This document shows positions 1 through 64,000 of a stretch of 64,000 nt of DNA, one piece after another; within the stretch, counting starts at the first letter, position 1; every line of letters starts with the position of its first letter. The stretch is from the NCBI GenBank assembly GCA_044868005.1, contig JBIOVX010000157.1:8257-72256 (forward strand), in the 5' to 3' direction. The position numbers were made by a program, and so were the translations under genes. The notes beneath the pieces were generated by a model. That model was not told the origin of the DNA. It worked only from the letters and a program-made list of their open reading frames with translations, and ran no database searches. Source of the stretch: Thermoanaerobaculia bacterium. GTDB taxonomy: Bacteria > Acidobacteriota > Thermoanaerobaculia > Multivoradales > UBA5704.

Positions 1-843
1 TTCTTCTGCTCGCGAACATAGGCATCGAGAAAATCGTGATAGGCGCGCACCTGCGGCTCGCCGTGCAGCTCCACCCACATCTGTATGAAGACCGACTCCG
101 AGGCGTGCAGGCGCTCGACGAAAGTGGGATTGCCTTCCAGCGACTTCCAACCGTCGAAGCCGCCGGCCGTCCTGATCTCCATGGGTTCGATCCAGTTGAA
201 CGGCATGAAGACCCGCTCCGGCTCGGACAAGGCGTTGCCGGTCATGTCATAGAAGCGGACCCTGGGGCGCCACGGCGCGAGCACGCCGACGATGCGAAAT
301 TCGCGGTCGACCAGACGGATCGACCGGCCGACGCTGTTGGCGCCGCCGAACAACCGGTCGTTGAGCTCCGAGCTGATCACCACGACGGCTTCGGGCTTGG
401 CATCGGCGGCGCGGTCCCAGCCGGAGCCGAAACGGAAGGGCACGTCGAACATGGGAAAGAAGTCGCTGAAGGCCATGCGCACCGGCTCCTGCGACGCCCG
501 GATGTTGCGATCCTGCGGATACAGCGCCAGCGCCGCCCGATAGGTCGCCGTCTGGCGCGCCGGGATGCGGCTCTTCATGATCTCCCGCATATCGCGATAG
601 GTGATCTTCGGCGGAATGCCGGTGGGGTCCGGGTGGGGCGCCGTGGGGTCCCAGGAATCCATGCGGACGTAATAGAGGACGTCGCTCTGCCCCGGCACCG
701 GATCCTGCGCCAGCACGTGATAGACCGTGATGAAGGCCGTGGACACGCCGACGCCGAGGGCGATGCCGGCGACGATCAGCAGCGACAGCACCGGATGGCG
801 GCGCAGGCTCTTCCAGGCCAGGCGAACGTTGTAGAGCAGCATG
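1..843 (-). CDS. ABC transporter permease, MacB/FtsX-like (N-terminal part only; the gene runs off the window start)
   Basis: My own minus-strand translation from the ATG at 843 gives MLLYNVRLAWKSLRRHPVLSLLIVAGIALGVGVSTAF... This is an N-terminal TM helix followed by a MacB-type periplasmic domain (VVVISSELNDRLFGGANSVGRSIRLVDREFRIVGVL). It starts 10 nt after the ATPase stop. It is missing from the ORF track because it is open at the window edge. Confidence 0.8.
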
Positions 844-853
844 GTCGTCCTCC

Positions 854-1588
854 TCAGCCGGCCTGCGCGGCGGCCTGGCGCGCCTCGCCGTTGAGACGGT
901 TCAAGGGCATCGGCGTGATGCGTTCGAGGTCCACCAGCCGGCCGTCGGCGATGTGCAGGCGGCGGTGCGCGCGGGCCGCGTACTCCGGGTTGTGGGTGAC
1001 CATGACGATGGTGGTGCCGCCGCGGTTGATCTCCTCCAGCAGGTCCATGATCTCGCGCGCCATGCCGGAGTCGAGGTTGCCCGTCGGCTCGTCGGCGAGG
1101 ATCAGCTTGGGATCGCCGGCGAGGACGCGCGCGATGGCCACCCGCTGCTGCTGGCCGCCGGAGAGCTGCGACGGCAGGTGGCGCAGCCGCGAGCTGAGCC
1201 CCACCTGCGCCACGGCGCGCTCGATGCGCTCGCGCCGCTCCTTCGCCGCCAGGCGCCGGTAGCGCAGCGGCACGTCGACGTTGTCGAACACATCGAGATC
1301 CGGGATCAGGTTGAAGCTCTGGAAGATGAAGCCGATCTTCTCGTTGCGGATGCGCGACATCTCGCGGTCGGTGAGGCGGCTGACGTCGAGCCCGTCGAGC
1401 CGGTAGGTGCCCTCGTCGAAGGCGTCGAGCAGGCCGGCGACGTTGAGGAACGTCGTCTTGCCCGAGCCCGAGGGACCGGTGATGGTGACGAACTCCCCTT
1501 CCTCGACCTGCAGCGAGAAGTCGCGGAGGGCCCGTGTCTCCACCAGGCCGGTGCGGTAGATCTTGGTGACGCCGTCCATCTTCAGCAT
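854..1588 (-). CDS. ABC transporter ATP-binding protein (MacB/LolD-like)
   Basis: The 244-aa ORF has Walker A GPSGSGKTT, ABC signature LSGGQQQRV and Walker B LILADEPTGNLD. Confidence 0.95.
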   Translation of the reverse strand: MLKMDGVTKIYRTGLVETRALRDFSLQVEEGEFVTITGPSGSGKTTFLNVAGLLDAFDEGTYRLDGLDVSRLTDREMSRIRNEKIGFIFQSFNLIPDLDVFDNVDVPLRYRRLAAKERRERIERAVAQVGLSSRLRHLPSQLSGGQQQRVAIARVLAGDPKLILADEPTGNLDSGMAREIMDLLEEINRGGTTIVMVTHNPEYAARAHRRLHIADGRLVDLERITPMPLNRLNGEARQAAAQAG

Positions 1589-1603
1589 GCTTTCTCTCCT
1601 CGG

Positions 1604-2878
1604 CTAGCGCCGCACCAGCACGGTGCGGGCGCCGTTGAACTGTGTGATTTCGGAGAGCACGACCTGCTCTCCCTCCCGCAGACCTTCCGCCACCTCCACC
1701 TCCGAGACGCTCATCGCGCCGACGCGGATCGTCCGCAGCGTAGCGAGGCCGTCCGCCAGCACGTAGATCTGCCGGCCGCCGCCGCTGTCGAGGAACGGGC
1801 CGCGCGGCACCTTGAGCACGCCGGGCCGCTTCTCCAGCAGCAGCCGCACGGGCACCCGCTGGCTCTGGCGCAGCCGCGCCGGCACCTCGCCGGTGAAGGC
1901 CACGGTCCCTTGCACCTGGCTCGACTGCACCTCGGGCGAGACGGCCGTCAGCCGGCCCGGCACGTCGCGGCCGTCGACGTTGACCACCGCTGGCGTGCCC
2001 GGCACCGCGTCCGGGGCGTAGCTCTCGGGGATCTGCACCTCCACCTCGAACTTCGAGAGGTCCACCACCGTCAGCAGCGGCGCGTTCGGCGCCACGGCGT
2101 CGCGGTCCTGCACGTCGATGGTGGCCACCAGGCCGTCGAACGGCGAGCGGATCGTCAGCTCGCCGAGCCGGCGCTCCAGCTCGGAGACCGCCAGGCGCTG
2201 GCGCTCGATCTGCCGCCGCGCGTCCTGCACCTCGAAGTCGCGCGCCTCGCGGCCGAGGCGGCTTCCCTGCTCGGCCTGCTCCAGCTCGACCTCGGCCACC
2301 CGCACGGCGTCGCGGCTGCGCTCGTGCTCGACCTCGTTGAGGAGGCCCTCGGCGCGCAGCTTCTCGGCGCGCTCGAGGTCCCGCCGCGCCGCCGCCAGGC
2401 GCACCCGCCGCAGCTTCAGCGTCTGCTCATCGCCCTGGTTCTGCTGCCGGGCGGAGAGCACGCCGCGGGCCAGCTCGGACTCCAGCGATTGCAGGCGCGA
2501 GCGCTCCTGGGCGAGCTGCGCCGCGAGCTCCGGGCTGGCGATGGTGGCGAGCACCTGCGCCGCCCGCACCGACTCGCCCGGCCTGACCGCCAGCGCGACG
2601 ATGCCCTGCGTCGGGCTGTAGAGCTTGGGATGGTTGGCCGCCACGATGCGCCCCTGCGCGGCGACGTCGCGTTCCAGGTCGCCCCGCACGACGGTCGCCA
2701 CCTGCAGGCGGGCGAGATCCACCGAGCGCTCCGCGCGCGCCCACCGCCGCACGACCGGCCAGAGGAGTGCCAACGAAATGAGCAGCACGCCGGCCAAACT
2801 GAGCAGCAGCTTGGCGCGCCGGGAGAGCCCCCGCGGCTTTTCGATCACCTGGTCCATCGAGCCCGTTTCCTGCAGCAT
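1604..2878 (-). CDS. HlyD-family periplasmic adaptor (membrane fusion protein)
   Basis: ORF 1604..2929 has an N-terminal TM segment (LLLSLAGVLLISLALLW), a long coiled-coil (AQLAQERSRLQSLESELAR...) and a C-terminal beta-rich part. The start is more likely the ATG at 2878 or 2857 than the one at 2929. The gene sits directly upstream of the ATPase and permease, so the three form an adaptor-ATPase-permease operon. Confidence 0.85.
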   Translation of the reverse strand: MLQETGSMDQVIEKPRGLSRRAKLLLSLAGVLLISLALLWPVVRRWARAERSVDLARLQVATVVRGDLERDVAAQGRIVAANHPKLYSPTQGIVALAVRPGESVRAAQVLATIASPELAAQLAQERSRLQSLESELARGVLSARQQNQGDEQTLKLRRVRLAAARRDLERAEKLRAEGLLNEVEHERSRDAVRVAEVELEQAEQGSRLGREARDFEVQDARRQIERQRLAVSELERRLGELTIRSPFDGLVATIDVQDRDAVAPNAPLLTVVDLSKFEVEVQIPESYAPDAVPGTPAVVNVDGRDVPGRLTAVSPEVQSSQVQGTVAFTGEVPARLRQSQRVPVRLLLEKRPGVLKVPRGPFLDSGGGRQIYVLADGLATLRTIRVGAMSVSEVEVAEGLREGEQVVLSEITQFNGARTVLVRR

Positions 2879-2956
2879 GACGACAGCTGTAGAGAGCAAC
2901 GCTGATGCCAGGGCCGGAGAAAACGCCAAGTGGCTGTAGATCAGTGGGTTAGGATT

Positions 2957-3024
2957 GCGGACGATCGTCCGCGATGCGCCGCGGTTGACAGGTGTCCGGC
3001 GTCAGGACGGACAGGTGTCCGGCG
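2957..3024. promoter_or_regulatory. Operator-like sites upstream of the efflux operon: a perfect 16-bp palindrome plus two copies of a 15-mer
   Basis: GCGGACGATCGTCCGC at 2957..2972 is a perfect palindrome. GACAGGTGTCCGGCG occurs at 2987..3001 and again at 3010..3024, and each copy contains the inverted repeat GACA-nn-TGTC. All three lie in the 190-bp gap upstream of the HlyD-like gene. Confidence 0.3.
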
Positions 3025-3069
3025 AAAGATGGCGCCGTTCGACCTTGACCGGCGTCATCTTGCGCGGAT

Positions 3070-3104
3070 AAAAAGATGGGCGCCCCGAGGGAGTCGGAGC
3101 GCCC
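3070..3104 (-). terminator. Rho-independent terminator after the PRC-barrel gene
   Basis: On the minus strand, GGGCGC..CCGA..TCGG..GCGCCC forms a GC-rich hairpin followed by ATCTTTTT. It begins 18 nt after the stop codon at 3122. Confidence 0.6.
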
Positions 3105-3121
3105 ACGTGGAGGACGTCGCC

Positions 3122-3736
3122 TCAGAGGAGGCGGCGCCGCCTGCGGCGAGGAGCGTAGAAACGCTCCTCGTCATAAAGCTCGCCGGAGTAGTAGTCGCGC
3201 TCGGCGGCCGGCGTATCGTGGTGGCCGAAGTGCCGCCGCAGGCCGGACTCGTACTCGCGGCTGAACGCCTTGTGGTCATAGGCCGGCAGGACGACGACGT
3301 CTTGCGCGTCGAAGCCCTCCAGGCGAACCCGGTCGTGGTCCTCGTCCAAGGTGGCCATACCGATGGGGACCAGCACGTGGTGCTCCGCTGCGCGGCGGTC
3401 GCCGGGATCGAGCACCGGACCAGCGCCCGCCATCCCGGGCGCGGCGTGCGCGCCGACCACGCCGGCCGTCCCCGGCACCACCGGAGCGTTGGCGAGGAGG
3501 TCGTTGTCGAGATCCACGTCCAGATAGCGGGCTCGCATGGCCACGGTGTCCACCAGCAGGTCGTGGACCTCGCCGATCGCGCGGCCGTCGCGGCCGACCA
3601 CCTGCCAGCCGCGGACGTCCGGATCGTCGCTGGCCACCTTGTAGTCCTTCAGCTCCTTGAGCGGTGCGACCTGGGATGCGGCGGGCTCCAGGGTCGCCGT
3701 GCCCGCCGGAGCGGTTTGAACGTCGTCGTGCTTCAT
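3122..3736 (-). CDS. PRC-barrel domain protein
   Basis: The 204-aa ORF contains DVRGWQVVGRDGRAIGEVHDLLVDTVAMRARYLDVDL, which is typical of a PRC-barrel. It has a Glu/Arg/Tyr-rich C-terminal tail. Confidence 0.75.
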   Translation of the reverse strand: MKHDDVQTAPAGTATLEPAASQVAPLKELKDYKVASDDPDVRGWQVVGRDGRAIGEVHDLLVDTVAMRARYLDVDLDNDLLANAPVVPGTAGVVGAHAAPGMAGAGPVLDPGDRRAAEHHVLVPIGMATLDEDHDRVRLEGFDAQDVVVLPAYDHKAFSREYESGLRRHFGHHDTPAAERDYYSGELYDEERFYAPRRRRRRLL

Positions 3737-3751
3737 GGGCTCCTCCTCTCG

Positions 3752-3976
3752 TCAGGCGCACCGCGCCAGGGCGGGGACGGTTTCGTTGAGCTCGACGTGG
3801 AGATCTGCCGCCGAGGGGACGCTCCAGGCGAGGACCGCCACGTCCTGCGGGGCTTGCCGGCTGTCGTCGTTCCGCATGGTCAACACGGCCCAGACGAGCA
3901 GGATCAAAAGCACCAATCCGAGGAGCAGTGCCCACATGGGCAACCCCTTCTTTCTCTCGATCTTGATTTCGGCCAT
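3752..3976 (-). CDS. Small membrane protein (74 aa)
   Basis: An internal ATG at 3976 is preceded by AGGAGGTAC. The product MAEIKIERKKGLPMWALLLGLVLLILLVWAVLTM... has one clear TM helix. It lies 15 nt upstream of the PRC-barrel gene. Confidence 0.6.
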   Translation of the reverse strand: MAEIKIERKKGLPMWALLLGLVLLILLVWAVLTMRNDDSRQAPQDVAVLAWSVPSAADLHVELNETVPALARCA

Positions 3977-4097
3977 CGTCAGTACCTCCTGCGCTGGATA
4001 TTCGTTCGGCGTAGCGCCGTCGGCGCGGGGGATCGAATTCCTCGATTCGATCCTGGGGTTTGAGCGGTGCAAGGATCAGGCCGGAATCTCCCGGAAT

Positions 4098-4124
4098 GGA
4101 AAACGGCGGGCACGCAGGCCCGCC
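4098..4124 (-). terminator. Rho-independent terminator after the 4152..4682 gene
   Basis: On the minus strand, GGCGGGC-loop-GCCCGCC (7-bp stem, 4105..4124) is followed by GTTTTCC. Confidence 0.55.
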
Positions 4125-4151
4125 GCTACGAACCTCCGGCGAGACTTGCCG

Positions 4152-4682
4152 CTACTTCTTCGTAAGGTGGAAATCTTTCGACTCCACCTGCTTGCCGCCG
4201 GCGTAGAAGGACCACGAGTTCTCGAGCTTGCCGTCGCCCGCGAAGCCAATCTTGCCTTCGTGGATGTGGCCGTCCTTCGCGGGATCGAAGTTGGTGCCGC
4301 CGTCGAAGGCGAAGACCAGCGCGTCCGGCGTCGACTTCGCCGCATCGAGCTTGAAATGCGGCTGGTTGCCCGCGGAGCAGTAGTGCGTCGCCACGAGGTT
4401 GTCGCCCGCCATGTGGTACATGGTGATCATCTCGTGACTGGTCCCCGGGAACAGCGTCTCCATGACGACGTTGCCGTTGGCGCTGACCTTGTAGATCACC
4501 GGGGCTAGGAAACCCTCGCCCGCCGTGCCGTTCCACTCTCCGGCGAGACCCTTGAGCTTCTCGAAAGCCGCTTTCGGATCGACTTTGCCGCTCGGCGTCT
4601 CCCCGGCAAGCGCCGCCTGTGCCGCGAGGGCGAGGAGCATCGCCGCGGCCATTCCCATCCAGAGGATTCCTTTCCGCTTCAT
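4152..4682 (-). CDS. Secreted DUF1579-like / lipocalin-like protein
   Basis: The ATG at 4682 gives MKRKGILWMGMAAAMLLALAAQAALA, a signal peptide, followed by a 150-aa beta-rich domain. The longer track ORF (to 5261) runs antisense through the VapBC genes, so I reject it. Confidence 0.7.
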   Translation of the reverse strand: MKRKGILWMGMAAAMLLALAAQAALAGETPSGKVDPKAAFEKLKGLAGEWNGTAGEGFLAPVIYKVSANGNVVMETLFPGTSHEMITMYHMAGDNLVATHYCSAGNQPHFKLDAAKSTPDALVFAFDGGTNFDPAKDGHIHEGKIGFAGDGKLENSWSFYAGGKQVESKDFHLTKK

Positions 4683-4770
4683 CACAATCTCCTTTGCGCG
4701 TTCAATCGGTTCAAGAGGCTGTCGCGGGAGACTTCGGAGCCTCGCTTCATCTAGGATACAATCAGCGATC

Positions 4771-4968
4771 ATGGCACACGCCCGTAGAGAGACGGCAATC
4801 TCGACCAACAACTCCGAAGAGGAGTACTGTCCGAAAACACCCCTTGGCCGGCGTCTCTGGGAGATCCGGCAGCATGCGTTGAGATCCGGGGAGCCTCTGC
4901 TCGACTGGGACGGCTTGAAGCGCGAGATCGCGGAACGTCGAGGAGAAGAGCAAGGTCCCCGCCGTTGA
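4771..4968 (+). CDS. Small antitoxin partnered with the PIN toxin (VapB-like)
   Basis: The 65-aa ORF is MAHARRETAISTNN...LLDWDGLKREIAERRGEEQGPRR. Its TGA overlaps the TTG start of the downstream PIN gene (TTGA). Confidence 0.6.
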   Translation: MAHARRETAISTNNSEEEYCPKTPLGRRLWEIRQHALRSGEPLLDWDGLKREIAERRGEEQGPRR

Positions 4969-5375
4969 AGGCAACTTTTATCGATGCGGGTGTGCTGATC
5001 GCGGCGTTCCGTGGGAACACGGACGTTGCACATCGCGCCTTGGAGATCTTGGACGATCCCGACCGATCGTTCGTCTCGAGCGATTTTGTGCGCCTCGAGG
5101 TTCTTCCAAAAGCTCTCTTCCACCAACAATCGGATGAGATCGCCTTCTACGAGGCCTTCTTTCAAGAGGTCAAGCAGTGGGTTGAAACAGATTCTCTCCT
5201 CACTGAGGCTGCATTTGACTTGGCCGCTGAGCACGGTCTTGCGGCTTTGGATGCGCTCCATGCGACAGCGGCCCTACGAGCTGGAGCGGCGGAGATGATC
5301 ACCACCGAACGATCCGTCACACCGCTTCACCGCGTGAGTGGAATCAAGATCAGGACGATTCATCCGAGGGGATGA
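4965..5375 (+). CDS. vapC: PIN-domain ribonuclease toxin (VapC family)
   Basis: The 136-aa ORF begins KATFIDAGVLIAAF..., has acidic residues spaced as in PIN domains (D7, E..., D...) and a 4-nt overlap with the upstream small ORF. It uses a TTG start. Confidence 0.75.
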   Translation: MKATFIDAGVLIAAFRGNTDVAHRALEILDDPDRSFVSSDFVRLEVLPKALFHQQSDEIAFYEAFFQEVKQWVETDSLLTEAAFDLAAEHGLAALDALHATAALRAGAAEMITTERSVTPLHRVSGIKIRTIHPRG

Positions 5376-5377
5376 CG

Positions 5378-6025
5378 TTAAGGTGACTCCAGCCGCTTCC
5401 TGAAATGATCTCGCCAGCTCTTCGGTAAGGCCTCGACGCTCGCCGCCCGGCGTAACAGGCCCGGATCGGGCGCCCCCTTCCGATCGAGATACAGGTGGAC
5501 GACGTCCACGACTCTTACGGCGTTCTCGTCCTCGTGGATGCGCTCCATGGCATCGCCGGCCCCCAGCTCGCCTTCCTGGAGGACGGCGAGATAGAAGCCC
5601 GGCCGCTCGCTCTCGAGGAAACGCTCGACGACGTCCTCGCGGTCGAAGCGCATGGCCAGCTTGAAGCACGGCAGGCGCGGCTGGGTGACCACCACCTCGG
5701 CCGTGCCGATGCGGAAGCGGTCGCCGACGTGCACCTCGTCCTCCCACCAGCCTTCGGTGGTGAGGTTCTCGCCGAAGGAGCCCCAGGGCAGGTCCTCCAA
5801 CTCGAGCTCGCGCCGCCAGAACGGGTAATGCTCGGAGGGATACACATACACGGCCTTGTTGGCGCCGCCATGGACGGAGAGGTCGGCCTGGCGGTCGCCG
5901 TCGAGGTTGAGCCGGCGCAGCGCCACGCGGCCGGCGACCGGCTGCTTGAAGATGCCGCTCATGATGCGCCGGCCGTTCCACTCCACCGGCCGCGGCGTGC
6001 CGGCGTTGACCGAGACGATCTTCAT
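5378..6025 (-). CDS. MOSC domain protein (YiiM-like)
   Basis: The 215-aa ORF contains GDRQADLSVHGGANKAVYVY and TQPRLPCFKLAMRF, which includes the conserved MOSC cysteine. Confidence 0.85.
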   Translation of the reverse strand: MKIVSVNAGTPRPVEWNGRRIMSGIFKQPVAGRVALRRLNLDGDRQADLSVHGGANKAVYVYPSEHYPFWRRELELEDLPWGSFGENLTTEGWWEDEVHVGDRFRIGTAEVVVTQPRLPCFKLAMRFDREDVVERFLESERPGFYLAVLQEGELGAGDAMERIHEDENAVRVVDVVHLYLDRKGAPDPGLLRRAASVEALPKSWRDHFRKRLESP

Positions 6026-6055
6026 GGCAGGCGGGATCGTATCCCGGTTACCGCC

Positions 6056-6147
6056 TCAAGGACTTCAAGGACAGCAAGGACGCCAAGGACTTCAAGGACG
6101 GTTTCCCTTGTCCTTGGTGTCCTTGAGTGTCCTTGGTGTCCTTTTTT
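6056..6147. repeat. Long imperfect hairpin built from 9-nt-periodic CAAGGAC / GTCCTTG units and ending in T6
   Basis: Five CAAGGACnn units (6056..6100) face four GTCCTTGnn units (6110..6141), then TTTTTT follows. The predicted structure is 7-bp helices separated by 2x2 internal loops. Confidence 0.7.
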
Positions 6148-6156
6148 CGGCCCCCG

Positions 6157-6669
6157 CTACGCCTTCGCGCCCTTGGCCACCAGCATCTCCACGATCGCAT
6201 CCTGCTGGCCCGCCTTGGCGTGGCGGATCAGCGGGATGCCGTGCGGCCCCTTGAGATCGACCACCTTGGGATCGTCCGCCAGGAAGGCCTTCACGATCTC
6301 GACCTTCCCCATCATTGTGGCGCAGAAGACGTCCATGCGCGCGCCGTGAGCGAGCAGGAACTCGGCGATGGGTTTGTTGCCCATGTGCGAAGCGCCGCCG
6401 AGAGCGGTCTCCCAGTCGCCGCCGCCCCAGTCCCAGGTGGCATTGATGAGGGCCGGCTGCTGCTCCAGCAGCTCGCGGGTGCGGTCGAGATTGCCGTGGC
6501 CGGCGATGACGAACTCGCGGACCATGTCGAGATCGAGGCGAGGCCCGCGGTCCGGAATGGACTTAGAAGGCGACGCAGGGGGGGTTTGAGCAGCAAGTCG
6601 TCCTCCGACGGCGGTGGCGGTGGCCATGAGCACTCCTCCTTGGATCAGTTGTCGGCGGGAAAAGGCCAT
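6157..6669 (-). CDS. Ankyrin-repeat protein with a Tat-type signal
   Basis: The N-terminus MAFSRRQLIQGGVLMATATA has a twin-arginine motif. The rest has ankyrin-like repeats (GGASHMGNKPIAEFLLAHGARMD; GIPLIRHAKAGQQDAIVEMLVAKGA). Confidence 0.75.
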   Translation of the reverse strand: MAFSRRQLIQGGVLMATATAVGGRLAAQTPPASPSKSIPDRGPRLDLDMVREFVIAGHGNLDRTRELLEQQPALINATWDWGGGDWETALGGASHMGNKPIAEFLLAHGARMDVFCATMMGKVEIVKAFLADDPKVVDLKGPHGIPLIRHAKAGQQDAIVEMLVAKGAKA

Positions 6670-6760
6670 GAGGGTTCTCCTTTCGTGACCCCATCGTAGA
6701 AGCCCGGCTGCGTCTCCGCCTCTGCCGCAAGGCCAGGTCGGCGCCTACGCCTTCCGGCCT

Positions 6761-7921
6761 ATGCCGCGGGCTCCGGCGCGGCGCTATGATCGCCGCGTCA
6801 TGATCGCCGTCGCTCCCGAGCACCTGCGGCTGCTGCGCTGGGGCGGACTCGCGGCGTGGCTCGGCGTGGGCCTGCCGATCTGGCTGCAGCTCTCGCAGAT
6901 CCAGCGGCCGGGCGCCTTCGCCGGCTGGCTCGCCGCCTGGCTCCTCTTCGCCGCCGCCTTCTGGGTTTCCTCCGGCGGCGCCGGCGGCCGGGAGTTGACG
7001 CGGCGCGAAAATCTGCTGCTGCTCGCCCTGCAGGTCGCCTGCGTCCTCGTCGTGGTCCTGCTCCTGTGCGACGGCTTCGAGGGCACGCTCCTCGTGCTCG
7101 TCGCGATGCAGCTCGCGTCGCGCGTCTCCCGCCGGACGGGTCTCCTCTGGATCGCCGTGCAGAGCCTACTGCTGGCGGTGGCCATCGGCATCCACTGGAC
7201 GCCGCGATCAGCGCTGCTGCTGGTGCCGCCTTACCTCGGTTTTCAGGTTCTCGCCCTCCTGGTCTTCGCGGCGCTGGAGGAGCTGGCGCGCACCAACGCC
7301 GAGCTGCGCTCCGCCCGCGAGTTGCTGGCCCACGGCAGCCGCGTCGCCGAGCGGCTGCGCATCGCACGCGAGTTGCACGACGCCGTGGGGCATCGCCTGG
7401 TGGCGCTCTCCTTGAACCTCGAGCTGGCCTCGCATCACACGGAGAAAGAGGCCCGGGAGCCCATCGACACCGCGCAGTCGCTCACCCGCCTGCTGCTGAC
7501 GGACATCGGCGAGATCGTGGACACCCTGGGCCGCGCCGAACGGCTCGACCTGCGGCGGGCGCTGGAGGCGATGACGGGCGAGATCCCGCGGCCGCGCGTC
7601 CACCTGCGGATCGCCGAAGACCTGGAGGTGCAGGACGCCGAGCTGGCCCACCTGCTGCTGCGCTGCTGCCAGGAGATCGTCACCAACGCCGCCAAGCACG
7701 CCGCGGCGGAGAACCTCTGGCTCGATGTGCTGCAGGAGGACGGCTTGATCGAGGTGCGGGCGCGCGACGACGGCCGCGGCGCCGGCGAGATCGCCGCCGG
7801 CCATGGGCTCGCCGGCATGCGCGACCGCCTGGAGAGCGCCGGCGGGCGGCTGGAGGTGGCGACGCGGCCCGGCATGGGCTTCGCCGTCGCAGCGCTGGTG
7901 CCGGTGCGGAGAGGGGCGTGA
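6761..7921 (+). CDS. Sensor histidine kinase (HisKA_3 / NarX-DesK type)
   Basis: The protein has several N-terminal TM helices, an H-box ARELHDAVGHRLVAL, and an ATPase region with NAAKHA...DDGRG...GHGLAGMRDRL. The start is uncertain; an alternative ATG lies near 6800. Confidence 0.85.
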   Translation: MPRAPARRYDRRVMIAVAPEHLRLLRWGGLAAWLGVGLPIWLQLSQIQRPGAFAGWLAAWLLFAAAFWVSSGGAGGRELTRRENLLLLALQVACVLVVVLLLCDGFEGTLLVLVAMQLASRVSRRTGLLWIAVQSLLLAVAIGIHWTPRSALLLVPPYLGFQVLALLVFAALEELARTNAELRSARELLAHGSRVAERLRIARELHDAVGHRLVALSLNLELASHHTEKEAREPIDTAQSLTRLLLTDIGEIVDTLGRAERLDLRRALEAMTGEIPRPRVHLRIAEDLEVQDAELAHLLLRCCQEIVTNAAKHAAAENLWLDVLQEDGLIEVRARDDGRGAGEIAAGHGLAGMRDRLESAGGRLEVATRPGMGFAVAALVPVRRGA

Positions 7922-8559
7922 GGGTCCTCCTCGTCGACGACGAAACCCTCGTTCGCCAAGGCATCCGTAAGCTGCTGGAGCTCGATCCGCGCATCGAGAT
8001 CGCCGCCGAGGCCGGCGACGGCGAAGAGGCCCTGCGCCTCATCGCGGCCACGCGGCCGGACGTGGTGCTGCTCGACGTGCGGATGCCGACGCTGGATGGC
8101 CTCGGCGTCCTGCGCGCCCTGCAGGAGAAGCCGGACGCGCCGCCCTGCCTCGTGCTCACCACCTTCGACGACCGGGTCCTGATCCTGGAAGCCATCCGCG
8201 AAGGCGCCAAGGGCTTCCTGCGCAAGGACGTCTCCCTGGCGCAACTCGTCGAGGCCATCGAGACGCTCGCCGCCGGCCGCACCTTCCTGCAGCCGGCGGT
8301 CACGGAATCGCTGATGAAGGGGATGGACTCGCGTCCGCCTCTCGCCGCGCCGGCCCTCGCCATGGTGGAGCCCCTGACGCCGCGCGAGACGGAAGTGCTG
8401 CGCCTGATGGCCGCCGGCTATTCCAACCGCGAGATCGCCGAAGCCCTCCGTGCCGCCGAAGGCACGGTGAAGATCCACGTCTCCAACATTCTCTCCAAGC
8501 TCGGTACGCGAGACCGCACGCAGGCGGTGCTGCGGTCGCTCGAGCTGCGGTTGTTGTAA
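7918..8559 (+). CDS. Response regulator, NarL/FixJ (LuxR-type HTH) family
   Basis: A GTG at 7918 overlaps the kinase stop. The receiver domain reads VRVLLVDDETLV...VVLLDVRMPTLDG and the C-terminal HTH reads LTPRETEVLRLMAAGYSNREIA...TVKIHVSNILSKLG. The N-terminal 350 aa of track ORF 6856..8559 is an out-of-frame shadow of the kinase gene. Confidence 0.9.
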   Translation: MRVLLVDDETLVRQGIRKLLELDPRIEIAAEAGDGEEALRLIAATRPDVVLLDVRMPTLDGLGVLRALQEKPDAPPCLVLTTFDDRVLILEAIREGAKGFLRKDVSLAQLVEAIETLAAGRTFLQPAVTESLMKGMDSRPPLAAPALAMVEPLTPRETEVLRLMAAGYSNREIAEALRAAEGTVKIHVSNILSKLGTRDRTQAVLRSLELRLL

Positions 8560-8569
8560 GAAAGGCCTC

Positions 8570-9211
8570 TCACTTCCGCAGCAGCTTGAAGGCGTGATTC
8601 CAGGTGTTGGTGCGGATCCCGTAGTCGACCCAGACCAGGCACATGGCTTCGAGGTAGTGGGAGGCCTCGATGCCGCCCACGTCGACTGTGCCCCAGCCGA
8701 AATCGCTCAGGATCTCAGTGACCTTCTTCTTCGCGTCCGCGTCGTCGCCGCAGATGAACATGTCCGGCGGGCCGCCGGGGAAGTCGGGGCGGAACATGTG
8801 GGCGTTGCCGACGGTGTTGAAGGCCTTGACGACGTGAGCTTCCGGCAGGAAACGCTGCACCTGCTCGCCGCCCGAGCCGTCGTCCAGCGCCGCCAGCTTC
8901 GGCCGGCCGCCGCTGAAGTCGAGCGGGTTGGTGGCGTCGATGACGACCTTGCCGCGCAGCCTCTCCGGACCGGCGGCCCGTAGAGCGCTCTCGTTGGCGG
9001 CGCCCAGCGTCGCCAGCACCACCACATCGCCGTACTCCGCCGCCTCGGCGAAAGTGCCGGCCGAGGCCTTGGGACCCATCTCCTGCGTCCAGGCGAGCGC
9101 CTTCTCGTTGGCGGCCTCGCGCGATCCCATCTTCACTTCGTGGCCCAGCGTGACGAAGCCCCTGCCGAGCGCCTTGCCGACGTCGCCGGTGCCGAGAATG
9201 CCGATCTTCAT
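8570..9211 (-). CDS. NADP-dependent oxidoreductase (F420-dependent NADP reductase-like fold)
   Basis: The Rossmann N-terminus MKIGILGTGDVGKALGRGF and the overall 213-aa layout are typical of NADPH-dependent F420 reductase-like proteins. Confidence 0.75.
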   Translation of the reverse strand: MKIGILGTGDVGKALGRGFVTLGHEVKMGSREAANEKALAWTQEMGPKASAGTFAEAAEYGDVVVLATLGAANESALRAAGPERLRGKVVIDATNPLDFSGGRPKLAALDDGSGGEQVQRFLPEAHVVKAFNTVGNAHMFRPDFPGGPPDMFICGDDADAKKKVTEILSDFGWGTVDVGGIEASHYLEAMCLVWVDYGIRTNTWNHAFKLLRK

Positions 9212-9267
9212 GACTCCTCCTTATAGCGGTTCAGCATTGTAAACGGTTTCGTATCCCCCGCGTGTCA

Positions 9268-9467
9268 CACTCCGGCGGCGGCGGGCACTATAATCCTGTA
9301 GGAGACCTTGTGTGCTCCCAAGGCGTCCTTTCCCCCTGATCAAGTTGCCCAAAGATTCGTGAGCGGTGCTGCTTCCCGATGCGTGTGTCCAACGGTCCGC
9401 GATGATCGCGGACCGTCTAATTGACCTTCGCCCCGGCATATCGGGGCGACCATTGGAGGAGAATTGC
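9268..9467 (+). promoter_or_regulatory. Structured 5' leader of metalloprotease gene 1 (two hairpins before the SD sequence)
   Basis: The conserved block CACTCCGGCGGCGGC..GCAC....TGTAGGAG is followed by hairpin 9393..9415 (10-bp stem, CGGTCCGCGA-tga-TCGCGGACCG), hairpin 9430..9447 (GCCCCG-gcatat-CGGGGC), and then TGGAGGAG before the ATG. It is homologous to 13408..13566. Confidence 0.4.
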
Positions 9468-12400
9468 ATGCAAGGTAGGGAGCATTCCAGGTTGTTGCTG
9501 AGGAGAGCGGGCCTGCTGGCCGTCCTCCTCGGGATCGTCCTCGCCGGTGCGGCGTGGGCCACCAAGCCTCCGGAGCCGCAGAGTTACATCGACCACAAAG
9601 CCTTCTTCAAGCCGGAGCTGTATATCAGCAGCTCCCAGGTGCCCATCGAGGAGATCCTCGACCAACTCCCCAACCGGGCAGCATGGGGAGAGTACCGGGC
9701 GGCGCGGGAGAAAGCCTTCGGACCGTCGTTCGACGGAGTGCCGCTCGCCTACATCGATCCGCGCTCCGGAGCGGCCACGAGCCTGATGGGCTCCGTGCCG
9801 CTGATCCCCGGCCGCGGCGTGGGCAACCACATCAAGCTCGCGGACCTCTCCGCCAAGCTGGGCCGTCCCATCACCAAGGCGAACAACAAGGCCGTTCTCG
9901 ACGCCGTGCTCGACTACATCAACGCGAACCAGGGCGTGCTCGGCATCGACTTGACGCAGATGGGAAACGGCAGCGCCGCCGACGTCAGCGCGGACCTGTG
10001 GCAGGTCAGCATCCCGCAGTATTACAAAGGCGTGCCGGTGCGCTACGGCCGCATCGCGGCGACGATCAACCGCGGCAACCTGGTGCTGATCGGCACCGAG
10101 ACCTGGGGCGACGTGAAGGGCCTCAGCCACGTGCCGAAGCTCACCGGCGCGCAGGCTTTGACCGCCGGTTTCGCCTACGTCGGCGGCCCGTCGGCCAACG
10201 ACAAGATCCTGCGCCAGCCGACGCTGGAGATCATCCCCGTCAGCGCCACGGGTCCGGTCGGCGCCGGCTACGACCACCGCCTGACCTGGACCTTCGTCTT
10301 CCAGCGCTATCCGGACGACGCCAAGTGGGAGGTCATCGTCGACGCCCACAAAGGCGAGGTCCTCGCACTGCAGGACATCAACCACTACGCCAACCAGCCG
10401 ATCACCGGCGGCGTCTACCCGCTGACCGACACCGGCATCTGTCCCACCCCGGGCACCTGCGGCACGATGCAGAGCAACTGGCCGATGCCGTTCGCCGACA
10501 CCGGCTTCGCGTCGCCCAACAACTTCACCAACAGCGGCGGCATCTACAACTACACCAGCGGCACGGCGACGACGACGTTGACCGGCCGCTACGTCGACAT
10601 CGTCGACAACTGCGGCGCCATCAGCAACAGCTCGGCGACCGGCGCGATCAGCCTCGGCGGCAGCAACAACCAGCACGACTGCACGACCGGCGGCGGCTCG
10701 GCGGGCAACACTCCGGCCTCCCGCTCGGCGTTCTATGAAGTCAACAAGATCGCCGAGCAAGCGCGCGGCTGGCTGCCCACCAACACCTGGTTGAATTCCG
10801 TTTTGACCGCCAACGTCAACATCAACCTGACCTGCAACGGGTTCTGGAACGGCTCGACGATCAACTTCTACCGCTCGGGAGGCGGCTGCCGCAATACCGG
10901 CGAGATCGCCGCCGTCTTCGATCACGAGTGGGGCCACGGGATGGACGACAACGACGCCGCCGGCGCGCTCTCCAACTCCAGCGAAGGCTACGCCGACATC
11001 GCGGCGATCTACCGCCTGCAATCCTCCTGTGTCGGCTACGGCTTCTTCGCCACCCTCGACGACGGCTGCGGCATGACCTCCGACGGCACCAGCTTCAACA
11101 CCAACGAGGCGCAGCAGGGCGCGTCCCACTGCGACCTCGACTGCTCGGGCGTGCGCGACGCCGACTACCTCAAGCACAGCCCGAACACGCCGGACACCGC
11201 GCTCGGCTACGTCTGCACCTCCTGCATCACCGGCACCGGCCCCTGCGGCCGGCAGGTACACTGCGCCGCGGCGCCGACGCGGCAGGCGGCGTGGGACTTC
11301 GCCGCGCGCGACCTGCAGAGCGCGCCCTTCAACCTCGACAGCCAGACGGCCTTCATCGTCGCCAACCGCATCTTCTACCAGGGCAGCGGCAACGTCGGCG
11401 CCTGGCACTCCTGCACCTGCGGCTCCTCCTCCAGCGGCTGCGGCGCCACCAACGGCTACATGCAGTGGCTGGCGGCGGACGACGACAACGGCAACATCAA
11501 CGACGGCACGCCGCACATGACGGCGCTGTTCAACGCCTTCAACCGCCACGGCATCGCCTGCGCGACGCCGACGCCGGTCAACAGCGGTTGCGCCGCCGGG
11601 CCGAGCGCCGCTTCGACGCTCTCCGGCACCGCCGGCGATTACCAGTCGTCGCTGTCGTGGGGCTCGGTGGCGGGAGCGACCCGCTACTGGGTGTTCCGCA
11701 CCGAGGGGCACGCGGGCTGCGACTTCGGCAAGACCAAGATCGGCGAGACCACCGGCCTCTCCTTCACCGACACGCAGGTCGCGGCCGGCCGCAACTACTA
11801 CTACAACGTAGTCGCCGCGGGCTCCTCGAACGCCTGCTCCGGCCTCGCCAGCAACTGCGTCACCGTCACTCCGACGGCGGGCACGCCGACGCCGGACTTC
11901 AGCATCTCGTGCAGCCCGTCGAGCCTGACGGTCACCCAGGGCAGCAACACCACGAGCACCTGCACGGTGACCTCGATTAACGGCTTCGCCAGCTCCGTCA
12001 GCCTCTCGTGCGCCAATCTGCCTTCCGGCTCGAGCTGCAGCTTCAGCCCGAGCTCGGTGACGCCGACGGCGAGCTCCACCCTGACGGTCTCCGCGACCGC
12101 CGGGGCCGCGACCGGCACCTTCACCATCCAGGCCCAGGGCACGAGCGGCGCCACGACGCGCAGCACCAACCTGACGCTCACCGTCAATCCGAGCGGCGGC
12201 GGCGGCGCGCAGACGGCGGTATTCGACGCCACCCTCCAGGCGCCGAAGTGCGCCACGGTGGGGATCTCCTGCGACACCGGCCCGACGCTCGTCAACGGGC
12301 GCGACACCCTGGCCGGCGGCACCGAGCCCAACCAGCCCAACACCATCAACGACTCCTGCGCCGACGGCACCTCCGGCACCTTCCACAGCGACGAGTCGAA

Positions 12401-13283
12401 CGACCGGCTGAAGGTCTCCACCGTCGACGGCACCAACTTCGCGCCGGGCAAGAGCGTGCGCATCGACGCCACCGTGTTCGCCTGGGCCGGCGGGCCGACC
12501 AACGACCACCTGGACCTCTACTTCGCGGCCAACGCCAACAGCCCGAGCTGGACCTTCCTCACCACCATCACGCCGACGGCCGCCCAGGGAGGCGTGCAGA
12601 CGTTCAGCGCCACCTACACGCTGCCCGCGGGCGCGCTGCAAGCGGTGCGGGCGCAGTTCCGCTATCAGGGAACGGCGTCCTCTTGCACCGCCGGCTCGTT
12701 CAACGACCACGACGACCTGGTCTTCGCGGTCACCAGCAATCCGGTGACGACGGTGTTCTTCGACGACTTCGAGACCAGCCTGGGCTGGACGACGAACCCG
12801 AACGGCACCGACACGGCGACCACCGGCCAGTGGGAGCGGGGGAATCCGGAGGATACTAACGACAGCGGAGCCAAGCAGCTCGGCACCACGGTCTCCGGCG
12901 TCAACGATCTGGTGACGGGAGCGCTGGCGGGAGCGAGCGCCGGCGCGTTCGACGTCGACAGCGGCACGACCTCCACCCGTTCGCCCGCCATCACCCTGCC
13001 GTCCACCGGCGTCCTGACGCTGTCGTTCAACTACTACCTGGCGCACGGCACCAACTCCTCGACCGCCGACTTCCTGCGCGTCAGCGTGGTCGGCAGCACC
13101 ACGACGCAGGTCTTCCAGGAGCTGGGCGGCACCGAGAACGACAACGGCGTCTGGGCGACGGCCTCGGCCGACATCAGCGCCTTTGCCGGACAGACCGTCC
13201 GCATCCTCATCGAGGCCGCGGACGCCTCGACGGCCAGCCTGGTGGAAGCCGGCGTCGATGACGTGAAGATCACGCAGCAGTAG
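9468..13283 (+). CDS. Secreted multidomain zinc metalloprotease (gluzincin-like, HEWGH...E), paralog 1, 1271 aa
   Basis: The ATG at 9468 follows GGAGGA. A signal peptide (LLAVLLGIVLAGAAWA) is followed by a propeptide-like region. The zinc site is FDHEWGHGMDDND with SEGYADI 16 residues after the second His, comparable to thermolysin NEAISDI. After a Cys-rich region come an Fn3-like domain, an Ig-like domain, an extra domain of about 180 aa, and a C-terminal jelly-roll-like domain. Confidence 0.85.
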   Translation: MQGREHSRLLLRRAGLLAVLLGIVLAGAAWATKPPEPQSYIDHKAFFKPELYISSSQVPIEEILDQLPNRAAWGEYRAAREKAFGPSFDGVPLAYIDPRSGAATSLMGSVPLIPGRGVGNHIKLADLSAKLGRPITKANNKAVLDAVLDYINANQGVLGIDLTQMGNGSAADVSADLWQVSIPQYYKGVPVRYGRIAATINRGNLVLIGTETWGDVKGLSHVPKLTGAQALTAGFAYVGGPSANDKILRQPTLEIIPVSATGPVGAGYDHRLTWTFVFQRYPDDAKWEVIVDAHKGEVLALQDINHYANQPITGGVYPLTDTGICPTPGTCGTMQSNWPMPFADTGFASPNNFTNSGGIYNYTSGTATTTLTGRYVDIVDNCGAISNSSATGAISLGGSNNQHDCTTGGGSAGNTPASRSAFYEVNKIAEQARGWLPTNTWLNSVLTANVNINLTCNGFWNGSTINFYRSGGGCRNTGEIAAVFDHEWGHGMDDNDAAGALSNSSEGYADIAAIYRLQSSCVGYGFFATLDDGCGMTSDGTSFNTNEAQQGASHCDLDCSGVRDADYLKHSPNTPDTALGYVCTSCITGTGPCGRQVHCAAAPTRQAAWDFAARDLQSAPFNLDSQTAFIVANRIFYQGSGNVGAWHSCTCGSSSSGCGATNGYMQWLAADDDNGNINDGTPHMTALFNAFNRHGIACATPTPVNSGCAAGPSAASTLSGTAGDYQSSLSWGSVAGATRYWVFRTEGHAGCDFGKTKIGETTGLSFTDTQVAAGRNYYYNVVAAGSSNACSGLASNCVTVTPTAGTPTPDFSISCSPSSLTVTQGSNTTSTCTVTSINGFASSVSLSCANLPSGSSCSFSPSSVTPTASSTLTVSATAGAATGTFTIQAQGTSGATTRSTNLTLTVNPSGGGGAQTAVFDATLQAPKCATVGISCDTGPTLVNGRDTLAGGTEPNQPNTINDSCADGTSGTFHSDESNDRLKVSTVDGTNFAPGKSVRIDATVFAWAGGPTNDHLDLYFAANANSPSWTFLTTITPTAAQGGVQTFSATYTLPAGALQAVRAQFRYQGTASSCTAGSFNDHDDLVFAVTSNPVTTVFFDDFETSLGWTTNPNGTDTATTGQWERGNPEDTNDSGAKQLGTTVSGVNDLVTGALAGASAGAFDVDSGTTSTRSPAITLPSTGVLTLSFNYYLAHGTNSSTADFLRVSVVGSTTTQVFQELGGTENDNGVWATASADISAFAGQTVRILIEAADASTASLVEAGVDDVKITQQ

Positions 13284-13297
13284 GCAGTTCGTAGCAA

Positions 13298-13321
13298 GCG
13301 GGGGCGCTCCGGCGCCCCCGC
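13298..13321 (+). terminator. GC-rich hairpin after protease gene 1 (possible terminator; no clear U-tract)
   Basis: GCGGGGGCGC-tccg-GCGCCCCCGC lies 15 nt after the stop. Almost the same hairpin recurs after paralog 2. Confidence 0.35.
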
Positions 13322-13407
13322 CGCTCGCATGAACCGCGGCGGCGGCGCCGGGGACCTACCTCGGCGGGAAGGTACGTGCCGCCGACGGCCCTCCAAGTGC
13401 CATGTCC

Positions 13408-13566
13408 CACTCCGGCGGCGGCCCGCACAGAGTCTTGTAGGAGTTTCCTCAGGCAGTCCCAAACAGCGGTCCTTTCCATGCGTGTCCAGCGGCGGCCGGC
13501 GATGCCCGGATCGCCGCATGACCTTTATGCCCCGGCACGAACCGGGGCCCACTGGAGGAGGAGCTC
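13408..13566 (+). promoter_or_regulatory. Structured 5' leader of metalloprotease gene 2
   Basis: It has the same conserved 5' block as 9268.., then hairpins 13497..13516 (CGGCGAT-gcccgg-ATCGCCG) and 13529..13548 (GCCCCGG-cacgaa-CCGGGGC), and then TGGAGGAGGAG before the ATG. Confidence 0.4.
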
Positions 13567-16500
13567 ATGGAACAGTCGAAGCTGTTGCGTCTTTCCCGGA
13601 GGGTTGGCCTGCTCGCGGTCTGTCTCGGAATCGCGCTCGCCGGCGCGCTCTGGGCGGTTACTCCCAAGCAGCCCGGGGGGTCCTACCTCGACCAGAAGGC
13701 TTTCTTCAAGCCGGAGCTGTACATCAGCAGCTCGCAGGTGGCCCTCGAGGACATCCTCGATCAGCTCCCGAACCGGGCGGCGTGGGGAGAGTACCGGGCG
13801 GCGCGGGAGAAGGCCCTCGGGCAGAGGGCTGACGGATTACCCCTCGCCTACATCGATCCGCGCTCCGGAGCGGCCACCAACCTGGTGGGCTCGTTCCCGG
13901 TGATTCCCGGCCGCGGCGTGGGCAATCACATCAAGCTCGCGGACCTGAGCAAGACTTTGGGCCGTCCCGTCACCAAGGCGAACGACAAGGCCGTCCTCGA
14001 CGCCGTGCTCGACTTCATCGCCGCGAACCAGGACGTGCTCGGCGTCGACCTGGAGCAGATCGGAGACGGCCGCGCCGCCGACGTCACGGACGACCTGTGG
14101 CAGGTCAGCATCCCGCAGTATTACAAAGGCGTGCCGGTGCGCTATGGCCGCGTGGTGGCGACGATCAACCGCGGCAACCTGGTGCTGATCGGCACCGAGA
14201 CCTGGGGCAACGTGAAGGGCCTCAGCCACGTGCCGAAGCTCACCGGCGCCGAGGCCTTGACCGCCGGTTTCGCCTACGCCGGCGGCCAGTCGGCGATGGA
14301 CCAGATGCTGCGCCAGCCGGCGCTGGAGATCATTCCCGTCAGCGCCGAGGGTCCGGTCGGCGCCGGCTACGACCACCGCCTGGCCTGGACCTTCGTCTTC
14401 CAGCGGCTGCCCGACGATGCCCAGTGGGAGGTGATCGTCGACGCCCACAAAGGCGAGGTCCTGGCGCTGCAGGACGTCAACCACTACGTCAACCAGCCGA
14501 TCACCGGCGGCGTCTATCCGCTGACCGACACCGGCATCTGCCCGACGCCGCAGACCTGCGGCACCATGCAGAGCGGCTGGCCGATGCCGTTCGCGGACAC
14601 CGGCTTCGCCTCGCCCAACAACTTCACCAACAGCGCCGGCATCTACAACTACACCAGCGGCACGGCGACGACGACCCTGACCGGCCGCTTCGTCGACATC
14701 GTCGACAGCTGCGGCGCCATCAGCAACAGCTCGGCGACCGGCGCCATCAGCCTCGGCGGCAGCAACAACCAGCACGACTGCACCACCGGCGGCGGCTCGG
14801 CGGGCAACACCCCGGCCTCCCGCTCGGCGTTCTATGAGGTGAACAAGATCGCCGAGCAGGCGCGCGGCTGGCTGCCCACCAACACCTGGCTGAACGCCCG
14901 CCTGACCGCCAACGTCAACATCAACCTGACCTGCAACGGCTTCTGGAACGGCTCGACGATCAACTTCTATCGCTCGGGAGGCGGCTGCCGCAACACCGGC
15001 GAGATCGCCGCGGTCTTCGATCACGAGTGGGGCCACGGCCTGGACGACAACGACGCCGCCGGCGTGCTCTCCAACTCCAGCGAAGGCTACGCCGACATCG
15101 CGGCGATCTACCGCCTGCAGTCCTCGTGCGTCGGCTACGGCTTCTTCCAGACGCTCAACGACGGTTGCGGCACGACCTCGGACGGCACCGGCTTCAACAC
15201 CAACGAGGCGCAGCAGGGCGCCGCCCACTGCGACCTCGACTGCTCGGGCGTACGCGACGCCGACTACCTGAAGCACAGCCCGAACACGCCGGACACCGCG
15301 CTCGGCTACGTCTGCACCTCCTGCCTGACGGGCAGCGGCCCGTGCGGCCGGCAGGTGCACTGCGCCGCGGCGCCGACGCGGCAGGCGGCGTGGGACTTCG
15401 CGGCGCGCGACCTGCAGAGCGCGCCCTTCAGCCTCGACAGCCAGACGGCCTTCATCATCGCCAACCGCATCTTCTACCAGGGCAGCGGCAACGTCGGCGC
15501 CTGGCACTCCTGCACCTGCGGCTCCTCCTCCAGCGGCTGCGCCGCGGCGAACGGCTACATGCAGTGGCTGGCGGCGGACGACGACAACGGCAACATCAAC
15601 GACGGCACGCCGCACATGACGGCGCTGTTCAACGCCTTCAACCGTCACGGCATCGCCTGCTCGACGCCGACGGCGGTCAACAGCGGCTGCGGCGGCGGGC
15701 CCAGCGCCGCGCCGACGCTCTCCGGCACGGCGGGCAACTTCCAGTCCTCGTTGTCGTGGAATTCCGTCTCGGGAGCCACCCGGTACTGGGTGTTCCGCAG
15801 CGAAGGCCACGCCGGCTGCAACTTCGGCAAGACCAAGATCGCCGAGACGACCGGCCTCTCCTTCACCGACACACAGGTGGCCAACGGCCGCAACTACTAC
15901 TACAACATCGTGGCCGCCGGCGCCTCCAACGCCTGCTCCGGGCGGGCCAGCAACTGCGTCACGGTGACTCCGGTCGCCTCGGCCACGCCGGACTTCACCA
16001 TCTCCTGCAGCCCGTCGAGCCTCTCGGCCGCCCAGGGCGGCAGCGCCACGAGCACCTGCACGGTGACCTCGCAGAACGGCTTCAACAGCGCCGTCAGCCT
16101 GTCGTGCAGCGGCCTGCCGAGCGGCGCGACCTGCTCGTTCTCCCCGGCCTCGGTGACGCCACCGGCCAACGGCAGCGCCAACAGCTCGCTGACCGTCAAC
16201 GTGTCGGGCAGCACGCCCACCGGCACCACCAATTTCAATGTCAACGGCGTCTCCGGCTCGCTGTCGCATAGCGCCGCCATGTCGCTCACCGTGACGGGTA
16301 CCACGGTCACCGTCTTCTTCGACAACTTCGAGACCAGCCTGGGGTGGACGACCAACCCGAGCGGCACCGACACGGCGACCACCGGCCAGTGGGAGCGCGG
16401 CGATCCGGAGCAGACGACCGACGGCACGAACGTCATGCAGCTCGGCACCACCGTCAGCGGCACCAACGACCTGGTGACCGCACGCCTGGCCGGCGCCTCG

Positions 16501-16845
16501 GTGGGCGCGAACGACGTCGACGGCGGCTTGACCTCCATCCGGTCGCCCGCCATCACGCTGCCCGCCACCGGCACGCTGACCCTGTCGTTCTCCCGGTACT
16601 TCGCGCACCTCAACAACTCCTCGAGCGCCGACTTCCTGCGGGTGAGCGTGGTCGGCAGCACCACGACGGTGGTCTACCAGGAGCTGGGTGCGGCCACCAC
16701 AGATGTCGCGTCGTGGGTCACCACCACGGCCAACATCAGCGCCTTCGCCGGCCAGACGATCCGCATCCTCATCGAGGCTACGGACGCCTCGACGGGCAGC
16801 CTGGTGGAAGCGGGTATCGACGACGTGAGGATCACGCAGCAGTAG
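13567..16845 (+). CDS. Secreted multidomain zinc metalloprotease, paralog 2, 1092 aa
   Basis: By eye, roughly nine residues in ten match paralog 1 over the first 830 aa or so, including FDHEWGHGLDDND and SEGYADI. It lacks the extra domain of about 180 aa but shares the C-terminal domain. Confidence 0.85.
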   Translation: MEQSKLLRLSRRVGLLAVCLGIALAGALWAVTPKQPGGSYLDQKAFFKPELYISSSQVALEDILDQLPNRAAWGEYRAAREKALGQRADGLPLAYIDPRSGAATNLVGSFPVIPGRGVGNHIKLADLSKTLGRPVTKANDKAVLDAVLDFIAANQDVLGVDLEQIGDGRAADVTDDLWQVSIPQYYKGVPVRYGRVVATINRGNLVLIGTETWGNVKGLSHVPKLTGAEALTAGFAYAGGQSAMDQMLRQPALEIIPVSAEGPVGAGYDHRLAWTFVFQRLPDDAQWEVIVDAHKGEVLALQDVNHYVNQPITGGVYPLTDTGICPTPQTCGTMQSGWPMPFADTGFASPNNFTNSAGIYNYTSGTATTTLTGRFVDIVDSCGAISNSSATGAISLGGSNNQHDCTTGGGSAGNTPASRSAFYEVNKIAEQARGWLPTNTWLNARLTANVNINLTCNGFWNGSTINFYRSGGGCRNTGEIAAVFDHEWGHGLDDNDAAGVLSNSSEGYADIAAIYRLQSSCVGYGFFQTLNDGCGTTSDGTGFNTNEAQQGAAHCDLDCSGVRDADYLKHSPNTPDTALGYVCTSCLTGSGPCGRQVHCAAAPTRQAAWDFAARDLQSAPFSLDSQTAFIIANRIFYQGSGNVGAWHSCTCGSSSSGCAAANGYMQWLAADDDNGNINDGTPHMTALFNAFNRHGIACSTPTAVNSGCGGGPSAAPTLSGTAGNFQSSLSWNSVSGATRYWVFRSEGHAGCNFGKTKIAETTGLSFTDTQVANGRNYYYNIVAAGASNACSGRASNCVTVTPVASATPDFTISCSPSSLSAAQGGSATSTCTVTSQNGFNSAVSLSCSGLPSGATCSFSPASVTPPANGSANSSLTVNVSGSTPTGTTNFNVNGVSGSLSHSAAMSLTVTGTTVTVFFDNFETSLGWTTNPSGTDTATTGQWERGDPEQTTDGTNVMQLGTTVSGTNDLVTARLAGASVGANDVDGGLTSIRSPAITLPATGTLTLSFSRYFAHLNNSSSADFLRVSVVGSTTTVVYQELGAATTDVASWVTTTANISAFAGQTIRILIEATDASTGSLVEAGIDDVRITQQ

Positions 16846-16857
16846 GTTTTTCGCGCA

Positions 16858-16880
16858 GCGGGGGCGCTCCGGCGCCCCGC
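16858..16880 (+). terminator. GC-rich hairpin after protease gene 2 (possible terminator)
   Basis: GCGGGGGCGC-tccg-GCGCCCCGC is followed by CGTCTTCTC. Confidence 0.35.
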
Positions 16881-16901
16881 CGTCTTCTCGCCGCAGGGGT
16901 T

Positions 16902-16930
16902 TTTCGTAGGGGCGGGGCTTGTCCCCGCCC
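16902..16930. repeat. REP-like palindromic element, single arm
   Basis: TTTCGTAGGGGCGGGGCTTGTCCCCGCCC is identical to 46946..46974. The arm folds on itself (GGGCGGGG/CCCCGCCC). Confidence 0.7.
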
Positions 16931-16981
16931 TTTACCGTTGCAGGCGGGATACAATCCCTCCACTCATCCACCGGAGGAGCC

Positions 16982-17281
16982 ATGAAGAGCGCCCACGAGA
17001 TGCTCGCCTCGGAGGAGTTCCGCGGCCTCGTCCGCCGCAAGTGGACCGTCTCGGTCCTGCTGACGGTCTGCCTGTTCGTGGTGTATTACGGCTACATCCT
17101 GCTCATCGCCGTGGACAAGGCGTTCCTCGCCCGCAAGATCGGCGCCTATACGACCCTCGGCATTCCGTTCGGCGTCGCCGTCATCGTCCTCTCCTGGGTG
17201 TTGACGGCGGTCTACGTGCTGTGGGCCAACGGCAGCCACGACGCGGCGGTGAAGGACCTCGGCGAGCAGGTCGAGGACTGA
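16982..17281 (+). CDS. DUF485 (YjcH-like) small membrane protein
   Basis: The ATG at 16982 follows GGAGGAG. The product has two TM helices. It lies directly upstream of the acetate symporter gene, matching the classic yjcH-actP arrangement. Confidence 0.8.
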   Translation: MKSAHEMLASEEFRGLVRRKWTVSVLLTVCLFVVYYGYILLIAVDKAFLARKIGAYTTLGIPFGVAVIVLSWVLTAVYVLWANGSHDAAVKDLGEQVED

Positions 17282-17283
17282 TC

Positions 17284-18822
17284 ATGCAGACCTCGCTCGG
17301 CGCTCCCACGGCTTCGGCCATCCTCTTCTTCTTCCTCATCGTGGCGCTCACGCTGGCGATCACCTGGTGGGCCGCCAAGCGGACCCGCTCCACCCGCGAG
17401 TTCTACGCCGCCGGCCGCAGCGTCAGCGCCTTTCAGAACGGCTTGGCGCTCTCCGGCGACTACATGAGCGCCGCGTCTTTCCTCGGCATCGCCGGGCTCG
17501 TCTCGCTCAAGGGCTACGACGGGATGATCTATGCCACCGGCTGGCTCGTCGGCTGGCCGGCGCTGATGTTCCTCATCGCCGAGCCGCTGCGCAACCTCGG
17601 CAAGTACACCTTCGCCGACGTGGTGGCGTTCCGCCTGCGCCAGACGCCGGTGCGCATCGCCTCGGCGGTCGGCGGCATCCTCACCGTCCTGCTCTACACC
17701 ATCGCGCAGATGGTGGGCGCGGGCAATCTGATCAAGCTGATGTTCGGCATTCCTTACGAGGCGGCGGTGGTCATCGTCGGCGCGGTGATGCTCGCCTACG
17801 TGCTCTTCGGCGGCATGATCGCCACTACCTGGGTGCAGATCGTCAAGGCCGTCCTGCTGCTCGTGGGCTCCTCCATCCTCATGCTGCTGGTGCTGGCGCG
17901 GTTCGGCTGGAGCCCCGGGAACCTCTATGCCGAGGTCTCCACGCAGCTCGGCCAGGAGGCGCTCGAGCCCGGCGGCCTGGTCACCAGCCCGCTCGACGCG
18001 GTCTCGCTGGGCCTCGCGCTGATGTTCGGCCTGCTCGGGCTGCCTCACATCCTGATGCGCTTCTACACCGTGCCTGACGCGCGGGCGGCGCGCAAGTCCG
18101 TGCTCTACGCCACGGGCTTCATCGGCTACTTCTACATCATCATCCCCATCGTCGGCTTCGGCGCCTCCGTGCTGGTGGGCCGCGAGGTGATCAGCGGCAT
18201 CGACAAAGGCGGCAACATGGCGGCGCCGCTGCTCGCCGAGGCGCTGGGCGGCACCTTCTTCCTCGGCTTCATCGCCGCCGTGGCCTTCGCCACCATCCTC
18301 GCCGTGGTCGCCGGGCTCACGCTCGCCGGCGCCTCGGCCTTGTCGCACGACATCTACGTCAACGTGCTCAAGCATGGACAGGCGACCGAGGCCGAGCAGG
18401 TACGGGTGGCGAAGCTCTCCACCGTCGTCTTCGGCATCCTCGCCGTGCTGCTGGGGGTGGTTTTCAAGGGGCAAAACGTGGCCTTCATGGTGGGCCTCGC
18501 CTTCGCCGTGGCCTGCAGCGCCAACTTCCCGGCGCTGCTGCTGTCGATCGTCTGGAAGCGCTTCACCACCGCCGGCGCCGTGGCCTCGATCCTCACCGGA
18601 GCCTTTCTCTCCGTCCTCCTTATCGTCATCAGCCCCACGGTCTGGGTGGACGTGCTCGGCCGCGAGACGGCACTCTTCCCGCTGAAGAACCCGGCGATCG
18701 TCTCGATGACGGCCGCATTCCTCGTCGGCTTCGTGGTTTCGCTGCTGGGCCGCGAGCCGCGGGCGGAGGCGATGTTCGAGGACGAGAAGCTGCGGACGTA
18801 TCTCGGCGTCGGCGCCGAATAA
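17284..18822 (+). CDS. actP: Cation/acetate symporter (SSS family)
   Basis: MQTSLGAPTASAILFFFLIV...FYAAGRSVSAFQNGLALSGDYMSAASFLGIAG is the typical ActP N-terminus. The protein has about 13 TM segments. The gene starts 3 nt after the DUF485 stop. Confidence 0.9.
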   Translation: MQTSLGAPTASAILFFFLIVALTLAITWWAAKRTRSTREFYAAGRSVSAFQNGLALSGDYMSAASFLGIAGLVSLKGYDGMIYATGWLVGWPALMFLIAEPLRNLGKYTFADVVAFRLRQTPVRIASAVGGILTVLLYTIAQMVGAGNLIKLMFGIPYEAAVVIVGAVMLAYVLFGGMIATTWVQIVKAVLLLVGSSILMLLVLARFGWSPGNLYAEVSTQLGQEALEPGGLVTSPLDAVSLGLALMFGLLGLPHILMRFYTVPDARAARKSVLYATGFIGYFYIIIPIVGFGASVLVGREVISGIDKGGNMAAPLLAEALGGTFFLGFIAAVAFATILAVVAGLTLAGASALSHDIYVNVLKHGQATEAEQVRVAKLSTVVFGILAVLLGVVFKGQNVAFMVGLAFAVACSANFPALLLSIVWKRFTTAGAVASILTGAFLSVLLIVISPTVWVDVLGRETALFPLKNPAIVSMTAAFLVGFVVSLLGREPRAEAMFEDEKLRTYLGVGAE

Positions 18823-18855
18823 ATCATGGACTCTCGAGAGTCCTTCGCCGCCGGC

Positions 18856-19236
18856 CTACTTGGCCACCGCCTCCATCGACACGACCGCCTCACGATTGAC
18901 GAGCATGCGGACGTTGTTGCTCTTCGAATCGACCGGCTTGTTGGGCGGGTATCGGATGGTCAGACCCACCATCTCTTCGCCGTCCGCGAAAGCCATACGC
19001 ACGAGCGTGGAGCCGCGGCTGCACAAGTCGTCAGGCTCCGGCGTCCGCTTCTCGTCATGGGTCGAATCACCTTCCAAGGAGCGGACGAAGAAGAGCGCCT
19101 TGAGATCCTTCAGTTGGACCTCGGCCGTCTTGCCTTCCGGCGTACGGACGTGACAGCTCGGCCGCGCCGGATCGATGTCCAGACTGGTGCCTTTCACGGT
19201 GCGGCCGTCCTTGTAGCGGGCGACGATCTTGTTCAT
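18856..19236 (-). CDS. Hypothetical protein (126 aa, two beta-rich half-domains)
   Basis: The ORF is clean and has normal amino-acid composition (MNKIVARYKDGRTVKGTSLDID...KALFFVRSLEGD...). I cannot assign a family with confidence. Confidence 0.55.
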   Translation of the reverse strand: MNKIVARYKDGRTVKGTSLDIDPARPSCHVRTPEGKTAEVQLKDLKALFFVRSLEGDSTHDEKRTPEPDDLCSRGSTLVRMAFADGEEMVGLTIRYPPNKPVDSKSNNVRMLVNREAVVSMEAVAK

Positions 19237-19291
19237 CTGCGGCAGAGTCTATGACGCCGTCCACGGTCAAAACCATTATGCTGGGACAAGC

Positions 19292-20200
19292 ATGCTGGAC
19301 CGACCGTCCTCGCCGCCTAGCCTCGACCTCCTCCGTTCCGCCCGCCGGCTCGGGCTCGTCCTCTCCGGCGGTTCGATGCGCTGCGCGTTTCAGGTCGGGG
19401 TCATCGAGACGCTCCTGGAGCTGGATTTACGGCCGGCTCTCTGCGTCGCCGTCTCGGGCGGGGTGTGGAATGGTGCGGCCGTTGCAGCGGGAACGGTCCC
19501 TCGCCTGCGGCATTATTGGCGGGCCTTCGCACGCATGCGTCCCTTGGACGCCCGCAATCTGCTGCGCGAGCATTCCCCCTACCGTTATCCGGAGATCCAC
19601 CGCCGCACCTTCAGCCGCTACGTCGGCGCCGAGCGGCTACGCAGCTCCGCGATGCAGCTGCTGATCGGCGTAACCCGTCTCCGCGACCGGCAAGCCGCGT
19701 ACTTCGACGCGCGGACGGTGGAAGCCCCTCTGACGCTGCTGCTCGCTTCGAACTACCTGCCGCCCTTCTACACCCATGCGCCGCTGCTCGCCGGCGAGCG
19801 CTACGGCGACGGCGGGCTCGCCGACAACCTCCCCTACGAGCGCGCCTTCGCCGAGGGATGCGACGCCGTCCTCCTGGTGACGATGAAAGGCCAGAGCGAG
19901 GGGCATCCGTACCGCGGTCCTCAGGATCCGGAGCACGTCATTCCCGCCTCGTTCCGCGAGAGGATGGTGGTGATCCGGCCGCGCCACCGGCTTCCCGCTT
20001 CCTTCCTGGAGCACCGGTGGCCCATCCTTCTCCAGACCGTGGAGCTGGGCCGGCTACGCGCCCGCGAGGTGCTGCTCGGCGAGAGCCATCCGGAGACCGA
20101 GACGCACGGCGATGCGGGAGTCCTGCTCCCGCTGCTCAGCCGGCTGCTGCTGACCCGCGTTCTCGCGGCGAGGAGGCGCCCTCCCCACCCTCCCGGGTAG
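19292..20200 (+). CDS. Patatin-like phospholipase
   Basis: Three motifs are present: LSGGSMRCAF (Gly-rich oxyanion motif), AVSGGV (nucleophile elbow, with the first Gly replaced by Ala) and YGDGGL (Asp of the dyad). I chose the start at the ATG at 19292. Confidence 0.8.
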   Translation: MLDRPSSPPSLDLLRSARRLGLVLSGGSMRCAFQVGVIETLLELDLRPALCVAVSGGVWNGAAVAAGTVPRLRHYWRAFARMRPLDARNLLREHSPYRYPEIHRRTFSRYVGAERLRSSAMQLLIGVTRLRDRQAAYFDARTVEAPLTLLLASNYLPPFYTHAPLLAGERYGDGGLADNLPYERAFAEGCDAVLLVTMKGQSEGHPYRGPQDPEHVIPASFRERMVVIRPRHRLPASFLEHRWPILLQTVELGRLRAREVLLGESHPETETHGDAGVLLPLLSRLLLTRVLAARRRPPHPPG

Positions 20201-20281
20201 ACCTTTCCTGCCGTTCCGGGTGGCGACGCCGGCATCGCACCTCGGCTAGCGTGGGATCGATCGCTACCGAGGAGAATCCCC
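20193..20281 (+). repeat. Copy A of an 85-89-nt direct repeat flanking the radical-SAM-like gene
   Basis: CCGGGTAGAC-CTTTCCTGCCGTTCCGGGTGGCGACGCCGGCATCGC...CGTGGGATC...GGAGAATCCCC aligns with 21571..21654. Shared blocks are TTCCGGGTGGCGAC, CGTGGGGATC and the GGGAT..ATCCC hairpin. Confidence 0.7.
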
Positions 20282-21550
20282 ATGCTCTCGACCCTGCGCG
20301 CCAATCCCGCCCTGCTCAAGCTCGATCTCTACTGCCAGGGGCTCCGGCTGGATGACTCCTGCCTCGTTGAAGAGGACGGCGGCCGCAAGGTGCTGCGCAC
20401 GCGCGCCGGGCTCGGCAGCGGTCTCGAAGTGATCCTGCCGGGCAACCTGTGGACCAACGTGCCGGTGACCGAGAGCTTCACCGCCCGCTCCCCTTACACG
20501 CTGCACCGCGAACGCGGCCGGTACCTCCTGCGCTGGAACGGCGGCGAGGTGACCGCGGTCACGCTCTCCCCGCGGCCCGGCTGGTACGACCGCTCGACCT
20601 CCACCGGCAAGCCGATGACCCGCGTCGGCACGCTCCAAGGGACCTACCTCGGCATCTACCAGGCCAAAGTCTGCGAGTACTGGACGGCCAAGCCGGCGAA
20701 GGTGAACTGCAAGTTCTGCTCGGTGGGGCTGAACCTCGGCATCGACGACGCCGACGACAAGTCGCTCGACGAGGTGATGGAGGTGGTGCGGGCGGCGCGC
20801 GAGGAGTCGGGCATCACCTACGTGGACTTCAATACCGGTCACTACGAGGGCGACACCTATCTCGATCTCCTGGAGCCGTTCGTGAGGCCCATCAAGCGCG
20901 AGCTCGGCCTCCTCGTGGGCGTGCAGACGCCGCCGCACCGCGACCTTCGGCGCTATGACCACCTGCGCGAGATCGGCATCAACCGCGTCTCCTTCTGCTT
21001 CGAGATCTTCGACCGCGAGCTGTTCGAGGAGATCTGCCCCGGCAAGCACGCCGAGTACGGCCTCGATCACTATCTGGAAGCGGTGCGCTACTGCGCGGCT
21101 CTGTCGCGGAAAGGCCCGCAGGACGAGCCCTGGGTGACCAACGGCGAGATCATCGCCGGCCTCGAGCCGCCGGAGTCGTCCATCCGGGCCATCGACTGGA
21201 TCACCTCCGTCGGCGCCGTGCCCACGGTCTGCGTCTTCCGTCCCCTGAGCGGCACCGACCTGCAGGCCCTGGAGCCACCGCGCACGGAGGACATGGTACC
21301 CATCTTCCGGCGGCTCTACGAAGCCTGCATGGAGCGCGGCCTGCCGGTCGGCGTCGCGCCCAACATCCACGTCAGCCTGGTGATGCTGCCCGAGGAGTGC
21401 CGCTGGCTCAGCCCCAGGCGCTACCCGATGCAGTCGCTCAAGCTGCGCGCCATGGCCAAGGTCTTCGGCCGCCGGTTCGAGAAGCGGCTGGCGAGCATGC
21501 CGGCTTCGCCTCCCGTGCTGGCGGCCGCCGCTGGGACGACGGCGGGCTGA
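20282..21550 (+). CDS. Radical-SAM-like protein with a non-canonical C-x11-C-x2-C triad
   Basis: The 422-aa ORF has an N-terminal extension of about 125 aa, then VCEYWTAKPAKVNCKFCSVG (nt 20672..20719), and then alternating beta/alpha TIM-barrel-like segments (ITYVDFNTG, LLVGVQT, INRVSFCFE, TNGEIIAG, VPTVCVFRP). The assignment rests on motif and layout only. Confidence 0.5.
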   Translation: MLSTLRANPALLKLDLYCQGLRLDDSCLVEEDGGRKVLRTRAGLGSGLEVILPGNLWTNVPVTESFTARSPYTLHRERGRYLLRWNGGEVTAVTLSPRPGWYDRSTSTGKPMTRVGTLQGTYLGIYQAKVCEYWTAKPAKVNCKFCSVGLNLGIDDADDKSLDEVMEVVRAAREESGITYVDFNTGHYEGDTYLDLLEPFVRPIKRELGLLVGVQTPPHRDLRRYDHLREIGINRVSFCFEIFDRELFEEICPGKHAEYGLDHYLEAVRYCAALSRKGPQDEPWVTNGEIIAGLEPPESSIRAIDWITSVGAVPTVCVFRPLSGTDLQALEPPRTEDMVPIFRRLYEACMERGLPVGVAPNIHVSLVMLPEECRWLSPRRYPMQSLKLRAMAKVFGRRFEKRLASMPASPPVLAAAAGTTAG

Positions 21551-21570
21551 CCCTGTCCTCTCCCGCCCTT

Positions 21571-21654
21571 CCGGATAGACGCTTCCCTACCTTTCCGGGT
21601 GGCGACACGCCGATGCGGCTTCGCTATCGTGGGGATCTCTTCTAGGAATCCCCC
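21571..21654 (+). repeat. Copy B of the direct repeat flanking the radical-SAM-like gene
   Basis: See 20193..20281. Copy B starts 21 nt after the radical-SAM-like stop and ends 135 nt before the next gene. Confidence 0.7.
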
Positions 21655-21788
21655 TCTCCAAGTCCTACATCGAGTTTTTTCCGCGCTACGGCGCGGTTTC
21701 CCCCCCGAGCGGTGTCGGTAAGAGCCGCTCACCTTTTTTTGTCCGGCGATATAGTCTCGGCAGCGTTCCTCACAGGAGACCTCTCGGA

Positions 21789-23138
21789 ATGAGAAAGATC
21801 CAGCGGTATCTGGTTTTCGTCGTTGCCGTCCTTGCCGTCGTTTACGTCCTTGTTCGTCCCGTTCCGGCGACCGCAGCTCCCCTCAAGGCCCTCGTCGGCG
21901 GCCGTCTCATCGACGGCTTCGGCGGCGCGCCGCTCGACAACAGCGTGGTGCTCATCGAGGGCGACCGCATCAAGGCCGTGGGGCGCGTCGGCGAGATCAC
22001 CGTTCCCGCGGGCGCGGAGGTGATCTCGACGGAGGGGATGAGCGTGCTGCCGGGGCTGTGGGACATGCACGTCCACCTGATGATCGTGGGGCACGGTGAT
22101 TACGACCACTGGGACAAGACCTACCCGCCGCTCTTCCGCTCGACGATCATGCCGGCGGCGGCGAAGCAGCTCCTCATGGCCGGCGTCACCAGCGCCCGCG
22201 ACCTCGGCGCGCCGCTGGACGACAGCATCGCCATCCGCGAAGCGATCAGGAAAGGCGAGATCCCCGGACCGACGCTCTACGTCTCCGGTCCATTCCTGCA
22301 GCACGAGCCCTACCCCGGCACCGAAGCTTTTCGTTGGGGAATCAAAGGAACGGCCGACGCCCGCGCCAAGGTCAAGCGCCTGGCCGACGCCGGCGTGGAC
22401 GTCATCAAGCTGATCGACCAGGACCAGATGGAGATGGACGAGGTGCGCGCCGTGGTGGACGAGGCGCACAAGCGCGGCCTGCCGGTGGTCGCCCACTCGC
22501 ACCGCGCCGAGGAGATCCGCCGCGGCATCCAGGCCGGCGTGGACTGCTTCGAGCACACCGGGCTCGGCACCGCGCCGGAGTATCCGCCGGACGTCTTCGA
22601 CCTGATGAAGGGACGGGCCAACACCCTGTTCTGGACGCCCACCATCGGCCCTCTCCTCCTCTACCAGGAGACCCGCGACGACTTCTCCGAGCGGCTGGAC
22701 GATCCCCGCTGGCAGGCCGGCCTGCCGCCGGAGGTGGTGAAGGACATCCGCGATTCGCTCGCCCGGCCGGACCGCCTCGACTACTTCCGCTTCGTCCCGG
22801 GCCGGCGGCCGACGCTCAAGCGCAAGTTCGAGCAGCTCCGCCAGTCGGGCGCCATCCTGCTCATCGGCACCGACAGCGGCGTGCCGCTCAACTTCCACAG
22901 CGACTCGACCTGGCGGGAGATCGATACCTGGGTCAACGTCTTCGGCGTGCCGGCCATGGACGCCCTGCGCGCCGCCACCTTCTGGCCCGCCGTCGCCATG
23001 AAGGTGGAGAAGGAGGTGGGCACCGTCTCTCCGGGCAAGTGGGCGGACGTCATCGCCGTGCGCGGCGACGTGCTGCGCCACGTCGATCTCCTGCAGGACG
23101 TGGACGTGGTGATCAAGGGCGGCGTGCGCTACAAGTAA
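21789..23138 (+). CDS. Secreted amidohydrolase-family metallohydrolase
   Basis: It has a signal peptide, the metal motif LPGLWDMHVHL, a later VAHSH and a C-terminal ADVIAVRGD, as expected for the amidohydrolase superfamily. Confidence 0.85.
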   Translation: MRKIQRYLVFVVAVLAVVYVLVRPVPATAAPLKALVGGRLIDGFGGAPLDNSVVLIEGDRIKAVGRVGEITVPAGAEVISTEGMSVLPGLWDMHVHLMIVGHGDYDHWDKTYPPLFRSTIMPAAAKQLLMAGVTSARDLGAPLDDSIAIREAIRKGEIPGPTLYVSGPFLQHEPYPGTEAFRWGIKGTADARAKVKRLADAGVDVIKLIDQDQMEMDEVRAVVDEAHKRGLPVVAHSHRAEEIRRGIQAGVDCFEHTGLGTAPEYPPDVFDLMKGRANTLFWTPTIGPLLLYQETRDDFSERLDDPRWQAGLPPEVVKDIRDSLARPDRLDYFRFVPGRRPTLKRKFEQLRQSGAILLIGTDSGVPLNFHSDSTWREIDTWVNVFGVPAMDALRAATFWPAVAMKVEKEVGTVSPGKWADVIAVRGDVLRHVDLLQDVDVVIKGGVRYK

Positions 23139-23152
23139 CTCCGGGAGGTTGC

Positions 23153-24472
23153 CTAACGCCCGGCGTCGTTGCGCACCACCTGACCACCCTTCATCACGAA
23201 GCTCACCTTCTCCATCGCCTTGATGTCGGCCAGCGGATCGCCGGGCACGGCGATGACGTCCGCCGCCTTGCCGGGCGCGAGGGTGCCGATCGTCTTCGCC
23301 AGTCCGAGCAGGTCGGCCGCTGAGGCCGTGGCCGCCCGCAGGGCGTCGGCGGGCTTCATGCCGAGTCCGGTCATGAGCGCGAATTCCTGCGCGTTCATGC
23401 CGTGAGGACTGACGGACGAATCCGTGCCGAAGGCGATCTTCACTCCCAGGCGCAGCGCCTTGCGGAAGGTGTCCGCGCGCACGGCGATGGCCGCCTTGGC
23501 CTTGGCTTCGATCTCCGGCGGATAGTGGCGGACGGCGGCCTTGCCCGCCACGTACTCGCCGGCGAGCAACGTGGGGACGAGATACGTGCCGCGGTCCTTC
23601 ATCATGCGCAGGGCTTCGTCGTCGAGGAACGAGCCGTGCTCGATCGAATCCACGCCGGCGCGGATGGCGAACTTCGCTCCCTCGGCACCGTGAGCGTGCG
23701 CGGCCACCTTCTTGCGCAGCCGGTGGGCCTCATCGACGATGGCGTTCATCTCCTCCTGGGTGAGCTGCGGGGTGTCCACCTCGTCGGCCAGCGACAGCAC
23801 GCCGCCGGTGGCGCAGATCTTGATCACGTCGGCCCCGTACTTGACCTGGAAGCGTACGGAGTCGCGGAACTGGTCGGCACCGCTGGCGATGCCGTCCGCA
23901 ATGCCTGACTCGGCGCCGAAGCGGCCATAGGGAAAGCCGGTGTCGTCGCAGTGGCCGCCGCGGGCACCGAGCGCGTGGACGGCCACCAGCATGCGCGGCC
24001 CGGGGACTACGCCGTCGTCGATCGAGTTGCGCAAGGCGACGTCGACGTATTCGTTGGAGCCTACGTCGCGCACGGTGGTGAAGCCGGCCATCAGCGTCTT
24101 TCGCGCGTAGGCCGTGGCGCGGATGGCACCCTCGGGCACCGTCCGGCGCAGCCCCTCGATCGTGCCCTGCAGCCAGTTGTCGGTCGATTCTCCCGACATG
24201 TGCGTGTGGGCGTCAATGAGGCCGGGGAGCAGCGTGGCATCGCCGAGATCGATCACCCGGGCGCTGGCGGGGACGGCAAGGCCCGAGCCCGCCGCCTTGA
24301 TCCTGTCGCCTTCGACGATCACCACGCCGTTGGCCACCGTGGTATCGCCGCGGCCGTCGAACAGCCGGGCCGCCTTGAGCACGACGACCTCGGGAGCTGT
24401 CGCCGGAGCCTCTTGCGCGGGAAGGATCGAGGGGACCAACAGGAGCGCCAGCGCGAACGTGCGGAATCTCAT
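23153..24472 (-). CDS. Secreted amidohydrolase-family metallohydrolase
   Basis: It has a signal peptide (MRFRTFALALLLVPSILPAQE), LPGLIDAHTHM, VAAHAHG and ADVIAVPGDP. Confidence 0.85.
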   Translation of the reverse strand: MRFRTFALALLLVPSILPAQEAPATAPEVVVLKAARLFDGRGDTTVANGVVIVEGDRIKAAGSGLAVPASARVIDLGDATLLPGLIDAHTHMSGESTDNWLQGTIEGLRRTVPEGAIRATAYARKTLMAGFTTVRDVGSNEYVDVALRNSIDDGVVPGPRMLVAVHALGARGGHCDDTGFPYGRFGAESGIADGIASGADQFRDSVRFQVKYGADVIKICATGGVLSLADEVDTPQLTQEEMNAIVDEAHRLRKKVAAHAHGAEGAKFAIRAGVDSIEHGSFLDDEALRMMKDRGTYLVPTLLAGEYVAGKAAVRHYPPEIEAKAKAAIAVRADTFRKALRLGVKIAFGTDSSVSPHGMNAQEFALMTGLGMKPADALRAATASAADLLGLAKTIGTLAPGKAADVIAVPGDPLADIKAMEKVSFVMKGGQVVRNDAGR

Positions 24473-24505
24473 CCGGACACCTCCAGGAGATGGACGCGCC
24501 GGATG

Positions 24506-27500
24506 CTATCCCAACGGCACCGCCGGCCCAACCAGCAAGGCTGCCGCGCGCCGCGCCACTCCCTGAAAGCCTCGCGCCTGGGCGTCGCGCCCGACGGCCT
24601 CGAGCGTGGCGCGGCCGGCGATGGCGTCGCCCGTCTTCAACTGCAGCGCGCCCAGCACCAGGCGGGCCTCGAGCCCGGCGGCCACGTCGCCGATGCGAGC
24701 CGCTTCCGCGATCGCCCAGCGCAGGTGGCCCAGGGACGCCGCACCCTCTCCGGCGGCGGCGCCCGCGGGCGCCATGGCCGTCACCACCGCGATCTGGAGC
24801 TCCAGGTCTTCGCTCGGCTCGGAGATCGCGTGGGCCTGGCCGGCGGTGCGCCAAGCCTCGGTGGTCCGGCCCTCGTCGAGAAGCGCTTGCGAGAGCAGCG
24901 CCAGCGCCCGGGCGCGGTAGCCGCTCATGCCTCTCTCGCCGTACCACTCCGCCACCTGAGCCGCCAATCGCGAGGCTTCACCGGGCTCGCCCGCCAGCCG
25001 GGCGGCCCCGGCCAGCTCCAGGCGTGCCGCCGCCGCGGCCAGGGCCTCTCCCTGCCCGGCGTGAGAGCTCACGGCTGCCGCGAGCTGGCGCCGCGCGCCG
25101 GCGAGGTCGCCGGAGGCGAGGCGCCAACGGCCTTGATCCCGCTGCGCCGCGGCGGTGAGGCTCGGCGAGCCGATCTCGCGGGCCAACGCCAGCTCTTCGC
25201 GGCTGTGCTTCTCTGCCGCGGCCAGATCGCCGAGCCGGTGCTCGAGGCGCGCCAGCAGGCTCAGAGCCTCGGCCACGCCGATCTTGTCGTGGCCCTGCCG
25301 CTTCATCGCCAGGCCCTGCGTCAACCGCCGCCGGGCCTCGCGGAGATTTCCCAGCCGCATCAGGTCTTCCGCCGCCGCGGCCAGCATCGAGGCGCCGCGG
25401 ACGGGATCGCCCACCTTCTCGGCGAGGCCGTACGCCTGGTCGTGCAGCCGCAGGGCCTCCTTCAAGGAATCCTGCAACGCCAGATCCGTTCCCAGCCCGC
25501 GGACCGCCCGGGCCTCGTCGATCCGGTTGCCGGTCTGCCGCGCGATGGTCAGAGCCTGCTCGTAGCGCTGCCGGGCTCCGGCCAGGTCCCCGCGCGCGGC
25601 GAGCACGGTGCCGAGCGCGTTGAGCGTGCGCGCGCCCAGCACGCGGTCGCCGCTCTCCTGGTACGAGGCCAGCGCCTTCTCCAGCCGCTCCTGGGCTCGC
25701 GGCAGGTCTCCACGGTCCTTGTAGAGCGAGCCCAGATTGGCGAGCAGAAGGGCCACGCCCTGCACGCTGCCGATCCGGCTCAGGGTGGCGAGCGAGGCTT
25801 CGTACATCTTCTCCGCCGCCGCCAGATCGCCCTGCTCGTGCAGGGCGACGCCGAGGTGGGTGAGGAGGACGGCCATGATGGAAGGATCCCCGGACCTGGC
25901 GAAGAGGCCGCGGGCCTCCTCATAGACGGGAACGGAGTCCTGGGGACGGCCGCTGAGGAGCAAGCCGTCGCCGCGCAGCATCAGCGCCTCCGCCAGCACC
26001 TGGCTCTCGCCCGAGCGGCGTCCCTTCCTCGCCGCGCTTTCCGCGGCGCGCAGTTGCAGGGTGAGATTCGCCATGCGCTTGGCCACCTGCGCCTCCGCGA
26101 GATCGATGCGCGCATCCTCGCCGCCCGGCGGCGGGAGCCGGCGCAGCTCGGCCACCGCCGCCAGCGCCTCGGACCCGCGCCCGGCGGCGGACAGCGCGCT
26201 CGCCAGCCGCAGGCCGTACTCCAGGTGGTCGGGATAGAAGGTCCACAGCGAGCGGTAGATCTCGCTCGCCTTCCGCCAGTCCTTCTTCGCCTCGTGGAAC
26301 CGCGCCTCGATCGCCAGCCGCTCCTCCTTTGGCAGGGTGGCCGCGAGCCGGACCGCCTCCTCCGCCGCCGTGCGAGCCTGGGCGTCGTAGCCGAGCCCCA
26401 TCCAGGCCAGGGAAAGGGCCGAACGGATCTTCGCCGAGCCCGGATCGGCCTCGGCGGCCTGTTGCAGGAGATCGCGCGCGCCGCGCGAATCGAAGGCACG
26501 CAGACGGGCCAGCCCCTCGGAGTAATGACGGGCCGCCGTAGGGTTGGCCGGCTGCAGTGCCTGCACGGCCTTGGCCTGCGCGGGTGAAAGATCCTCCCAT
26601 CCCAGGCTGCGGCGCACGCGCTGGCCGAGGCGCGAGACCACCTCGAACAGGTCCTCTTCCCTTCCCATTTCCGCCAGGGAAGCCACGGTTTCGCCCTCCG
26701 GCACCTTCACCACCCGCAGGTCGATCCGGATCTTGGCGGCCGCAGCGTCTCCGAGCGCAAGATACGAGCCGGTGACGACCAGATTGGCGCCGAGGCGCTC
26801 GTGGAGGCGCCGCAGATTCTCCGCGCCGAGCTCCTCGATGCCGGGCCGCGACAGGGTGTCCCGCAATCTCGCGATCTCCTCCCCCGAGACCACACGCGTC
26901 TTGGAGCCGACGGAGAGCTCGGTGATCAACATCTCGGAGAGCGCGATCGAGAGCCAGCTCTGCCTGCGGTCCGCGGAGAGATTCCGCAGGCTCAGCACCG
27001 CGACCGCCGGCCGCCGGACCGCCGGGCGATCGGTCCCGCTCGCGCCGCCAGCCTGCGGGGCAGACGGCCGGCGCTGGATCAGGGCGATGAGCCCCAGGCC
27101 GCCCACCGCGAGCAGGAAGCCCAGAGCCAGACCAGCGAAAAGCGGCCAGCGCCGGCCGCTGTGAGGAGGCGAGGGCTGGACGGAGGCCTCCGAATCCGGC
27201 CGAACCACCTCGAATCCTTCCGCCGGCGGAGGCTCGGAGGCGGGCTCGGCCGTCACCACAGCAGGCGGCGCCGTGGCGACCACCGGCATCTCGCCGCTCG
27301 ACTCCCGGGGGATCTCGACGACTTCGGCCACGAAGCTGTAACCGAGCCCGGGAACGGTCACCACGTAGCGATGGTCGTTGGCGCGCTCGCCCAGGGCCTT
27401 GCGCAGGGCCGAGATGTTCTGCGTCAGGTTGGCTTCGGTGACGTAGGCGTCCGGCCAGACCCGGCGGATCAGCGCCTCCTTCTCGACCACCTCGCCCCGG

Positions 27501-27655
27501 CTCTCGAGCAGGACCATGAGGATCGAGAACGCTTTCGGCGTGAGAGGCACCTGCTCGCCGGCTCGCAGGAGCCGGCGGCGAACGGGATCGACGCGGAAGG
27601 CATCGAACTCGTACAGGACCTTCTCGGTCCACGCCACCAGGGGACTCGTCGCCAT
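24506..27655 (-). CDS. CadC/ToxR-like transcriptional regulator: N-terminal OmpR/PhoB-type winged helix, TM segment, large TPR sensor region
   Basis: [37 protein letters not shown]...[12 protein letters not shown] is a trans_reg_C wHTH. The TM helix is [23 protein letters not shown]. About 700 aa of TPR-like repeats follow. Confidence 0.85.
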
Positions 27656-27835
27656 AGGATCGGGATCGGGCCTGTCGCCGGGCTCCTCCTACGAGCTGAG
27701 GCACCGTCCGCAGGAATGTAGGACTGCCTTGGAGGGGGATTGTACCCCAGGCCGCCGTCCGCCGTCTCCCACTCTCTTATGAGCTTTTTTGAGGAAGCTT
27801 GAGCGGAACTCTGAGGACTCTTGAGCAGCCCTACC

Positions 27836-28753
27836 CTACACTCCCCCCAACGTAGTAAACCCGAGGGGAGGGGAGCGGTCACCCGGAGGGAGAGGCCGCA
27901 TTTGCAGTCTGGTGTTTGTAGTCTTGTGGGGGAGGAAAGAGAGCTCAGTTTGCTTTGAGATGCCTTGCAGGTCTGTGCAGCACGGAGCCCGGAGGAGCAA
28001 TCCATCCGGGCTTTTTCTTTCTATGCGGCCGAGCAGGAACCAGCCGGTCGCAAGGACGAACGTCGCGAGCAGCAGCAGGACGGCGGCCAGGAACACGAGC
28101 TTCCACAGCTCCGCGTTGGCGCGTTCGTGCAGGCCGGGCGCGCCGGAGGAGGCCGGCACCAATCGCAGGGCAGCACCGGGGAAGGGCGTCACCCGGCCGG
28201 CGGCCGCGGGTGCACCGGCAGCTCGCGGGCGAAACCGGCTGGCTACTTCCGTCCGCCCGGCCTCGCGCAGGGCGTCGGCCATCTCCATGGCGTTCTCGTA
28301 GCGGCAGGCGGGGTCCGCGAAGGTGGCTCGGGCCAGCACCTTGAGCAAGGGATCCCGGCTGCGCAGGCCGCCGCGGCCGCCATGGAGCGCGCCGGCGAAG
28401 GCCAGACGGCGAAGAAGGGCACCGACGGCATACAGATCGCTCCGCACCGTGTACGGCCCGCCCGCGAGGTGCTCGGGAGGCGGCGGCACCCGCGGATCGC
28501 ACAGCCGCCGCTTGAGGCCGAAGCCGTTGAGCACCACCCGGCTCTCCGGCGTTACGATCACCTGGTCTTCCGTGATGTGACGGTGGAGGAGACCCCTGGC
28601 GTGCGCTTGGCTCAGGATCGCGAGGATCTGGCATCCCCAGTCCACCAGCGTCGCCCGGTCCGGCCGCTCTCCCCGCGCCAATAGCTCGCGCAGGCTGCGG
28701 CTGGCGCTCCACCCGCTCTCCTCCGCTCTCCTGATGGCTGGTGCCGCTAGCAT
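27836..28753 (-). CDS. Truncated, catalytically degenerate Ser/Thr-kinase-like protein with a C-terminal TM anchor (possible pseudokinase or gene remnant)
   Basis: Only the kinase C-lobe is present: HRHITEDQVIV replaces HRDxKPxN, LNGFGL replaces DFG, and PPEHL...SDLYAVGALL is retained. There is no Gly-loop or VAIK region. The TM helix is LVFLAAVLLLLATFVLATGWFLL. The start is uncertain; I chose the ATG at 28753. Confidence 0.5.
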   Translation of the reverse strand: MLAAPAIRRAEESGWSASRSLRELLARGERPDRATLVDWGCQILAILSQAHARGLLHRHITEDQVIVTPESRVVLNGFGLKRRLCDPRVPPPPEHLAGGPYTVRSDLYAVGALLRRLAFAGALHGGRGGLRSRDPLLKVLARATFADPACRYENAMEMADALREAGRTEVASRFRPRAAGAPAAAGRVTPFPGAALRLVPASSGAPGLHERANAELWKLVFLAAVLLLLATFVLATGWFLLGRIERKSPDGLLLRAPCCTDLQGISKQTELSFLPHKTTNTRLQMRPLPPGDRSPPLGFTTLGGV

Positions 28754-28930
28754 GCTCGCCGTTCGCCTCGCCGGAACCCTGCCGACTGCTGTATAGAGAA
28801 GGCTGCAAGTTTCGTGCAGGGATGGCGCGGCCCGCGCTCGCATGGCAAGGCTCATGCTTGCTATCCTCACGGTGACCGGCAGCCGCATCGTGCCTGGATC
28901 GACCGCTTCCCTTTTAGGAGAGAGACCGAC

Positions 28931-30212
28931 ATGCGACACCCACGCCGCGTCGTCCTGTTGTGCCTGCTCGCCGCGCTCGTTGACGCTTCCCTCGCCTCAG
29001 CCTCCGGCTTCGGGCTCTTCCAGCACGGAGGCCGCGCCCTGGGTCAGGTGGGAGCCTTCACCGCCCGCGCCTCCGAGCCTTCGGCGTTGACCTACAACCC
29101 GGCCGCCATCACGCGCCTGGACGGCTTTCAACTCCAGGCCGGCCTCGATTTCAACAACGCCCAGGACAAATACAGCAGCGCCACCGGGACGTTTTCGGCC
29201 AACCACGTCATCCAGTTCCCGCCCGCGGTCTACATGACGTGGAAGCAGCGCAACGGTCCCTTCGCCTTCGGCCTCGGCGTCGACTCTCCCTTCTACTACA
29301 ACGTCGAGTGGCGGCCGGTGCTGTTTCCAGGCCGCTTCCTCACCCGCCGCTTCGAGCTGCGCATCTACGAGCTGCACCCGGTGCTGGCGTACGATCTTGG
29401 GGAAGGCTGGAGCGTTGGCGCCGGCGTGCGCTACGCCTTCGGCAACCTCGATCAGGACGACAACGCCCGCCTGCTCTTCTCGGCGTCCCCTCCGGGCACC
29501 ATTCCTCAGCCGTTCCTCATCGAGGTAGAGAGGACCGCCAGCGCCGACGTCGACGCCATCGCGTGGGACCTGGCCCTCCATTATGCCGCGCCGTCTTGGG
29601 GATGGGGCGTCGTCTACCGCAGCCCCGAGCGGCTCAAGGGCAACGGCGATGCAGAGTACGCGCCGCGCGACGTGCCCGCGGGCGTCCCCGGGCTCGACGC
29701 CGCCATCCGCGCCCGCCTGGTGAACGGCAGCTCCCGCCAATCCTTCGAGATCCCCCAGGAAGCGCGCGCCGGCATCTGGTACGCGCCGTATCCCGAGCTG
29801 CGGATCGAGCTCGACGCCAGCTTCCAGGGCTGGTCGAGCCTGAAGGCGACCGACGTCACCTACGATCCCAACGTCTTCGGCGACGGTCCCACCGTGCACA
29901 CCCCTCGCGACTGGAAGGACACCACCAGCCTGCGCCTCGGCCTCGAAGGGGACATCACGGACAGCTTCACGCTCTTCGGCGGCGTCGCCCAGGAACCTTC
30001 ACCGGTGCCGGACAGGACCCTGGAACCAGGCTTCCCACGCGGCGACGCCCTGGTCTACAGCGCCGGCTTCACCGTCAACCTGCCCAAGATCTCTTTCGAC
30101 CTGGGGTACTCGCTCCACGATCACGACGACCGCGGGGCCAGCAACCAGGAGCCGTTCAACCCCACGCGCACCGGCACCTACAGCGCGACGGATCAGGTGT
30201 GGGGTTTCGCGG

Positions 30213-30229
<17 letters not shown>
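28931..30229 (+). CDS. Outer-membrane transport protein, FadL/OMPP1/TodX family
   Basis: It has a signal peptide followed by SGFGLFQHGGRALGQVGAFTARASEPSALTYNPAAI (the FadL-family N-terminus), a beta-strand-rich body and a C-terminal aromatic residue (WGFAVRWRL). Confidence 0.8.
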
Positions 30230-32219
<1,990 letters not shown>

Positions 32220-32337
32220 TCAGGGTCTCCTGGGCAGTTGACGGGCCGGTGAGGACCCTTAGACATTGTAACGCGTTGGCTCCTGGGGGTATTCGCGGAT
32301 CGGACCGATCGGTCCGGCAGGCACGGACCGCCATGAT

Positions 32338-33963
32338 ATGTATTCCCTCATGGCCGACCCCTCCGGCAACCTCTACGAAACCGTCATCGGCCAGCCCCTG
32401 GCCGGCGAATCTCCCGCTCTGCCTCCTCCGCGGATCTCGGCGGCGGTGGTGCTCTGGCGGCGGCGGGAAGGCGGCGGGCCGGACGAGGTGGAGGTCTTCT
32501 GGGTCAAGCGCGCGGAGAGCCTGCCGTTCATGGGAGGCTGGCATGCGTTCCCGGGCGGCGGGATGTCGCGCTCCGATGCGCAGCTCCCCGTCTCCGGCGA
32601 GCCGCAGACGGGCGCCGAGGCGCCTCCCGCCGCGGGCCTGCCGGAGTCGCTGCGCGACCTCGACGAGCCGGGGCCGGACCTCCTGCCCGGCCTCGCCGCC
32701 TGCGCCCTGCGCGAGCTCTTCGAGGAGACCGGCATCCTCCTCTCCACTCCTGACGTCGATCCCGAGCACCTCCCCGAAGCCCGCCGGGCCTTGCTCGCGG
32801 GCGAGCGCTCCTTCGCTGATGTCCTCAGCGGTTTCGAGGTGCGGCTCGACGCCTCGCGACTCGTCTACGCCGGCCGCTGGGTGACGCCGCCGTTCGCACC
32901 GGTCCGCTTCGACAACCGTTTCTTCCTCCTCGAATGGCCGCCGGACGCGCCCGTCGAGCCGTCGATCCATGCTGGCGAGTGCGAGTCCGGCTCGTGGATC
33001 TCCCCCGCGGAAGCCTGGGAGGCCTGGCGTCGCGGCGACGTGCTGGCCGCGCCGCCCATCCTCCACATTCTCGAAGTGCTGAGCCAGGAGGGGCCGTTCC
33101 GCGGGCTCGACCGCCTGCGCGATCCCGCCGAGAGCAACCTCGGTCCGCTCCGCCGTGTCGAGATGCGTCCCGGGGTGACGATGTTTCCGCTGCTCACCCA
33201 CACCCTGCCGCCGGCCGCCACGACAAACGCTTATCTATTGGGGATCAGCGAATGCGTGCTGGTGGACCCCGGCGCCTCTTCCGACCAGGAACTGGACCGC
33301 CTGGAGCAGGCGCTCGCCGCCGCCCGCGAGCGGCTGGGCCGGCCCGTGGCCGCCATCTGGCTCACCCACCACCATCCGGATCACGTGGGGGGCGTTGAGA
33401 GGCTGCGGGTCTCGCTCGGCGTGCCCGTCCTCGCCCATCCGCTCACCGCCGAACGCCTGGCGGCCCGGGGGATCAAGATCGACGGCGAGCTCAACGACGG
33501 CGAGCGCGTCGTGCTCGGCGGCGGCTACCCGGTCCTCGTCATCCACACGCCCGGCCACGCGCGCGGCCATCTCTGCTTCCTCGAAGAGGAGCAGCGCTCG
33601 CTGCTCTGCGGCGACATGGTCTCCGGCATCAGCATGATCGTCGTCGATCCCCCCGAGGGGGACATGGACGACTACCTGGGCTCGCTCGAGAAGCTCGCCG
33701 CGCTCCGCCCTCGCACGCTCTTCCCCGGCCACGGCCCGGCGATCAAGAACGCGGACGCCAAGCTCCGCGAGTACATCGATCACCGCCTCTGGCGGGAGAA
33801 CCGCATCTTCGACGCCTGGAGCGGGGGCCTCCGCCGACCCGCGGACATGCTTCCCACCGTCTACGACGACGTGCCGCAGCAGGCCTGGCCGCTCGCCGAG
33901 CGCCAGATTCTCGCCCATCTCGAACGGCTGCGCCGGCTGGGGCGGATCGAAGCGGGCTCCTGA
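32338..33963 (+). CDS. Nudix hydrolase - MBL-fold metallo-hydrolase fusion protein
   Basis: The N-terminal half has a Nudix box (GGGMSRSD...ALRELFEETGILL). The C-terminal half has WLTHHHPDHVGG and HTPGHARGH, which are metallo-beta-lactamase motifs. Confidence 0.8.
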   Translation: MYSLMADPSGNLYETVIGQPLAGESPALPPPRISAAVVLWRRREGGGPDEVEVFWVKRAESLPFMGGWHAFPGGGMSRSDAQLPVSGEPQTGAEAPPAAGLPESLRDLDEPGPDLLPGLAACALRELFEETGILLSTPDVDPEHLPEARRALLAGERSFADVLSGFEVRLDASRLVYAGRWVTPPFAPVRFDNRFFLLEWPPDAPVEPSIHAGECESGSWISPAEAWEAWRRGDVLAAPPILHILEVLSQEGPFRGLDRLRDPAESNLGPLRRVEMRPGVTMFPLLTHTLPPAATTNAYLLGISECVLVDPGASSDQELDRLEQALAAARERLGRPVAAIWLTHHHPDHVGGVERLRVSLGVPVLAHPLTAERLAARGIKIDGELNDGERVVLGGGYPVLVIHTPGHARGHLCFLEEEQRSLLCGDMVSGISMIVVDPPEGDMDDYLGSLEKLAALRPRTLFPGHGPAIKNADAKLREYIDHRLWRENRIFDAWSGGLRRPADMLPTVYDDVPQQAWPLAERQILAHLERLRRLGRIEAGS

Positions 33964-33970
33964 GGACAGG

Positions 33971-36238
33971 GTGAGGCCTCGCAGAGCAGTCGGGTCCTTT
34001 TTCGTCGTCCTCCTGATCACCGTTTCCGCCGCGCTGGCCGCCGCCGATCCGCCCCGCCCTCTCACCGATCAAGGCCTGGAAAACCTCGCCGCCTTCGCTC
34101 GCCTGCTGTCGCTGGTCCGGTTCTTCCACCCCAGCGACGCCGTGGCGGCGGCGGACTGGAACCGCGTGACCGTGGCGGGTGTTTCGGCGGTCGAAGGCGC
34201 TGCGGACCCGCGGTCGCTCGCCGTCGCCTTGGAGGACTTCTTCCGTCCTCTCGCTCCCACCCTGCGGGTGCGCCCGCAAGGCGTGCGGCCGGAGCTTCCT
34301 CCGGAGCTGCGGCCGCCGGCCGGCGACAAGGACGCACGGATCGTCGTCTGGCGGCACCTCGGCGGAGCCTTCGCCGGCGACCCGAAGCTGTATACCAGCC
34401 AGCGCATCGACAACCGGACGCCGCCGGGCTACGGCACCGTGGCGCAGAAGGTCGCCGCCGGATCGCTGCGCGGCAAGAAGGTCCGTCTGCGCGCCTGGGT
34501 GCGGGCCGAAGTGGCGGCAGGAGGACGAGCCCAGCTCGGTCTGCGGGTGGACCGCGCCGGCGGCAAGCCGGGGTTCTTCGACAACATGGCGGACCGGCCG
34601 ATCCGCGATCCCGCCTGGCGCCTGTACGAGATCAAGGGCGAGGTGGCGCCGGACGCCGAGCGGATCGTCATCCTCCTTGTGGTGACAGGTGCCGGCAGGG
34701 TGTGGCTCGACGAGGTCTCTCTCGATGCCATGGACGACACCGCGCATGCCTCTCTCGTCAACGCCGCCTTCGACGTCGGCCTCCCCGACCTTCAGCCGCA
34801 GGGTTGGTACTTCCCGTACGAATCGATCCGCGACGGCTACCACCTGACCTCACGGCGCGGCGAGGCGTGCCGCCGCGACGGCTGCGCCGAGGTCTTCAGC
34901 GATGAGATCGCCGCGCCCCGTTTCCCCCGGCCCGAGGAGGTTCTGCAGGCGGATCTCGGAGGCGGCGTCGTGGCCTCTCTGCCGATCGCTCTCTATGCCG
35001 ATGAGCGTGGCACCTTGCCTCACGCAGCGCCTGCTGTACCTGCGCCGGCCTGGGAATCCGTAGATGCGACCGCCGACGGCCGCGCCTCGCGCCTGGCCGC
35101 CATCATCCTCGCGTGGGGGATCTTCCAGCACTTCCATCCCGAGCTGCAGCCGGAAGATCCCGCCTGGTCGGGCGCCCTGCGTCCTGTTCTCGCCGAAACC
35201 GCCACCGCCACCGATCGTGAAGCCTTCCTGCACGCCGCGGCGCGCTTCCTCGTGCCGTTGCGGGACTGCCGCGCCTACCTGCTCGGGCCGAAGAGCGACG
35301 CCCTGCCGCAGACCCTGCCTTTGGCCTGGGAATGGGTCGAGGACCGCCTGGTCATCACCGGCGCGGCCAAGGAGCTGACGGCCATTCATGTCGGAGATAC
35401 CGTCGTGGCCCTGGATGGCCGGCCCGCCACCGAGCGCGTCGCCGAAGAGGAGTCTTTCCTCTCCGCGGCGACCCCGGAATCCCGCCGCTGGACCGCGGTC
35501 GAGAATCTCCTCTTCGGTCCTCCGAGCTCAGCGGTCACCCTCCGCCTCGAGCGCGCCGGCAGCGCTCCCTTTGACGTCTCGGTCGCGCGGGTTCCCTGGT
35601 CGGAGAACCTGCCCGCGGGCACGCCGTACGCCGCCGTCGAGGAGATCCGTCCCGGCATCCTCTACGTCGATCTCAGCCGCGCCGCGGACGATGCTCTCCA
35701 GACCCTGATGCCGCGCATGGCCGCCGCCCGCGGACTGATCTTCGATCTCCGCCGCGGCTCGAACATGCCCGTCGAGCTGCTCTCCTATCTGACCGGCCGG
35801 ACTTTCATGGGCCCACAATTACAGACGCCGTCGGTAATGGCGCCCGACCATCGCGGCTGGCAATGGATGACCACGGCCGTGGCCCACGACCCCAGGACGC
35901 CCCGGCTGAAAGGACGCGCGGCGTTCCTCACCGACGGCCGCGCGGACATCTTCACCGAGACGCTCCTCACGATGATCGAAGCCTACGGCCTCGGCGAGAT
36001 CGTCGGTGCCCGGACAGGCGGTTGCAACGGCATGATCAACCGCGCCGATCTGCCCGGTGGCTATCGCTTGAGCTGGAGCGGACGCCGGATGGTGAAGCGC
36101 GACGGCACGAACCTGCACGGCGTCGGAGTGAAGCCCACCGTGCCCGCCGCGAGAACGTTCCAAGGCATCGCCGCGGGACGCGACGAGACCGTGGAGCGAG
36201 CGGTCGAGATCCTCGAGCGGAGCACAGGCGGACGCTGA
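33971..36238 (+). CDS. Secreted S41-like (tail-specific/tricorn-core type) peptidase homolog
   Basis: A GTG start precedes the signal peptide (FFVVLLITVSAALAAA). The C-terminal region LIFDLRRGSNMP...FLTDGRADIFTETLL...GARTGGCNG...VKRDGTNLHGVGVKP matches the S41 layout. The position I would expect for the nucleophile Ser looks substituted (see findings). Confidence 0.6.
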   Translation: MRPRRAVGSFFVVLLITVSAALAAADPPRPLTDQGLENLAAFARLLSLVRFFHPSDAVAAADWNRVTVAGVSAVEGAADPRSLAVALEDFFRPLAPTLRVRPQGVRPELPPELRPPAGDKDARIVVWRHLGGAFAGDPKLYTSQRIDNRTPPGYGTVAQKVAAGSLRGKKVRLRAWVRAEVAAGGRAQLGLRVDRAGGKPGFFDNMADRPIRDPAWRLYEIKGEVAPDAERIVILLVVTGAGRVWLDEVSLDAMDDTAHASLVNAAFDVGLPDLQPQGWYFPYESIRDGYHLTSRRGEACRRDGCAEVFSDEIAAPRFPRPEEVLQADLGGGVVASLPIALYADERGTLPHAAPAVPAPAWESVDATADGRASRLAAIILAWGIFQHFHPELQPEDPAWSGALRPVLAETATATDREAFLHAAARFLVPLRDCRAYLLGPKSDALPQTLPLAWEWVEDRLVITGAAKELTAIHVGDTVVALDGRPATERVAEEESFLSAATPESRRWTAVENLLFGPPSSAVTLRLERAGSAPFDVSVARVPWSENLPAGTPYAAVEEIRPGILYVDLSRAADDALQTLMPRMAAARGLIFDLRRGSNMPVELLSYLTGRTFMGPQLQTPSVMAPDHRGWQWMTTAVAHDPRTPRLKGRAAFLTDGRADIFTETLLTMIEAYGLGEIVGARTGGCNGMINRADLPGGYRLSWSGRRMVKRDGTNLHGVGVKPTVPAARTFQGIAAGRDETVERAVEILERSTGGR

Positions 36239-36339
36239 CTCCGATCATCGAGAGGATGACCGCGGTCATCCTCACCCGGCGCCCCGTGTTTCAGGGGGAA
36301 TTCGCCGTAGTTCGCCTCAGGAGCTTGGCGGGCTGCATC

Positions 36340-36579
36340 GTAGCCGCCTGCTACCGGAGCGTAGACTCCTGCTACAGCGCGTAGCAGCCTGCTATGGCGC
36401 GTAGCAGCCTGCTACAGCAGTGTAGCCTCCTGCTACAGCGCGTAGACTCCTGCTACAGCGCGTAGCAGCCTGCTACAGCCGCGTAGACTCCTGCTACAGC
36501 CGTGTAGACTCCTGCTACGGCGCGTAGCAGCCTGCTACAGCCGTGTAGACTCCTGCTACGGCGCGTAGCAGCCTGCTAC
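36340..36579. repeat. Tandem array of 12 units with a period of about 20.5 bp; core GTAG-NNN-CCTGCTAC
   Basis: Unit starts are at 36340, 36361, 36381, 36401, 36422, 36442, 36462, 36483, 36504, 36524, 36545 and 36565, with spacing of 20 or 21 bp. The variant GTAGCAGCCTGCTAC is a perfect 7-1-7 palindrome. The last four units form a two-copy higher-order repeat of about 41 bp. The array lies in the gap between two convergent genes. Confidence 0.9.
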
Positions 36580-36692
36580 GGGAGCGTAGCCTTCCCCGCC
36601 GTCTTCGAAGCCAACGGGGGCACGGGCGGTCGTCGGATCGAGCTGCCGCGGTCATCTAACCCGCTGAAGAATCGTTATTTAGCGGCCTATCC

Positions 36693-37568
36693 TCAACGAG
36701 TCTCCCGTAGTTCCAGCCAGATCCCGTGAGTCAGGGATGGCGGCAAGAAGAGGCTTTTTCCGCCTCCGTTTCGCGTCCGATGGGGCAGACGGACGTGTAA
36801 GGCGGCGCGAGCGGCAGCGAGACTCCGGACGCCGACCGTAGCGCCGACTATCTTCCGTCCGGGCATCAGCCGTCTCGATGCCGGCAGGAGATAGATCTGC
36901 GCGTCCTGAAGAGAGACGACCTCAGCGCGCACAGGCTCAGGCGCCAGGACGGTCTGCTTTCGGACGGCACCGCCGAGCGCCGCCAGCAGCTTCCGCTCCG
37001 GCGAGAGATCGTCGCCGGCCAGCCAGACCGCGATCAGCGAATACGCGGTGTTCGGGTGGGCGAAATGTTCCGGCCGGTCGGTGGGCGAACGGTTGCGGTG
37101 AGCGAAGAAGATGTACCCCAAAGGATGCGATGGCGGAAAGTCGACCATGCCGCCGGCGCGCTCATAGCTCATTCCCGCCGCGTCGAGCCGCCGCGCGACG
37201 AGGCCGCTCTCCGGCTCGAAGAGCGCGAAGAACGCCGGACCGTCGCCGCCCGCGAGATGGCGTCGGTACTGCGCCGTGAGGTCGTCCCGCGCCTCCGGAG
37301 CCGTCAGCAGCTCGATCTCGGTGCCGTCCGGAAACTTCACGTGCTGATTCCGGATGCCGTTGTCGTGCGGCCGCCCGGGCTTCAAGGCAAAGCCCAGATC
37401 GCGATATCGCTGCGCCGTCGCCTCGAGGTCGTTGGTGGCGACGATGACGTGGTCGAGGCCCAGGACCGCGGTGCCTTCCTCAACAGTTGGCGGCTCGGCT
37501 TGGAGCCGCACCACTGCGATTACGGACAGCAGGCTCAAGGCAATTTTGGCGCCGCTCATCGGGTTCAC
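36693..37568 (-). CDS. VOC / glyoxalase-like domain protein, secreted
   Basis: It has a signal peptide followed by LGLDHVIVATNDLEATAQRYRDLGFALKPGRPHDNGIRNQHVKFPDGTEIELL, a glyoxalase-like fold. Confidence 0.7.
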   Translation of the reverse strand: MNPMSGAKIALSLLSVIAVVRLQAEPPTVEEGTAVLGLDHVIVATNDLEATAQRYRDLGFALKPGRPHDNGIRNQHVKFPDGTEIELLTAPEARDDLTAQYRRHLAGGDGPAFFALFEPESGLVARRLDAAGMSYERAGGMVDFPPSHPLGYIFFAHRNRSPTDRPEHFAHPNTAYSLIAVWLAGDDLSPERKLLAALGGAVRKQTVLAPEPVRAEVVSLQDAQIYLLPASRRLMPGRKIVGATVGVRSLAAARAALHVRLPHRTRNGGGKSLFLPPSLTHGIWLELRETR

Positions 37569-37606
37569 GGTATCATCTCTGCCAACGGAGCGATCAGGAG
37601 ACCCAC

Positions 37607-37903
37607 ATGTGCCGTAACATCAAGACCCTCTTCAACTTCGAGCCGCCTGCGACGGAGGACGAGGTGCGCGACGCAGCGCTCCAATTCGTCCGCAAGCTGA
37701 GCGGCTTCACCAAGCCCTCCAAGGCCAACGAAGCCGCCTTCGAAACGGCGATCGAGGAAATCGCCCATTCCGCCCAGACTCTTCTCGCCGCTCTGGTCAC
37801 GAATGGTGAACCCCGTAATCGCGACGTCGAAGCGGCGAAGGCTCGCGCCAGGGCGGCGGTGCGGTTCGGCAAGGAGGAGGCGCGGGCGCCAGCAGGGGGT
37901 TAG
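37607..37903 (+). CDS. DUF2277-like small protein
   Basis: The ATG at 37607 follows CAGGAG. MCRNIKTLFNFEPPATEDEVRDAALQFVRKLSGFTKPSKANEAAFE is the characteristic DUF2277 N-terminus. Confidence 0.75.
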   Translation: MCRNIKTLFNFEPPATEDEVRDAALQFVRKLSGFTKPSKANEAAFETAIEEIAHSAQTLLAALVTNGEPRNRDVEAAKARARAAVRFGKEEARAPAGG

Positions 37904-38271
37904 GCCGCCTGAGACAACAAACGCCGCATCGTCTCGGGCTCGCGCTCGATCGCTTGGAGCAGAGCGCGGGCTGGAGCATCGGGTGTGGTGCGAAGCTGTT
38001 CCCAATCTCGCAGAGTGCTGACAGGCAGTCGGAACGCTTCCGCGAATTCGAACTGTGTCATTCCGAGCCGTTGCCGCAACGCCTTGACGGGCGAAACGCG
38101 GCGCATCTTAGCCAGCGCCTCCGAGTCGAGGGGCTGGGCATCGGGATCAGAGAGGGCCGCCGCCAACACCTCTTCGTCCGTCATTGCGTTCACTCGTGCC
38201 CAGTCGGTCTCGCCGCGAGGCGGCGGCTCACCAGGCTTCAGGATCACCCGCGTAGTACCTGTCTTGCTCAT
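37900..38271 (-). CDS. HTH (XRE-like) antitoxin partnered with the BrnT-family toxin
   Basis: The ATG at 38271 gives MSKTGTTRVILKPGEPPPRGETDWARVNAMTDEEV...GMTQFEFAEAFRLPVSTLRDWEQ, which contains an HTH. It lies downstream of the DUF497 toxin gene and overlaps it by 44 nt. Confidence 0.7.
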   Translation of the reverse strand: MSKTGTTRVILKPGEPPPRGETDWARVNAMTDEEVLAAALSDPDAQPLDSEALAKMRRVSPVKALRQRLGMTQFEFAEAFRLPVSTLRDWEQLRTTPDAPARALLQAIEREPETMRRLLSQAA

Positions 38272-38515
38272 GTCGCGTGGCCCTCCGGGCAGAGACGATG
38301 CGGCACGTCCTGTCACCGCGCTGGGTTGTGACAACGAACAGGACACCGCCGACCGCCATACCGATGACCCGCATCCGCTCCTCGCCGTACTCAAAGCGGG
38401 TATCCAGTTCTTCAAGCCGGTTTGGATCCTCAAGCGCCGCGATGGAATCCGGGAAATCGATGCCGTGCCTGCGGCGATTCGCGACAGCCTTCGCGGCATC
38501 CCACTCGTACTCCAC
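38228..38515 (-). CDS. brnT: BrnT-family (DUF497) toxin
   Basis: MEYEWDAAKAVANRRRHGIDFPDSIAALEDPN...RVIGMAVGGVLFVVTTQRGDRTCRIVSARRAT is the typical DUF497 pattern. Confidence 0.8.
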   Translation of the reverse strand: MEYEWDAAKAVANRRRHGIDFPDSIAALEDPNRLEELDTRFEYGEERMRVIGMAVGGVLFVVTTQRGDRTCRIVSARRATRHEQDRYYAGDPEAW

Positions 38516-38633
38516 CTCGGCAAGACTACTGATTACCCGTAGTCATGTCAACGCGCTGGCTCGACTGCTGAGCTCGTGATCCGCCGCCGGATCTCCACCT
38601 CTGGACCCTGCTACGATTCCTCCATGAGCACCG

Positions 38634-38863
38634 TTAGCCTGCGAGAACTCCAACAGGACACAGACGCGGTATTGGATCGCGTTGAGGCCGGGGAGCACCT
38701 CGTCGTGATGCGTGGCGGTCGCCCGGTCGCCGAGCTGCGGCCCGCCCCTGCCACCCAGCCCGGTCCGCGACCGTTCGGTCTGTGCGCCGGAGCGTTCACG
38801 GTTCCGGACGACTTCGACGCGCCGCTGTCTGAGGAGATCCTGGGAGGGTTCGAGGAGCGATGA
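38634..38863 (+). CDS. Phd/YefM-family antitoxin with no cognate toxin gene
   Basis: MSTVSLRELQQDTDAVLDRVEAGEHLVVMRGGRPVAELRP is a Phd/YefM N-terminus. At the overlapping ATGA where a toxin gene usually starts, the ORF is only ATG AGC AGG TAG. Confidence 0.7.
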
Positions 38864-38882
38864 GCAGGTAGGACGAGAGCCT

Positions 38883-39062
38883 ATGATCGATGATCCGATC
38901 ATCGAAGAACTGCACCGTCATCGCGAGGAATTGTTCCGCGAGTTCGGCAATGATCCGGAGGCTCTCATCAGGTACCTCCAAGAGAAAGAGCGAAGCTCCG
39001 GCCGGACGGTTCAGTCTCCGCCTGCGCCCTCCGCGAAGCGGCCTCGCCGTGCTCGTTATTGA
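38883..39062 (+). CDS. Small hypothetical protein (59 aa)
   Basis: MIDDPIIEELHRHREELFREFGNDPEALIRYLQEKERSSGRTV... is helical with a basic tail. Whether it is really coding is uncertain. Confidence 0.4.
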   Translation: MIDDPIIEELHRHREELFREFGNDPEALIRYLQEKERSSGRTVQSPPAPSAKRPRRARY

Positions 39063-39119
39063 CGGGGATTCGGTGGCCTCTTGCCCGGCTGAGTACGGAA
39101 TGTATTTCGGGGAAGACCT

Positions 39120-39371
39120 ATGGCGCCCCTGACCGTCGATCTGCCAGAAAAACTCCTTTCCGCCCTCTATCAGTCTCGTGACGAGGCAGAGAAGGACGTG
39201 CGCCTCGCGATCGCCATCGAATGGTACCGGCGCGGCGCGATCTCCCAGGGCCGAGCCGCCGAGATCGCCGGGCTCGCACGGGCGGATTTCATTGCCGAGC
39301 TCGCAGCTAGGAAAATCGACGTGATCCAAGTCGATCTTGAGGAGCTAAAGCGGGAGATCGGGCTTGGCTGA
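39120..39371 (+). CDS. UPF0175-family antitoxin-like protein
   Basis: The 83-aa ORF contains ...RLAIAIEWYRRGAISQGRAAEIAGLARADFIAELAARKIDV, which is typical of UPF0175. Confidence 0.75.
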   Translation: MAPLTVDLPEKLLSALYQSRDEAEKDVRLAIAIEWYRRGAISQGRAAEIAGLARADFIAELAARKIDVIQVDLEELKREIGLG

Positions 39372-39445
39372 GGTCGGTCGTTGATGCCTCGCCACTCATT
39401 CATCTCTCCCGAGCCTGTCAACTCTTGCTCGCCAGAACTTTGATG
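39371..39445 (+). pseudogene. Remnant of a DUF3368 (PIN-like) toxin gene, with only about the first 22 codons recognisable
   Basis: The frame starting at the UPF0175 stop reads RSVVDASPLIHLSRACQLLLAR, like the N-terminus of DUF3368 partners of UPF0175. There is no proper start codon. Similarity ends where the low-GC segment and the converging 664-aa gene begin. Confidence 0.45.
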
Positions 39446-39452
39446 CTCTTGT

Positions 39453-41447
39453 TTAATGATCAAACTCATCTACCATCGCAAGCAGGAACAACAACAGATT
39501 GTCCGCCCGGATCTGTAAGTCCGTCAGCTCTCGCGGCGAAAATCCGGCAACCACTTGATGCGTGCCCTTATTAAGGTTTTCTAAAACTGCAAATACAACT
39601 TTCACATCCTTAACCACAAACTGGGTGTAGCGAACACCCCGTCCGTTGCGATTGATGTAGAGCAGCTTCGCTCTCCTGGTGGGCCGACCATCTTTGTAGT
39701 GCCCTGGATCAGAAGTCCATTTCCGTACTTGGTCGTCAGGCGCAACGTCATCCAGCAGCTTGAGCAGAAGCTCGCGCTGAGACACACAGTAGTGCCGCAC
39801 TCGGTCAGGATTGTCCGAATTGAGCGCTGCTTTCGCGCCTAACCACAAAGGCAGAAGGACTGGGGTCCGCGCAGCGAGGCGGCCCCGAAGGGTACTGCCA
39901 CCTTCCTCCGAAACCCTCTGCCGGAGCTCGCTTACCTCCTCTTCCTGCTCTTCTTCTTGGGCCTCCGGCTTCTGGCTGCTGCTACGAACAGTTAGGCTAC
40001 TCAAGAGATTTGAGTGAGCAAACACCTCAACGGCGGATAGTCCTTCTAGGTAGGGCGACCACCCCAATCCTGCCGACTGCTCAACAAGAGCTTCCTGCAG
40101 ATGCTTGTAAGCCAAAGAGAACTGAGCAGTACCACGAGCAATCTCTGCTACATGATCAAAGGTCCCAGCGAATCGTTGCCAGTCTACGCCAGACAAGGCG
40201 TACGCGCTGAACCGGTCAATCTCGGAATATTGCTCCGCGAGTGTGCGTGCCAAGTCTTGCTTGTCGCGGATGGACCGAGCCACAGTATCGAGTTCGGCAG
40301 CGGAGGCATACCCCGCTGCGAGCAGCTTGGCAACGTCCCCAAAGGCGGCACGACGCAGAGCAAGCTCGTCTTGTAGCGTTTCGTAAAGTCTGGCATCTCG
40401 GCCTGGTTCGAGATGCTCCATGAAAGCAGCAGCAGCCGTCCTCGTCTCGAACATCTCCTGAGCGAGAGAGCGACCGGCAACCTGATCCCATTGTGTGATT
40501 CGATCCTGAATCTCCCGCAAGGCGGAGACACTAGAAAAACCGTCGTCTAAGTACCGAGACATTGCCGCGCCTCCTTTGTTGATTGACAGCACCTGCTCCG
40601 CCATTCGAGAATGCTCCATCGCTACACGGGCAACATTCATTTCGCAGAAAGCACGGGATGCATCTCCGACGACCGTCGCAGACGCCCTCGCGACCTCCGA
40701 CAACAAGTCGTCGAAGGGTAACCGTATTAGGTCGTTCGCCGCCAGAGAAGCAAAATTCTTGGCTTCGACCAAACCCAGGTTCTTGGCTGCGATTGAACTC
40801 AGATTTTGGGCCGCTATCGAATCCAAGTTCCTTGCTGCGATAGATCCAAGTTCCTTCGCCGCAACGGAAGGGAAACGATTCGCCGCAAGTGACATTTGAT
40901 CTTTCGCTACCACGGCTGCTGCTTCGAGTGTCGGCTGCAACCGTCGGATCTCCTCTGTCGCCCCGATCATTTCCTGGACCGCCGGTTCCATTTTATGCAC
41001 CCGTTCTCGAGCCTCGTCGAGATAGGGCTGGAGAAACCGAACCTGCTCAGCTGTATCTTGAAGCTGCGGGGCCATTTGGGAAAACTCGGCTGCCGCCGCC
41101 AGGATCGGCCCCACCTGAGCAGCGATTTGTCTGATCTGACGATCTAGCCCCCGGTACACAGCCGGAATGCTTTCGAGAGCCCAGACCTTCTCCTTCAGGC
41201 TGGCCCCGGCCTGTACCTGCTTTTCAATCTCCGCCAGTGCTGCGGGGATTTTAGACGCAGGGTAAAACCTTCTCAGGGCTTTAGTCAGGCGCTGCCTGAG
41301 TTGCTCCTCTCGTTTGCGGAGCAGCTCGGCTTCCTCCTCGGGACCGCGCGGCAGAGAGCCCGGGTTTGCGAGAGTCATATGGACGCGAAAGCGAGGCCGA
41401 CCCGTATCCGGCGTGGGTCGCGCCCCTTCCTTTTGATCCTTTTCCAT
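39453..41447 (-). CDS. Orphan 664-aa alpha-helical protein on a low-GC island (function unknown)
   Basis: The track ORF is 39453..41540. The ATG at 41447 is preceded by GGAGGG at 8 nt. The ORF is uninterrupted despite the lower GC. It has six tandem 8-aa repeats, an acidic linker (QEEEQEEE), and a globular C-terminal domain of about 150 aa. I saw no Walker motif or recognisable catalytic motif. Confidence 0.75.
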   Translation of the reverse strand: MEKDQKEGARPTPDTGRPRFRVHMTLANPGSLPRGPEEEAELLRKREEQLRQRLTKALRRFYPASKIPAALAEIEKQVQAGASLKEKVWALESIPAVYRGLDRQIRQIAAQVGPILAAAAEFSQMAPQLQDTAEQVRFLQPYLDEARERVHKMEPAVQEMIGATEEIRRLQPTLEAAAVVAKDQMSLAANRFPSVAAKELGSIAARNLDSIAAQNLSSIAAKNLGLVEAKNFASLAANDLIRLPFDDLLSEVARASATVVGDASRAFCEMNVARVAMEHSRMAEQVLSINKGGAAMSRYLDDGFSSVSALREIQDRITQWDQVAGRSLAQEMFETRTAAAAFMEHLEPGRDARLYETLQDELALRRAAFGDVAKLLAAGYASAAELDTVARSIRDKQDLARTLAEQYSEIDRFSAYALSGVDWQRFAGTFDHVAEIARGTAQFSLAYKHLQEALVEQSAGLGWSPYLEGLSAVEVFAHSNLLSSLTVRSSSQKPEAQEEEQEEEVSELRQRVSEEGGSTLRGRLAARTPVLLPLWLGAKAALNSDNPDRVRHYCVSQRELLLKLLDDVAPDDQVRKWTSDPGHYKDGRPTRRAKLLYINRNGRGVRYTQFVVKDVKVVFAVLENLNKGTHQVVAGFSPRELTDLQIRADNLLLFLLAMVDEFDH

Positions 41448-41713
41448 ATAGCAACCCTCCACATCGAAGTAATTTTTAAGCCTAGCACAGGCGGAGCTTA
41501 GACCACAAGATCTCGGGGCGTAAGTCTTCCGCCTCCCCAACTAACAGTTCCTCAGTTCGCTTGCGAGTTCACGCTCGCCTGGTTCCAGGCACTCTCTGGA
41601 CTAGCAGCCTCGTACGCTGGTGCACCAAAGGTCTCGGCATTTAAGTCTTGGCGTTCAGAAGAGGCTCCCCGCCGACAGGTGCCGAACAGGGTGCCGAACA
41701 GGTGCTCTTCCTC

Positions 41714-41743
41714 TTGACAATCGAGAGGAGATCCGCGTACCCT
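41714..41743 (+). promoter_or_regulatory. Putative sigma-70 promoter of the padR-permease operon
   Basis: A perfect TTGACA (41714..41719), an 18-nt spacer and TACCCT (41738..41743) lie 36 nt before the ATG at 41779. A tandem ACAGG(G)TGCCGA repeat (41675..41705) lies immediately upstream. Confidence 0.35.
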
Positions 41744-41778
41744 CTTCCTCTTCCCTAGAGCATCGAGAGGAAACACAC

Positions 41779-42117
41779 ATGGGCAAGGACAGCGGAGATC
41801 TCATCCAAGGCACGCTCGACATGCTGGTGCTCAAGGCGCTGGCGCTCGAGCCGATGCATGGGTGGGGGATCACGGAACGCATCCAGCAGTGGTCGGAGAA
41901 CGAGCTCAGCGTCAACCAGGGATCGCTCTACCCCTCTCTCTATCGCCTGCAGCGGCAGGGATGGATCACCTCGGAGTGGCGGACGACGGAGAACAACCGC
42001 CGCGCCCGCTTCTACAAGCTCACCGCCTCCGGACGGAAGCAGCTCGCCGAGGAGCGGCGAAACTGGGAGCGTCTTTCACGGGCGGTGAACCTCGTCCTCG
42101 AAACCACCCTTTCCTGA
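41779..42117 (+). CDS. PadR-family transcriptional regulator
   Basis: LIQGTLDMLVLKALALEPMHGWGITERIQ...VNQGSLYPSLYRLQRQGWITSEW...RRARFYKLTASG is a canonical PadR wHTH. Confidence 0.9.
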   Translation: MGKDSGDLIQGTLDMLVLKALALEPMHGWGITERIQQWSENELSVNQGSLYPSLYRLQRQGWITSEWRTTENNRRARFYKLTASGRKQLAEERRNWERLSRAVNLVLETTLS

Positions 42118-42127
42118 GGAGCGAGCC

Positions 42128-44816
<2,689 letters not shown>

Positions 44817-44836
<20 letters not shown>

Positions 44837-45710
44837 TTGGGGTCACCGTCGCCAGCCCTTCCCCCGAGGCAGCCTTGATCGTGAGCACCTTGGGATCGGA
44901 CTCCCCGCCTCCCGGCTCGGGATTGACGACCGTGATCTCGATCTCCAATCGTCCGGCAAACTCCGCGGTAGCGAGCTTTGCCGTGAGGCTTTGCGGGCTG
45001 GCGAAAGTAGAGGGCAGCTTCTTGCCAGAGGCCTTGACGACGGAATCCTTGACAAAACCCCTACCGGCCAGGGTGAGATCCGCCACCGCGCCCGCTGCAA
45101 CGCTATCGGGGGTGATCGAGGCGAGTTCCGGCCGCGGGTTCTCGCTCAGCTTGTCCTCGCGCTTGCGGTCTTCCTTGGTGGCAAACATCGTATCGAAAAC
45201 CTCGGCGAGCTTGTCGGCCGCCTGCTTCGAGAAAAGACCGGCGAGCCCCGAGAAAGACATGATGCCGAAAAGGTTGAGATCGTCGGCGGTACCGGCACCT
45301 GTGGCCGTTCCGGCGAGACCTCCGCGAACGACGAAATAGACAAAGAGGGCGAGGGCGGCGCCTATGGGTATCCGCAGGACGTACCACCAAGTCCAGGTGG
45401 ACTTAAAGCGCGCGTTGCCGACGTAGCTGGCGAAAGATTGCGCGGCATGCACGTAGCTGCCCAGCGCGCCGGCGAGCAGGACGAGGACGAGCAGCCGCAC
45501 ATCCGCATCCAGATCAACCCGAGCTCCGAAGACATAGCTTTTCTCGATCCATTGCCTGCCGGCGGCTGCCTGCACGGTGCCGGCAGCCCCCGCCGCAACT
45601 GGCTTGGTTTGAGGCCAGAAGGCGACCACGAAGTACGCCAGCAACAAGCCGATGAGGAGGAGAGCGACTCCCAGCCAGCGAGTAGGATTCGGCGACATGT
45701 CCTCGTCCAT
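44817..45710 (-). CDS. Membrane protein with a C-terminal IPT/TIG-like Ig domain
   Basis: The ATG at 45710 follows GGAGG. The product has 4-5 TM helices followed by ITPDSVAAGAVADLTLAGRGF...LEIEITVVNPEPGGGES. The upstream part of track ORF 44817..46160 has no supporting features. Confidence 0.6.
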
Positions 45711-46051
45711 GGCATTGCCTCCGCAGGTGAAGAAAAGATGCGCGTTTCTTGCTAAGTTACCACAGCGGCCCTCGATCCGGCCAAGGCGCTGGAGGCGGGT
45801 CTTCCACCTCGGGGCGCCTCGCATTAGGATTGGACGTCCCGGGTTGCCGAATTCCCGGCACGGTAGGTGCATGAATTCAATGGGTTGAGAGCCCCGGGCT
45901 GATGCCGGCCCCTGAAAGCGTCGAAATAGCGGCGCTTCCTCTCCCGTTGAAGAGTCGGTAAGGCGATCCTCCCAGGCGGAGCGATCCCTCGCAGCAGAAG
46001 TCACCAACTGGGCATTGGATCGATGCCAAGGGAAAGCCGAGGAAAGGAACC

Positions 46052-46918
46052 ATGAAATCGCGAAATACACGCGTTCTCGTCTTCGCCGCCACGCTACTCG
46101 CCGCGCCCCTCCTGCCCGTGTGGGGCCAAGAGGGCCAGGGGCCGGTTCACCAGCGTCCACAGCCGAAGAAGCAACCCAAGGCGCCGCAGGTGATCGTCAA
46201 GGAGACCCCGATCGAAGAGGGGGATCCTCAGCAGGGCACGCCTCAGGATCAGATGGCCTCCCACGACCAGGACCAGACCGCGCCGCCGCAGACCACGCCT
46301 CCGCCGCAGAGCACGCCTCCTGAGCAGACGACCCCTCCCGAGCAGACCCCGCCTCCCGCGCAGGGCACCGCTCCGCAGACGCCTCCGGCGCAGGGCACCA
46401 CGCCTCCCGCGGCGGCCGGCCCGAAGATCGTCAAGCCGGAAGAGATCGGAATCTCCTTCGCGCCGCCGCAGGGCTGGCAGCAGGGAGATCCCACCAAGTT
46501 CAGCCTGCCGGGCGACATCTGCTGCGCCTGGTCGCCGGACAACGTCGCCTCGATCGTGGCCTTCGTGCAGAGGCCGGGCAAGCCCCTGATCCCGAAGGTG
46601 CTCATGGAGCAGAGCGCGCAGGCACTGCAGAGCGCCGTCGGCGCCGAGGTGAAAACCAAGGAGCTCAAGGACATCGGCGGCATGAAAGGCTTCTCGCTGG
46701 TGGTGACGGCGCCGGGCAATGGTGCAGCGATCGACGGCAAGGGGAACGTCTCCACCACTCAGCACTGGGTGGCCGTGCCGCGCGACAAGGACGTGATCAT
46801 CTTCCTGATGACGACGCCCGACGAGGCCTTCGCGCAGAACGAGCAGGTCTTCCAGAGCCTGCTGAGCACATTGAAGATCACGGGCACGCAGACGGCGGAC
46901 CAGCAGGCGTCGAAGTAG
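46052..46918 (+). CDS. Secreted protein with a Pro/Thr/Gln-rich linker and a C-terminal alpha/beta domain
   Basis: It has a signal peptide (VLVFAATLLAAPLLPVWG), a low-complexity stretch QTTPPPQSTPPEQTTPPEQTPPPAQGT, and a 160-aa globular domain. Confidence 0.65.
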   Translation: MKSRNTRVLVFAATLLAAPLLPVWGQEGQGPVHQRPQPKKQPKAPQVIVKETPIEEGDPQQGTPQDQMASHDQDQTAPPQTTPPPQSTPPEQTTPPEQTPPPAQGTAPQTPPAQGTTPPAAAGPKIVKPEEIGISFAPPQGWQQGDPTKFSLPGDICCAWSPDNVASIVAFVQRPGKPLIPKVLMEQSAQALQSAVGAEVKTKELKDIGGMKGFSLVVTAPGNGAAIDGKGNVSTTQHWVAVPRDKDVIIFLMTTPDEAFAQNEQVFQSLLSTLKITGTQTADQQASK

Positions 46919-46945
46919 CGGAATCCTCTGTTCCCGCTGTAGGTC

Positions 46946-47011
46946 TTTCGTAGGGGCGGGGCTTGTCCCCGCCCGCACCGTCTCAGGGCGGGGACAAGCT
47001 CCGCCCCTACG
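46946..47011. repeat. REP-like element, double (inverted) copy
   Basis: TTTCGTAGGGGCGGGGCTTGTCCCCGCCC - 11 nt - GGGCGGGGACAAGCTCCGCCCCTACG. The arms are reverse complements apart from one mismatch. The left arm is identical to 16902..16930. The stop codon of the converging glucosidase gene (47007..47009) lies inside the right arm. Confidence 0.8.
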
Positions 47012-49298
47012 TATTCCCTCCCCTGAGATCACCCATGGCCAGCCGCGCCGCCCGGGCGATCCGTCCGGGCGCGTGATCCAGACCCCACCGCGCCAGACGC
47101 TCCTTCCATCCTTCCTCGCCGGCGTTCACGTCATTGGGCGGCGGCGCGGCGATCACCAGCAGATCGCCCTCGCGCTCGATCACCTCGTGCGTGGTGGTGC
47201 CGTCGGCGGCGCGCTCGAAGCGGAGCGAGACCACGGCGTCGCCCACCCGCACCCGGCGCAGGGTGACGGCGTCAATCCAGTCCGGCAGGCGCGGATGGAT
47301 CAGCGCGAGCACCTTGGCGGGAGCGAAAGGGAAGAGGCCCAGCAGCGTCTGGACGAGCTGCACCATGGCGCTGGCACTCCACGCCTGCGGACAGCAGGAT
47401 CCCGGATAGAGGGTGGGCACGGGAGACTCGTCGCGCCCGTGGCCGCCGAGCGCCTCCGGCAGCCGGCAGCCGTGGAAGTGCGAGGCGGCGTCGAACAGCC
47501 CGGCGGCGAGACGGTCGAGGTGGTCCTCGAGGCCATAGCGCTTGAAGCCGAGCGCGAAGGTGGCGTTCTCCACCGGCCAGACGGTGCCCAGGTGATAGGC
47601 CAGCGGGTTGTAGGAGGGGTGGCGGCTCGAAAGCGTCCGTACGCCCCAGCCCGAGAAGAGGTCCGGCGCGAGGAGGCGGTCGGCGACGGCCCGCGCGTGC
47701 TCGGGCGGCACGAGGCCCGCCGCCAGAGCGTGGCCGGGGTTCGAGCCGATGGACCGCACCGGCTGCTTGTCGCCGTCGAGGGCCATGGCGTAGAAGCCCT
47801 CCTCCTCCATCCAGTAGGCCGCGTGCCACGCCCGAGCGAGCTCGCGGGCGCGGTCCAGCATCTCCTCCGCGCGCTCGTCCTCCTCCAGCGCCACCAGGAT
47901 CTCGGCCATGCGCTGCAGCGCGATGCAGTGGAACGCCTGCTCCTCGATCGTCGACAGCGGGTTCTCCACCAGGCGCCCGTCCGGGTAGCGGATCGCCTCG
48001 TCGGAGTCCTTCCAGCCCTGATTCTTGAGCCCCGCGGGCGAGCGCCGGACCGCTTCCAGAAAGCCGTCGCCGTCGCGGTCGCCATAGCGGTCGGCCCACT
48101 CCAGAGCGCGCAGGGCGGCGCCGCGATACCGGCGGAGCACCGCCGTATCGCCCGTCCAATGCCAGAGCTCCGAGAGGGTCACGACGAACATGGCGGGAGA
48201 GGTCTGGGTGCCGTAGTAGGCGCGCTGGGGAATGATGTCCAGCTCGGAGAGCGGACCGCGGCGCATCTCGTGGATCATCTTGCCCGGTTCCTCGTCCCGC
48301 CACTCGGAGTCCTCCTCGGCCTGGGTCTCGGCGAGCACCGCCAGCGCGCCGCGCAGCATCTCGGGACCGAGGAGCGCGCCCTGCCAGGCGGCGGTGAGGA
48401 CGTCGCGCCCGAAGAGGCCGGTGTACGTGGGCACCCCGGCGTTCGGAAACCAGGCGCCGGGCTCCGGATCGAGCTCCCAGGCGCGCAGCGCGAAGAGGTC
48501 CTCGGCGGCGGCCTCGAACGCCGCGCCGACGACGGGATGCGGCGTCTCGATCCCGGCGCGCTCCCGGCGCCACCGCTCGCGAGCGCGGTCACGGGCAGAG
48601 TCTCCGGGCCGGCGCCACTCGCCGTCGACCAGCGATTCGTAATGGATCTCGGCGCTCCAGCGGCCGCGCGCCGCCAGCGCCAGCGGGAAGCGCAGCCGGC
48701 CTTCTTCCCAGATGATTGTCGAGTCGGCCTCGAGAAAACGAACCCGCAGTCCCCGCCGCAGCTCGCGCCCTTTCCATGCGGCGCGATAGATGAAGGTCAG
48801 CGCGCGCTCGGCCGCGTTCCAATCCGTCTCGACAGTACCCTGTTGCCGCCGCTCGCCGCCGGCTTCCTGCACGTCCGCGAAGTCGGCGTCGAGCTCCAGG
48901 ATCAGCTCCGTCTCGAGCGCTTCCATGCCGTGATTCCGCACCAGCAGCCGCTCCGCCATGCCGCAGCCAAGCCGGCGGGTGATCGAGATCTCCAGGGCGT
49001 CCTGGGGCAGATGGGGTCCCGCCGCCGTGCCGCCGGGACGCGGCAGCCAGAGGCAGGCACTCCAGCGGTCCCAGCTCAGCGCGCAAGCGGAGAGCAGGAA
49101 CGGCTCACGGCCGTCCAGCCGCAGGCGGTGGCGGGAGAGGATGCGTGTGTCGAAATCGTAGAGACCCTCCCGGCCTTCGCCCCGCACCGAGCCGTCCGGC
49201 CGCACCACCAGCACCGTGTAGCCCTGGTGCAGGACGCGGTGCGCCGGATCGAACGGATCGAGGCGCCCGCCGGCAGCGGGAGCTTGGCGGTCTTCCAT
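47007..49298 (-). CDS. Glycogen-debranching-enzyme-like amylo-alpha-1,6-glucosidase
   Basis: I chose the ATG at 49298 (MEDRQAPAAG...). The N-terminal part is GDE_N-like. The C-terminal (alpha/alpha)6 part contains GLFGRDVLTAAW, GKMIHEMR, GWKDS and HLGTVWPVEN. Confidence 0.8.
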   Translation of the reverse strand: MEDRQAPAAGGRLDPFDPAHRVLHQGYTVLVVRPDGSVRGEGREGLYDFDTRILSRHRLRLDGREPFLLSACALSWDRWSACLWLPRPGGTAAGPHLPQDALEISITRRLGCGMAERLLVRNHGMEALETELILELDADFADVQEAGGERRQQGTVETDWNAAERALTFIYRAAWKGRELRRGLRVRFLEADSTIIWEEGRLRFPLALAARGRWSAEIHYESLVDGEWRRPGDSARDRARERWRRERAGIETPHPVVGAAFEAAAEDLFALRAWELDPEPGAWFPNAGVPTYTGLFGRDVLTAAWQGALLGPEMLRGALAVLAETQAEEDSEWRDEEPGKMIHEMRRGPLSELDIIPQRAYYGTQTSPAMFVVTLSELWHWTGDTAVLRRYRGAALRALEWADRYGDRDGDGFLEAVRRSPAGLKNQGWKDSDEAIRYPDGRLVENPLSTIEEQAFHCIALQRMAEILVALEEDERAEEMLDRARELARAWHAAYWMEEEGFYAMALDGDKQPVRSIGSNPGHALAAGLVPPEHARAVADRLLAPDLFSGWGVRTLSSRHPSYNPLAYHLGTVWPVENATFALGFKRYGLEDHLDRLAAGLFDAASHFHGCRLPEALGGHGRDESPVPTLYPGSCCPQAWSASAMVQLVQTLLGLFPFAPAKVLALIHPRLPDWIDAVTLRRVRVGDAVVSLRFERAADGTTTHEVIEREGDLLVIAAPPPNDVNAGEEGWKERLARWGLDHAPGRIARAARLAMGDLRGGNT

Positions 49299-49464
49299 GC
49301 GGATGAGGGGATTCTGCAAGGTGGACGCCAGGGTCCTTGGACATCGGACGGTCAGGCGTTCACGAAACCAGTGGGACCACTCAGGGAGGAGGGAGACGCG
49401 GGAATCCCTCCCCCTAGCCTCGCGTTTTGACTGCCCGGACCGTTTTTCCAACGAGGAACGACGA

Positions 49465-51972
49465 ATGACCCTGAACCCGCGATTCCGCTTCGCCGCCGCA
49501 GCGCTCTGCCTGCTCCTCTTTCTCCCTGCCTCTTCCGTCCTCGCCGAGGACGGCGCCGGCCTCACCCTCGAGCAGATCATGGCCGATCCCGACTGGATCG
49601 GGAATCCGCCCGAGGACCCTTATTGGTCGGACGACGGCCACTCCATCTATTACGAGCGCGAGCGGGACGGGGTAGGACGAAACCCGAAGGACCTCTTCAA
49701 AGTCGATCTCGCGACGGGCAAGGCGGTGCGCATCGAGCCCGCGGACCGCGGCAAGGCGGACGCGCCGGGCGTCCGCAGCCTCGACCGCAAGAAGAAGGTC
49801 TGGGCGCGCCAAGGCGACGTCTTCGTCAAGGACCTGACGACGGGTTCCGTGCGGCAGATTACCCGCACGGCGGCCGAGGAAGCCGATCCTTTCTTCCTTG
49901 CCGACGGCAAGCGCGTCGGCTTCTACCGTGACAATCAGCCGTTCATCTACGACCTCGCCTCGGGCCTGCTCTCCCAGGCCGCCGATCTGCGCCCGGAAAA
50001 AGATCCGGCGGAGGAAGACGAGCCGAGCTATCTCAAGGCCCAGCAGACCCGCCTCTTCGACGTCATCCGCCAGCGCCAGGAGAAGGAGAAGCGGCAGCGC
50101 GAGGAGGAGCGCGCCGATCAGCAGGCCGATTCCACCCGGCCGCCGCTTCCCTGGTACCTGGGCAAGGAGGTGACGATCGAGGGGACCTTACTCTCACCCT
50201 CGGGCGACTGGCTGGCGGTGATCACGGCGCCGAAGCAGGGGGAGGGGGATCGCAAGCCGGCCAAGATGCCCACCTACGTCACCGAGAGCGGCGACGTGGA
50301 GACCCGCGAGGTCCGCGCCAAGGTGGGCGCCGAGAAACCGGTGCCGAGCTCGTTGATCCTCCTCGACCTGCGCAAGCACGAGCGGCACGACCTCGACCTC
50401 TCGGCCCTGCCCGGCGCCAAGGACGATCCCCTGAAGGCGTTGCGCGAAGCCGCCGAAGCCAAGAAAACCGCCGAGAAGAAGCTCAAGGAGCAGGAGGAGA
50501 AGAAGGAGGAGAGCGCGACGGCGGGCGGCGAGGAGAAGAAAGAGGAGGGCGATAAGGCTTCGGAGGAGGCGAAGGCCAAGGAGCCGGAGCTCCGCCCGCT
50601 GGAGGTGCTGAACCTCGTCTGGTCCGACGACGGCCGGCAGCTCGCCGCGGAGCTGCGCGCGCGCGACAACAAGGACCGCTGGATCGCCACCTTCGATCCC
50701 GCGCGCGGCGATCTCACCCCCCGCCACCGGCTGACCGATCCGGCCTGGATCAACTGGGACTTCAACGCGCTCGGCTGGCTGCGCGACAACGAGACGCTCT
50801 GGTTCCTCTCCGAAGAGAGCGGCTTCTCGCAGCTCTACGCGCTCTCGACCCGCACGGGCGAGCAGCGCCAGCTCTCGCCGCCGGGACGCTACGAGGTGGG
50901 TTCGCCCGTGGCGAGCTGGGACGGACGCTCGATCTACTACACCGCCAACCAGGAGCATCCCGGCAATTACGACGTCTGGCGGGTCGAAGTCGCGACGGCC
51001 AAGGCCGAGAAGCTCACGCGGCTCGGCGGCCTGACCACCTTTTTGCTGTCGCCGGACGAGAGCCAGCTCCTGCTCGTCCACTCCGGCATCGCCCGTCCGG
51101 ACGAGGTCTACGTGCAGCCCAACCGCGCCGGCGTCGAGGCGCGGCAGGTGACGCACACGCGCACGGAGACGTTCCTGGCGCAGAGCTGGACGATGCCCGA
51201 GATCGTGCCGATCCCCTCCGCTCACGGCGCTCCCGCTCCCATCTACTCGCGGGTCTACACGCCCGAGGGCTTCGATCCCTCCCGCACCTGGCCGGCCGTG
51301 GTCTTCGTCCACGGCGCCGGCTATCTGCAGAACGTTCACTACGGCTGGTCCAACTACTTCCGCGAGTTCATGTTCCACACCTTCCTCACGCGCCGCGGCT
51401 ACGTGGTGCTCGACATGGACTACCGCGCCTCCGCCGGCTACGGCCGCGACTGGCGCACGGCGATCTACCGGCAGATGGGCTATCCGGAGCTGGAGGACCT
51501 GCAGGACGGCGTCGCCTGGCTGGCGGCCAACAAGAGCGTGGACTCGAAGCGGGTGGGCGTCTATGGCGGCTCCTACGGCGGCTTCATGACCTACATGGCG
51601 CTCTTCCGGGCGCCGGACCTCTTCGCCGCCGGCGCGGCCCTGCGGCCGGTCACCGACTGGGCGCACTACAACGACGAGTACACCTCGAACATCCTCAACC
51701 GGCCGGAGATCGATCCGGAAGCCTACGAGAAAAGCTCGCCCATCGAGTACGCCGCGGGCCTCACCAAGCCGCTTCTCATCTGCGACGGCATGCTGGACTC
51801 GAACGTCTTCTTCCAGGACAACGTGCGCCTCGTGCAACGGTTGATCGAGCTGAAGAAGGAGGATTTCGAGATGGCGGTCTACCCCGTCGAAGACCACTCG
51901 TTCGTGCAGCCCACGAGCTGGCTCGACGAGTATCGCCGGGTCTTCAAGCTGTTCGAGCGGTATGTGAGGTAG
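49465..51972 (+). CDS. S9-family serine peptidase (DPP/prolyl oligopeptidase type)
   Basis: It has a signal peptide, a beta-propeller region, and a C-terminal hydrolase domain with GVYGGSYGGFM (GxSxG), D...DSNV and EDHSF. A Lys/Glu-rich insert (KKTAEKKLKEQEEKKEE...) is present. Confidence 0.85.
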   Translation: MTLNPRFRFAAAALCLLLFLPASSVLAEDGAGLTLEQIMADPDWIGNPPEDPYWSDDGHSIYYERERDGVGRNPKDLFKVDLATGKAVRIEPADRGKADAPGVRSLDRKKKVWARQGDVFVKDLTTGSVRQITRTAAEEADPFFLADGKRVGFYRDNQPFIYDLASGLLSQAADLRPEKDPAEEDEPSYLKAQQTRLFDVIRQRQEKEKRQREEERADQQADSTRPPLPWYLGKEVTIEGTLLSPSGDWLAVITAPKQGEGDRKPAKMPTYVTESGDVETREVRAKVGAEKPVPSSLILLDLRKHERHDLDLSALPGAKDDPLKALREAAEAKKTAEKKLKEQEEKKEESATAGGEEKKEEGDKASEEAKAKEPELRPLEVLNLVWSDDGRQLAAELRARDNKDRWIATFDPARGDLTPRHRLTDPAWINWDFNALGWLRDNETLWFLSEESGFSQLYALSTRTGEQRQLSPPGRYEVGSPVASWDGRSIYYTANQEHPGNYDVWRVEVATAKAEKLTRLGGLTTFLLSPDESQLLLVHSGIARPDEVYVQPNRAGVEARQVTHTRTETFLAQSWTMPEIVPIPSAHGAPAPIYSRVYTPEGFDPSRTWPAVVFVHGAGYLQNVHYGWSNYFREFMFHTFLTRRGYVVLDMDYRASAGYGRDWRTAIYRQMGYPELEDLQDGVAWLAANKSVDSKRVGVYGGSYGGFMTYMALFRAPDLFAAGAALRPVTDWAHYNDEYTSNILNRPEIDPEAYEKSSPIEYAAGLTKPLLICDGMLDSNVFFQDNVRLVQRLIELKKEDFEMAVYPVEDHSFVQPTSWLDEYRRVFKLFERYVR

Positions 51973-52039
51973 ATCCTCGCCAGTATAAGATTCGCTGGAA
52001 TCCGGGATAACCCTGCCCGCCCGCGCGGAGAGCAGGATC

Positions 52040-52582
52040 ATGGTCGACGCAGACGACGCCAGGATCAGCGACGAGACGTTGATCGGCCGGGTCGCGGCCG
52101 GGGATCGCTCCGCCTTCGAGCGCCTGGTCAGGCGCCATCACGCCATGGTGTATCGGTTCGCGCGGGCCGCCGCGCCGGAAGAGATCGATCCCGAGGAGAT
52201 CCTGCGCGAGACCTTTCTCTTCGCCCGTCGCGGCGCCGGCCGCTATCGTGACGAGCCTTCGGGCCGCTCCTGGCTCCTCGCCTTCGCCCGGCGGGCTATC
52301 GACGGACGATCCCTGCGGCGCAACTCCGGTTCGGCATCTCTGGGCGAGTTGGCGCGGACGGCGGCTCGGCGAGGCTGTCCCGCCTGGGAGGGCACCGCCG
52401 CCGCCCTGGCGGCGCTGCCGGCCGAGGACCGCGAGATCCTTACCCTCTATGAACGCGAGCTCCTCACGCTGGAAGAGGTGGCGCGGGTCATCGGCATCAC
52501 CGATGCGGCTCTGCGGACGCGGCTCCACCGGGCGCGCTTGCGGCTGCTGGCGGAGCTCAAGGGAAACGTCCGTGGAGGATGA
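52040..52582 (+). CDS. ECF-type RNA polymerase sigma factor
   Basis: Region 2 is FERLVRRHHAMVYRFA. Region 4 is LPAEDREILTLYERELLTLEEVARVIGITDAALRTRLHRARLRL. Confidence 0.9.
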   Translation: MVDADDARISDETLIGRVAAGDRSAFERLVRRHHAMVYRFARAAAPEEIDPEEILRETFLFARRGAGRYRDEPSGRSWLLAFARRAIDGRSLRRNSGSASLGELARTAARRGCPAWEGTAAALAALPAEDREILTLYERELLTLEEVARVIGITDAALRTRLHRARLRLLAELKGNVRGG

Positions 52583-52838
52583 ACGGATCGTCGCCGGCCT
52601 GCACTGCGGCGAAGTGCTGGCGGATCTGACCGAGCACCTCGACGGCCGGCTGAGCCCGCAGCGGACATTCCGCATCGGCGAGCACCTGCACGGCTGCGAC
52701 GACTGCCAGCGGCTCGCCGAGGAGATCTCGGCCGTCGTGGGCGCGCTTCGCGGTCTGCCGGAGGAACCGTTGCCGCCGGAAGTCGAAGCGCGCCTGCTCG
52801 CCGGCCTCGATTCCGCGGAGGACGGAACGCATGGCTGA
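52572..52838 (+). CDS. Zinc-finger (ZAS, H-x3-C-x2-C) anti-sigma factor, short and apparently soluble
   Basis: A GTG at 52572 overlaps the sigma stop by 11 nt. The motif HLHGCDDC is present. The protein is 88 aa with no TM helix. Confidence 0.7.
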   Translation: MEDERIVAGLHCGEVLADLTEHLDGRLSPQRTFRIGEHLHGCDDCQRLAEEISAVVGALRGLPEEPLPPEVEARLLAGLDSAEDGTHG

Positions 52839-53286
52839 CCTCGAGATCCGCTCGGCCGTGCCGGCAGACGCGCCGGCGATCGTCGAGTTTCAGATCCTCA
52901 TGGCACGTGAGACCGAGGATCTGGAGCTCGACCGCGAGACCATCACGGGGGGCGTCGGCGCCGTCTTTGCCGATCCCGCCAAGGGAACCTACTGGCTCGC
53001 CGAGCGCGACGGCCGCATCGCCGGCTGCCTGCTCACGACCTACGAATGGAGCGACTGGCGCAACGGCACCGTGCTCTGGATTCAATCGGTGTACGTCCCA
53101 CCCGAGCAGCGCGGCCACGGCATCTACCGCGCGCTGTACGAGCATCTGAAGCGTCGGGTCGAGCTTGAACCTGGCCTCAAAGGCATTCGTCTCTACGTCG
53201 ACCGGCGCAACGCCGTGGCGCAGCGGGTATACGCACGGCTGGGGATGACCCGGGAGCACTATGATCTGTTTGAATGGATGAAGTAG
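52831..53286 (+). CDS. GNAT-family N-acetyltransferase
   Basis: IQSVYVPPEQRGHGIYRALYEHLKRRV is an acetyl-CoA-binding motif A-like segment. The gene overlaps the anti-sigma stop by 8 nt. Confidence 0.85.
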   Translation: MADLEIRSAVPADAPAIVEFQILMARETEDLELDRETITGGVGAVFADPAKGTYWLAERDGRIAGCLLTTYEWSDWRNGTVLWIQSVYVPPEQRGHGIYRALYEHLKRRVELEPGLKGIRLYVDRRNAVAQRVYARLGMTREHYDLFEWMK

Positions 53287-56200
53287 GCGCGCCTTCCCCT
53301 CTCCCCCGCACCCGCAGGCGACGCCTGCGCCGGATCGCCTGGATCGCCGTCCTGGTCCTGGTGGTCTTGCCGGCGCTGACCGTCCTCTCGATCTTGGCCG
53401 CGCTGCGGGCGGCGGGCGTGCGCCAGGCCATCCTCGGCCGCATCTCCTCTCTGCTGGCGGAGGACTACGGGCTCGCGGTCACGGCGCGGGACTTCTCTCC
53501 TCTCTGGCGGCGCAGCGGTATCGAGCTCCACGATGTCCGGCTGGGCGCGCCGCGCGCGGCACCGATCGTCCATGCCCGGCGGGTGTGGCTTGAAATCGAT
53601 CTCGGCACCTTGCGAGACCGGCCGCTGGTGGTGAGATCGCTGGACGCCGACGGCCTGCTCGTCGATCTCAAGGCGCCATTGCCCAAGCTCCCCGAGTCCA
53701 CTCCGGAGGAAGCCGGCGCCGGACCGCCGGTAGAGATCTTGCGGATCGCTCTTCGCAATTCCGAGGTTCGGGGCGCCGCCCTGGCCAAGCCCGCATCGGA
53801 CTGGCTGCGGAGCTGGAACGCCCAAGGCATTGACGCCCGAGGCTCGTACCGCGGCGGCCGGCTGGAACTGGAGGTCGAACGGGGGAAGGCGATCCTCGAC
53901 AGGCCGGGGTTCGGCCTTCAGGAGCTGCATCTCGCGGGCCGCATCGGCCACGAGGAGAAGAAGCCGCTCCGCATCGACGGCCTGACGGTGACCGGCGACG
54001 GCCTGCGCCTGGCCGCCTCTGGAATCGTCGGGCTGGAAGAAGGCTCCCCTACCGCCGCCCGCTTCGACCTCTACGCCGAGCCGCGCGCCATCGCGTCTGG
54101 CCTGCCTGCTCGCGGACAGATCAGGGCGATCGGACGGATGGCGCTGCCGGAGATCTCGGGCCAACTGAGGATCATGGCGACGGAGATTCCGGCCGAAGCG
54201 CTGCGGCCTTATCTCGATCCCAAGCTGTACGCCGATCTCGCCCTGGCCGGCACCGTGGCGGACGTGAAAGCGGACGCGACAGTGGGTCCGGGAGACTGGA
54301 ACCGGATCGCCGGAAAAACGGAGCTGACTTGGAACCGCGGCGGCCGGCGCCTGGCCCGCGCCGAGGCTCGCCTGTCTCCGGGCGACACCGCGACTCCCAT
54401 CGTCGCCAACTTGACGGCGGAGATCCTGCCGGCCTCTCCCGGCCGCCGGTTCATCCAAGGCACGGTGCGCGTTGCGAGCTGGCAGGAGTTGGCTCGCGCC
54501 ACGGCCGAAGGCGTGCGGGCCGAGATCCGTCTCCCCGACGTGCGCGCCGCCTTGGCGGAGGTCCGCTCGCTGTGGCCGCGCCTAGTGCCGGCCGTACCTC
54601 CGGGGATGCCGCTCCAAGGATCGCTGAATGCGAACGCTCGCCTATCGGGTCCCCTGACCACGCCCGAAGCCGTTATCGATGCCACGTGGCTGCCCCGGGC
54701 CGGCTCCCGCGTACAAGTCGCGGCGAAGGGCAGGCCCGACACCTGGAGCGGCTCGGCCAAAGTGGAGACGGAAAATCTGCCGCTGGAGATGCTCGGCGCC
54801 ATGGCGCCCGGCCTCGCCGGCAGCGTCACCGGCACGGCGGAGCTCTCCGGTTCCCCTCGCGGCTATCTCGTCCGCCTCGCGACCACGACGGCGGCCGTAG
54901 CGTTTCCGCCCCAGCTCCAGCGTCTGGAGAGCGCAACGGTGAGCGCCGATGGGACGCTGACCCTGCAGCCATTGTCCTATCGCGGAATCCTTTCCCTCGA
55001 CGGCTCCGGTTTGATCGCTTCACCCAACGCTTCTTCGACAGCTCAGATCGCGCAGTTCGATCTCGACTTGGACGGCGTCCTAAAAGGCTCGCCTTTGCGG
55101 TGGGACGGCAAGGTGACGCTCACCGGCGAGAACGCCGAGATGCAGGGAACCGGCCGAGCGGATCGCTTCGCGGCCGCGGGAGACGGCGCCCTGCAGCTCG
55201 AGCCGCTCGCATACAGCGGAACGCTGACGCTGGACGCGGGTCAGGTTGCCCTGACAGAGCAGGACTTGGAGATCCAGGACCTTCACCTGGAGGCCGCCGG
55301 GGACCACCGCGAGATTCGCCTCTCCGCTCTCTCCGGCGAGCTTCCGGAAGGCCGCACTTTCAACGCTTCCGGACGGATCGTCACCAAGCCGCTGCTCGCC
55401 GAGGCCGATCTCGATCTCCAACTCGTCAAGCCGGTGGACGCCGTCCCAGCCGTCGATCTCACCGCGAAATTGCGCGATGGGCTCGTCGAGGTGGAGGCGC
55501 CGCGCATCGACACCGCCTCCGGCCCGGGAAGCCTGCACGCGCAGATTCCCCTGGAGGCGCTGCGCGCGGTGCCACAGCTCGTCTCGATTCTCGAATCGTT
55601 GCCCGGCGAGAAGGCGCGGGGACCGGTCTCCCTCTCCTTCTCGTTCCCGGAGCTCGACTCCGAGCCTCTGCTCGCGGCTCTGGGGATGGAGCCCAGGCCC
55701 GAGCGGCTGCGGGCCGGGGTGAGCGCCGATCTCTCCCTGGATCTCGCCTCGCCCGCGGCCGGCAGCGGAGAGGTACGCCTCTCCGGCCTGACCGTCGAGA
55801 CCCCGGACGGCCGCATCGCCGCCGAGACTCCCGCCGTGCTCCGCCTGGCCGGCGGCAGGCTCGACCTTGCGCCCGTCCATCTGCGGATCGACGGCGGCTC
55901 GATCCAGGGAGCGGGGATCGATCTCGCGGCGAGCGCAGAGCTGGTGCCTTCATGGAAACCGTTCGATGACCCGGTCACGGCGGCGGTCTCACGGCTCTCG
56001 GCCGAGGGCAACGGTACGCTCGACGCCGCGCTCCTCAATCCCTATCTGCAAGGCGGCGTGGCCGAGGGCTCGCTCCTCTTCTCGGCCAAGGCCTCGGGCA
56101 CGCTGGACCGTCTCGCCGCCGAGGTGCGGGCGAGCGGCCCCGGAGCCTCCTTCGTCTGGCCGGCGGCGGCCGTCCGCGTCAGCGATCCGCGGCTGGCCCT

Positions 56201-59200
56201 CGACCTGCGCGATAGCCGCTGGACGATCCGCGAGGGGCGGATGGGCGTCAACGCCGGCACGGTGGAGCTCGCGGGAGGTCTCTCGCCCGGCGGAGCCCTG
56301 GACGTGGAGGCGCAGCTCGCGGGCGTCCACTACCGTCTGGACTACGGGATCGAGACCATGCTCTCCGGCCGCCTCAACCTCCAGTCTGCTCCCGATGAGC
56401 GCACCCGCCTTTCCGGCAAGGTGAGCGTGGATCGCGGCGTGCTCAACCGGGATCTCAATCTGGACCGCGAGGTCTTGGCGCTCCTCTTCAAGCCGCCGGA
56501 GGTTCCCAGCACGGAAGAGAGCGCGCTGGCCGCCGTGGACCTGGACCTCGAGATCGAGACGCGCGAGGGTGTGCGGATCAAGAACAACGTTGCCGATCTG
56601 CGGGCTTCCTGGCGCCAGCTCGAGGTCGGCGGCACGCTGGAGACGCCGGTGATCCGCGGGCGCATCGAGCTCGATCCCGAAGGCCGCTTCTACGCTTACG
56701 GCCAGACGGTGCGGATCGACCGCGGCTCGCTGCTGTTCACCGGCGACCCTCTGACCGATCCGCAGATCGATCTGGTCACCACCTCGTCCCTCCAGGATCC
56801 GACGATCGGGCAGTTGCGGGGCGCCGGCCCGCTCGACCTGCTGGCGCGCCCTCAGGACGACGACGAGAAAGAGGGGCCTGGGACCTCGGAGGTGCTGGCC
56901 GCCGGGCTCTCGGGTTACTACGGCCACCGCGTGTTCCAGCGCCTCGGCGAGTCGCTCGGCCTCGGCAACGTGTCGGTGGTGCCGGATCTGGAGAACGATC
57001 CCACCGCGCGCCTGATCGTGGGTCGCGATCTCTCGACGAGCGTCTCCCTCGCCCTCTCGATGGACCTGCGCAACGTCGAGCGGCAGACCTACTTGGTCGA
57101 CCTCCACGAGCTTCCTTCTCTGCCGGGGCTGCGCGTCGAAGGCTTCACCAACGACTCCGGGAGCGAAGGCGCCAACCTCCAGCAGTCGCTCGACTTCGGC
57201 GGCGGCGAGCCGCGACGGCGCGAGACTGGTCCGCGGCTTCGCCGGCTGGTGATCGAAACACCGAAAGGCGTCTCCCGCCGCGAGATCCGCCGTGCTGCCG
57301 GCCTGGAGAAAAAGGCGCCGGTACCGGAGGGGACGGCCTTCGCCGTCGAGGTCAACGTGGCCGACTTCCTGCGCCGCAAGCGATACCCGGATCCACGCGT
57401 CGAAGTCGCGGTGCAGCCTGTCGAGTCGCGGCCCGGCTGGGTGGACGTGAAGATCGCCGTGCAGCCGGGTCCCCGCGCGTCCTTCGTCTTCGCGGGAGAC
57501 CGGCCGCCCCGGGCTCTGCGGCCGGAGATCACCGCCCTCTATCGGACCGACTTCTATGAGCCCACCTCGATCGAGGAGATGCGTCAGGAGGCGGTGCGCG
57601 TCTTTCGCAGCCTCGGCCATCTCGATCCGCAGGTGGAGATCGAGATCCGAAAGGAGCGCCCGGAGGATCCTGCCGGCCCGAGAACGGTCACGGTCACGAC
57701 GAAGGCCGGTCCCCGGCAGACGCTGCGGGAGCTCGAGATCGCAGGATTGCCGCCGGAGGAGGAGCGCCTGGCGGCCGGCGCTTTCCCCAGCCTGCTTGCC
57801 CGCGTCGAGCTCGCCGCCGCCCTGCCGGATGCCGACGCCCGCCTGCTCAACCTGTTGCGGGGTCTCGGCTTTCCCCGAGCCCGGATCGCCGGCCGAGCCG
57901 TCGCAGCGGACGGTTCCCGGCTGGCCGTGGACGTCGAGCCCGGCCCGCGGCAGATCGTGTCGGCGGTGCGACTCACCGGATTGGAGGAGGAAAAAGAGGA
58001 GCGGCAGCGGCTCCAGTCAATGCTCCCCGTGCGTGCCGGAGATCCCGCTCGCATGGATCGCGTCGCGCAGGGGAAGCTGCTCCTGGAGGGCGACCTCCGC
58101 GACCGCGGCTACGCCGACGCGACCGTCCGATTCTCCGTGGTGCCCGCGGCCGGACGGCCGGACGACATCGAGGTGGTTTACGAAGTCACAACCGGCGAGC
58201 GATACCGGCTGGCCGGCGTCGAGATTGAAGGCGAGCGCTGGTCCAAGCCGGCGCCCATGCGGCGCCAGGCGGGTCTCGCCGCCGGCGAGCCCTTCACCGA
58301 GGCCGGCGTCGAGGAGGCCCGCAACCGGCTGTTCAGCACCGGCGTCTTCTCCCAGGTGGACACGACGGTGGAAAAGAAGGATGGCGAGGCCAAGGTCTCC
58401 TTCTCGCTCGCCGAGCGCCCGCGCTTCCATCTGGGCTACGGTGCACGCTGGGAGAGCGAAGAGGGAACCGCCGCCGTTCTCGATTTCGTCGACCGGAACT
58501 TCCTCGGCCGCGCCCTGGCCCTCGGCCTGCGCGGCCTCTACCAGTCCGACGACCGGAGCGGCCGGCTCTACCTGTACACCGGCGGCGTCCTGGGCACTCA
58601 GATCTCCTTCGACGGCTACGCCGAGTCCCGCCGGCGTCTCTTCACCGAGGACAATTTGGCGGAGGACCGGCTCGAGGTGGCGCTCCAAGCCAGCCGACCG
58701 CTCGGCGAATCCGCCACCGCGCGGATCTACGCCCGCCACCGCACCACCCATCTCTTCGAGATCGAACCGAACGAGTTCTTCCCGATCGACCTGAAGCTCA
58801 CCCTCCCTTACGTGGGCGCGCAACTCCAGTACGACACGCGAGACGACGACATCGATCCCAGATCCGGACTTCTCGCCAGCGCCGACCTCTCCGGGAGTGG
58901 CGACTTCCTGGGCAGCGATTTTCAATACCTCCGCCTGTTCGCTCAGACGATGTCGTTCCGGGATATCTCGTTTGCCGGCCGGCCCGGGACTTGGGCGCAG
59001 GCGGTGCGGGTGGGGCTCGCTCATTCATTCGGCGAGGATCTCGTCCCGGACGAGCGGTTCCGCGCTGGCGGCCCATATTCGGTACGCGGCTACGAGCGGG
59101 AGAGCCTGGGGCCGCAGCAATTCCTTGGCGGCACGGTCCTGGCGACCGGGGGGGAGGCGCTGCTCGTCATCAACGAGGAGCTGCGGTTCGCCCTGCCCTG

Positions 59201-59408
59201 GGATCTGACCGGCCTCGCCTTCTTCGACGCGGGCCAGGTGTGGGCGCGGCCAGGTGACGCGGACTTCGATCTGGCGAAATCGGTGGGATTGGGATTGCGG
59301 GCGCGCTCTCCCGTCGGCCTGCTGCGGCTCGACGCGGCCTATCCTCTCGATCGGCGGCGCGGAGAGCCGCGCTACAAGCTCTATCTCGGCTTCGGCAACG
59401 CCTTCTGA
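53274..59408 (+). CDS. Fusion protein: TamB-like (signal-anchor plus DUF490-type C-terminus) joined to POTRA repeats and an Omp85/TamA-type beta-barrel, 2044 aa
   Basis: The N-terminal anchor is RRIAWIAVLVLVVLPALTVLSILAAL. A long repetitive beta-rich region follows. A DUF490-like stretch reads GTLETPVIRGRIELDPEGRFYAYGQTVRIDRGSLLFTGDPLTDPQIDLV. From about nt 57200 there are POTRA-like repeats and a barrel (RFRAGGPYSVRGYERESLGP...LRLDAAYPL...YKLYLGFGNAF, with a terminal Phe). There is no stop codon or frame change in the window sequence. Confidence 0.8.
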   Translation: MDEVGAPSPLPRTRRRRLRRIAWIAVLVLVVLPALTVLSILAALRAAGVRQAILGRISSLLAEDYGLAVTARDFSPLWRRSGIELHDVRLGAPRAAPIVHARRVWLEIDLGTLRDRPLVVRSLDADGLLVDLKAPLPKLPESTPEEAGAGPPVEILRIALRNSEVRGAALAKPASDWLRSWNAQGIDARGSYRGGRLELEVERGKAILDRPGFGLQELHLAGRIGHEEKKPLRIDGLTVTGDGLRLAASGIVGLEEGSPTAARFDLYAEPRAIASGLPARGQIRAIGRMALPEISGQLRIMATEIPAEALRPYLDPKLYADLALAGTVADVKADATVGPGDWNRIAGKTELTWNRGGRRLARAEARLSPGDTATPIVANLTAEILPASPGRRFIQGTVRVASWQELARATAEGVRAEIRLPDVRAALAEVRSLWPRLVPAVPPGMPLQGSLNANARLSGPLTTPEAVIDATWLPRAGSRVQVAAKGRPDTWSGSAKVETENLPLEMLGAMAPGLAGSVTGTAELSGSPRGYLVRLATTTAAVAFPPQLQRLESATVSADGTLTLQPLSYRGILSLDGSGLIASPNASSTAQIAQFDLDLDGVLKGSPLRWDGKVTLTGENAEMQGTGRADRFAAAGDGALQLEPLAYSGTLTLDAGQVALTEQDLEIQDLHLEAAGDHREIRLSALSGELPEGRTFNASGRIVTKPLLAEADLDLQLVKPVDAVPAVDLTAKLRDGLVEVEAPRIDTASGPGSLHAQIPLEALRAVPQLVSILESLPGEKARGPVSLSFSFPELDSEPLLAALGMEPRPERLRAGVSADLSLDLASPAAGSGEVRLSGLTVETPDGRIAAETPAVLRLAGGRLDLAPVHLRIDGGSIQGAGIDLAASAELVPSWKPFDDPVTAAVSRLSAEGNGTLDAALLNPYLQGGVAEGSLLFSAKASGTLDRLAAEVRASGPGASFVWPAAAVRVSDPRLALDLRDSRWTIREGRMGVNAGTVELAGGLSPGGALDVEAQLAGVHYRLDYGIETMLSGRLNLQSAPDERTRLSGKVSVDRGVLNRDLNLDREVLALLFKPPEVPSTEESALAAVDLDLEIETREGVRIKNNVADLRASWRQLEVGGTLETPVIRGRIELDPEGRFYAYGQTVRIDRGSLLFTGDPLTDPQIDLVTTSSLQDPTIGQLRGAGPLDLLARPQDDDEKEGPGTSEVLAAGLSGYYGHRVFQRLGESLGLGNVSVVPDLENDPTARLIVGRDLSTSVSLALSMDLRNVERQTYLVDLHELPSLPGLRVEGFTNDSGSEGANLQQSLDFGGGEPRRRETGPRLRRLVIETPKGVSRREIRRAAGLEKKAPVPEGTAFAVEVNVADFLRRKRYPDPRVEVAVQPVESRPGWVDVKIAVQPGPRASFVFAGDRPPRALRPEITALYRTDFYEPTSIEEMRQEAVRVFRSLGHLDPQVEIEIRKERPEDPAGPRTVTVTTKAGPRQTLRELEIAGLPPEEERLAAGAFPSLLARVELAAALPDADARLLNLLRGLGFPRARIAGRAVAADGSRLAVDVEPGPRQIVSAVRLTGLEEEKEERQRLQSMLPVRAGDPARMDRVAQGKLLLEGDLRDRGYADATVRFSVVPAAGRPDDIEVVYEVTTGERYRLAGVEIEGERWSKPAPMRRQAGLAAGEPFTEAGVEEARNRLFSTGVFSQVDTTVEKKDGEAKVSFSLAERPRFHLGYGARWESEEGTAAVLDFVDRNFLGRALALGLRGLYQSDDRSGRLYLYTGGVLGTQISFDGYAESRRRLFTEDNLAEDRLEVALQASRPLGESATARIYARHRTTHLFEIEPNEFFPIDLKLTLPYVGAQLQYDTRDDDIDPRSGLLASADLSGSGDFLGSDFQYLRLFAQTMSFRDISFAGRPGTWAQAVRVGLAHSFGEDLVPDERFRAGGPYSVRGYERESLGPQQFLGGTVLATGGEALLVINEELRFALPWDLTGLAFFDAGQVWARPGDADFDLAKSVGLGLRARSPVGLLRLDAAYPLDRRRGEPRYKLYLGFGNAF

Positions 59409-59411
59409 CCG

Positions 59412-60242
59412 TCAGTGCTGCACCGCGCGCAGGACGGCCTTGGCCTGCTCGGCCTCGGGCGCGTTGGGAGCGAGGGCAAGGAAGCGTTCCATGTCGCTGA
59501 CCAGGAGATCCTTGCGCTTCAACTCGTATTGGGCCAACCCACGGTAGTAATACGCATAGGCAAGCCCTGAGTCCATGCCGATGGCGCTGGAGAGTTGCGC
59601 GACGGCGGCCTCCCAATCCTTTTGGAAGGCGCGGGTGACGCCGATCTGGTAGGGAATGAGGGCCGGCGCCGGCGCCCGGGCTCCCTGCAGGGTCGAGACC
59701 GCCTCGTCATACTGCTTGAGCCGCTGCTGGGCGACGCCGAGGTAGTAGGCGGACTCCGCGCCGCCTTTCGCACGCGCCAGGTCCGCGGCCGTCCGGAAGG
59801 CGCCGGCGGCGGCGCCATCCCGCCGCTGGCGGAGGTAGACCTCGCCGAGAGAGACGAACGCCGCGGGATCGTTGGGCGCCAGCTCCGTCGCCTTGCGCAG
59901 CCGGCCCTCGGCCTCGCCGTACTTCTGTTCCTGCTCGAGGACGCGGCCATAGGCAGCGGCCACGTAGGCGTTGGCGTCCGCCTGGTCCATGAACCGGCCC
60001 AGGGCGTCGCGGGCCGCGCCGGTCTGGTAATGCCACAGCCGCTCGTCGACGCTATCGAGACCCGCAGGCGGCGCCTGCTGCGTCTGCGCCGGCTGGTCCT
60101 GCGCAGGTTGCTGCTGGCTCTGCGGCTGGTTGCCCGGCTTCGGCTTCTTCGGCGGCCTGGCCTGAGCGGCGAAAGAGAGGGCGAAAAGAAGCACCGTCAG
60201 ACCGGCTATGGCCGTGGGAGATTTATGGTTCATATCGATCAT
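59412..60242 (-). CDS. Secreted TPR-repeat protein
   Basis: It has a signal peptide, a Gln/Pro-rich linker, and then TPR-like repeats (AYVAAAYGRVLEQEQKYGEAEGRLRKATELAPNDP...). The start could instead be the ATG at 60233. Confidence 0.75.
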   Translation of the reverse strand: MIDMNHKSPTAIAGLTVLLFALSFAAQARPPKKPKPGNQPQSQQQPAQDQPAQTQQAPPAGLDSVDERLWHYQTGAARDALGRFMDQADANAYVAAAYGRVLEQEQKYGEAEGRLRKATELAPNDPAAFVSLGEVYLRQRRDGAAAGAFRTAADLARAKGGAESAYYLGVAQQRLKQYDEAVSTLQGARAPAPALIPYQIGVTRAFQKDWEAAVAQLSSAIGMDSGLAYAYYYRGLAQYELKRKDLLVSDMERFLALAPNAPEAEQAKAVLRAVQH

Positions 60243-61078
60243 TGTAATCGACCCGGCGCCGGAGGTTCCGCGGGCATTGACGAAGCGTTTCGCCAGCTAC
60301 CGGGAAACCCGCGAAAGAAGGCGGCGACGGCAGCGAACAGCTCGCGCGGATGCCGGCGAACACGATGCGCGAGCTCCTTCAGACGGAGTCCTTGGATTCG
60401 CAGAGCCTCCAAAGTCCGCTCGTCCGAGGACCAACGCTGCACGGTCGCCACGGCGGCGAGGCCGAGCACGGCTCCCCCACCAAGGTCGAGCAGGTGGTGC
60501 TCGTGCATCAGCAGGGCCGAGAGAGTGACAGTGACCGCCCACAGCCCGAACAAGATCTTTCCCACCCAGCCGCACCGGCGTCCGTAGACGATCGCCGCCG
60601 TGACGGCGAACGCCACGTGGAGCGACGGGAACTCGTTGTAGTCGAGATTCAACCGGTCTGCGAGCCGGAAGATCGCACCGCCGAATCCGTAGGCCTCCCG
60701 ATGCGGGAAGCCCTGGGCCATGGGAAGCAGCAGGAAGAACAGCCCTCCCACCAGCGTCTCGACCGTGAGGGTGAGGAAGAACGGCGTGAAGCTGCGCCAG
60801 GTGCGCAGGATGAACGGCGCGAGCAGGAGCAGCAGCGGTACCGACAGATAGACGATGGCGACCGAGGGCACGAACGGCAGGCGCAGCTCCCAGTCGAAGT
60901 GGAAGGTCTGGCGCGCGCCGCGCAGCCTGGCGAGGAGGCTGGCACCGCCGTAGATCGAGAAGAAGATCTTCGAGAACAGGTAAGCGAGCGGCAGCGAGAA
61001 CCGCAGGCTCGCGAGGCCGGGCCAGGCGAGGAGGGGCTCGGCGCCCCGCGGGTTTCGTCTAGCTGCAGCGATAGCCAT
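60239..61078 (-). CDS. PAP2-superfamily membrane protein (phosphatase / phosphotransferase-like)
   Basis: I chose the ATG at 61078. The protein has several TM helices and the PAP2 C2/C3 motifs PSLHVAF and HEHHLLD. Confidence 0.7.
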   Translation of the reverse strand: MAIAAARRNPRGAEPLLAWPGLASLRFSLPLAYLFSKIFFSIYGGASLLARLRGARQTFHFDWELRLPFVPSVAIVYLSVPLLLLLAPFILRTWRSFTPFFLTLTVETLVGGLFFLLLPMAQGFPHREAYGFGGAIFRLADRLNLDYNEFPSLHVAFAVTAAIVYGRRCGWVGKILFGLWAVTVTLSALLMHEHHLLDLGGGAVLGLAAVATVQRWSSDERTLEALRIQGLRLKELAHRVRRHPRELFAAVAAFFRGFPGSWRNASSMPAEPPAPGRLQ

Positions 61079-61121
61079 CGAATCGTTCAACGTTCTCCAT
61101 TGTAGACGGATTCCACAAGCC

Positions 61122-61502
61122 TCACCGCAGCGTGTAGAGAAAAGCGGCGATGTCCCGCACGTCGCGCTCGGTAACACCCAGCTCAGGCATCGCGGTGCCC
61201 GGCTGAATCTCCTGGGGAGCGCGGATCCAGCGCATCAGGTTGTCCGGGGTGTTCGGCAGCCCGCCGGCGAGAGTGGGCCGGCTGGCGATGCCGTCGAGCG
61301 GCGGACCGACCTGGCCGCGAGCCGCCGCGACTCCCGGAATGCTGTGGCAGGCCTCGCAGCCGTACCGGGGGATGATCTCCTTGCCGCGCGCCGGACTGCC
61401 GCCGGTCATCGCGGCAGCCTTCCGCTCGATGTCCTCCCCGCACCCGCAGAGCAGGACGAGCGCCGCTGCAAGCCCGACTTTGATCAGAACCTTGTCGAGC
61501 AT
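61122..61502 (-). CDS. c-type cytochrome lipoprotein
   Basis: It has a lipobox LVLLCGC, a heme site CEACH and a distal MPELG. Its ATG overlaps the TGA of the upstream TPR gene (TGATG). Confidence 0.85.
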   Translation of the reverse strand: MLDKVLIKVGLAAALVLLCGCGEDIERKAAAMTGGSPARGKEIIPRYGCEACHSIPGVAAARGQVGPPLDGIASRPTLAGGLPNTPDNLMRWIRAPQEIQPGTAMPELGVTERDVRDIAAFLYTLR

Positions 61503-63043
61503 CACGGCCGGCAGGGGGAGCCTTTCTCGTAGGTGGAGAGGGCGCGCGTGAGATCGCCGATCCGTGATTCCAGGCCTTGTTGCCGGGCGGCCTCGATCGC
61601 CTGGCGCTGCCACTCGGCGGCTTCGGAACAGCGGTCCAGCTCGGCCAGCGCCAGGGCCACCGTCTCGGCGTGGGCAGCCGCCGGCCGCGCATTCCACACG
61701 GCGAGCGCCAGGTCGCGGGCGCGAGCGCCGTCGCGCACCGAGCGGTCCGGGCAGGCGGCGAGGAGCCGCGCCAAGGCATGGCTGAGCAGACCGCTCGCGG
61801 GCATCTGGCGCAGCGCGTCCTCCAGCTTCTGCCGCGCCTCGGCGTAACGCTGCAGGCGCACCAGCGTCTCGGCTTCTCCCAGGCGCGCCGTCTCGTCCGC
61901 CGGCGCGAGCTCGATGGCGCGCGCGTACTCCGGCAGCGCCTCCGCCAGCTTTCCGGCGTCGCGCAGCAGTTGCGCCCGCAGGCGCCGCGCTTCGGCGTCC
62001 TGGGGCCGGGCTGCCACCACCGCTTCGGCGTGCGCGAGAGCCTCTTCCCGCTCGGGACCCTCCGCGAGCAGCGAGGCGAGGTTGAAGTTGGCCGTGGCGT
62101 TCGCGGGATCGCGCCGCAGAGCCTCGCGGAAGTGCTGGATGGCTCCGGCGCGATCGCCCATGAGCGCCAGCATGGACCCGAGGTTAACCTGCGCCTCTAC
62201 GCTCTCGGGCCGGGCGGCGAGGGCCCGCCGGAACTCCTCAGCCGCGTCGGCGTAGCGTCCGGCCTGGGCGGCCACCCGGCCGCGCATCAGGGCAACCCGC
62301 TCTCCCACGCGCAGGTCCGCCACTGCGTCCAGCCAGGGGTCCGGAGGCTTGAGGCCCACCTGGCCGGCCTGCGCCAGGTGCTCGCCGGCCTTGGCTCTGT
62401 CGTCCAGACCGCGGTAGGCCATCGCCAGCGGGTGGTGGAGTCGATTGGCCTCGGGCGCCGCCGCCAGGGCCGCTTCGAAATGCTCCACCGCGGCCTTGAA
62501 CTGGCGCCGGCTCAGCTCCACCTGGCCGAGAAGCGCATGCGCTGCGGCAGCGGTCGCGGGAATCGCCAGGGCCTTCTGCAGCACGCCCTCCGCTTCGTCC
62601 AGGCGCCCCTGGACGAGCCGGATCTCGCCGAGATGGATCCACCCCGCCGCGGCGGCAGGCAACAGGCCAACCGCCCGCGAGAACGCTTCCGCAGCCGTGT
62701 CGAGCCGTCCAGCGGCATGCTCGACCGCTCCCAGGAGGTAGGGCCAATGGGCCTCGTCCCCCTGGAGAGCCATAGCATTGCGGAAACAGTCGGCCGCCGC
62801 GTCGTTGAATCCGTAGGCGAGGTAGACCTGGCCGAGGTCGCCGTAGGCGGCCGCGAGCTTCGCCGGCTCCAGCCTGGCATCGGAGACCTGCGCTGCGAGC
62901 AGCCGCTGCATCTCTCCGATCTGGGACGCCACCGCGGTTTCCAGGCCGGAGAGGTCCGGCGAGCGCACCGGGATCGCTGCGGTCGCGGCGAGCGCCGGGA
63001 TTGCGGCAGTCAGGAAGATCGGCGCGAACAACTTCATCTTCAT
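61502..63043 (-). CDS. Secreted TPR-repeat protein (513 aa)
   Basis: The signal peptide MKMKLFAPIFLTAAIPALA is followed by about 12 TPR-like repeats. The start overlaps the upstream stop (ATGA). Confidence 0.85.
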   Translation of the reverse strand: MKMKLFAPIFLTAAIPALAATAAIPVRSPDLSGLETAVASQIGEMQRLLAAQVSDARLEPAKLAAAYGDLGQVYLAYGFNDAAADCFRNAMALQGDEAHWPYLLGAVEHAAGRLDTAAEAFSRAVGLLPAAAAGWIHLGEIRLVQGRLDEAEGVLQKALAIPATAAAAHALLGQVELSRRQFKAAVEHFEAALAAAPEANRLHHPLAMAYRGLDDRAKAGEHLAQAGQVGLKPPDPWLDAVADLRVGERVALMRGRVAAQAGRYADAAEEFRRALAARPESVEAQVNLGSMLALMGDRAGAIQHFREALRRDPANATANFNLASLLAEGPEREEALAHAEAVVAARPQDAEARRLRAQLLRDAGKLAEALPEYARAIELAPADETARLGEAETLVRLQRYAEARQKLEDALRQMPASGLLSHALARLLAACPDRSVRDGARARDLALAVWNARPAAAHAETVALALAELDRCSEAAEWQRQAIEAARQQGLESRIGDLTRALSTYEKGSPCRP

Positions 63044-64000
63044 CGCGGTTCTCCGGCAGGGGGCGAGGTCTTGCCAGTCCCATGGACAAGCGTCGTGTAG
63101 GTCCGCAACGGCGGCGGCGGAAACGATTCGGTGACGCCGTCCGGCCAGAAGACGCGCACTCCGGTCACCTCCGAGGAGCCGCCGAGGCCCACCAGGACCC
63201 TGGCGTCGCTCGCCGATTCATAGCTGCCGTCCGTGGCCGCCCGCCGCCAGAGCGACGGCGCTCCCTTACGGATGACCTCGACGCGGGCCCCCAGCAGGTC
63301 CCGCTCCGCCTTGGCTCCGGCGGGGCGGCCCACCAGGCGCAGGCCGAGCCAGGGATTCCGGCCGCCCGCCTCGTTGACCAGAAGGCGGACGGGAGTGTCG
63401 GAGTCCACCACCAGGATGTCCGTGTCGCCGTCGTTGTCCACGTCGCCGAAGGCCGCCCCCCGGGAGACCTTCGGCGTGCGGAAGGTCACGCCGGCTTCCT
63501 CACTGACGTCTTTGAACCGGCCGCCTCCCAGGTTGCGAAAGAGCTGACTCGGCTCGCCGTAAGGAGCCAGGCCCTGGCCCGAGCCCATGGCGCCCGCCAG
63601 ATTCACGGCGCCGTTGAAGGCCGCGAGATCGAGGAGGCCGTCGTTCTCCACGTCGATCCAGTTGGTGCCGAAGCCGGTGAACGGCAGGCTCGGCGCGCCC
63701 AGGCCTGAGAGGGCCGTGTTGTCCTCGAACACGCCGCCGCCGAGGTTCACGTAGTAGGTATTCGTCTCCGCCGTCAGGTGGGTGATGAGGAGATCGTCGT
63801 CGCCGTCGCCGTCCGCGTCGCCCACGGCGATCCCCATGCCCGCTTCCGGCCGGCCCGCGGCGTTCACGGCCACGCCCGAGATGAGCCCTTCCTCGCGGAA
63901 CGTGAAGTCGCGCTGGTTGAGCCAGAGGAAGTTGTCGGCGCCGTCGTTGGCCACGAAGAGGTCCAGCCAGCCGTCGCCGTTCAGGTCGTTCGCCACCACG
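63040..64000 (-). CDS. CRTAC1-like protein with FG-GAP/VCBS repeats and an ASPIC/UnbV C-terminal domain (C-terminal part; the 5' end is outside the window)
   Basis: FG-GAP-type repeats are present (DLNGDGWLDLFVAND..., GDADGDGDDDLLITH, GDVDNDGDTDILVV). The UnbV-like tail reads NPWLGLRLVG...GARVEV...DGSYESASDARVLVGLG. Confidence 0.85.
   Translation of the reverse strand, partial: VVANDLNGDGWLDLFVANDGADNFLWLNQRDFTFREEGLISGVAVNAAGRPEAGMGIAVGDADGDGDDDLLITHLTAETNTYYVNLGGGVFEDNTALSGLGAPSLPFTGFGTNWIDVENDGLLDLAAFNGAVNLAGAMGSGQGLAPYGEPSQLFRNLGGGRFKDVSEEAGVTFRTPKVSRGAAFGDVDNDGDTDILVVDSDTPVRLLVNEAGGRNPWLGLRLVGRPAGAKAERDLLGARVEVIRKGAPSLWRRAATDGSYESASDARVLVGLGGSSEVTGVRVFWPDGVTESFPPPPLRTYTTLVHGTGKTSPPAGEPR

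Follow-up and report, generated by a model that had tools for sequence, protein, structure and literature searches.

The 664-aa protein encoded in the low-G+C segment of the stretch analysed here (64,000 nucleotides, hereafter the window) is, by its sequence, a clear additional member of a known, uncharacterised family, Pfam PF18165 (pP_pnuc_1), with a predicted chemistry. We propose, with a probability of roughly 0.55, that its gene is a horizontally acquired, stand-alone PF18165 defence effector located at the right end of a reshuffled toxin–antitoxin (TA)/defence islet. The features of the islet and of the protein are collected in Table 1.

Table 1. Features of the islet, of the 664-aa gene and of its conserved right flank (window coordinates).
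Feature	Position	Strand	Basis
Variable islet, DUF2277 stop to PadR promoter	37904..41708	.	blastn vs L018 and L010; ORFs; boundary sequences
BrnA-like antitoxin	37900-38271	-	HTH_3 E = 1.4e-5
BrnT toxin	38228-38515	-	Pfam BrnT_toxin E = 2.4e-23
Phd/YefM-like antitoxin	38624-38863	+	Pfam PhdYeFM_antitox E = 3.4e-7
59-aa ORF	38883-39062	+	gene calls
UPF0175 antitoxin, intact, 83 aa, now without working toxin	39120..39371	+	Pfam E = 6.3e-24
Probable DUF3368 toxin remnant	39364..39437	+	sequence, pair geometry, small-profile rank
Intact gene, 664-aa all-helical protein	39453..41447	-	ORF list; stop codon 39453-39455; 1995 bp
pP_pnuc_1 domain, predicted nuclease, aa 533-652	39492..39851	-	Pfam PF18165; PADLOC Aga_Nuclease
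Helical region, aa 400-532, conserved across PF18165 relatives	39852..40250	-	alignment span of hits; AlphaFold model
Acidic linker, aa ~490-514	39906-39980	-	inside helical region; similar acidic stretches in relatives
Seven degenerate 8-residue tandem repeats, aa 188-243	40719..40886	-	translation read in register
N-terminal module, aa 1 to ~300	40548..41447	-	BLASTP to P0008 and P0011
Upstream non-coding region, carries SD	41448..41708	-	part of lineage-specific segment; no L018 homology before 41709
Conserved right flank: PadR promoter (TTGACA 41714-41719) and PadR gene (41779-42117)	41709..42117	+	L018 homology resumes 41709

With the PF18165 profile, the C-terminal domain scores 87.6 bits (gathering cut-off, 26.3; E = 7.5e-25) over positions 11–130 of 133, and the PADLOC model PDLC02413 (Aga_Nuclease) matches the protein at E = 4e-8. 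Pfam labels PF18165 as pP_pnuc_1, “predicted pPIWI-associating nuclease”. Among 100 aligned relatives, all match PF18165 and 96 match Aga_Nuclease. An exhaustive search recovered at least 1192 related protein clusters, defined at 50% identity, at E <= 0.001 and 820 at E <= 1e-10; the family spans bacteria and archaea, and no member was found in the viral collections. The protein is thus not the family-less orphan described in the earlier note. A word-indexed homology search returned nothing with the full protein and a single hit with its C-terminal 139 aa, a near-empty result that reflects the sensitivity limit of that search, as the exhaustive search made plain. At 664 aa the protein is longer than the usual 350–450 aa of PF18165 members, and most of the best 150 hits align from query residues 400–440 onward. 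Tandem repeats in the N-terminal region, a helical pre-domain and an acidic linker are features that it shares with most members. Its C-terminal 120 residues match the family model nearly end to end, and most of the family-invariant residues are kept, with the exceptions given below.

In the pP_pnuc_1 domain, roughly twelve positions are near-invariant across the family, occupied by Asp, Arg, His, Glu, Ser or Thr. The 664-aa protein keeps the family-conserved G537, D548, R551, H552, S556, R558, E559, T590, R591, D614, H630 and R647. R594 is replaced by a lysine unique to this protein (the other 99 of the 100 sequences have arginine), K and D stand at positions 563 and 566 (H563K and H566D; His in 59% and 73% of members, respectively), and Q640 is changed to E. 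Because of R594K and the missing histidines at 563 and 566, the 664-aa protein could be impaired. The nuclease activity of PF18165 is itself a Pfam-level prediction: a large family is catalogued as prediction alone, and in the searchable literature no PF18165/pP_pnuc_1 protein was found that had been tested biochemically or genetically.

The long ORF with a good Shine–Dalgarno (SD) sequence noted previously holds up, with GGAGGG lying 7 nt upstream of the start (41455–41460, CCCTCC on the plus strand). The start is taken as the ATG at 41447, from which both P0008 and P0011, two clusters of relatives, align at residue 1 and with which public gene calls agree; a simple scan of 41448–41708 gave no convincing sigma-70 promoter. 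Within the same population, five public contigs have the identical protein among their gene calls; they come from at least two Logan runs and from the MAG GCA_044868925.1. The acidic linker of the earlier description could be located, and of the six tandem repeats claimed there, six to seven units can be read, in the order AANRFPSV, AAKELGSI, AARNLDSI, AAQNLSSI, AAKNLGLV, EAKNFASL and AANDLIRL, with a weakly visible 24-nt periodicity in the DNA.

Among the best 150 hits, the N-terminal 300 residues recur in P0008 and P0011 only, which align with the 664-aa protein by BLASTP at 34% identity over aa 1–480 and 58% identity over aa 1–137, respectively. P0008 also carries the 8-residue repeats. The C-termini of both match Mrr_cat (E = 3e-20 for P0008 and 3e-18 for P0011), and P0008 additionally matches a type IV restriction endonuclease (REase) model as well as PDC-S02, which PADLOC lists as a candidate single-gene defence system. 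Genes of the P0008/P0011 type stand alone and adjoin antitoxin-like genes. The three proteins have the N-terminal module and the 8-residue repeats in common at 34–58% identity, whereas the effector of P0008 and P0011 has an alpha/beta restriction-endonuclease fold and that of the 664-aa protein is the all-helical pP_pnuc_1 domain. As shown by these alignments and profile matches, one N-terminal helical-repeat module is joined to either a pP_pnuc_1 or a predicted Mrr-type PD-(D/E)xK domain, an effector swap. Of the contextual evidence to date, this exchange speaks most strongly for pP_pnuc_1 as a nucleic-acid-cleaving effector.

The segment from 39372 to 41708 has a G+C content of 0.564, compared with 0.683 for the window on average (z = -3.8). 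In 300-bp windows, G+C ranges from 0.49 to 0.60 across 39.4–41.8 kb, lower than anywhere else in the window, and the tetranucleotide distance peaks at 39501–41500 (z = 4.2), the strongest deviation in the window. The composition drop that had been placed at about 39.4–41.8 kb is thus confirmed by the computed profiles. Its description as a step against flanks of about 70% applies to the right side, where the edge is sharp, but not to the left, where the neighbouring 36.2–39.4 kb are already intermediate at 0.61–0.67. The 664-aa gene (G+C 0.565) has a GC3 of 0.589 against 0.84–0.93 in core genes and is compositionally foreign. However, PF18165-family genes lie below their own flanks in G+C at 22 of 26 loci, so that low G+C is a family trait and a recent arrival of this gene need not follow. 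No meaningful flanking direct or inverted repeats or target-site duplications surround the segment, its annotated neighbour genes include no integrase or recombinase, and the 64-kb window holds no tRNA, an Rfam search being negative as well. A discrete mobile element (IS or integrative island) was rejected, as recombinase, terminal repeats, target-site duplication and tRNA target are all missing.

Comparison with the two closest genomes, L018 and L010, found by scanning a genome collection once with the S41 peptidase as anchor, places the gene in a variable islet between DUF2277 and PadR. The islet comprises BrnA/BrnT, the Phd-like gene with the 59-aa ORF, UPF0175 with a toxin stub, and the 664-aa gene; an ADOP/MacB-type permease lies downstream of PadR (PadR and MacB/FtsX Pfam annotations on a public contig). 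In L018, one unrelated 364-aa gene replaces the whole 37.9–41.7 kb stretch. In L010, an AF2212-like/PIN pair takes the place of BrnA/BrnT (PIN, 2e-11; AF2212-like, 1e-9), the 38624..39062 block of the window is present at 85% nucleotide identity (blastn), and only the last 76 bp of UPF0175 are present. Taken together, these comparisons show that the 37.9–41.7 kb stretch is a mosaic, rapidly reshuffled TA/defence islet. For Thermoanaerobaculia-like Acidobacteriota, the locus offers a clean small case of how cassettes turn over in a TA/defence hotspot, here bounded by DUF2277 and PadR.

The UPF0175 antitoxin, as the earlier note had recognised, is securely identified by Pfam. In intact UPF0175/DUF3368 pairs on plasmids, the DUF3368 partner begins 8 bp before the antitoxin stop, and in the window a TTG occupies exactly this canonical start. 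The segment VVDASPLIHLSRACQLLL is similar to the N-terminal residues of DUF3368 proteins that accompany UPF0175 homologues. A frameshift lies within the first six codons, so that about 22 DUF3368-like codons are out of frame with the TTG, and the similarity ends after these codons, leaving 15 bp to the stop of the 664-aa gene, which is convergent. The stub ranks first of 1151 six-frame segments against a three-sequence DUF3368 profile, at only E = 0.69. A Pfam search with the 74-aa stub translation gave no match, pairwise BLASTP with a real DUF3368 protein did not recover the N-terminal match and tblastn against plasmids gave none, so that the identity of the stub rests on position and a weak profile rank. 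We regard a frameshifted DUF3368 stub that breaks off after some 22 codons as plausible; of the truncated DUF3368-like frame claimed previously at the left edge, the position and the N-terminal likeness stand, and the profile evidence does not add a family match. The early frameshift implies that decay of the toxin gene took more than one step.

The onset of the DUF3368-like residues coincides with the expected start of a partner gene, and they end close to the stop of the low-G+C gene, at about the point where composition changes, a pattern that fits a mobile segment carrying the gene having inserted into the intact DUF3368 of a working UPF0175 pair and split the toxin. This simple insertion, which the earlier note favoured, we now consider unlikely. 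The distal half of DUF3368 is absent at 41448–41708 and from the rest of the 64-kb window, an empty site with an intact UPF0175/DUF3368 pair is found in neither L018 nor L010, and the segment has no target-site duplications, terminal repeats, integrase or tRNA. Additionally, the stub is frameshifted near its start as well as cut, the TA module of L010 is broken at different points, with 76 bp of UPF0175 left, and L018 has another gene over the whole stretch. The replacement in L018 and the breakage in L010 fit recombinational cassette turnover with deletion better than a clean insertion. Under our preferred reading of a gene acquired into a reshuffled islet, its arrival or a later recombination would have deleted DUF3368 beyond the first ~22 codons and thereby left UPF0175 as an orphan antitoxin.

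The loci of PF18165 relatives place the family in defence and mobile-element contexts, as had been anticipated, with restriction–modification (R-M), pAgo, Abi, TA and plasmid genes as neighbours (plain counts, taken with no background model). R-M genes occur near relatives in at least six loci, several of them operonic with 4- to 10-bp spacing. In particular, one relative is located after hsdR-M-S and before an AriA/GajA-like ATPase, one overlaps an MTase-Mrr gene by 4 bp, one lies directly 5' of a type IIG MTase-REase, and one on a Phaeobacter plasmid is the third gene after an Eco57I MTase and a PaeR7I REase. A Methanothrix relative adjoins a DpnII REase and PIN TAs, a Rathayibacter plasmid carries one convergent with VapC, and another lies directly 3' of a 1143-aa pAgo, the only pAgo neighbour at about 30 relatives' loci. 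Further neighbours are HEPN_AbiU2 (twice), AbiEii, TIR_2, SduA_C, DUF4145, ParE and HmaC/DUF499, together with integrase and T4SS (plasmid transfer) genes. Some relatives sit among housekeeping genes, most of those examined have neither a pAgo nor an R-M neighbour, and an all-against-all BLASTP of 125 neighbour ORFs revealed no recurrent partner gene.

These operonic arrangements, the pPIWI association in the Pfam name and the one relative that does follow a pAgo raise the alternative that the 664-aa protein was an accessory in a multi-gene system, either Argonaute or an R-M operon, that it was stranded when transfer separated it from its partners, and that it is now inert or decaying. Consistent with this, a six-frame phmmer search with the pAgo of L040 as query found no pAgo in the 64-kb window, no R-M gene is annotated among the genes flanking the 664-aa gene (~29 to 45 kb), and R594K, H563K and H566D are unusual at conserved positions. 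We think this quite unlikely, as all 1995 bp of the ORF are intact and a good SD precedes it, five contigs from one population retain the identical protein, and the family has no recurrent partner, most relatives examined standing apart from pAgo and R-M genes. Moreover, the protein has its own long N-terminal module, and the sharing of this module with stand-alone Mrr genes argues for an autonomous sensor–effector design.

The 664-aa protein is predicted to be entirely helical with long coiled-coil-like segments. An AlphaFold model of the full protein from its single sequence reached a pLDDT of 41; a model of aa 350–664 built with an alignment reached a pLDDT of 88 and a pTM of 0.82. Foldseek with the latter against PDB and BFVD found no relative at E <= 0.001, and a sequence-profile search of PDB returned coiled-coil noise with no relative, so that the fold lends no independent support to catalysis. 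HEPN identity was considered and rejected: HEPN Pfam families are matched by none of the 100 members at E <= 1, Foldseek gave no match, and the candidate motif is unconserved and outside the canonical helix. The family's R-x4-H, in helix 2 of the domain, is 59% conserved, and the 664-aa protein reads R558-ELLL-K563 at this point. The faint HEPN/DUF4145-type likeness suggested earlier is therefore not borne out by the Pfam searches, and the accompanying remark that the conserved Arg is lacking has to be reversed: R558 is present, and the absent residue is the His four residues beyond it, found in 59% of members.

The protein might instead be neither nuclease nor defence factor but a structural or regulatory coiled-coil protein whose C-terminal domain only binds its target, a ligand or nucleic acid, and does not cleave it. 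This would suit the all-helical, coiled-coil-like prediction, the similarity of the protein to coiled-coil families only, which is weak, the lack of a structural relative of known catalysis and the unconserved Rx4H-like motif, but we give this reading little credence, as the domain is interchangeable with a bona fide Mrr_cat nuclease on the same N-terminal module, contains about a dozen near-invariant polar residues and has relatives whose neighbourhoods are dominated by nucleic-acid-targeting defence genes.

We therefore return to a single-gene defence effector as the preferred reading. The N-terminal coiled-coil/repeat module would act as a sensor or oligomerisation scaffold, and the Arg/His/Asp-rich all-helical C-terminal domain would cleave nucleic acid, staying inactive until infection; speculatively, the acidic linker may serve as a pseudo-substrate that holds the effector inactive. 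The defence or abortive-infection role proposed in the earlier note draws support from the TA surroundings and from the defence contexts of relatives, and we grade it as a reasonable guess only. The locus shows the pP_pnuc_1 domain in a protein without an Argonaute partner, and, at variance with the origin of the PF18165 name, no Argonaute lies near the 664-aa gene. Tentatively, and with considerable doubt, PF18165 as a whole may comprise widespread autonomous single-gene immune effectors with an all-helical nuclease fold that has no solved relative and with variable N-terminal tandem-repeat arrays that sense infection; the 664-aa protein and its relatives ending in Mrr would then form a “same sensor, swappable nuclease” subfamily independent of Argonaute and restriction systems.

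PrrC and RloC are latent nucleases embedded in type I R-M loci, and PrrC combines an ATPase and a HEPN-like anticodon nuclease in one chain. Similarly, several PF18165 relatives lie in or are appended to R-M operons, one of them followed by an ABC-type ATPase, and a latent nuclease forming a second defence line would fit; however, the 664-aa gene has no adjoining R-M genes, and its product has neither a HEPN signature nor an ATPase domain. AbiJ, AbiU2 and DUF4145-type HEPN Abi proteins likewise combine a variable N-terminus with a small helical C-terminal effector and occur in defence islands, whereas the 100 PF18165 members gave no HEPN Pfam match. The Argonaute-associated nuclease bAgaN is an abortive-infection effector, a RecB-like PD-(D/E)xK DNase that acts with a long-B pAgo. 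The domain of the 664-aa protein differs from it in its all-helical fold, and the gene in having no pAgo partner; the likeness to the bAgaN system lies in the one PF18165 relative that adjoins a long pAgo.

The 664-aa gene is uninterrupted, and its start can be placed at ATG 41447, because GGAGGG stands upstream with a 7-nt spacer, alignments with homologues begin at residue 1 and the same start appears in public gene calls; the intact long minus-strand ORF with a good SD sequence described in the earlier note is thus borne out. Of the features it reported, the 8-residue tandem repeats are present at aa 188-243 and the acidic linker at about aa 490-514. The protein is, however, not the family-less orphan it was taken for. 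Specifically, aa 533-652 match Pfam PF18165 (pP_pnuc_1, "predicted pPIWI-associating nuclease") at E = 7.5e-25 (87.6 bits; cut-off 26.3), and PADLOC Aga_Nuclease also matches these residues, at 4e-8. Relatives overlooked by a word-indexed homology search were recovered by an exhaustive HMMER search with the window protein, which gave 1192 clusters at E <= 0.001 (820 at E <= 1e-10), mostly of 350-450 aa and aligning to query aa from about 400 to 660. PF18165 is matched by 100/100 aligned members and Aga_Nuclease by 96/100; a HEPN family in Pfam is matched by none of the 100, and the faint HEPN resemblance suggested earlier gains no support. G537 and R551 are invariant, and D548, S556, R558, E559, P570, W577, P589, T590, R591, R594, F610, D614, G628 and H630 are near-invariant. 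Among these positions only R594 is changed in the window protein, to a Lys found there in no other aligned member; His, present in 59% of members at position 563 and in 73% at position 566, is also missing from it at both. By these profile matches the protein belongs to PF18165, and is a further member of an already known family whose nuclease function is predicted.

The N-terminal module of the window protein recurs in two clusters, P0008 (593 aa; 34% identity over aa 1-480) and P0011 (503 aa; 58% identity over aa 1-137), and the 8-residue repeats fall within the common part. These cousins end in Mrr_cat (E = 3e-20 and 3e-18, respectively) rather than in pP_pnuc_1, and P0008 further matches a type IV restriction model as well as PDC-S02, a single-gene candidate in PADLOC. 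Because the same front end is joined to either of two back ends, of which Mrr_cat has a nuclease fold that is well established, pP_pnuc_1 is predicted to be an interchangeable nucleic-acid-targeting effector, for which this module swap is the best contextual evidence here. The architecture of the window protein is modular. N-terminal tandem repeats of unrelated sequence occur in about 13-18 of 154 PF18165 proteins (P0003, P0062, P0068, P0071, P0087, P0152 and others), with periods of 8, 10, 15, 16, 20, 22, 30, 32 or 40 aa and up to 11 copies, and many of these proteins carry an acidic run immediately N-terminal to the conserved domain. We infer that the window protein is a stand-alone sensor-effector defence protein, whose C-terminal domain would cleave nucleic acid once activated; more speculatively, the acidic linker might serve as an autoinhibitory pseudo-substrate. 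Both Mrr-ended cousins (loci L028 and L029) adjoin an antitoxin-like gene, with no HEPN gene among their called neighbours, which parallels the orphan UPF0175 gene beside the window gene.

As for the neighbourhood check proposed in the earlier note, relatives lie near known defence genes, with R-M, pAgo, Abi and TA neighbours, and mobile elements also occur in their neighbourhoods. A set of 79 neighbour ORFs includes HEPN_AbiU2 (twice), AbiEii, TIR_2, SduA_C, DUF4145, ParE, an integrase and a T4SS coupling protein, as well as housekeeping genes, and certain relatives stand alone among ordinary genes. In 22 of 26 loci the family gene is lower in G+C than its flanks; no member was found in phage collections. 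In the hsdR-M-S locus, where DUF3368 and an integrase lie near the PF18165 gene, the layout recalls that of type I R-M loci with latent nucleases of the PrrC type. The R-M and pAgo neighbours are consistent with a less likely rival reading, in which the 664-aa gene is an accessory left stranded from an Argonaute or R-M system. Against this reading, no recurrent partner gene was found among the neighbour ORFs of the relatives, which have no fixed partner. In L024 the MTase-Mrr partner was lost and the PF18165 gene stayed intact.

Features of the window and of loci carrying related genes or proteins
Locus	Position (strand)	Feature
Window	36693-37568 (-)	Glyoxalase_3 gene
Window	37900-38515 (-)	BrnA/BrnT
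Window	38624-39062 (+)	Phd/YefM-like antitoxin gene, then 59-aa ORF (MIDDPIIEELHRHREELFREFGNDPEALIRYLQEKERSS...)
Window	39453-41447 (-)	664-aa gene
Window	41671-41705	12-bp tandem repeat GGTGCCGAACAG, about three copies
Window	44817-46160 (-)	447-aa ORF after ADOP permease
L010	13514-14253 (-)	AF2212-like/PIN (VapBC-type) pair
L018		Order: S41 peptidase, 140-bp glyoxalase remnant, DUF2277, unrelated 364-aa gene, PadR, ADOP permease
L018	1001-1138	Glyoxalase remnant
L018	1520-2614 (+)	364-aa gene
L023	11095-12711	MTase-Mrr gene, 4-bp overlap with PF18165 gene
L024 (sister contig)	11032-11163	MTase-Mrr gene at same site, down to 43-aa stub
L026	8700-13949	hsdR-hsdM-hsdS-[PF18165]-[AriA/GajA/NsnB-like ABC ATPase]-[312-aa unknown]
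L028	4424-4987 (-)	NTP_transf_2 (MNT antitoxin-like) gene
L029	9487-9798 (+)	NTP_transf_2 (MNT antitoxin-like) gene
L040 (metagenome scan)		1143-aa pAgo directly upstream of PF18165 relative
L041 (metagenome scan)		HmaC/DUF499 in locus of PF18165 relative
L054 (metagenome scan)		Type I methylase in locus of PF18165 relative
L060 (metagenome scan)		Type IIG MTase-REase directly downstream of PF18165 relative
Methanothrix MAG		PF18165 relative adjoins DpnII REase and PIN TAs
Phaeobacter plasmid		PF18165 relative is third gene after Eco57I methylase and PaeR7I endonuclease
Rathayibacter plasmid		PF18165 relative convergent with VapC/HTH pair
Dinoroseobacter conjugative plasmid		Reverse transcriptase adjoins PF18165 relative

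The AlphaFold model of aa 350-664, built with the alignment, is all-helical and confident (pLDDT 88.4, pTM 0.82). The Foldseek check proposed in the earlier note, run with this model, found no relative in PDB or BFVD at E <= 0.001, and a sequence profile found none among PDB sequences; the "nuclease" of PF18165 is therefore a curated prediction, for which no structural or experimental support was found in the searchable literature. bAgaN, an Argonaute-associated nuclease that has been characterised, is a PD-(D/E)xK enzyme (PMC10620215); its fold differs from the all-helical model. A second rival, also less likely, that the window protein is helical and non-catalytic, agrees with the helical model, but the exchange with Mrr_cat speaks against it. 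It is this swap, together with the Argonaute-independent context, that gives the locus its value and makes the predicted function of PF18165 directly testable.

Sliding G+C and tetranucleotide analyses bear out the claimed composition drop. G+C is 0.49-0.60 across 39.4-41.8 kb, compared with 0.70-0.75 at 34-35.5 kb and 42.5-44.7 kb (300-bp windows), and in the 1-kb profile no part of the 64-kb window is lower than 39-42 kb. Bases 39372-41708 have a G+C of 0.564, where the window averages 0.683 (z = -3.8, 2-kb windows), and tetranucleotide usage departs most from the window profile at 39501-41500 (z = 4.2). The sharp step from flanks of about 70% is confirmed on the right, where it is abrupt, but not on the left, where it is gradual, with intermediate values (0.61-0.67) in the genes between 36.2 and 39.4 kb. 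GC3 is 0.589 in the 664-aa ORF, 0.71-0.79 in the toxin-antitoxin genes and 0.84-0.93 in the S41 peptidase, PadR and ADOP permease; the composition of the 664-aa gene is foreign, the most so of the cargo at 37.9-41.7 kb.

Scanning with the upstream S41 peptidase as anchor turned up two close relatives, L018 and L010. L018 shows 89% protein identity, with most blastn segments at 89-90%; its homology to the window breaks off at about 37.89 kb, where DUF2277 stops, and restarts at 41709, immediately ahead of the PadR -35 TTGACA. The slot is filled by the 364-aa gene alone. This gene has lower G+C (0.60-0.64), matches PNP_UDP_1 (phosphorylase superfamily) weakly, at E = 7e-4, matches nothing in PADLOC, and may be another uncharacterised hotspot cargo. 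L010 (86% protein identity; 88% nucleotide identity across common genes) shares the glyoxalase gene, DUF2277 and the Phd-like gene with its 59-aa ORF, whereas BrnA/BrnT is replaced by the AF2212-like/PIN pair: between conserved flanks, one toxin-antitoxin cassette has been exchanged for another. Of UPF0175, L010 keeps just the final 76 bp, after which come an unrelated 199-aa ORF and the contig end. Because the contents differ in L018 and L010 between conserved flanks, 37.9-41.7 kb is a cassette hotspot, a mosaic islet undergoing turnover, and not a single insertion. No repeats, recombinase, tRNA or Rfam element was found at its edges.

In plasmid UPF0175 homologues the DUF3368 gene comes next, starting 8 bp before the antitoxin stop. 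The window counterpart of this start (39364) is TTG, and that frame stops after six codons; the next frame encodes DUF3368-like residues VVDASPLIHLSRACQLLL (compare VVNASPLITLAKVGQLGLL) as far as about 39437, which leaves 15 bp to the stop of the convergent 664-aa gene. The stub motif, defined post hoc, occurs once in the six-frame window, with about 0.005 expected, and the segment has no Pfam match and ranks 1/1151 against a three-sequence DUF3368 profile, yet with E = 0.69. Position and rank thus make a truncated toxin, as earlier claimed, probable. The accompanying scenario of a clean insertion into the toxin gene is unlikely, since no distal fragment was found in the six-frame window; the toxin was more likely lost by replacement or deletion than by a clean split. 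Neither L018 nor L010 provides the empty site with an intact UPF0175/DUF3368 toxin allele.

Unlike the 140-bp remnant of L018, the glyoxalase genes of the window and of L010 are intact. The Phd/YefM-like gene and 59-aa ORF share 85% nucleotide identity with the L010 pair; the ORF has no family match, and no recognisable toxin lies beside the antitoxin gene. The GGTGCCGAACAG repeat abuts the point where L018 homology restarts, a short way upstream of the -35 box of PadR, and may represent an operator or a recombination scar, or be due to chance. On the other side of PadR, the 447-aa ORF has G+C 0.63, GC3 0.70 and a weak match to a TIG domain. L018 lacks this ORF, and ClpS/ClpA directly follows the permease there; the site is another variable spot, at a distance of 3 kb from the first one.

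Follow-up and report, generated by a model that had tools for sequence, protein, structure and literature searches.

The closest described system is the proteobacterial TAM, represented by YtfM/YtfN of E. coli (cryo-EM structures 9xdc and 9xdd). It consists of two polypeptides, encoded in the order tamA then tamB. TamB is anchored in the inner membrane by its N-terminus and crosses the periplasm as a beta-taco that includes a DUF490 region; an amphipathic helix and six strands form its C-terminus, and the last strand is beta-signal-like. Its Omp85 partner TamA has three POTRA domains and a 16-strand barrel with a VRGY motif in loop 6. Cryo-EM studies of 2026 described a hybrid-barrel mechanism, in which the last TamB strand pairs with strand beta1 of TamA, and a role of TamAB in lipid transport (PMC12800296, PMC13119328). 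These structures supersede docking of the TamB C-terminus to the TamA POTRA domains, which the original prediction for the present locus had assumed.

Outside Proteobacteria, pairings of TamB with BamA have been described. Two examples are BB0794-BamA of Borrelia and the 'second BamA' of Acidobacteria and Aquificae (PMC4494059; PMC5582053); TamA has been suggested to descend from the acidobacterial copy (Heinz et al., 2015, PMC4494059). The Omp85 partner in these pairings has five or more POTRA domains. The two genes are adjacent but separate in all described cases, with BamA reported ahead of TamB in Acidobacteria (PMC4494059), and neither PMC4494059 nor PMC5582053 mentions a TamB-Omp85 fusion. 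Joining of an inner-membrane lipid-transport module to an outer-membrane beta-barrel in a single polypeptide has been proposed for the elongated MlaD of Veillonella parvula, a proposed trans-envelope phospholipid bridge (Grasekamp et al., 2023, PMC10665443). The AsmA-like bridges YhdP and YdbH-YnbE (PMC11126948) combine an inner-membrane anchor with a repeating beta-groove lipid conduit.

The gene analyzed here lies in a 64-kb window (the whole stretch of DNA under study) and encodes predicted counterparts of the proteobacterial TAM elements in one polypeptide. This single frame, TamB then Omp85, is the feature that makes the fusion a TAM variant. Unlike in the TAM, the TamB part comes first, the TamB 'beta-signal' is internal instead of C-terminal, the Omp85 half lacks a signal peptide, five POTRA domains replace three, and the scores against the NCBIfam TamA and TamB equivalogs fall far below their cut-offs. 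With the BamA-TamB pairings the fusion shares the higher number of POTRA domains, but its halves are joined and stand in the reverse of the acidobacterial order. The elongated MlaD has an unrelated fold, that of an MCE hexamer with a helical tube; its barrel is of a type other than Omp85, and its proposed direction of lipid transport is retrograde, the reverse of that of TamB. YhdP and YdbH-YnbE rely on separate outer-membrane partners (a lipoprotein where the contact is known) and have no fused barrel. The features of the locus are as follows.

53274..59408, + strand: fusion gene, 2044 aa plus stop (ORF list, translation, full-length homologs)
53331..53408, + strand: putative signal anchor, aa 20-45, IAWIAVLVLVVLPALTVLSILAAL (hydrophobicity, AF2 helix)
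53469..56786, + strand: predicted TamB/AsmA-like beta-taco, aa 66-1171 (AF2, Foldseek, weak Pfam matches)
56247..56798, + strand: Pfam TamB (DUF490) match, aa 992-1175 (PF04357)
56787..56957, + strand: low-confidence loop and predicted long amphipathic helix (aa 1204-1228) (AF2, pLDDT)
56967..57197, + strand: six predicted amphipathic beta-strands, aa 1232-1308 (AF2, conservation)
57198..57233, + strand: junction linker GGGEPRRRETGP, aa 1309-1320, 12 aa (alignment of 242 sequences)
57234..58415, + strand: five predicted POTRA domains, aa 1321-1714 (AF2, Foldseek, Pfam)
58425..59405, + strand: predicted 16-strand Omp85 barrel, aa 1718-2044 (PF01103, AF2, motifs)
59412..60242, - strand: candidate accessory gene, secreted TPR protein, 276 aa (signal peptide, TPR Pfam matches)

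Conservation of the fused frame

The original prediction had proposed one uninterrupted 2044-aa frame at 53274-59408 that encodes, in order, a signal anchor, a TamB-type part, an Arg-rich junction, POTRA domains and an Omp85 barrel. The ORF list and the translation confirm the frame, which starts with ATG and contains zero internal stops, and all elements were recovered in the proposed order and position by translation, Pfam, AF2 and hydrophobicity. GC3 amounts to 0.79-0.91 in every 300-nt block of the frame, the junction block included. The identical protein is recorded on 4 contigs, more than 100 full-length homologs with 73% down to 23% identity have the same architecture, and about 140 protein clusters (50% identity) span the TamB-Omp85 junction. 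A survey of fused versus split genes in GTDB species-representative genomes covered 64 species-level genomes of Thermoanaerobaculia/Acidobacteriota in which the frame is complete, and it is open across the junction in 61 of them. Because homologs, genomes and clusters agree in this architecture, a missed stop or frameshift is ruled out. The fusion is real; its conservation extends to well over a hundred related lineages and is far beyond chance. One MAG encodes two divergent fusion paralogs.

Databases carry proteins of this architecture under the generic label 'TamB domain-containing protein'. The original prediction did not recall the fusion as characterised, and full-text literature searches found no published description of a TamB-Omp85 fusion. 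As to its rarity, the architecture proved to be common within Thermoanaerobaculia; it has been recorded but not characterised.

The TamB-type half

The only strongly hydrophobic 19-aa window of the protein (KD score 2.9) is found at aa 20-45, with the positive patch RTRRRRLRR directly N-terminal of it and a predicted helix at aa 17-45 (AF2). By analogy with TamB, this anchor probably stays uncleaved. The following beta-taco comprises about 1100 aa of nearly unbroken beta-strands in the AF2 models (pLDDT 87.2 and 83.3), with strands predicted from aa 68 to 1171 in the model of pLDDT 87.2, and resembles the TamB chains 9xdd_B and 9xdc_B (Foldseek prob 1.0, TMt 0.46-0.49) as well as the fragment 5vtg (TMt 0.58-0.65). 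In a Pfam analysis scored against gathering cutoffs, the TamB, POTRA and Omp85 domains all exceeded their gathering scores. The N-terminus gave weak YhdP-N and DUF748 matches, and PF04357 was matched at aa 992-1175 with E 7e-16 and 58.8 bits (cutoff 22.4). This match and the Foldseek results support the TamB-type N-terminal part of the original prediction. A profile of aa 1090-1322 aligns with residues 1032-1196 (of 1259) of E. coli TamB at E 7e-17. With NF047952, the NCBIfam equivalog model for the autotransporter assembly complex protein TamB, the protein scored 42.1 bits and missed the cutoff of 825; the N-terminal half is a TamB-family protein and not an equivalog of the proteobacterial TamB.

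The TamB C-terminal strands and the junction

The amphipathic helix at aa 1204-1228 corresponds to TamB helix alpha2, and in a profile alignment it is colinear with E. coli TamB 1160-1184 (PMC12800296). The six strands that follow are predicted at a pLDDT of about 70-89 and are colinear with the six strands that close E. coli TamB. Colinearity by profile runs through alpha2 and beta1, the HMM alignment stops at TamB 1196, and neither profile alignment nor single-sequence search detected sequence similarity to E. coli TamB in beta2-beta6. The sixth strand, EGANLQQSLDF, carries a conserved beta-signal-like motif, G-x-x-L-Q-Q-x-[LF]-x-[LFW], as derived from column conservation in 242 sequences. 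We infer that the six strands are inserted in the membrane.

An Arg-rich junction had been placed near nt 57200 and was located at nt 57198-57233. In the 242 aligned sequences the linker has a median length of 11 aa (10th-90th percentile 10-16), and its boundary residues G1309, G1310 and P1320 occur in 232, 202 and 192 sequences, respectively. The linker arginines of the 2044-aa protein are not conserved, columns 1312-1316 being variable or gapped, and a signal-peptide-like run after the junction was seen in 0 of the 242. This alignment indicates that the junction is under selection for length and for the GG...P pattern of its boundaries. With length and pattern conserved and Arg variable, the linker looks like a structural tether and not like a protease site. 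The short linker of fixed length is the most informative feature of the fusion, because the 2026 cryo-EM structures show pairing of the last TamB strand with beta1 of TamA.

The Omp85 half

AF2 predicts five beta-alpha-alpha-beta-beta units at aa 1321-1714, and Pfam POTRA (PF07244) scores 71.2 bits in this region, with two significant stretches. The barrel (PF01103 at aa 1742-2044, 132.3 bits, E 4e-38) is predicted to have 16 strands. It carries the loop-6 VRGY motif at aa 1937 and a C-terminal beta-signal; the protein ends in ...YKLYLGFGNAF, so that the GFGNAF terminus noted earlier is indeed present. The six TamB strands (aa 1232-1308), the five POTRA domains and the barrel were modelled together at pLDDT 83 and pTM 0.63.

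The original assignment of this half as TamA/Omp85-like is supported, with a refinement in the number of POTRA domains. The barrel half resembles the TamA structures 8us1 and 4c00 (Foldseek TMt 0.68-0.72), and among unfused sequences it is closest to TamA-type proteins of about 600 aa. The closest genuinely unfused relatives of its barrel are encoded in ordinary tamA-tamB operons, whose gene order is opposite to that of the fusion. No BamA of about 800 aa is among the listed unfused relatives. Against a plain TamA assignment, the half has five POTRA domains instead of the three of TamA, and it scored 102 bits with the NCBIfam TamA equivalog NF047950 (cutoff 625). Five POTRA domains and a 16-strand barrel (AF2, Foldseek) are the architecture of BamA, and the best NCBIfam match is the BamA model TIGR03303 with 171.7 bits, below its cutoff of 297.15; the cleavable signal peptide of BamA is lacking. 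In Foldseek, the alignment to full-length BamA chains with five POTRA domains covers about 810 columns, with poor full-length superpositions (RMSD 12-15 A). An 11-aa tether would require the five POTRA domains to fold back on themselves, unlike the arm geometry of BamA.

The neighbouring gene

A gene for a TPR protein is convergent with the fusion gene, with 3 nt between the two stop codons. Its product has TPR Pfam matches and a Sec-type signal peptide without a lipobox. Of 67 loci, 51 have a homolog downstream on the opposite strand, 32 of them within 400 nt, which makes this gene a candidate accessory to the fusion. No conserved protease gene adjoining the fusion was found in the neighbourhoods of the fusion loci.

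Alternative explanations

Gene calls that contain TamB only or Omp85 only exist at a few related loci (P0070-P0072, P0277 and the three exceptions among the 64 complete frames, L028, L047 and L067) and could suggest that a missed stop, a frameshift or a chimeric assembly had joined an ordinary tamB and tamA. The seemingly split loci are, however, colinear full-length genes with frame changes at arbitrary positions. L028, L047 and L067, together with L087 and L084, two further loci reached from seemingly split proteins, are broken genes or fragments on error-prone long-read contigs, which fragment other genes too; none of these five is cleanly split at the junction. Uniform coding GC3, the identical protein on 4 contigs, the order opposite to tamA-tamB operons, and an Omp85 half without start context or signal peptide also speak against an artefact, which is refuted by the conservation of the fusion frame in 61 independent species-level genomes and has virtually no probability left. 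Another reading takes the Omp85 half as the organism's only BamA, a general insertase covalently tethered to the inner membrane via TamB. Its five POTRA domains and the TIGR03303 match are in line with this, several phyla pair TamB with a sole BamA (PMC4494059), and neither the 64-kb window nor the flanks of 80 related loci (~10 kb, shorter at contig ends) contain a second Omp85. Yet the window and flanks amount to a tiny part of any genome, TIGR03303 misses its 297-bit cut-off by a wide margin, the closest unfused proteins are TamA-type, Heinz et al. (PMC4494059) report a canonical BamA besides a second, TamA-related copy in Acidobacteria, and one MAG has two divergent paralogs. An only BamA is thus very improbable.

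Two other readings concern the junction. The fusion could be a precursor polyprotein, an export device in which the Omp85 half, devoid of its own signal peptide in all homologs, rides on the TamB anchor until a periplasmic or outer-membrane protease cuts the junction and releases separate TamB and TamA-like subunits. The Arg-rich linker and the two chains of the canonical system would fit such processing, but the conserved properties of the linker are its length and GG...P pattern and not its Arg, an 11-aa segment beside a membrane-embedded strand would be hard for a protease to reach, and no protease gene is conserved beside the fusion; cleavage is therefore unlikely, if somewhat more plausible than the other alternatives. 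Slightly less credible is a bridge in trans, in which the TamB strands of one molecule pair with the barrel of an adjacent one and give rise to dimers or chains without a closed intramolecular loop. An extended five-POTRA arm is hard to square with 11 aa between the last TamB strand and POTRA1, and the poor superpositions on BamA point in the same direction; against this stand the confident AF2 model of the monomer without a partner and the 1:1 stoichiometry of the E. coli TAM (PMC11014939).

A probable single-chain TAM

The gene probably encodes a complete TAM as one chain, which would sit in both membranes and carry phospholipid. Counted against this reading were the NCBIfam TamA, TamB and BamA equivalog scores, all far below their cut-offs, the lack of sequence similarity to E. 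coli TamB in beta2-beta6, and the folding back of the five POTRA domains that an 11-aa tether would demand. A single chain that reaches both membranes has a precedent in the elongated MlaD of V. parvula (PMC10665443). According to the single-chain model, Sec would insert the protein in the inner membrane by its N-terminal anchor and export the remaining ~2000 aa, and a separate BAM complex would insert the C-terminal barrel into the outer membrane. There, the six TamB strands may pair with barrel strand beta1 as a hybrid barrel, as in E. coli TamAB. Since it would run antiparallel to beta1, the last TamB strand should, by beta-barrel topology, leave the barrel at the periplasmic face. POTRA1 would then be kept near the barrel mouth by the 11-aa tether, so that the five POTRA domains would close a loop back to beta1. 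The outcome would be a covalent bridge that joins the two membranes permanently and at 1:1 stoichiometry, and through whose hydrophobic groove phospholipid would move to the outer membrane, and which may also have a role in the assembly of some outer-membrane proteins.

One reading frame with TamB and Omp85 domains

The TamB-Omp85 fusion protein is encoded in one open frame, and GC3 in this frame stays between 0.79 and 0.91 in each 300-nt block, the junction block included, so that the coding frame is unchanged over the whole gene. The original prediction had listed, in order, a signal anchor, a TamB-like body, an Arg-rich junction, POTRA repeats and an Omp85 barrel, and translation, Pfam, hydrophobicity and AF2 modelling recovered each of these elements in the predicted order. 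The features of the gene and its product are as follows (aa numbers refer to the 2044-aa protein).

Features of the fusion gene and protein
53274-59408, + strand: fusion gene, 2044 codons, ATG start
aa 992-1175: TamB/DUF490, Pfam, 58.8 bits
within the fusion: POTRA, Pfam, 71.2 bits
aa 1742-2044: Omp85, Pfam, 132.3 bits
aa 1204-1228: long helix, AF2
aa 1232-1308: six beta-strands, AF2
aa 1309-1320 (nt 57198-57233, + strand): junction linker, 12 aa, GGGEPRRRETGP, AF2
aa 1321-1714: five beta-alpha-alpha-beta-beta POTRA units, AF2
aa 1718-2044: 16-strand barrel, AF2

TamB/DUF490, POTRA and Omp85 each score above the Pfam gathering score, as the proposed domain content demands, and the N-terminus carries weak Pfam matches to YhdP-N and DUF748. 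Among the NCBIfam models, BamA (171.7 bits), TamA (102 bits), TamL and TamB match the protein, each under its equivalog cut-off. The single hydrophobic segment lies at aa 20-45 with RTRRRRLRR directly N-terminal to it, and the chain ends in ...YKLYLGFGNAF.

Conservation of the fusion

The fusion is real and conserved. An identical protein is present on four contigs, and a word-indexed homolog search gave 112 clusters, about 100 of them full-length (1900-2460 aa), sharing the Pfam architecture at 73% to 23% identity and with taxon names from Thermoanaerobaculia, Vicinamibacteria/-ales and Acidobacteriota. In a MAFFT alignment of 104 homologs, the TamB terminal motif is followed by a short linker and POTRA1 in 104/104. 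GTDB species-representative genomes, scanned with a query built across the junction from a 6-sequence alignment, yielded 95 relatives; both sides of the junction are covered in all 80 of the loci retained, which are without exception MAGs of Thermoanaerobaculia (including Ca. Multivoradales), 'Holophagales' or Acidobacteriota. Where a complete stop-to-stop frame was available, it was uninterrupted and 1890-2620 aa long in 61 of 64 loci. An exhaustive HMMER search with aa 1040-1480 against 1.84 billion 50%-identity representatives returned 144 matches at E<=1e-30, nearly all of which cross the junction in one stretch within proteins of about 1900-2280 aa. The open frames, the HMMER matches and the identical protein on four contigs thus confirm a genuine fusion and not a missed stop or frameshift, and conservation likewise rules out an assembly artefact.

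One MAG (MFD03551.bin.2.56) holds two full-length fusion paralogs that are 36% identical (L054:6653-13057 and L070:6461-13024), a pair that points to duplication of the single-chain module followed by divergence, provided that the bin is not mixed; only the L054 copy has the TPR neighbour described below. The most distant members, P0111 and P0112 (about 2430 aa; L083:10001-17320), have a longer, Gly-rich linker and about 100 inserted aa at the junction, which in the alignment look like an extra POTRA-like unit before the aligned POTRA1.

Apparent split forms

In protein databases, several records give the appearance of separate tamB and tamA: the short frames at loci L028, L047 (protein P0071) and L067, the TamB-only/Omp85-only pair at L087 on one ENA contig (P0072 and P0284), and the Omp85 call P0324 at L084, all on long-read contigs. 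Tracing by tblastn recovered colinear full-length genes at L028, L047, L067 and L087, with frame changes at arbitrary points and not at the junction, and these four were rejected as clean splits and classed as frameshifted fusions. L084 is too divergent for such tracing; P0324 lies directly downstream of TamB fragments and this locus is likewise read as a broken fusion, other genes of its contig being fragmented. Adjacent genes (AcrB, permeases) are also fragmented in both L084 and L087. No clean pair of tamB and signal-peptide-bearing omp85 was found in the fusion clade among the loci and homologs searched.

Junction linker and terminal strand

Junction statistics were taken from 242 non-identical sequences. 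Between the last TamB strand and POTRA1 lie a median of 11 linker residues (10th-90th percentile 10-16), bounded by G1309 (232/242), G1310 (202/242) and P1320 (192/242). A short Arg-rich junction had been predicted near nt 57200; its place and shortness held, but its Arg residues vary among the 242 sequences and show no conservation. In the strand before the linker an alternating motif is conserved, G-x-x-L-Q-Q-x-[LF]-x-[LFW], which resembles an OMP beta-signal, yet is internal. Near the junction, 0/242 sequences show a hydrophobic run resembling a signal peptide. This pattern of sequence conservation indicates that the junction is under selection.

Predicted structure

The protein was modelled with AF2 in two overlapping parts, aa 1-1200 and aa 845-2044, each from 50-sequence alignments. 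The first model (pLDDT 87.2) consists of a helix at aa 17-45 followed by nearly continuous beta-strands up to aa 1171, and Foldseek matched it to 9xdd_B and 9xdc_B, the TamB chains in cryo-EM entries of TamAB from 2026 (probability 1.0) and to 5vtg, the TamB963-1138 beta-taco crystal structure (TMt 0.58-0.65). The lipid-wrapping beta-belt of human ApoB100 (9e9r, 9bde) ranks beside the TamB chains among the top matches of this model (window 53274-56873; E ~1e-7, low TM), a resemblance that likely reflects a common amphipathic beta-sheet architecture and not homology.

In the second model (pLDDT 83.3, pTM 0.63) the end of the taco leads through a disordered loop to the helix, six strands, linker, five POTRA units and barrel; beta6, the last of the six strands, takes up aa 1298-1308 and barrel beta1 aa 1718-1727. 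About 810 columns of it are alignable to full-length five-POTRA BamA chains, and the match to TamA comprises the last three POTRA units and the barrel (TMt 0.68-0.72). A profile of aa 1090-1322 is colinear with E. coli TamB 1032-1196 of 1259 (E 7e-17), a stretch that takes in TamB helix alpha2 and strand beta1, and leaves about 80 profile positions of the fusion opposite the last 63 TamB residues (beta2-beta6). Since the profile alignment stops at TamB residue 1196, the probable homology of strands beta2-beta6 rests on colinearity and predicted structure, not on sequence. A single-sequence search of PDB sequences with aa 1150-1320 gave no match, and direct-coupling analysis of the last TamB strand against barrel beta1 (Meff 172, 252 columns) yielded a signal made up mostly of gap artefacts in linker and loop columns.

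Neighbouring genes

Genes flanking the fusion
52040-53286, + strand: ECF sigma factor, zf-HC2 anti-sigma factor and GNAT acetyltransferase, directly upstream
59412-60242, - strand: secreted TPR protein, 276 aa, convergent with the fusion, 3 nt between stop codons
60239-61177, - strand: PAP2-superfamily (lipid phosphatase-like) membrane protein, adjoining the TPR gene, homolog in 6 related loci

The TPR protein has a Sec signal peptide (AQA|R) and a Gln/Pro-rich spacer, and is without a lipobox. A homolog is encoded downstream of the fusion, on the opposite strand, in 51 of the 67 related loci, 32 times within 400 nt, which makes the protein a candidate partner, perhaps a periplasmic partner or chaperone. 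That a lipid-modifying enzyme, PAP2, is encoded close to a putative lipid conduit could be significant or coincidental. The same-strand genes upstream comprise an S9 peptidase and the ECF, anti-sigma and GNAT genes, of which the last three appear to be co-transcribed with the fusion in the window, since GNAT and the fusion overlap by 13 nt, at the stop codon of the one and the start of the other; as part of a fusion system they were rejected, being conserved solely in the two closest loci (L001, L002). Elsewhere in the window, two ORFs of more than 1000 aa (9366-13283 and 13567-16845, putatively +) have no Pfam match at E<=1e-5; long antisense ORFs are present there too.

Unfused relatives and origin

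Searches with the POTRA-barrel part gave strong E-values for fusion fragments only. Among truly unfused proteins, those nearest to the Omp85 half are of TamA type, about 600-670 aa long and 26-32% identical, with named TamA proteins of Alphaproteobacteria among them. Two were inspected, and each belongs to a canonical tamA-tamB operon (602+1119 aa and 607+1170 aa). By sequence the barrel thus appears to belong to the TamA clade, with a predicted five-POTRA, BamA-like arm. Such a combination agrees with the acidobacterial 'second BamA, monophyletic with TamA' of Heinz et al., who reported the gene order BamA-TamB (PMC4494059). Both that order and the tamA-tamB operon are the reverse of TamB followed by Omp85, so the fusion is not a simple read-through. 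With it, the BamA/TamA-TamB story gains a third arrangement, in the phylum from which TamA arose according to the proposal of Heinz et al. (PMC4494059).

A proposed single-chain TAM and its alternatives

In TamAB of E. coli, a beta-signal-like strand at residues 1251-1259, the last of TamB, forms a hybrid barrel with TamA beta1, the remaining C-terminal TamB strands lie in or at the barrel, and phospholipid travels via the taco groove (PMC12800296, PMC13119328). By analogy, a Sec-inserted anchor would keep the N-terminus of the fusion in the inner membrane, the taco would bridge the periplasm, and the six strands would extend to the outer membrane to pair there with beta1 of the fused barrel, which carries its own canonical beta-signal and would presumably be inserted by BAM. 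In a beta-barrel, the strand paired with beta1 must be antiparallel to it, so the last TamB strand would exit on the periplasmic side; the 11-aa tether would then put POTRA1 beside the barrel mouth, and the five POTRAs would loop back to beta1. The two membranes would then be joined by a covalent 1:1 bridge for the flow of phospholipid. A like case is the elongated MlaD of V. parvula, the proposed precedent for one chain reaching both membranes (PMC10665443). We give an even chance to the full proposal that the TAM of this acidobacteriotal class is one uncleaved two-membrane chain, its internal beta-signal strand permanently cis-hybridised to its own Omp85 lateral gate and a fixed 11-residue tether looping the five POTRAs.

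Cleavage of the chain after export may occur and would restore ordinary subunits, but linker length and the GG...P boundaries are conserved while the Arg residues are not, which argues against it. The hybrid barrel could instead form in trans, between chains, and the geometric strain of the short tether would then be relieved. That the fusion might be the organism's sole BamA is suggested by its five POTRAs and its best NCBIfam match, the BamA model; the score is nevertheless under the cut-off, the relatives are TamA-like, a canonical BamA is reported for the phylum, and two fusion paralogs share one MAG, all of which argue against this role. Neither the window nor the flanks of the related loci encode a second Omp85 or TamB.

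Implications

The route of phospholipids to the Gram-negative outer membrane is still debated. A natural TamB-Omp85 fusion is undescribed in the main TAM, Omp85 and AsmA literature in open-access PMC and bioRxiv (including Heinz 2014, Heinz 2015, Borrelia TamB, the 2023 and 2024 reviews, TamL and both 2026 structure papers), in line with the original expectation that it was uncharacterised. Database names are generic ('TamB domain-containing protein', 'BamA', 'TamA'), and the restriction of genome matches to MAGs may explain the gap. All components are known; new are the covalent arrangement, the internal beta-signal-like strand, the apparent TamA-clade barrel with five predicted POTRAs and the fixed tether.

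The two 2026 cryo-EM studies of TamAB are at odds as to whether the hybrid barrel represents a stable functional state or interchanges with a second state (PMC12800296, PMC13119328), and the fusion bears directly on this dispute. It implies a fixed 1:1 stoichiometry, a last TamB strand kept permanently close to the Omp85 module, and a system that tolerates a beta-signal-like strand inside the chain instead of at its C-terminus. Biogenesis is a further problem: the N-terminus of a chain of about 220 kDa would have to stay in the inner membrane while BAM inserts the C-terminal barrel in the outer. The fusion also offers a single-chain target for structural work and opens simple experiments. If the cis single-chain reading is true, nature has performed a covalent-locking experiment that would favour a stable-hybrid-barrel model of the TAM over a transient one and would make a free TamB C-terminus and subunit exchange dispensable.
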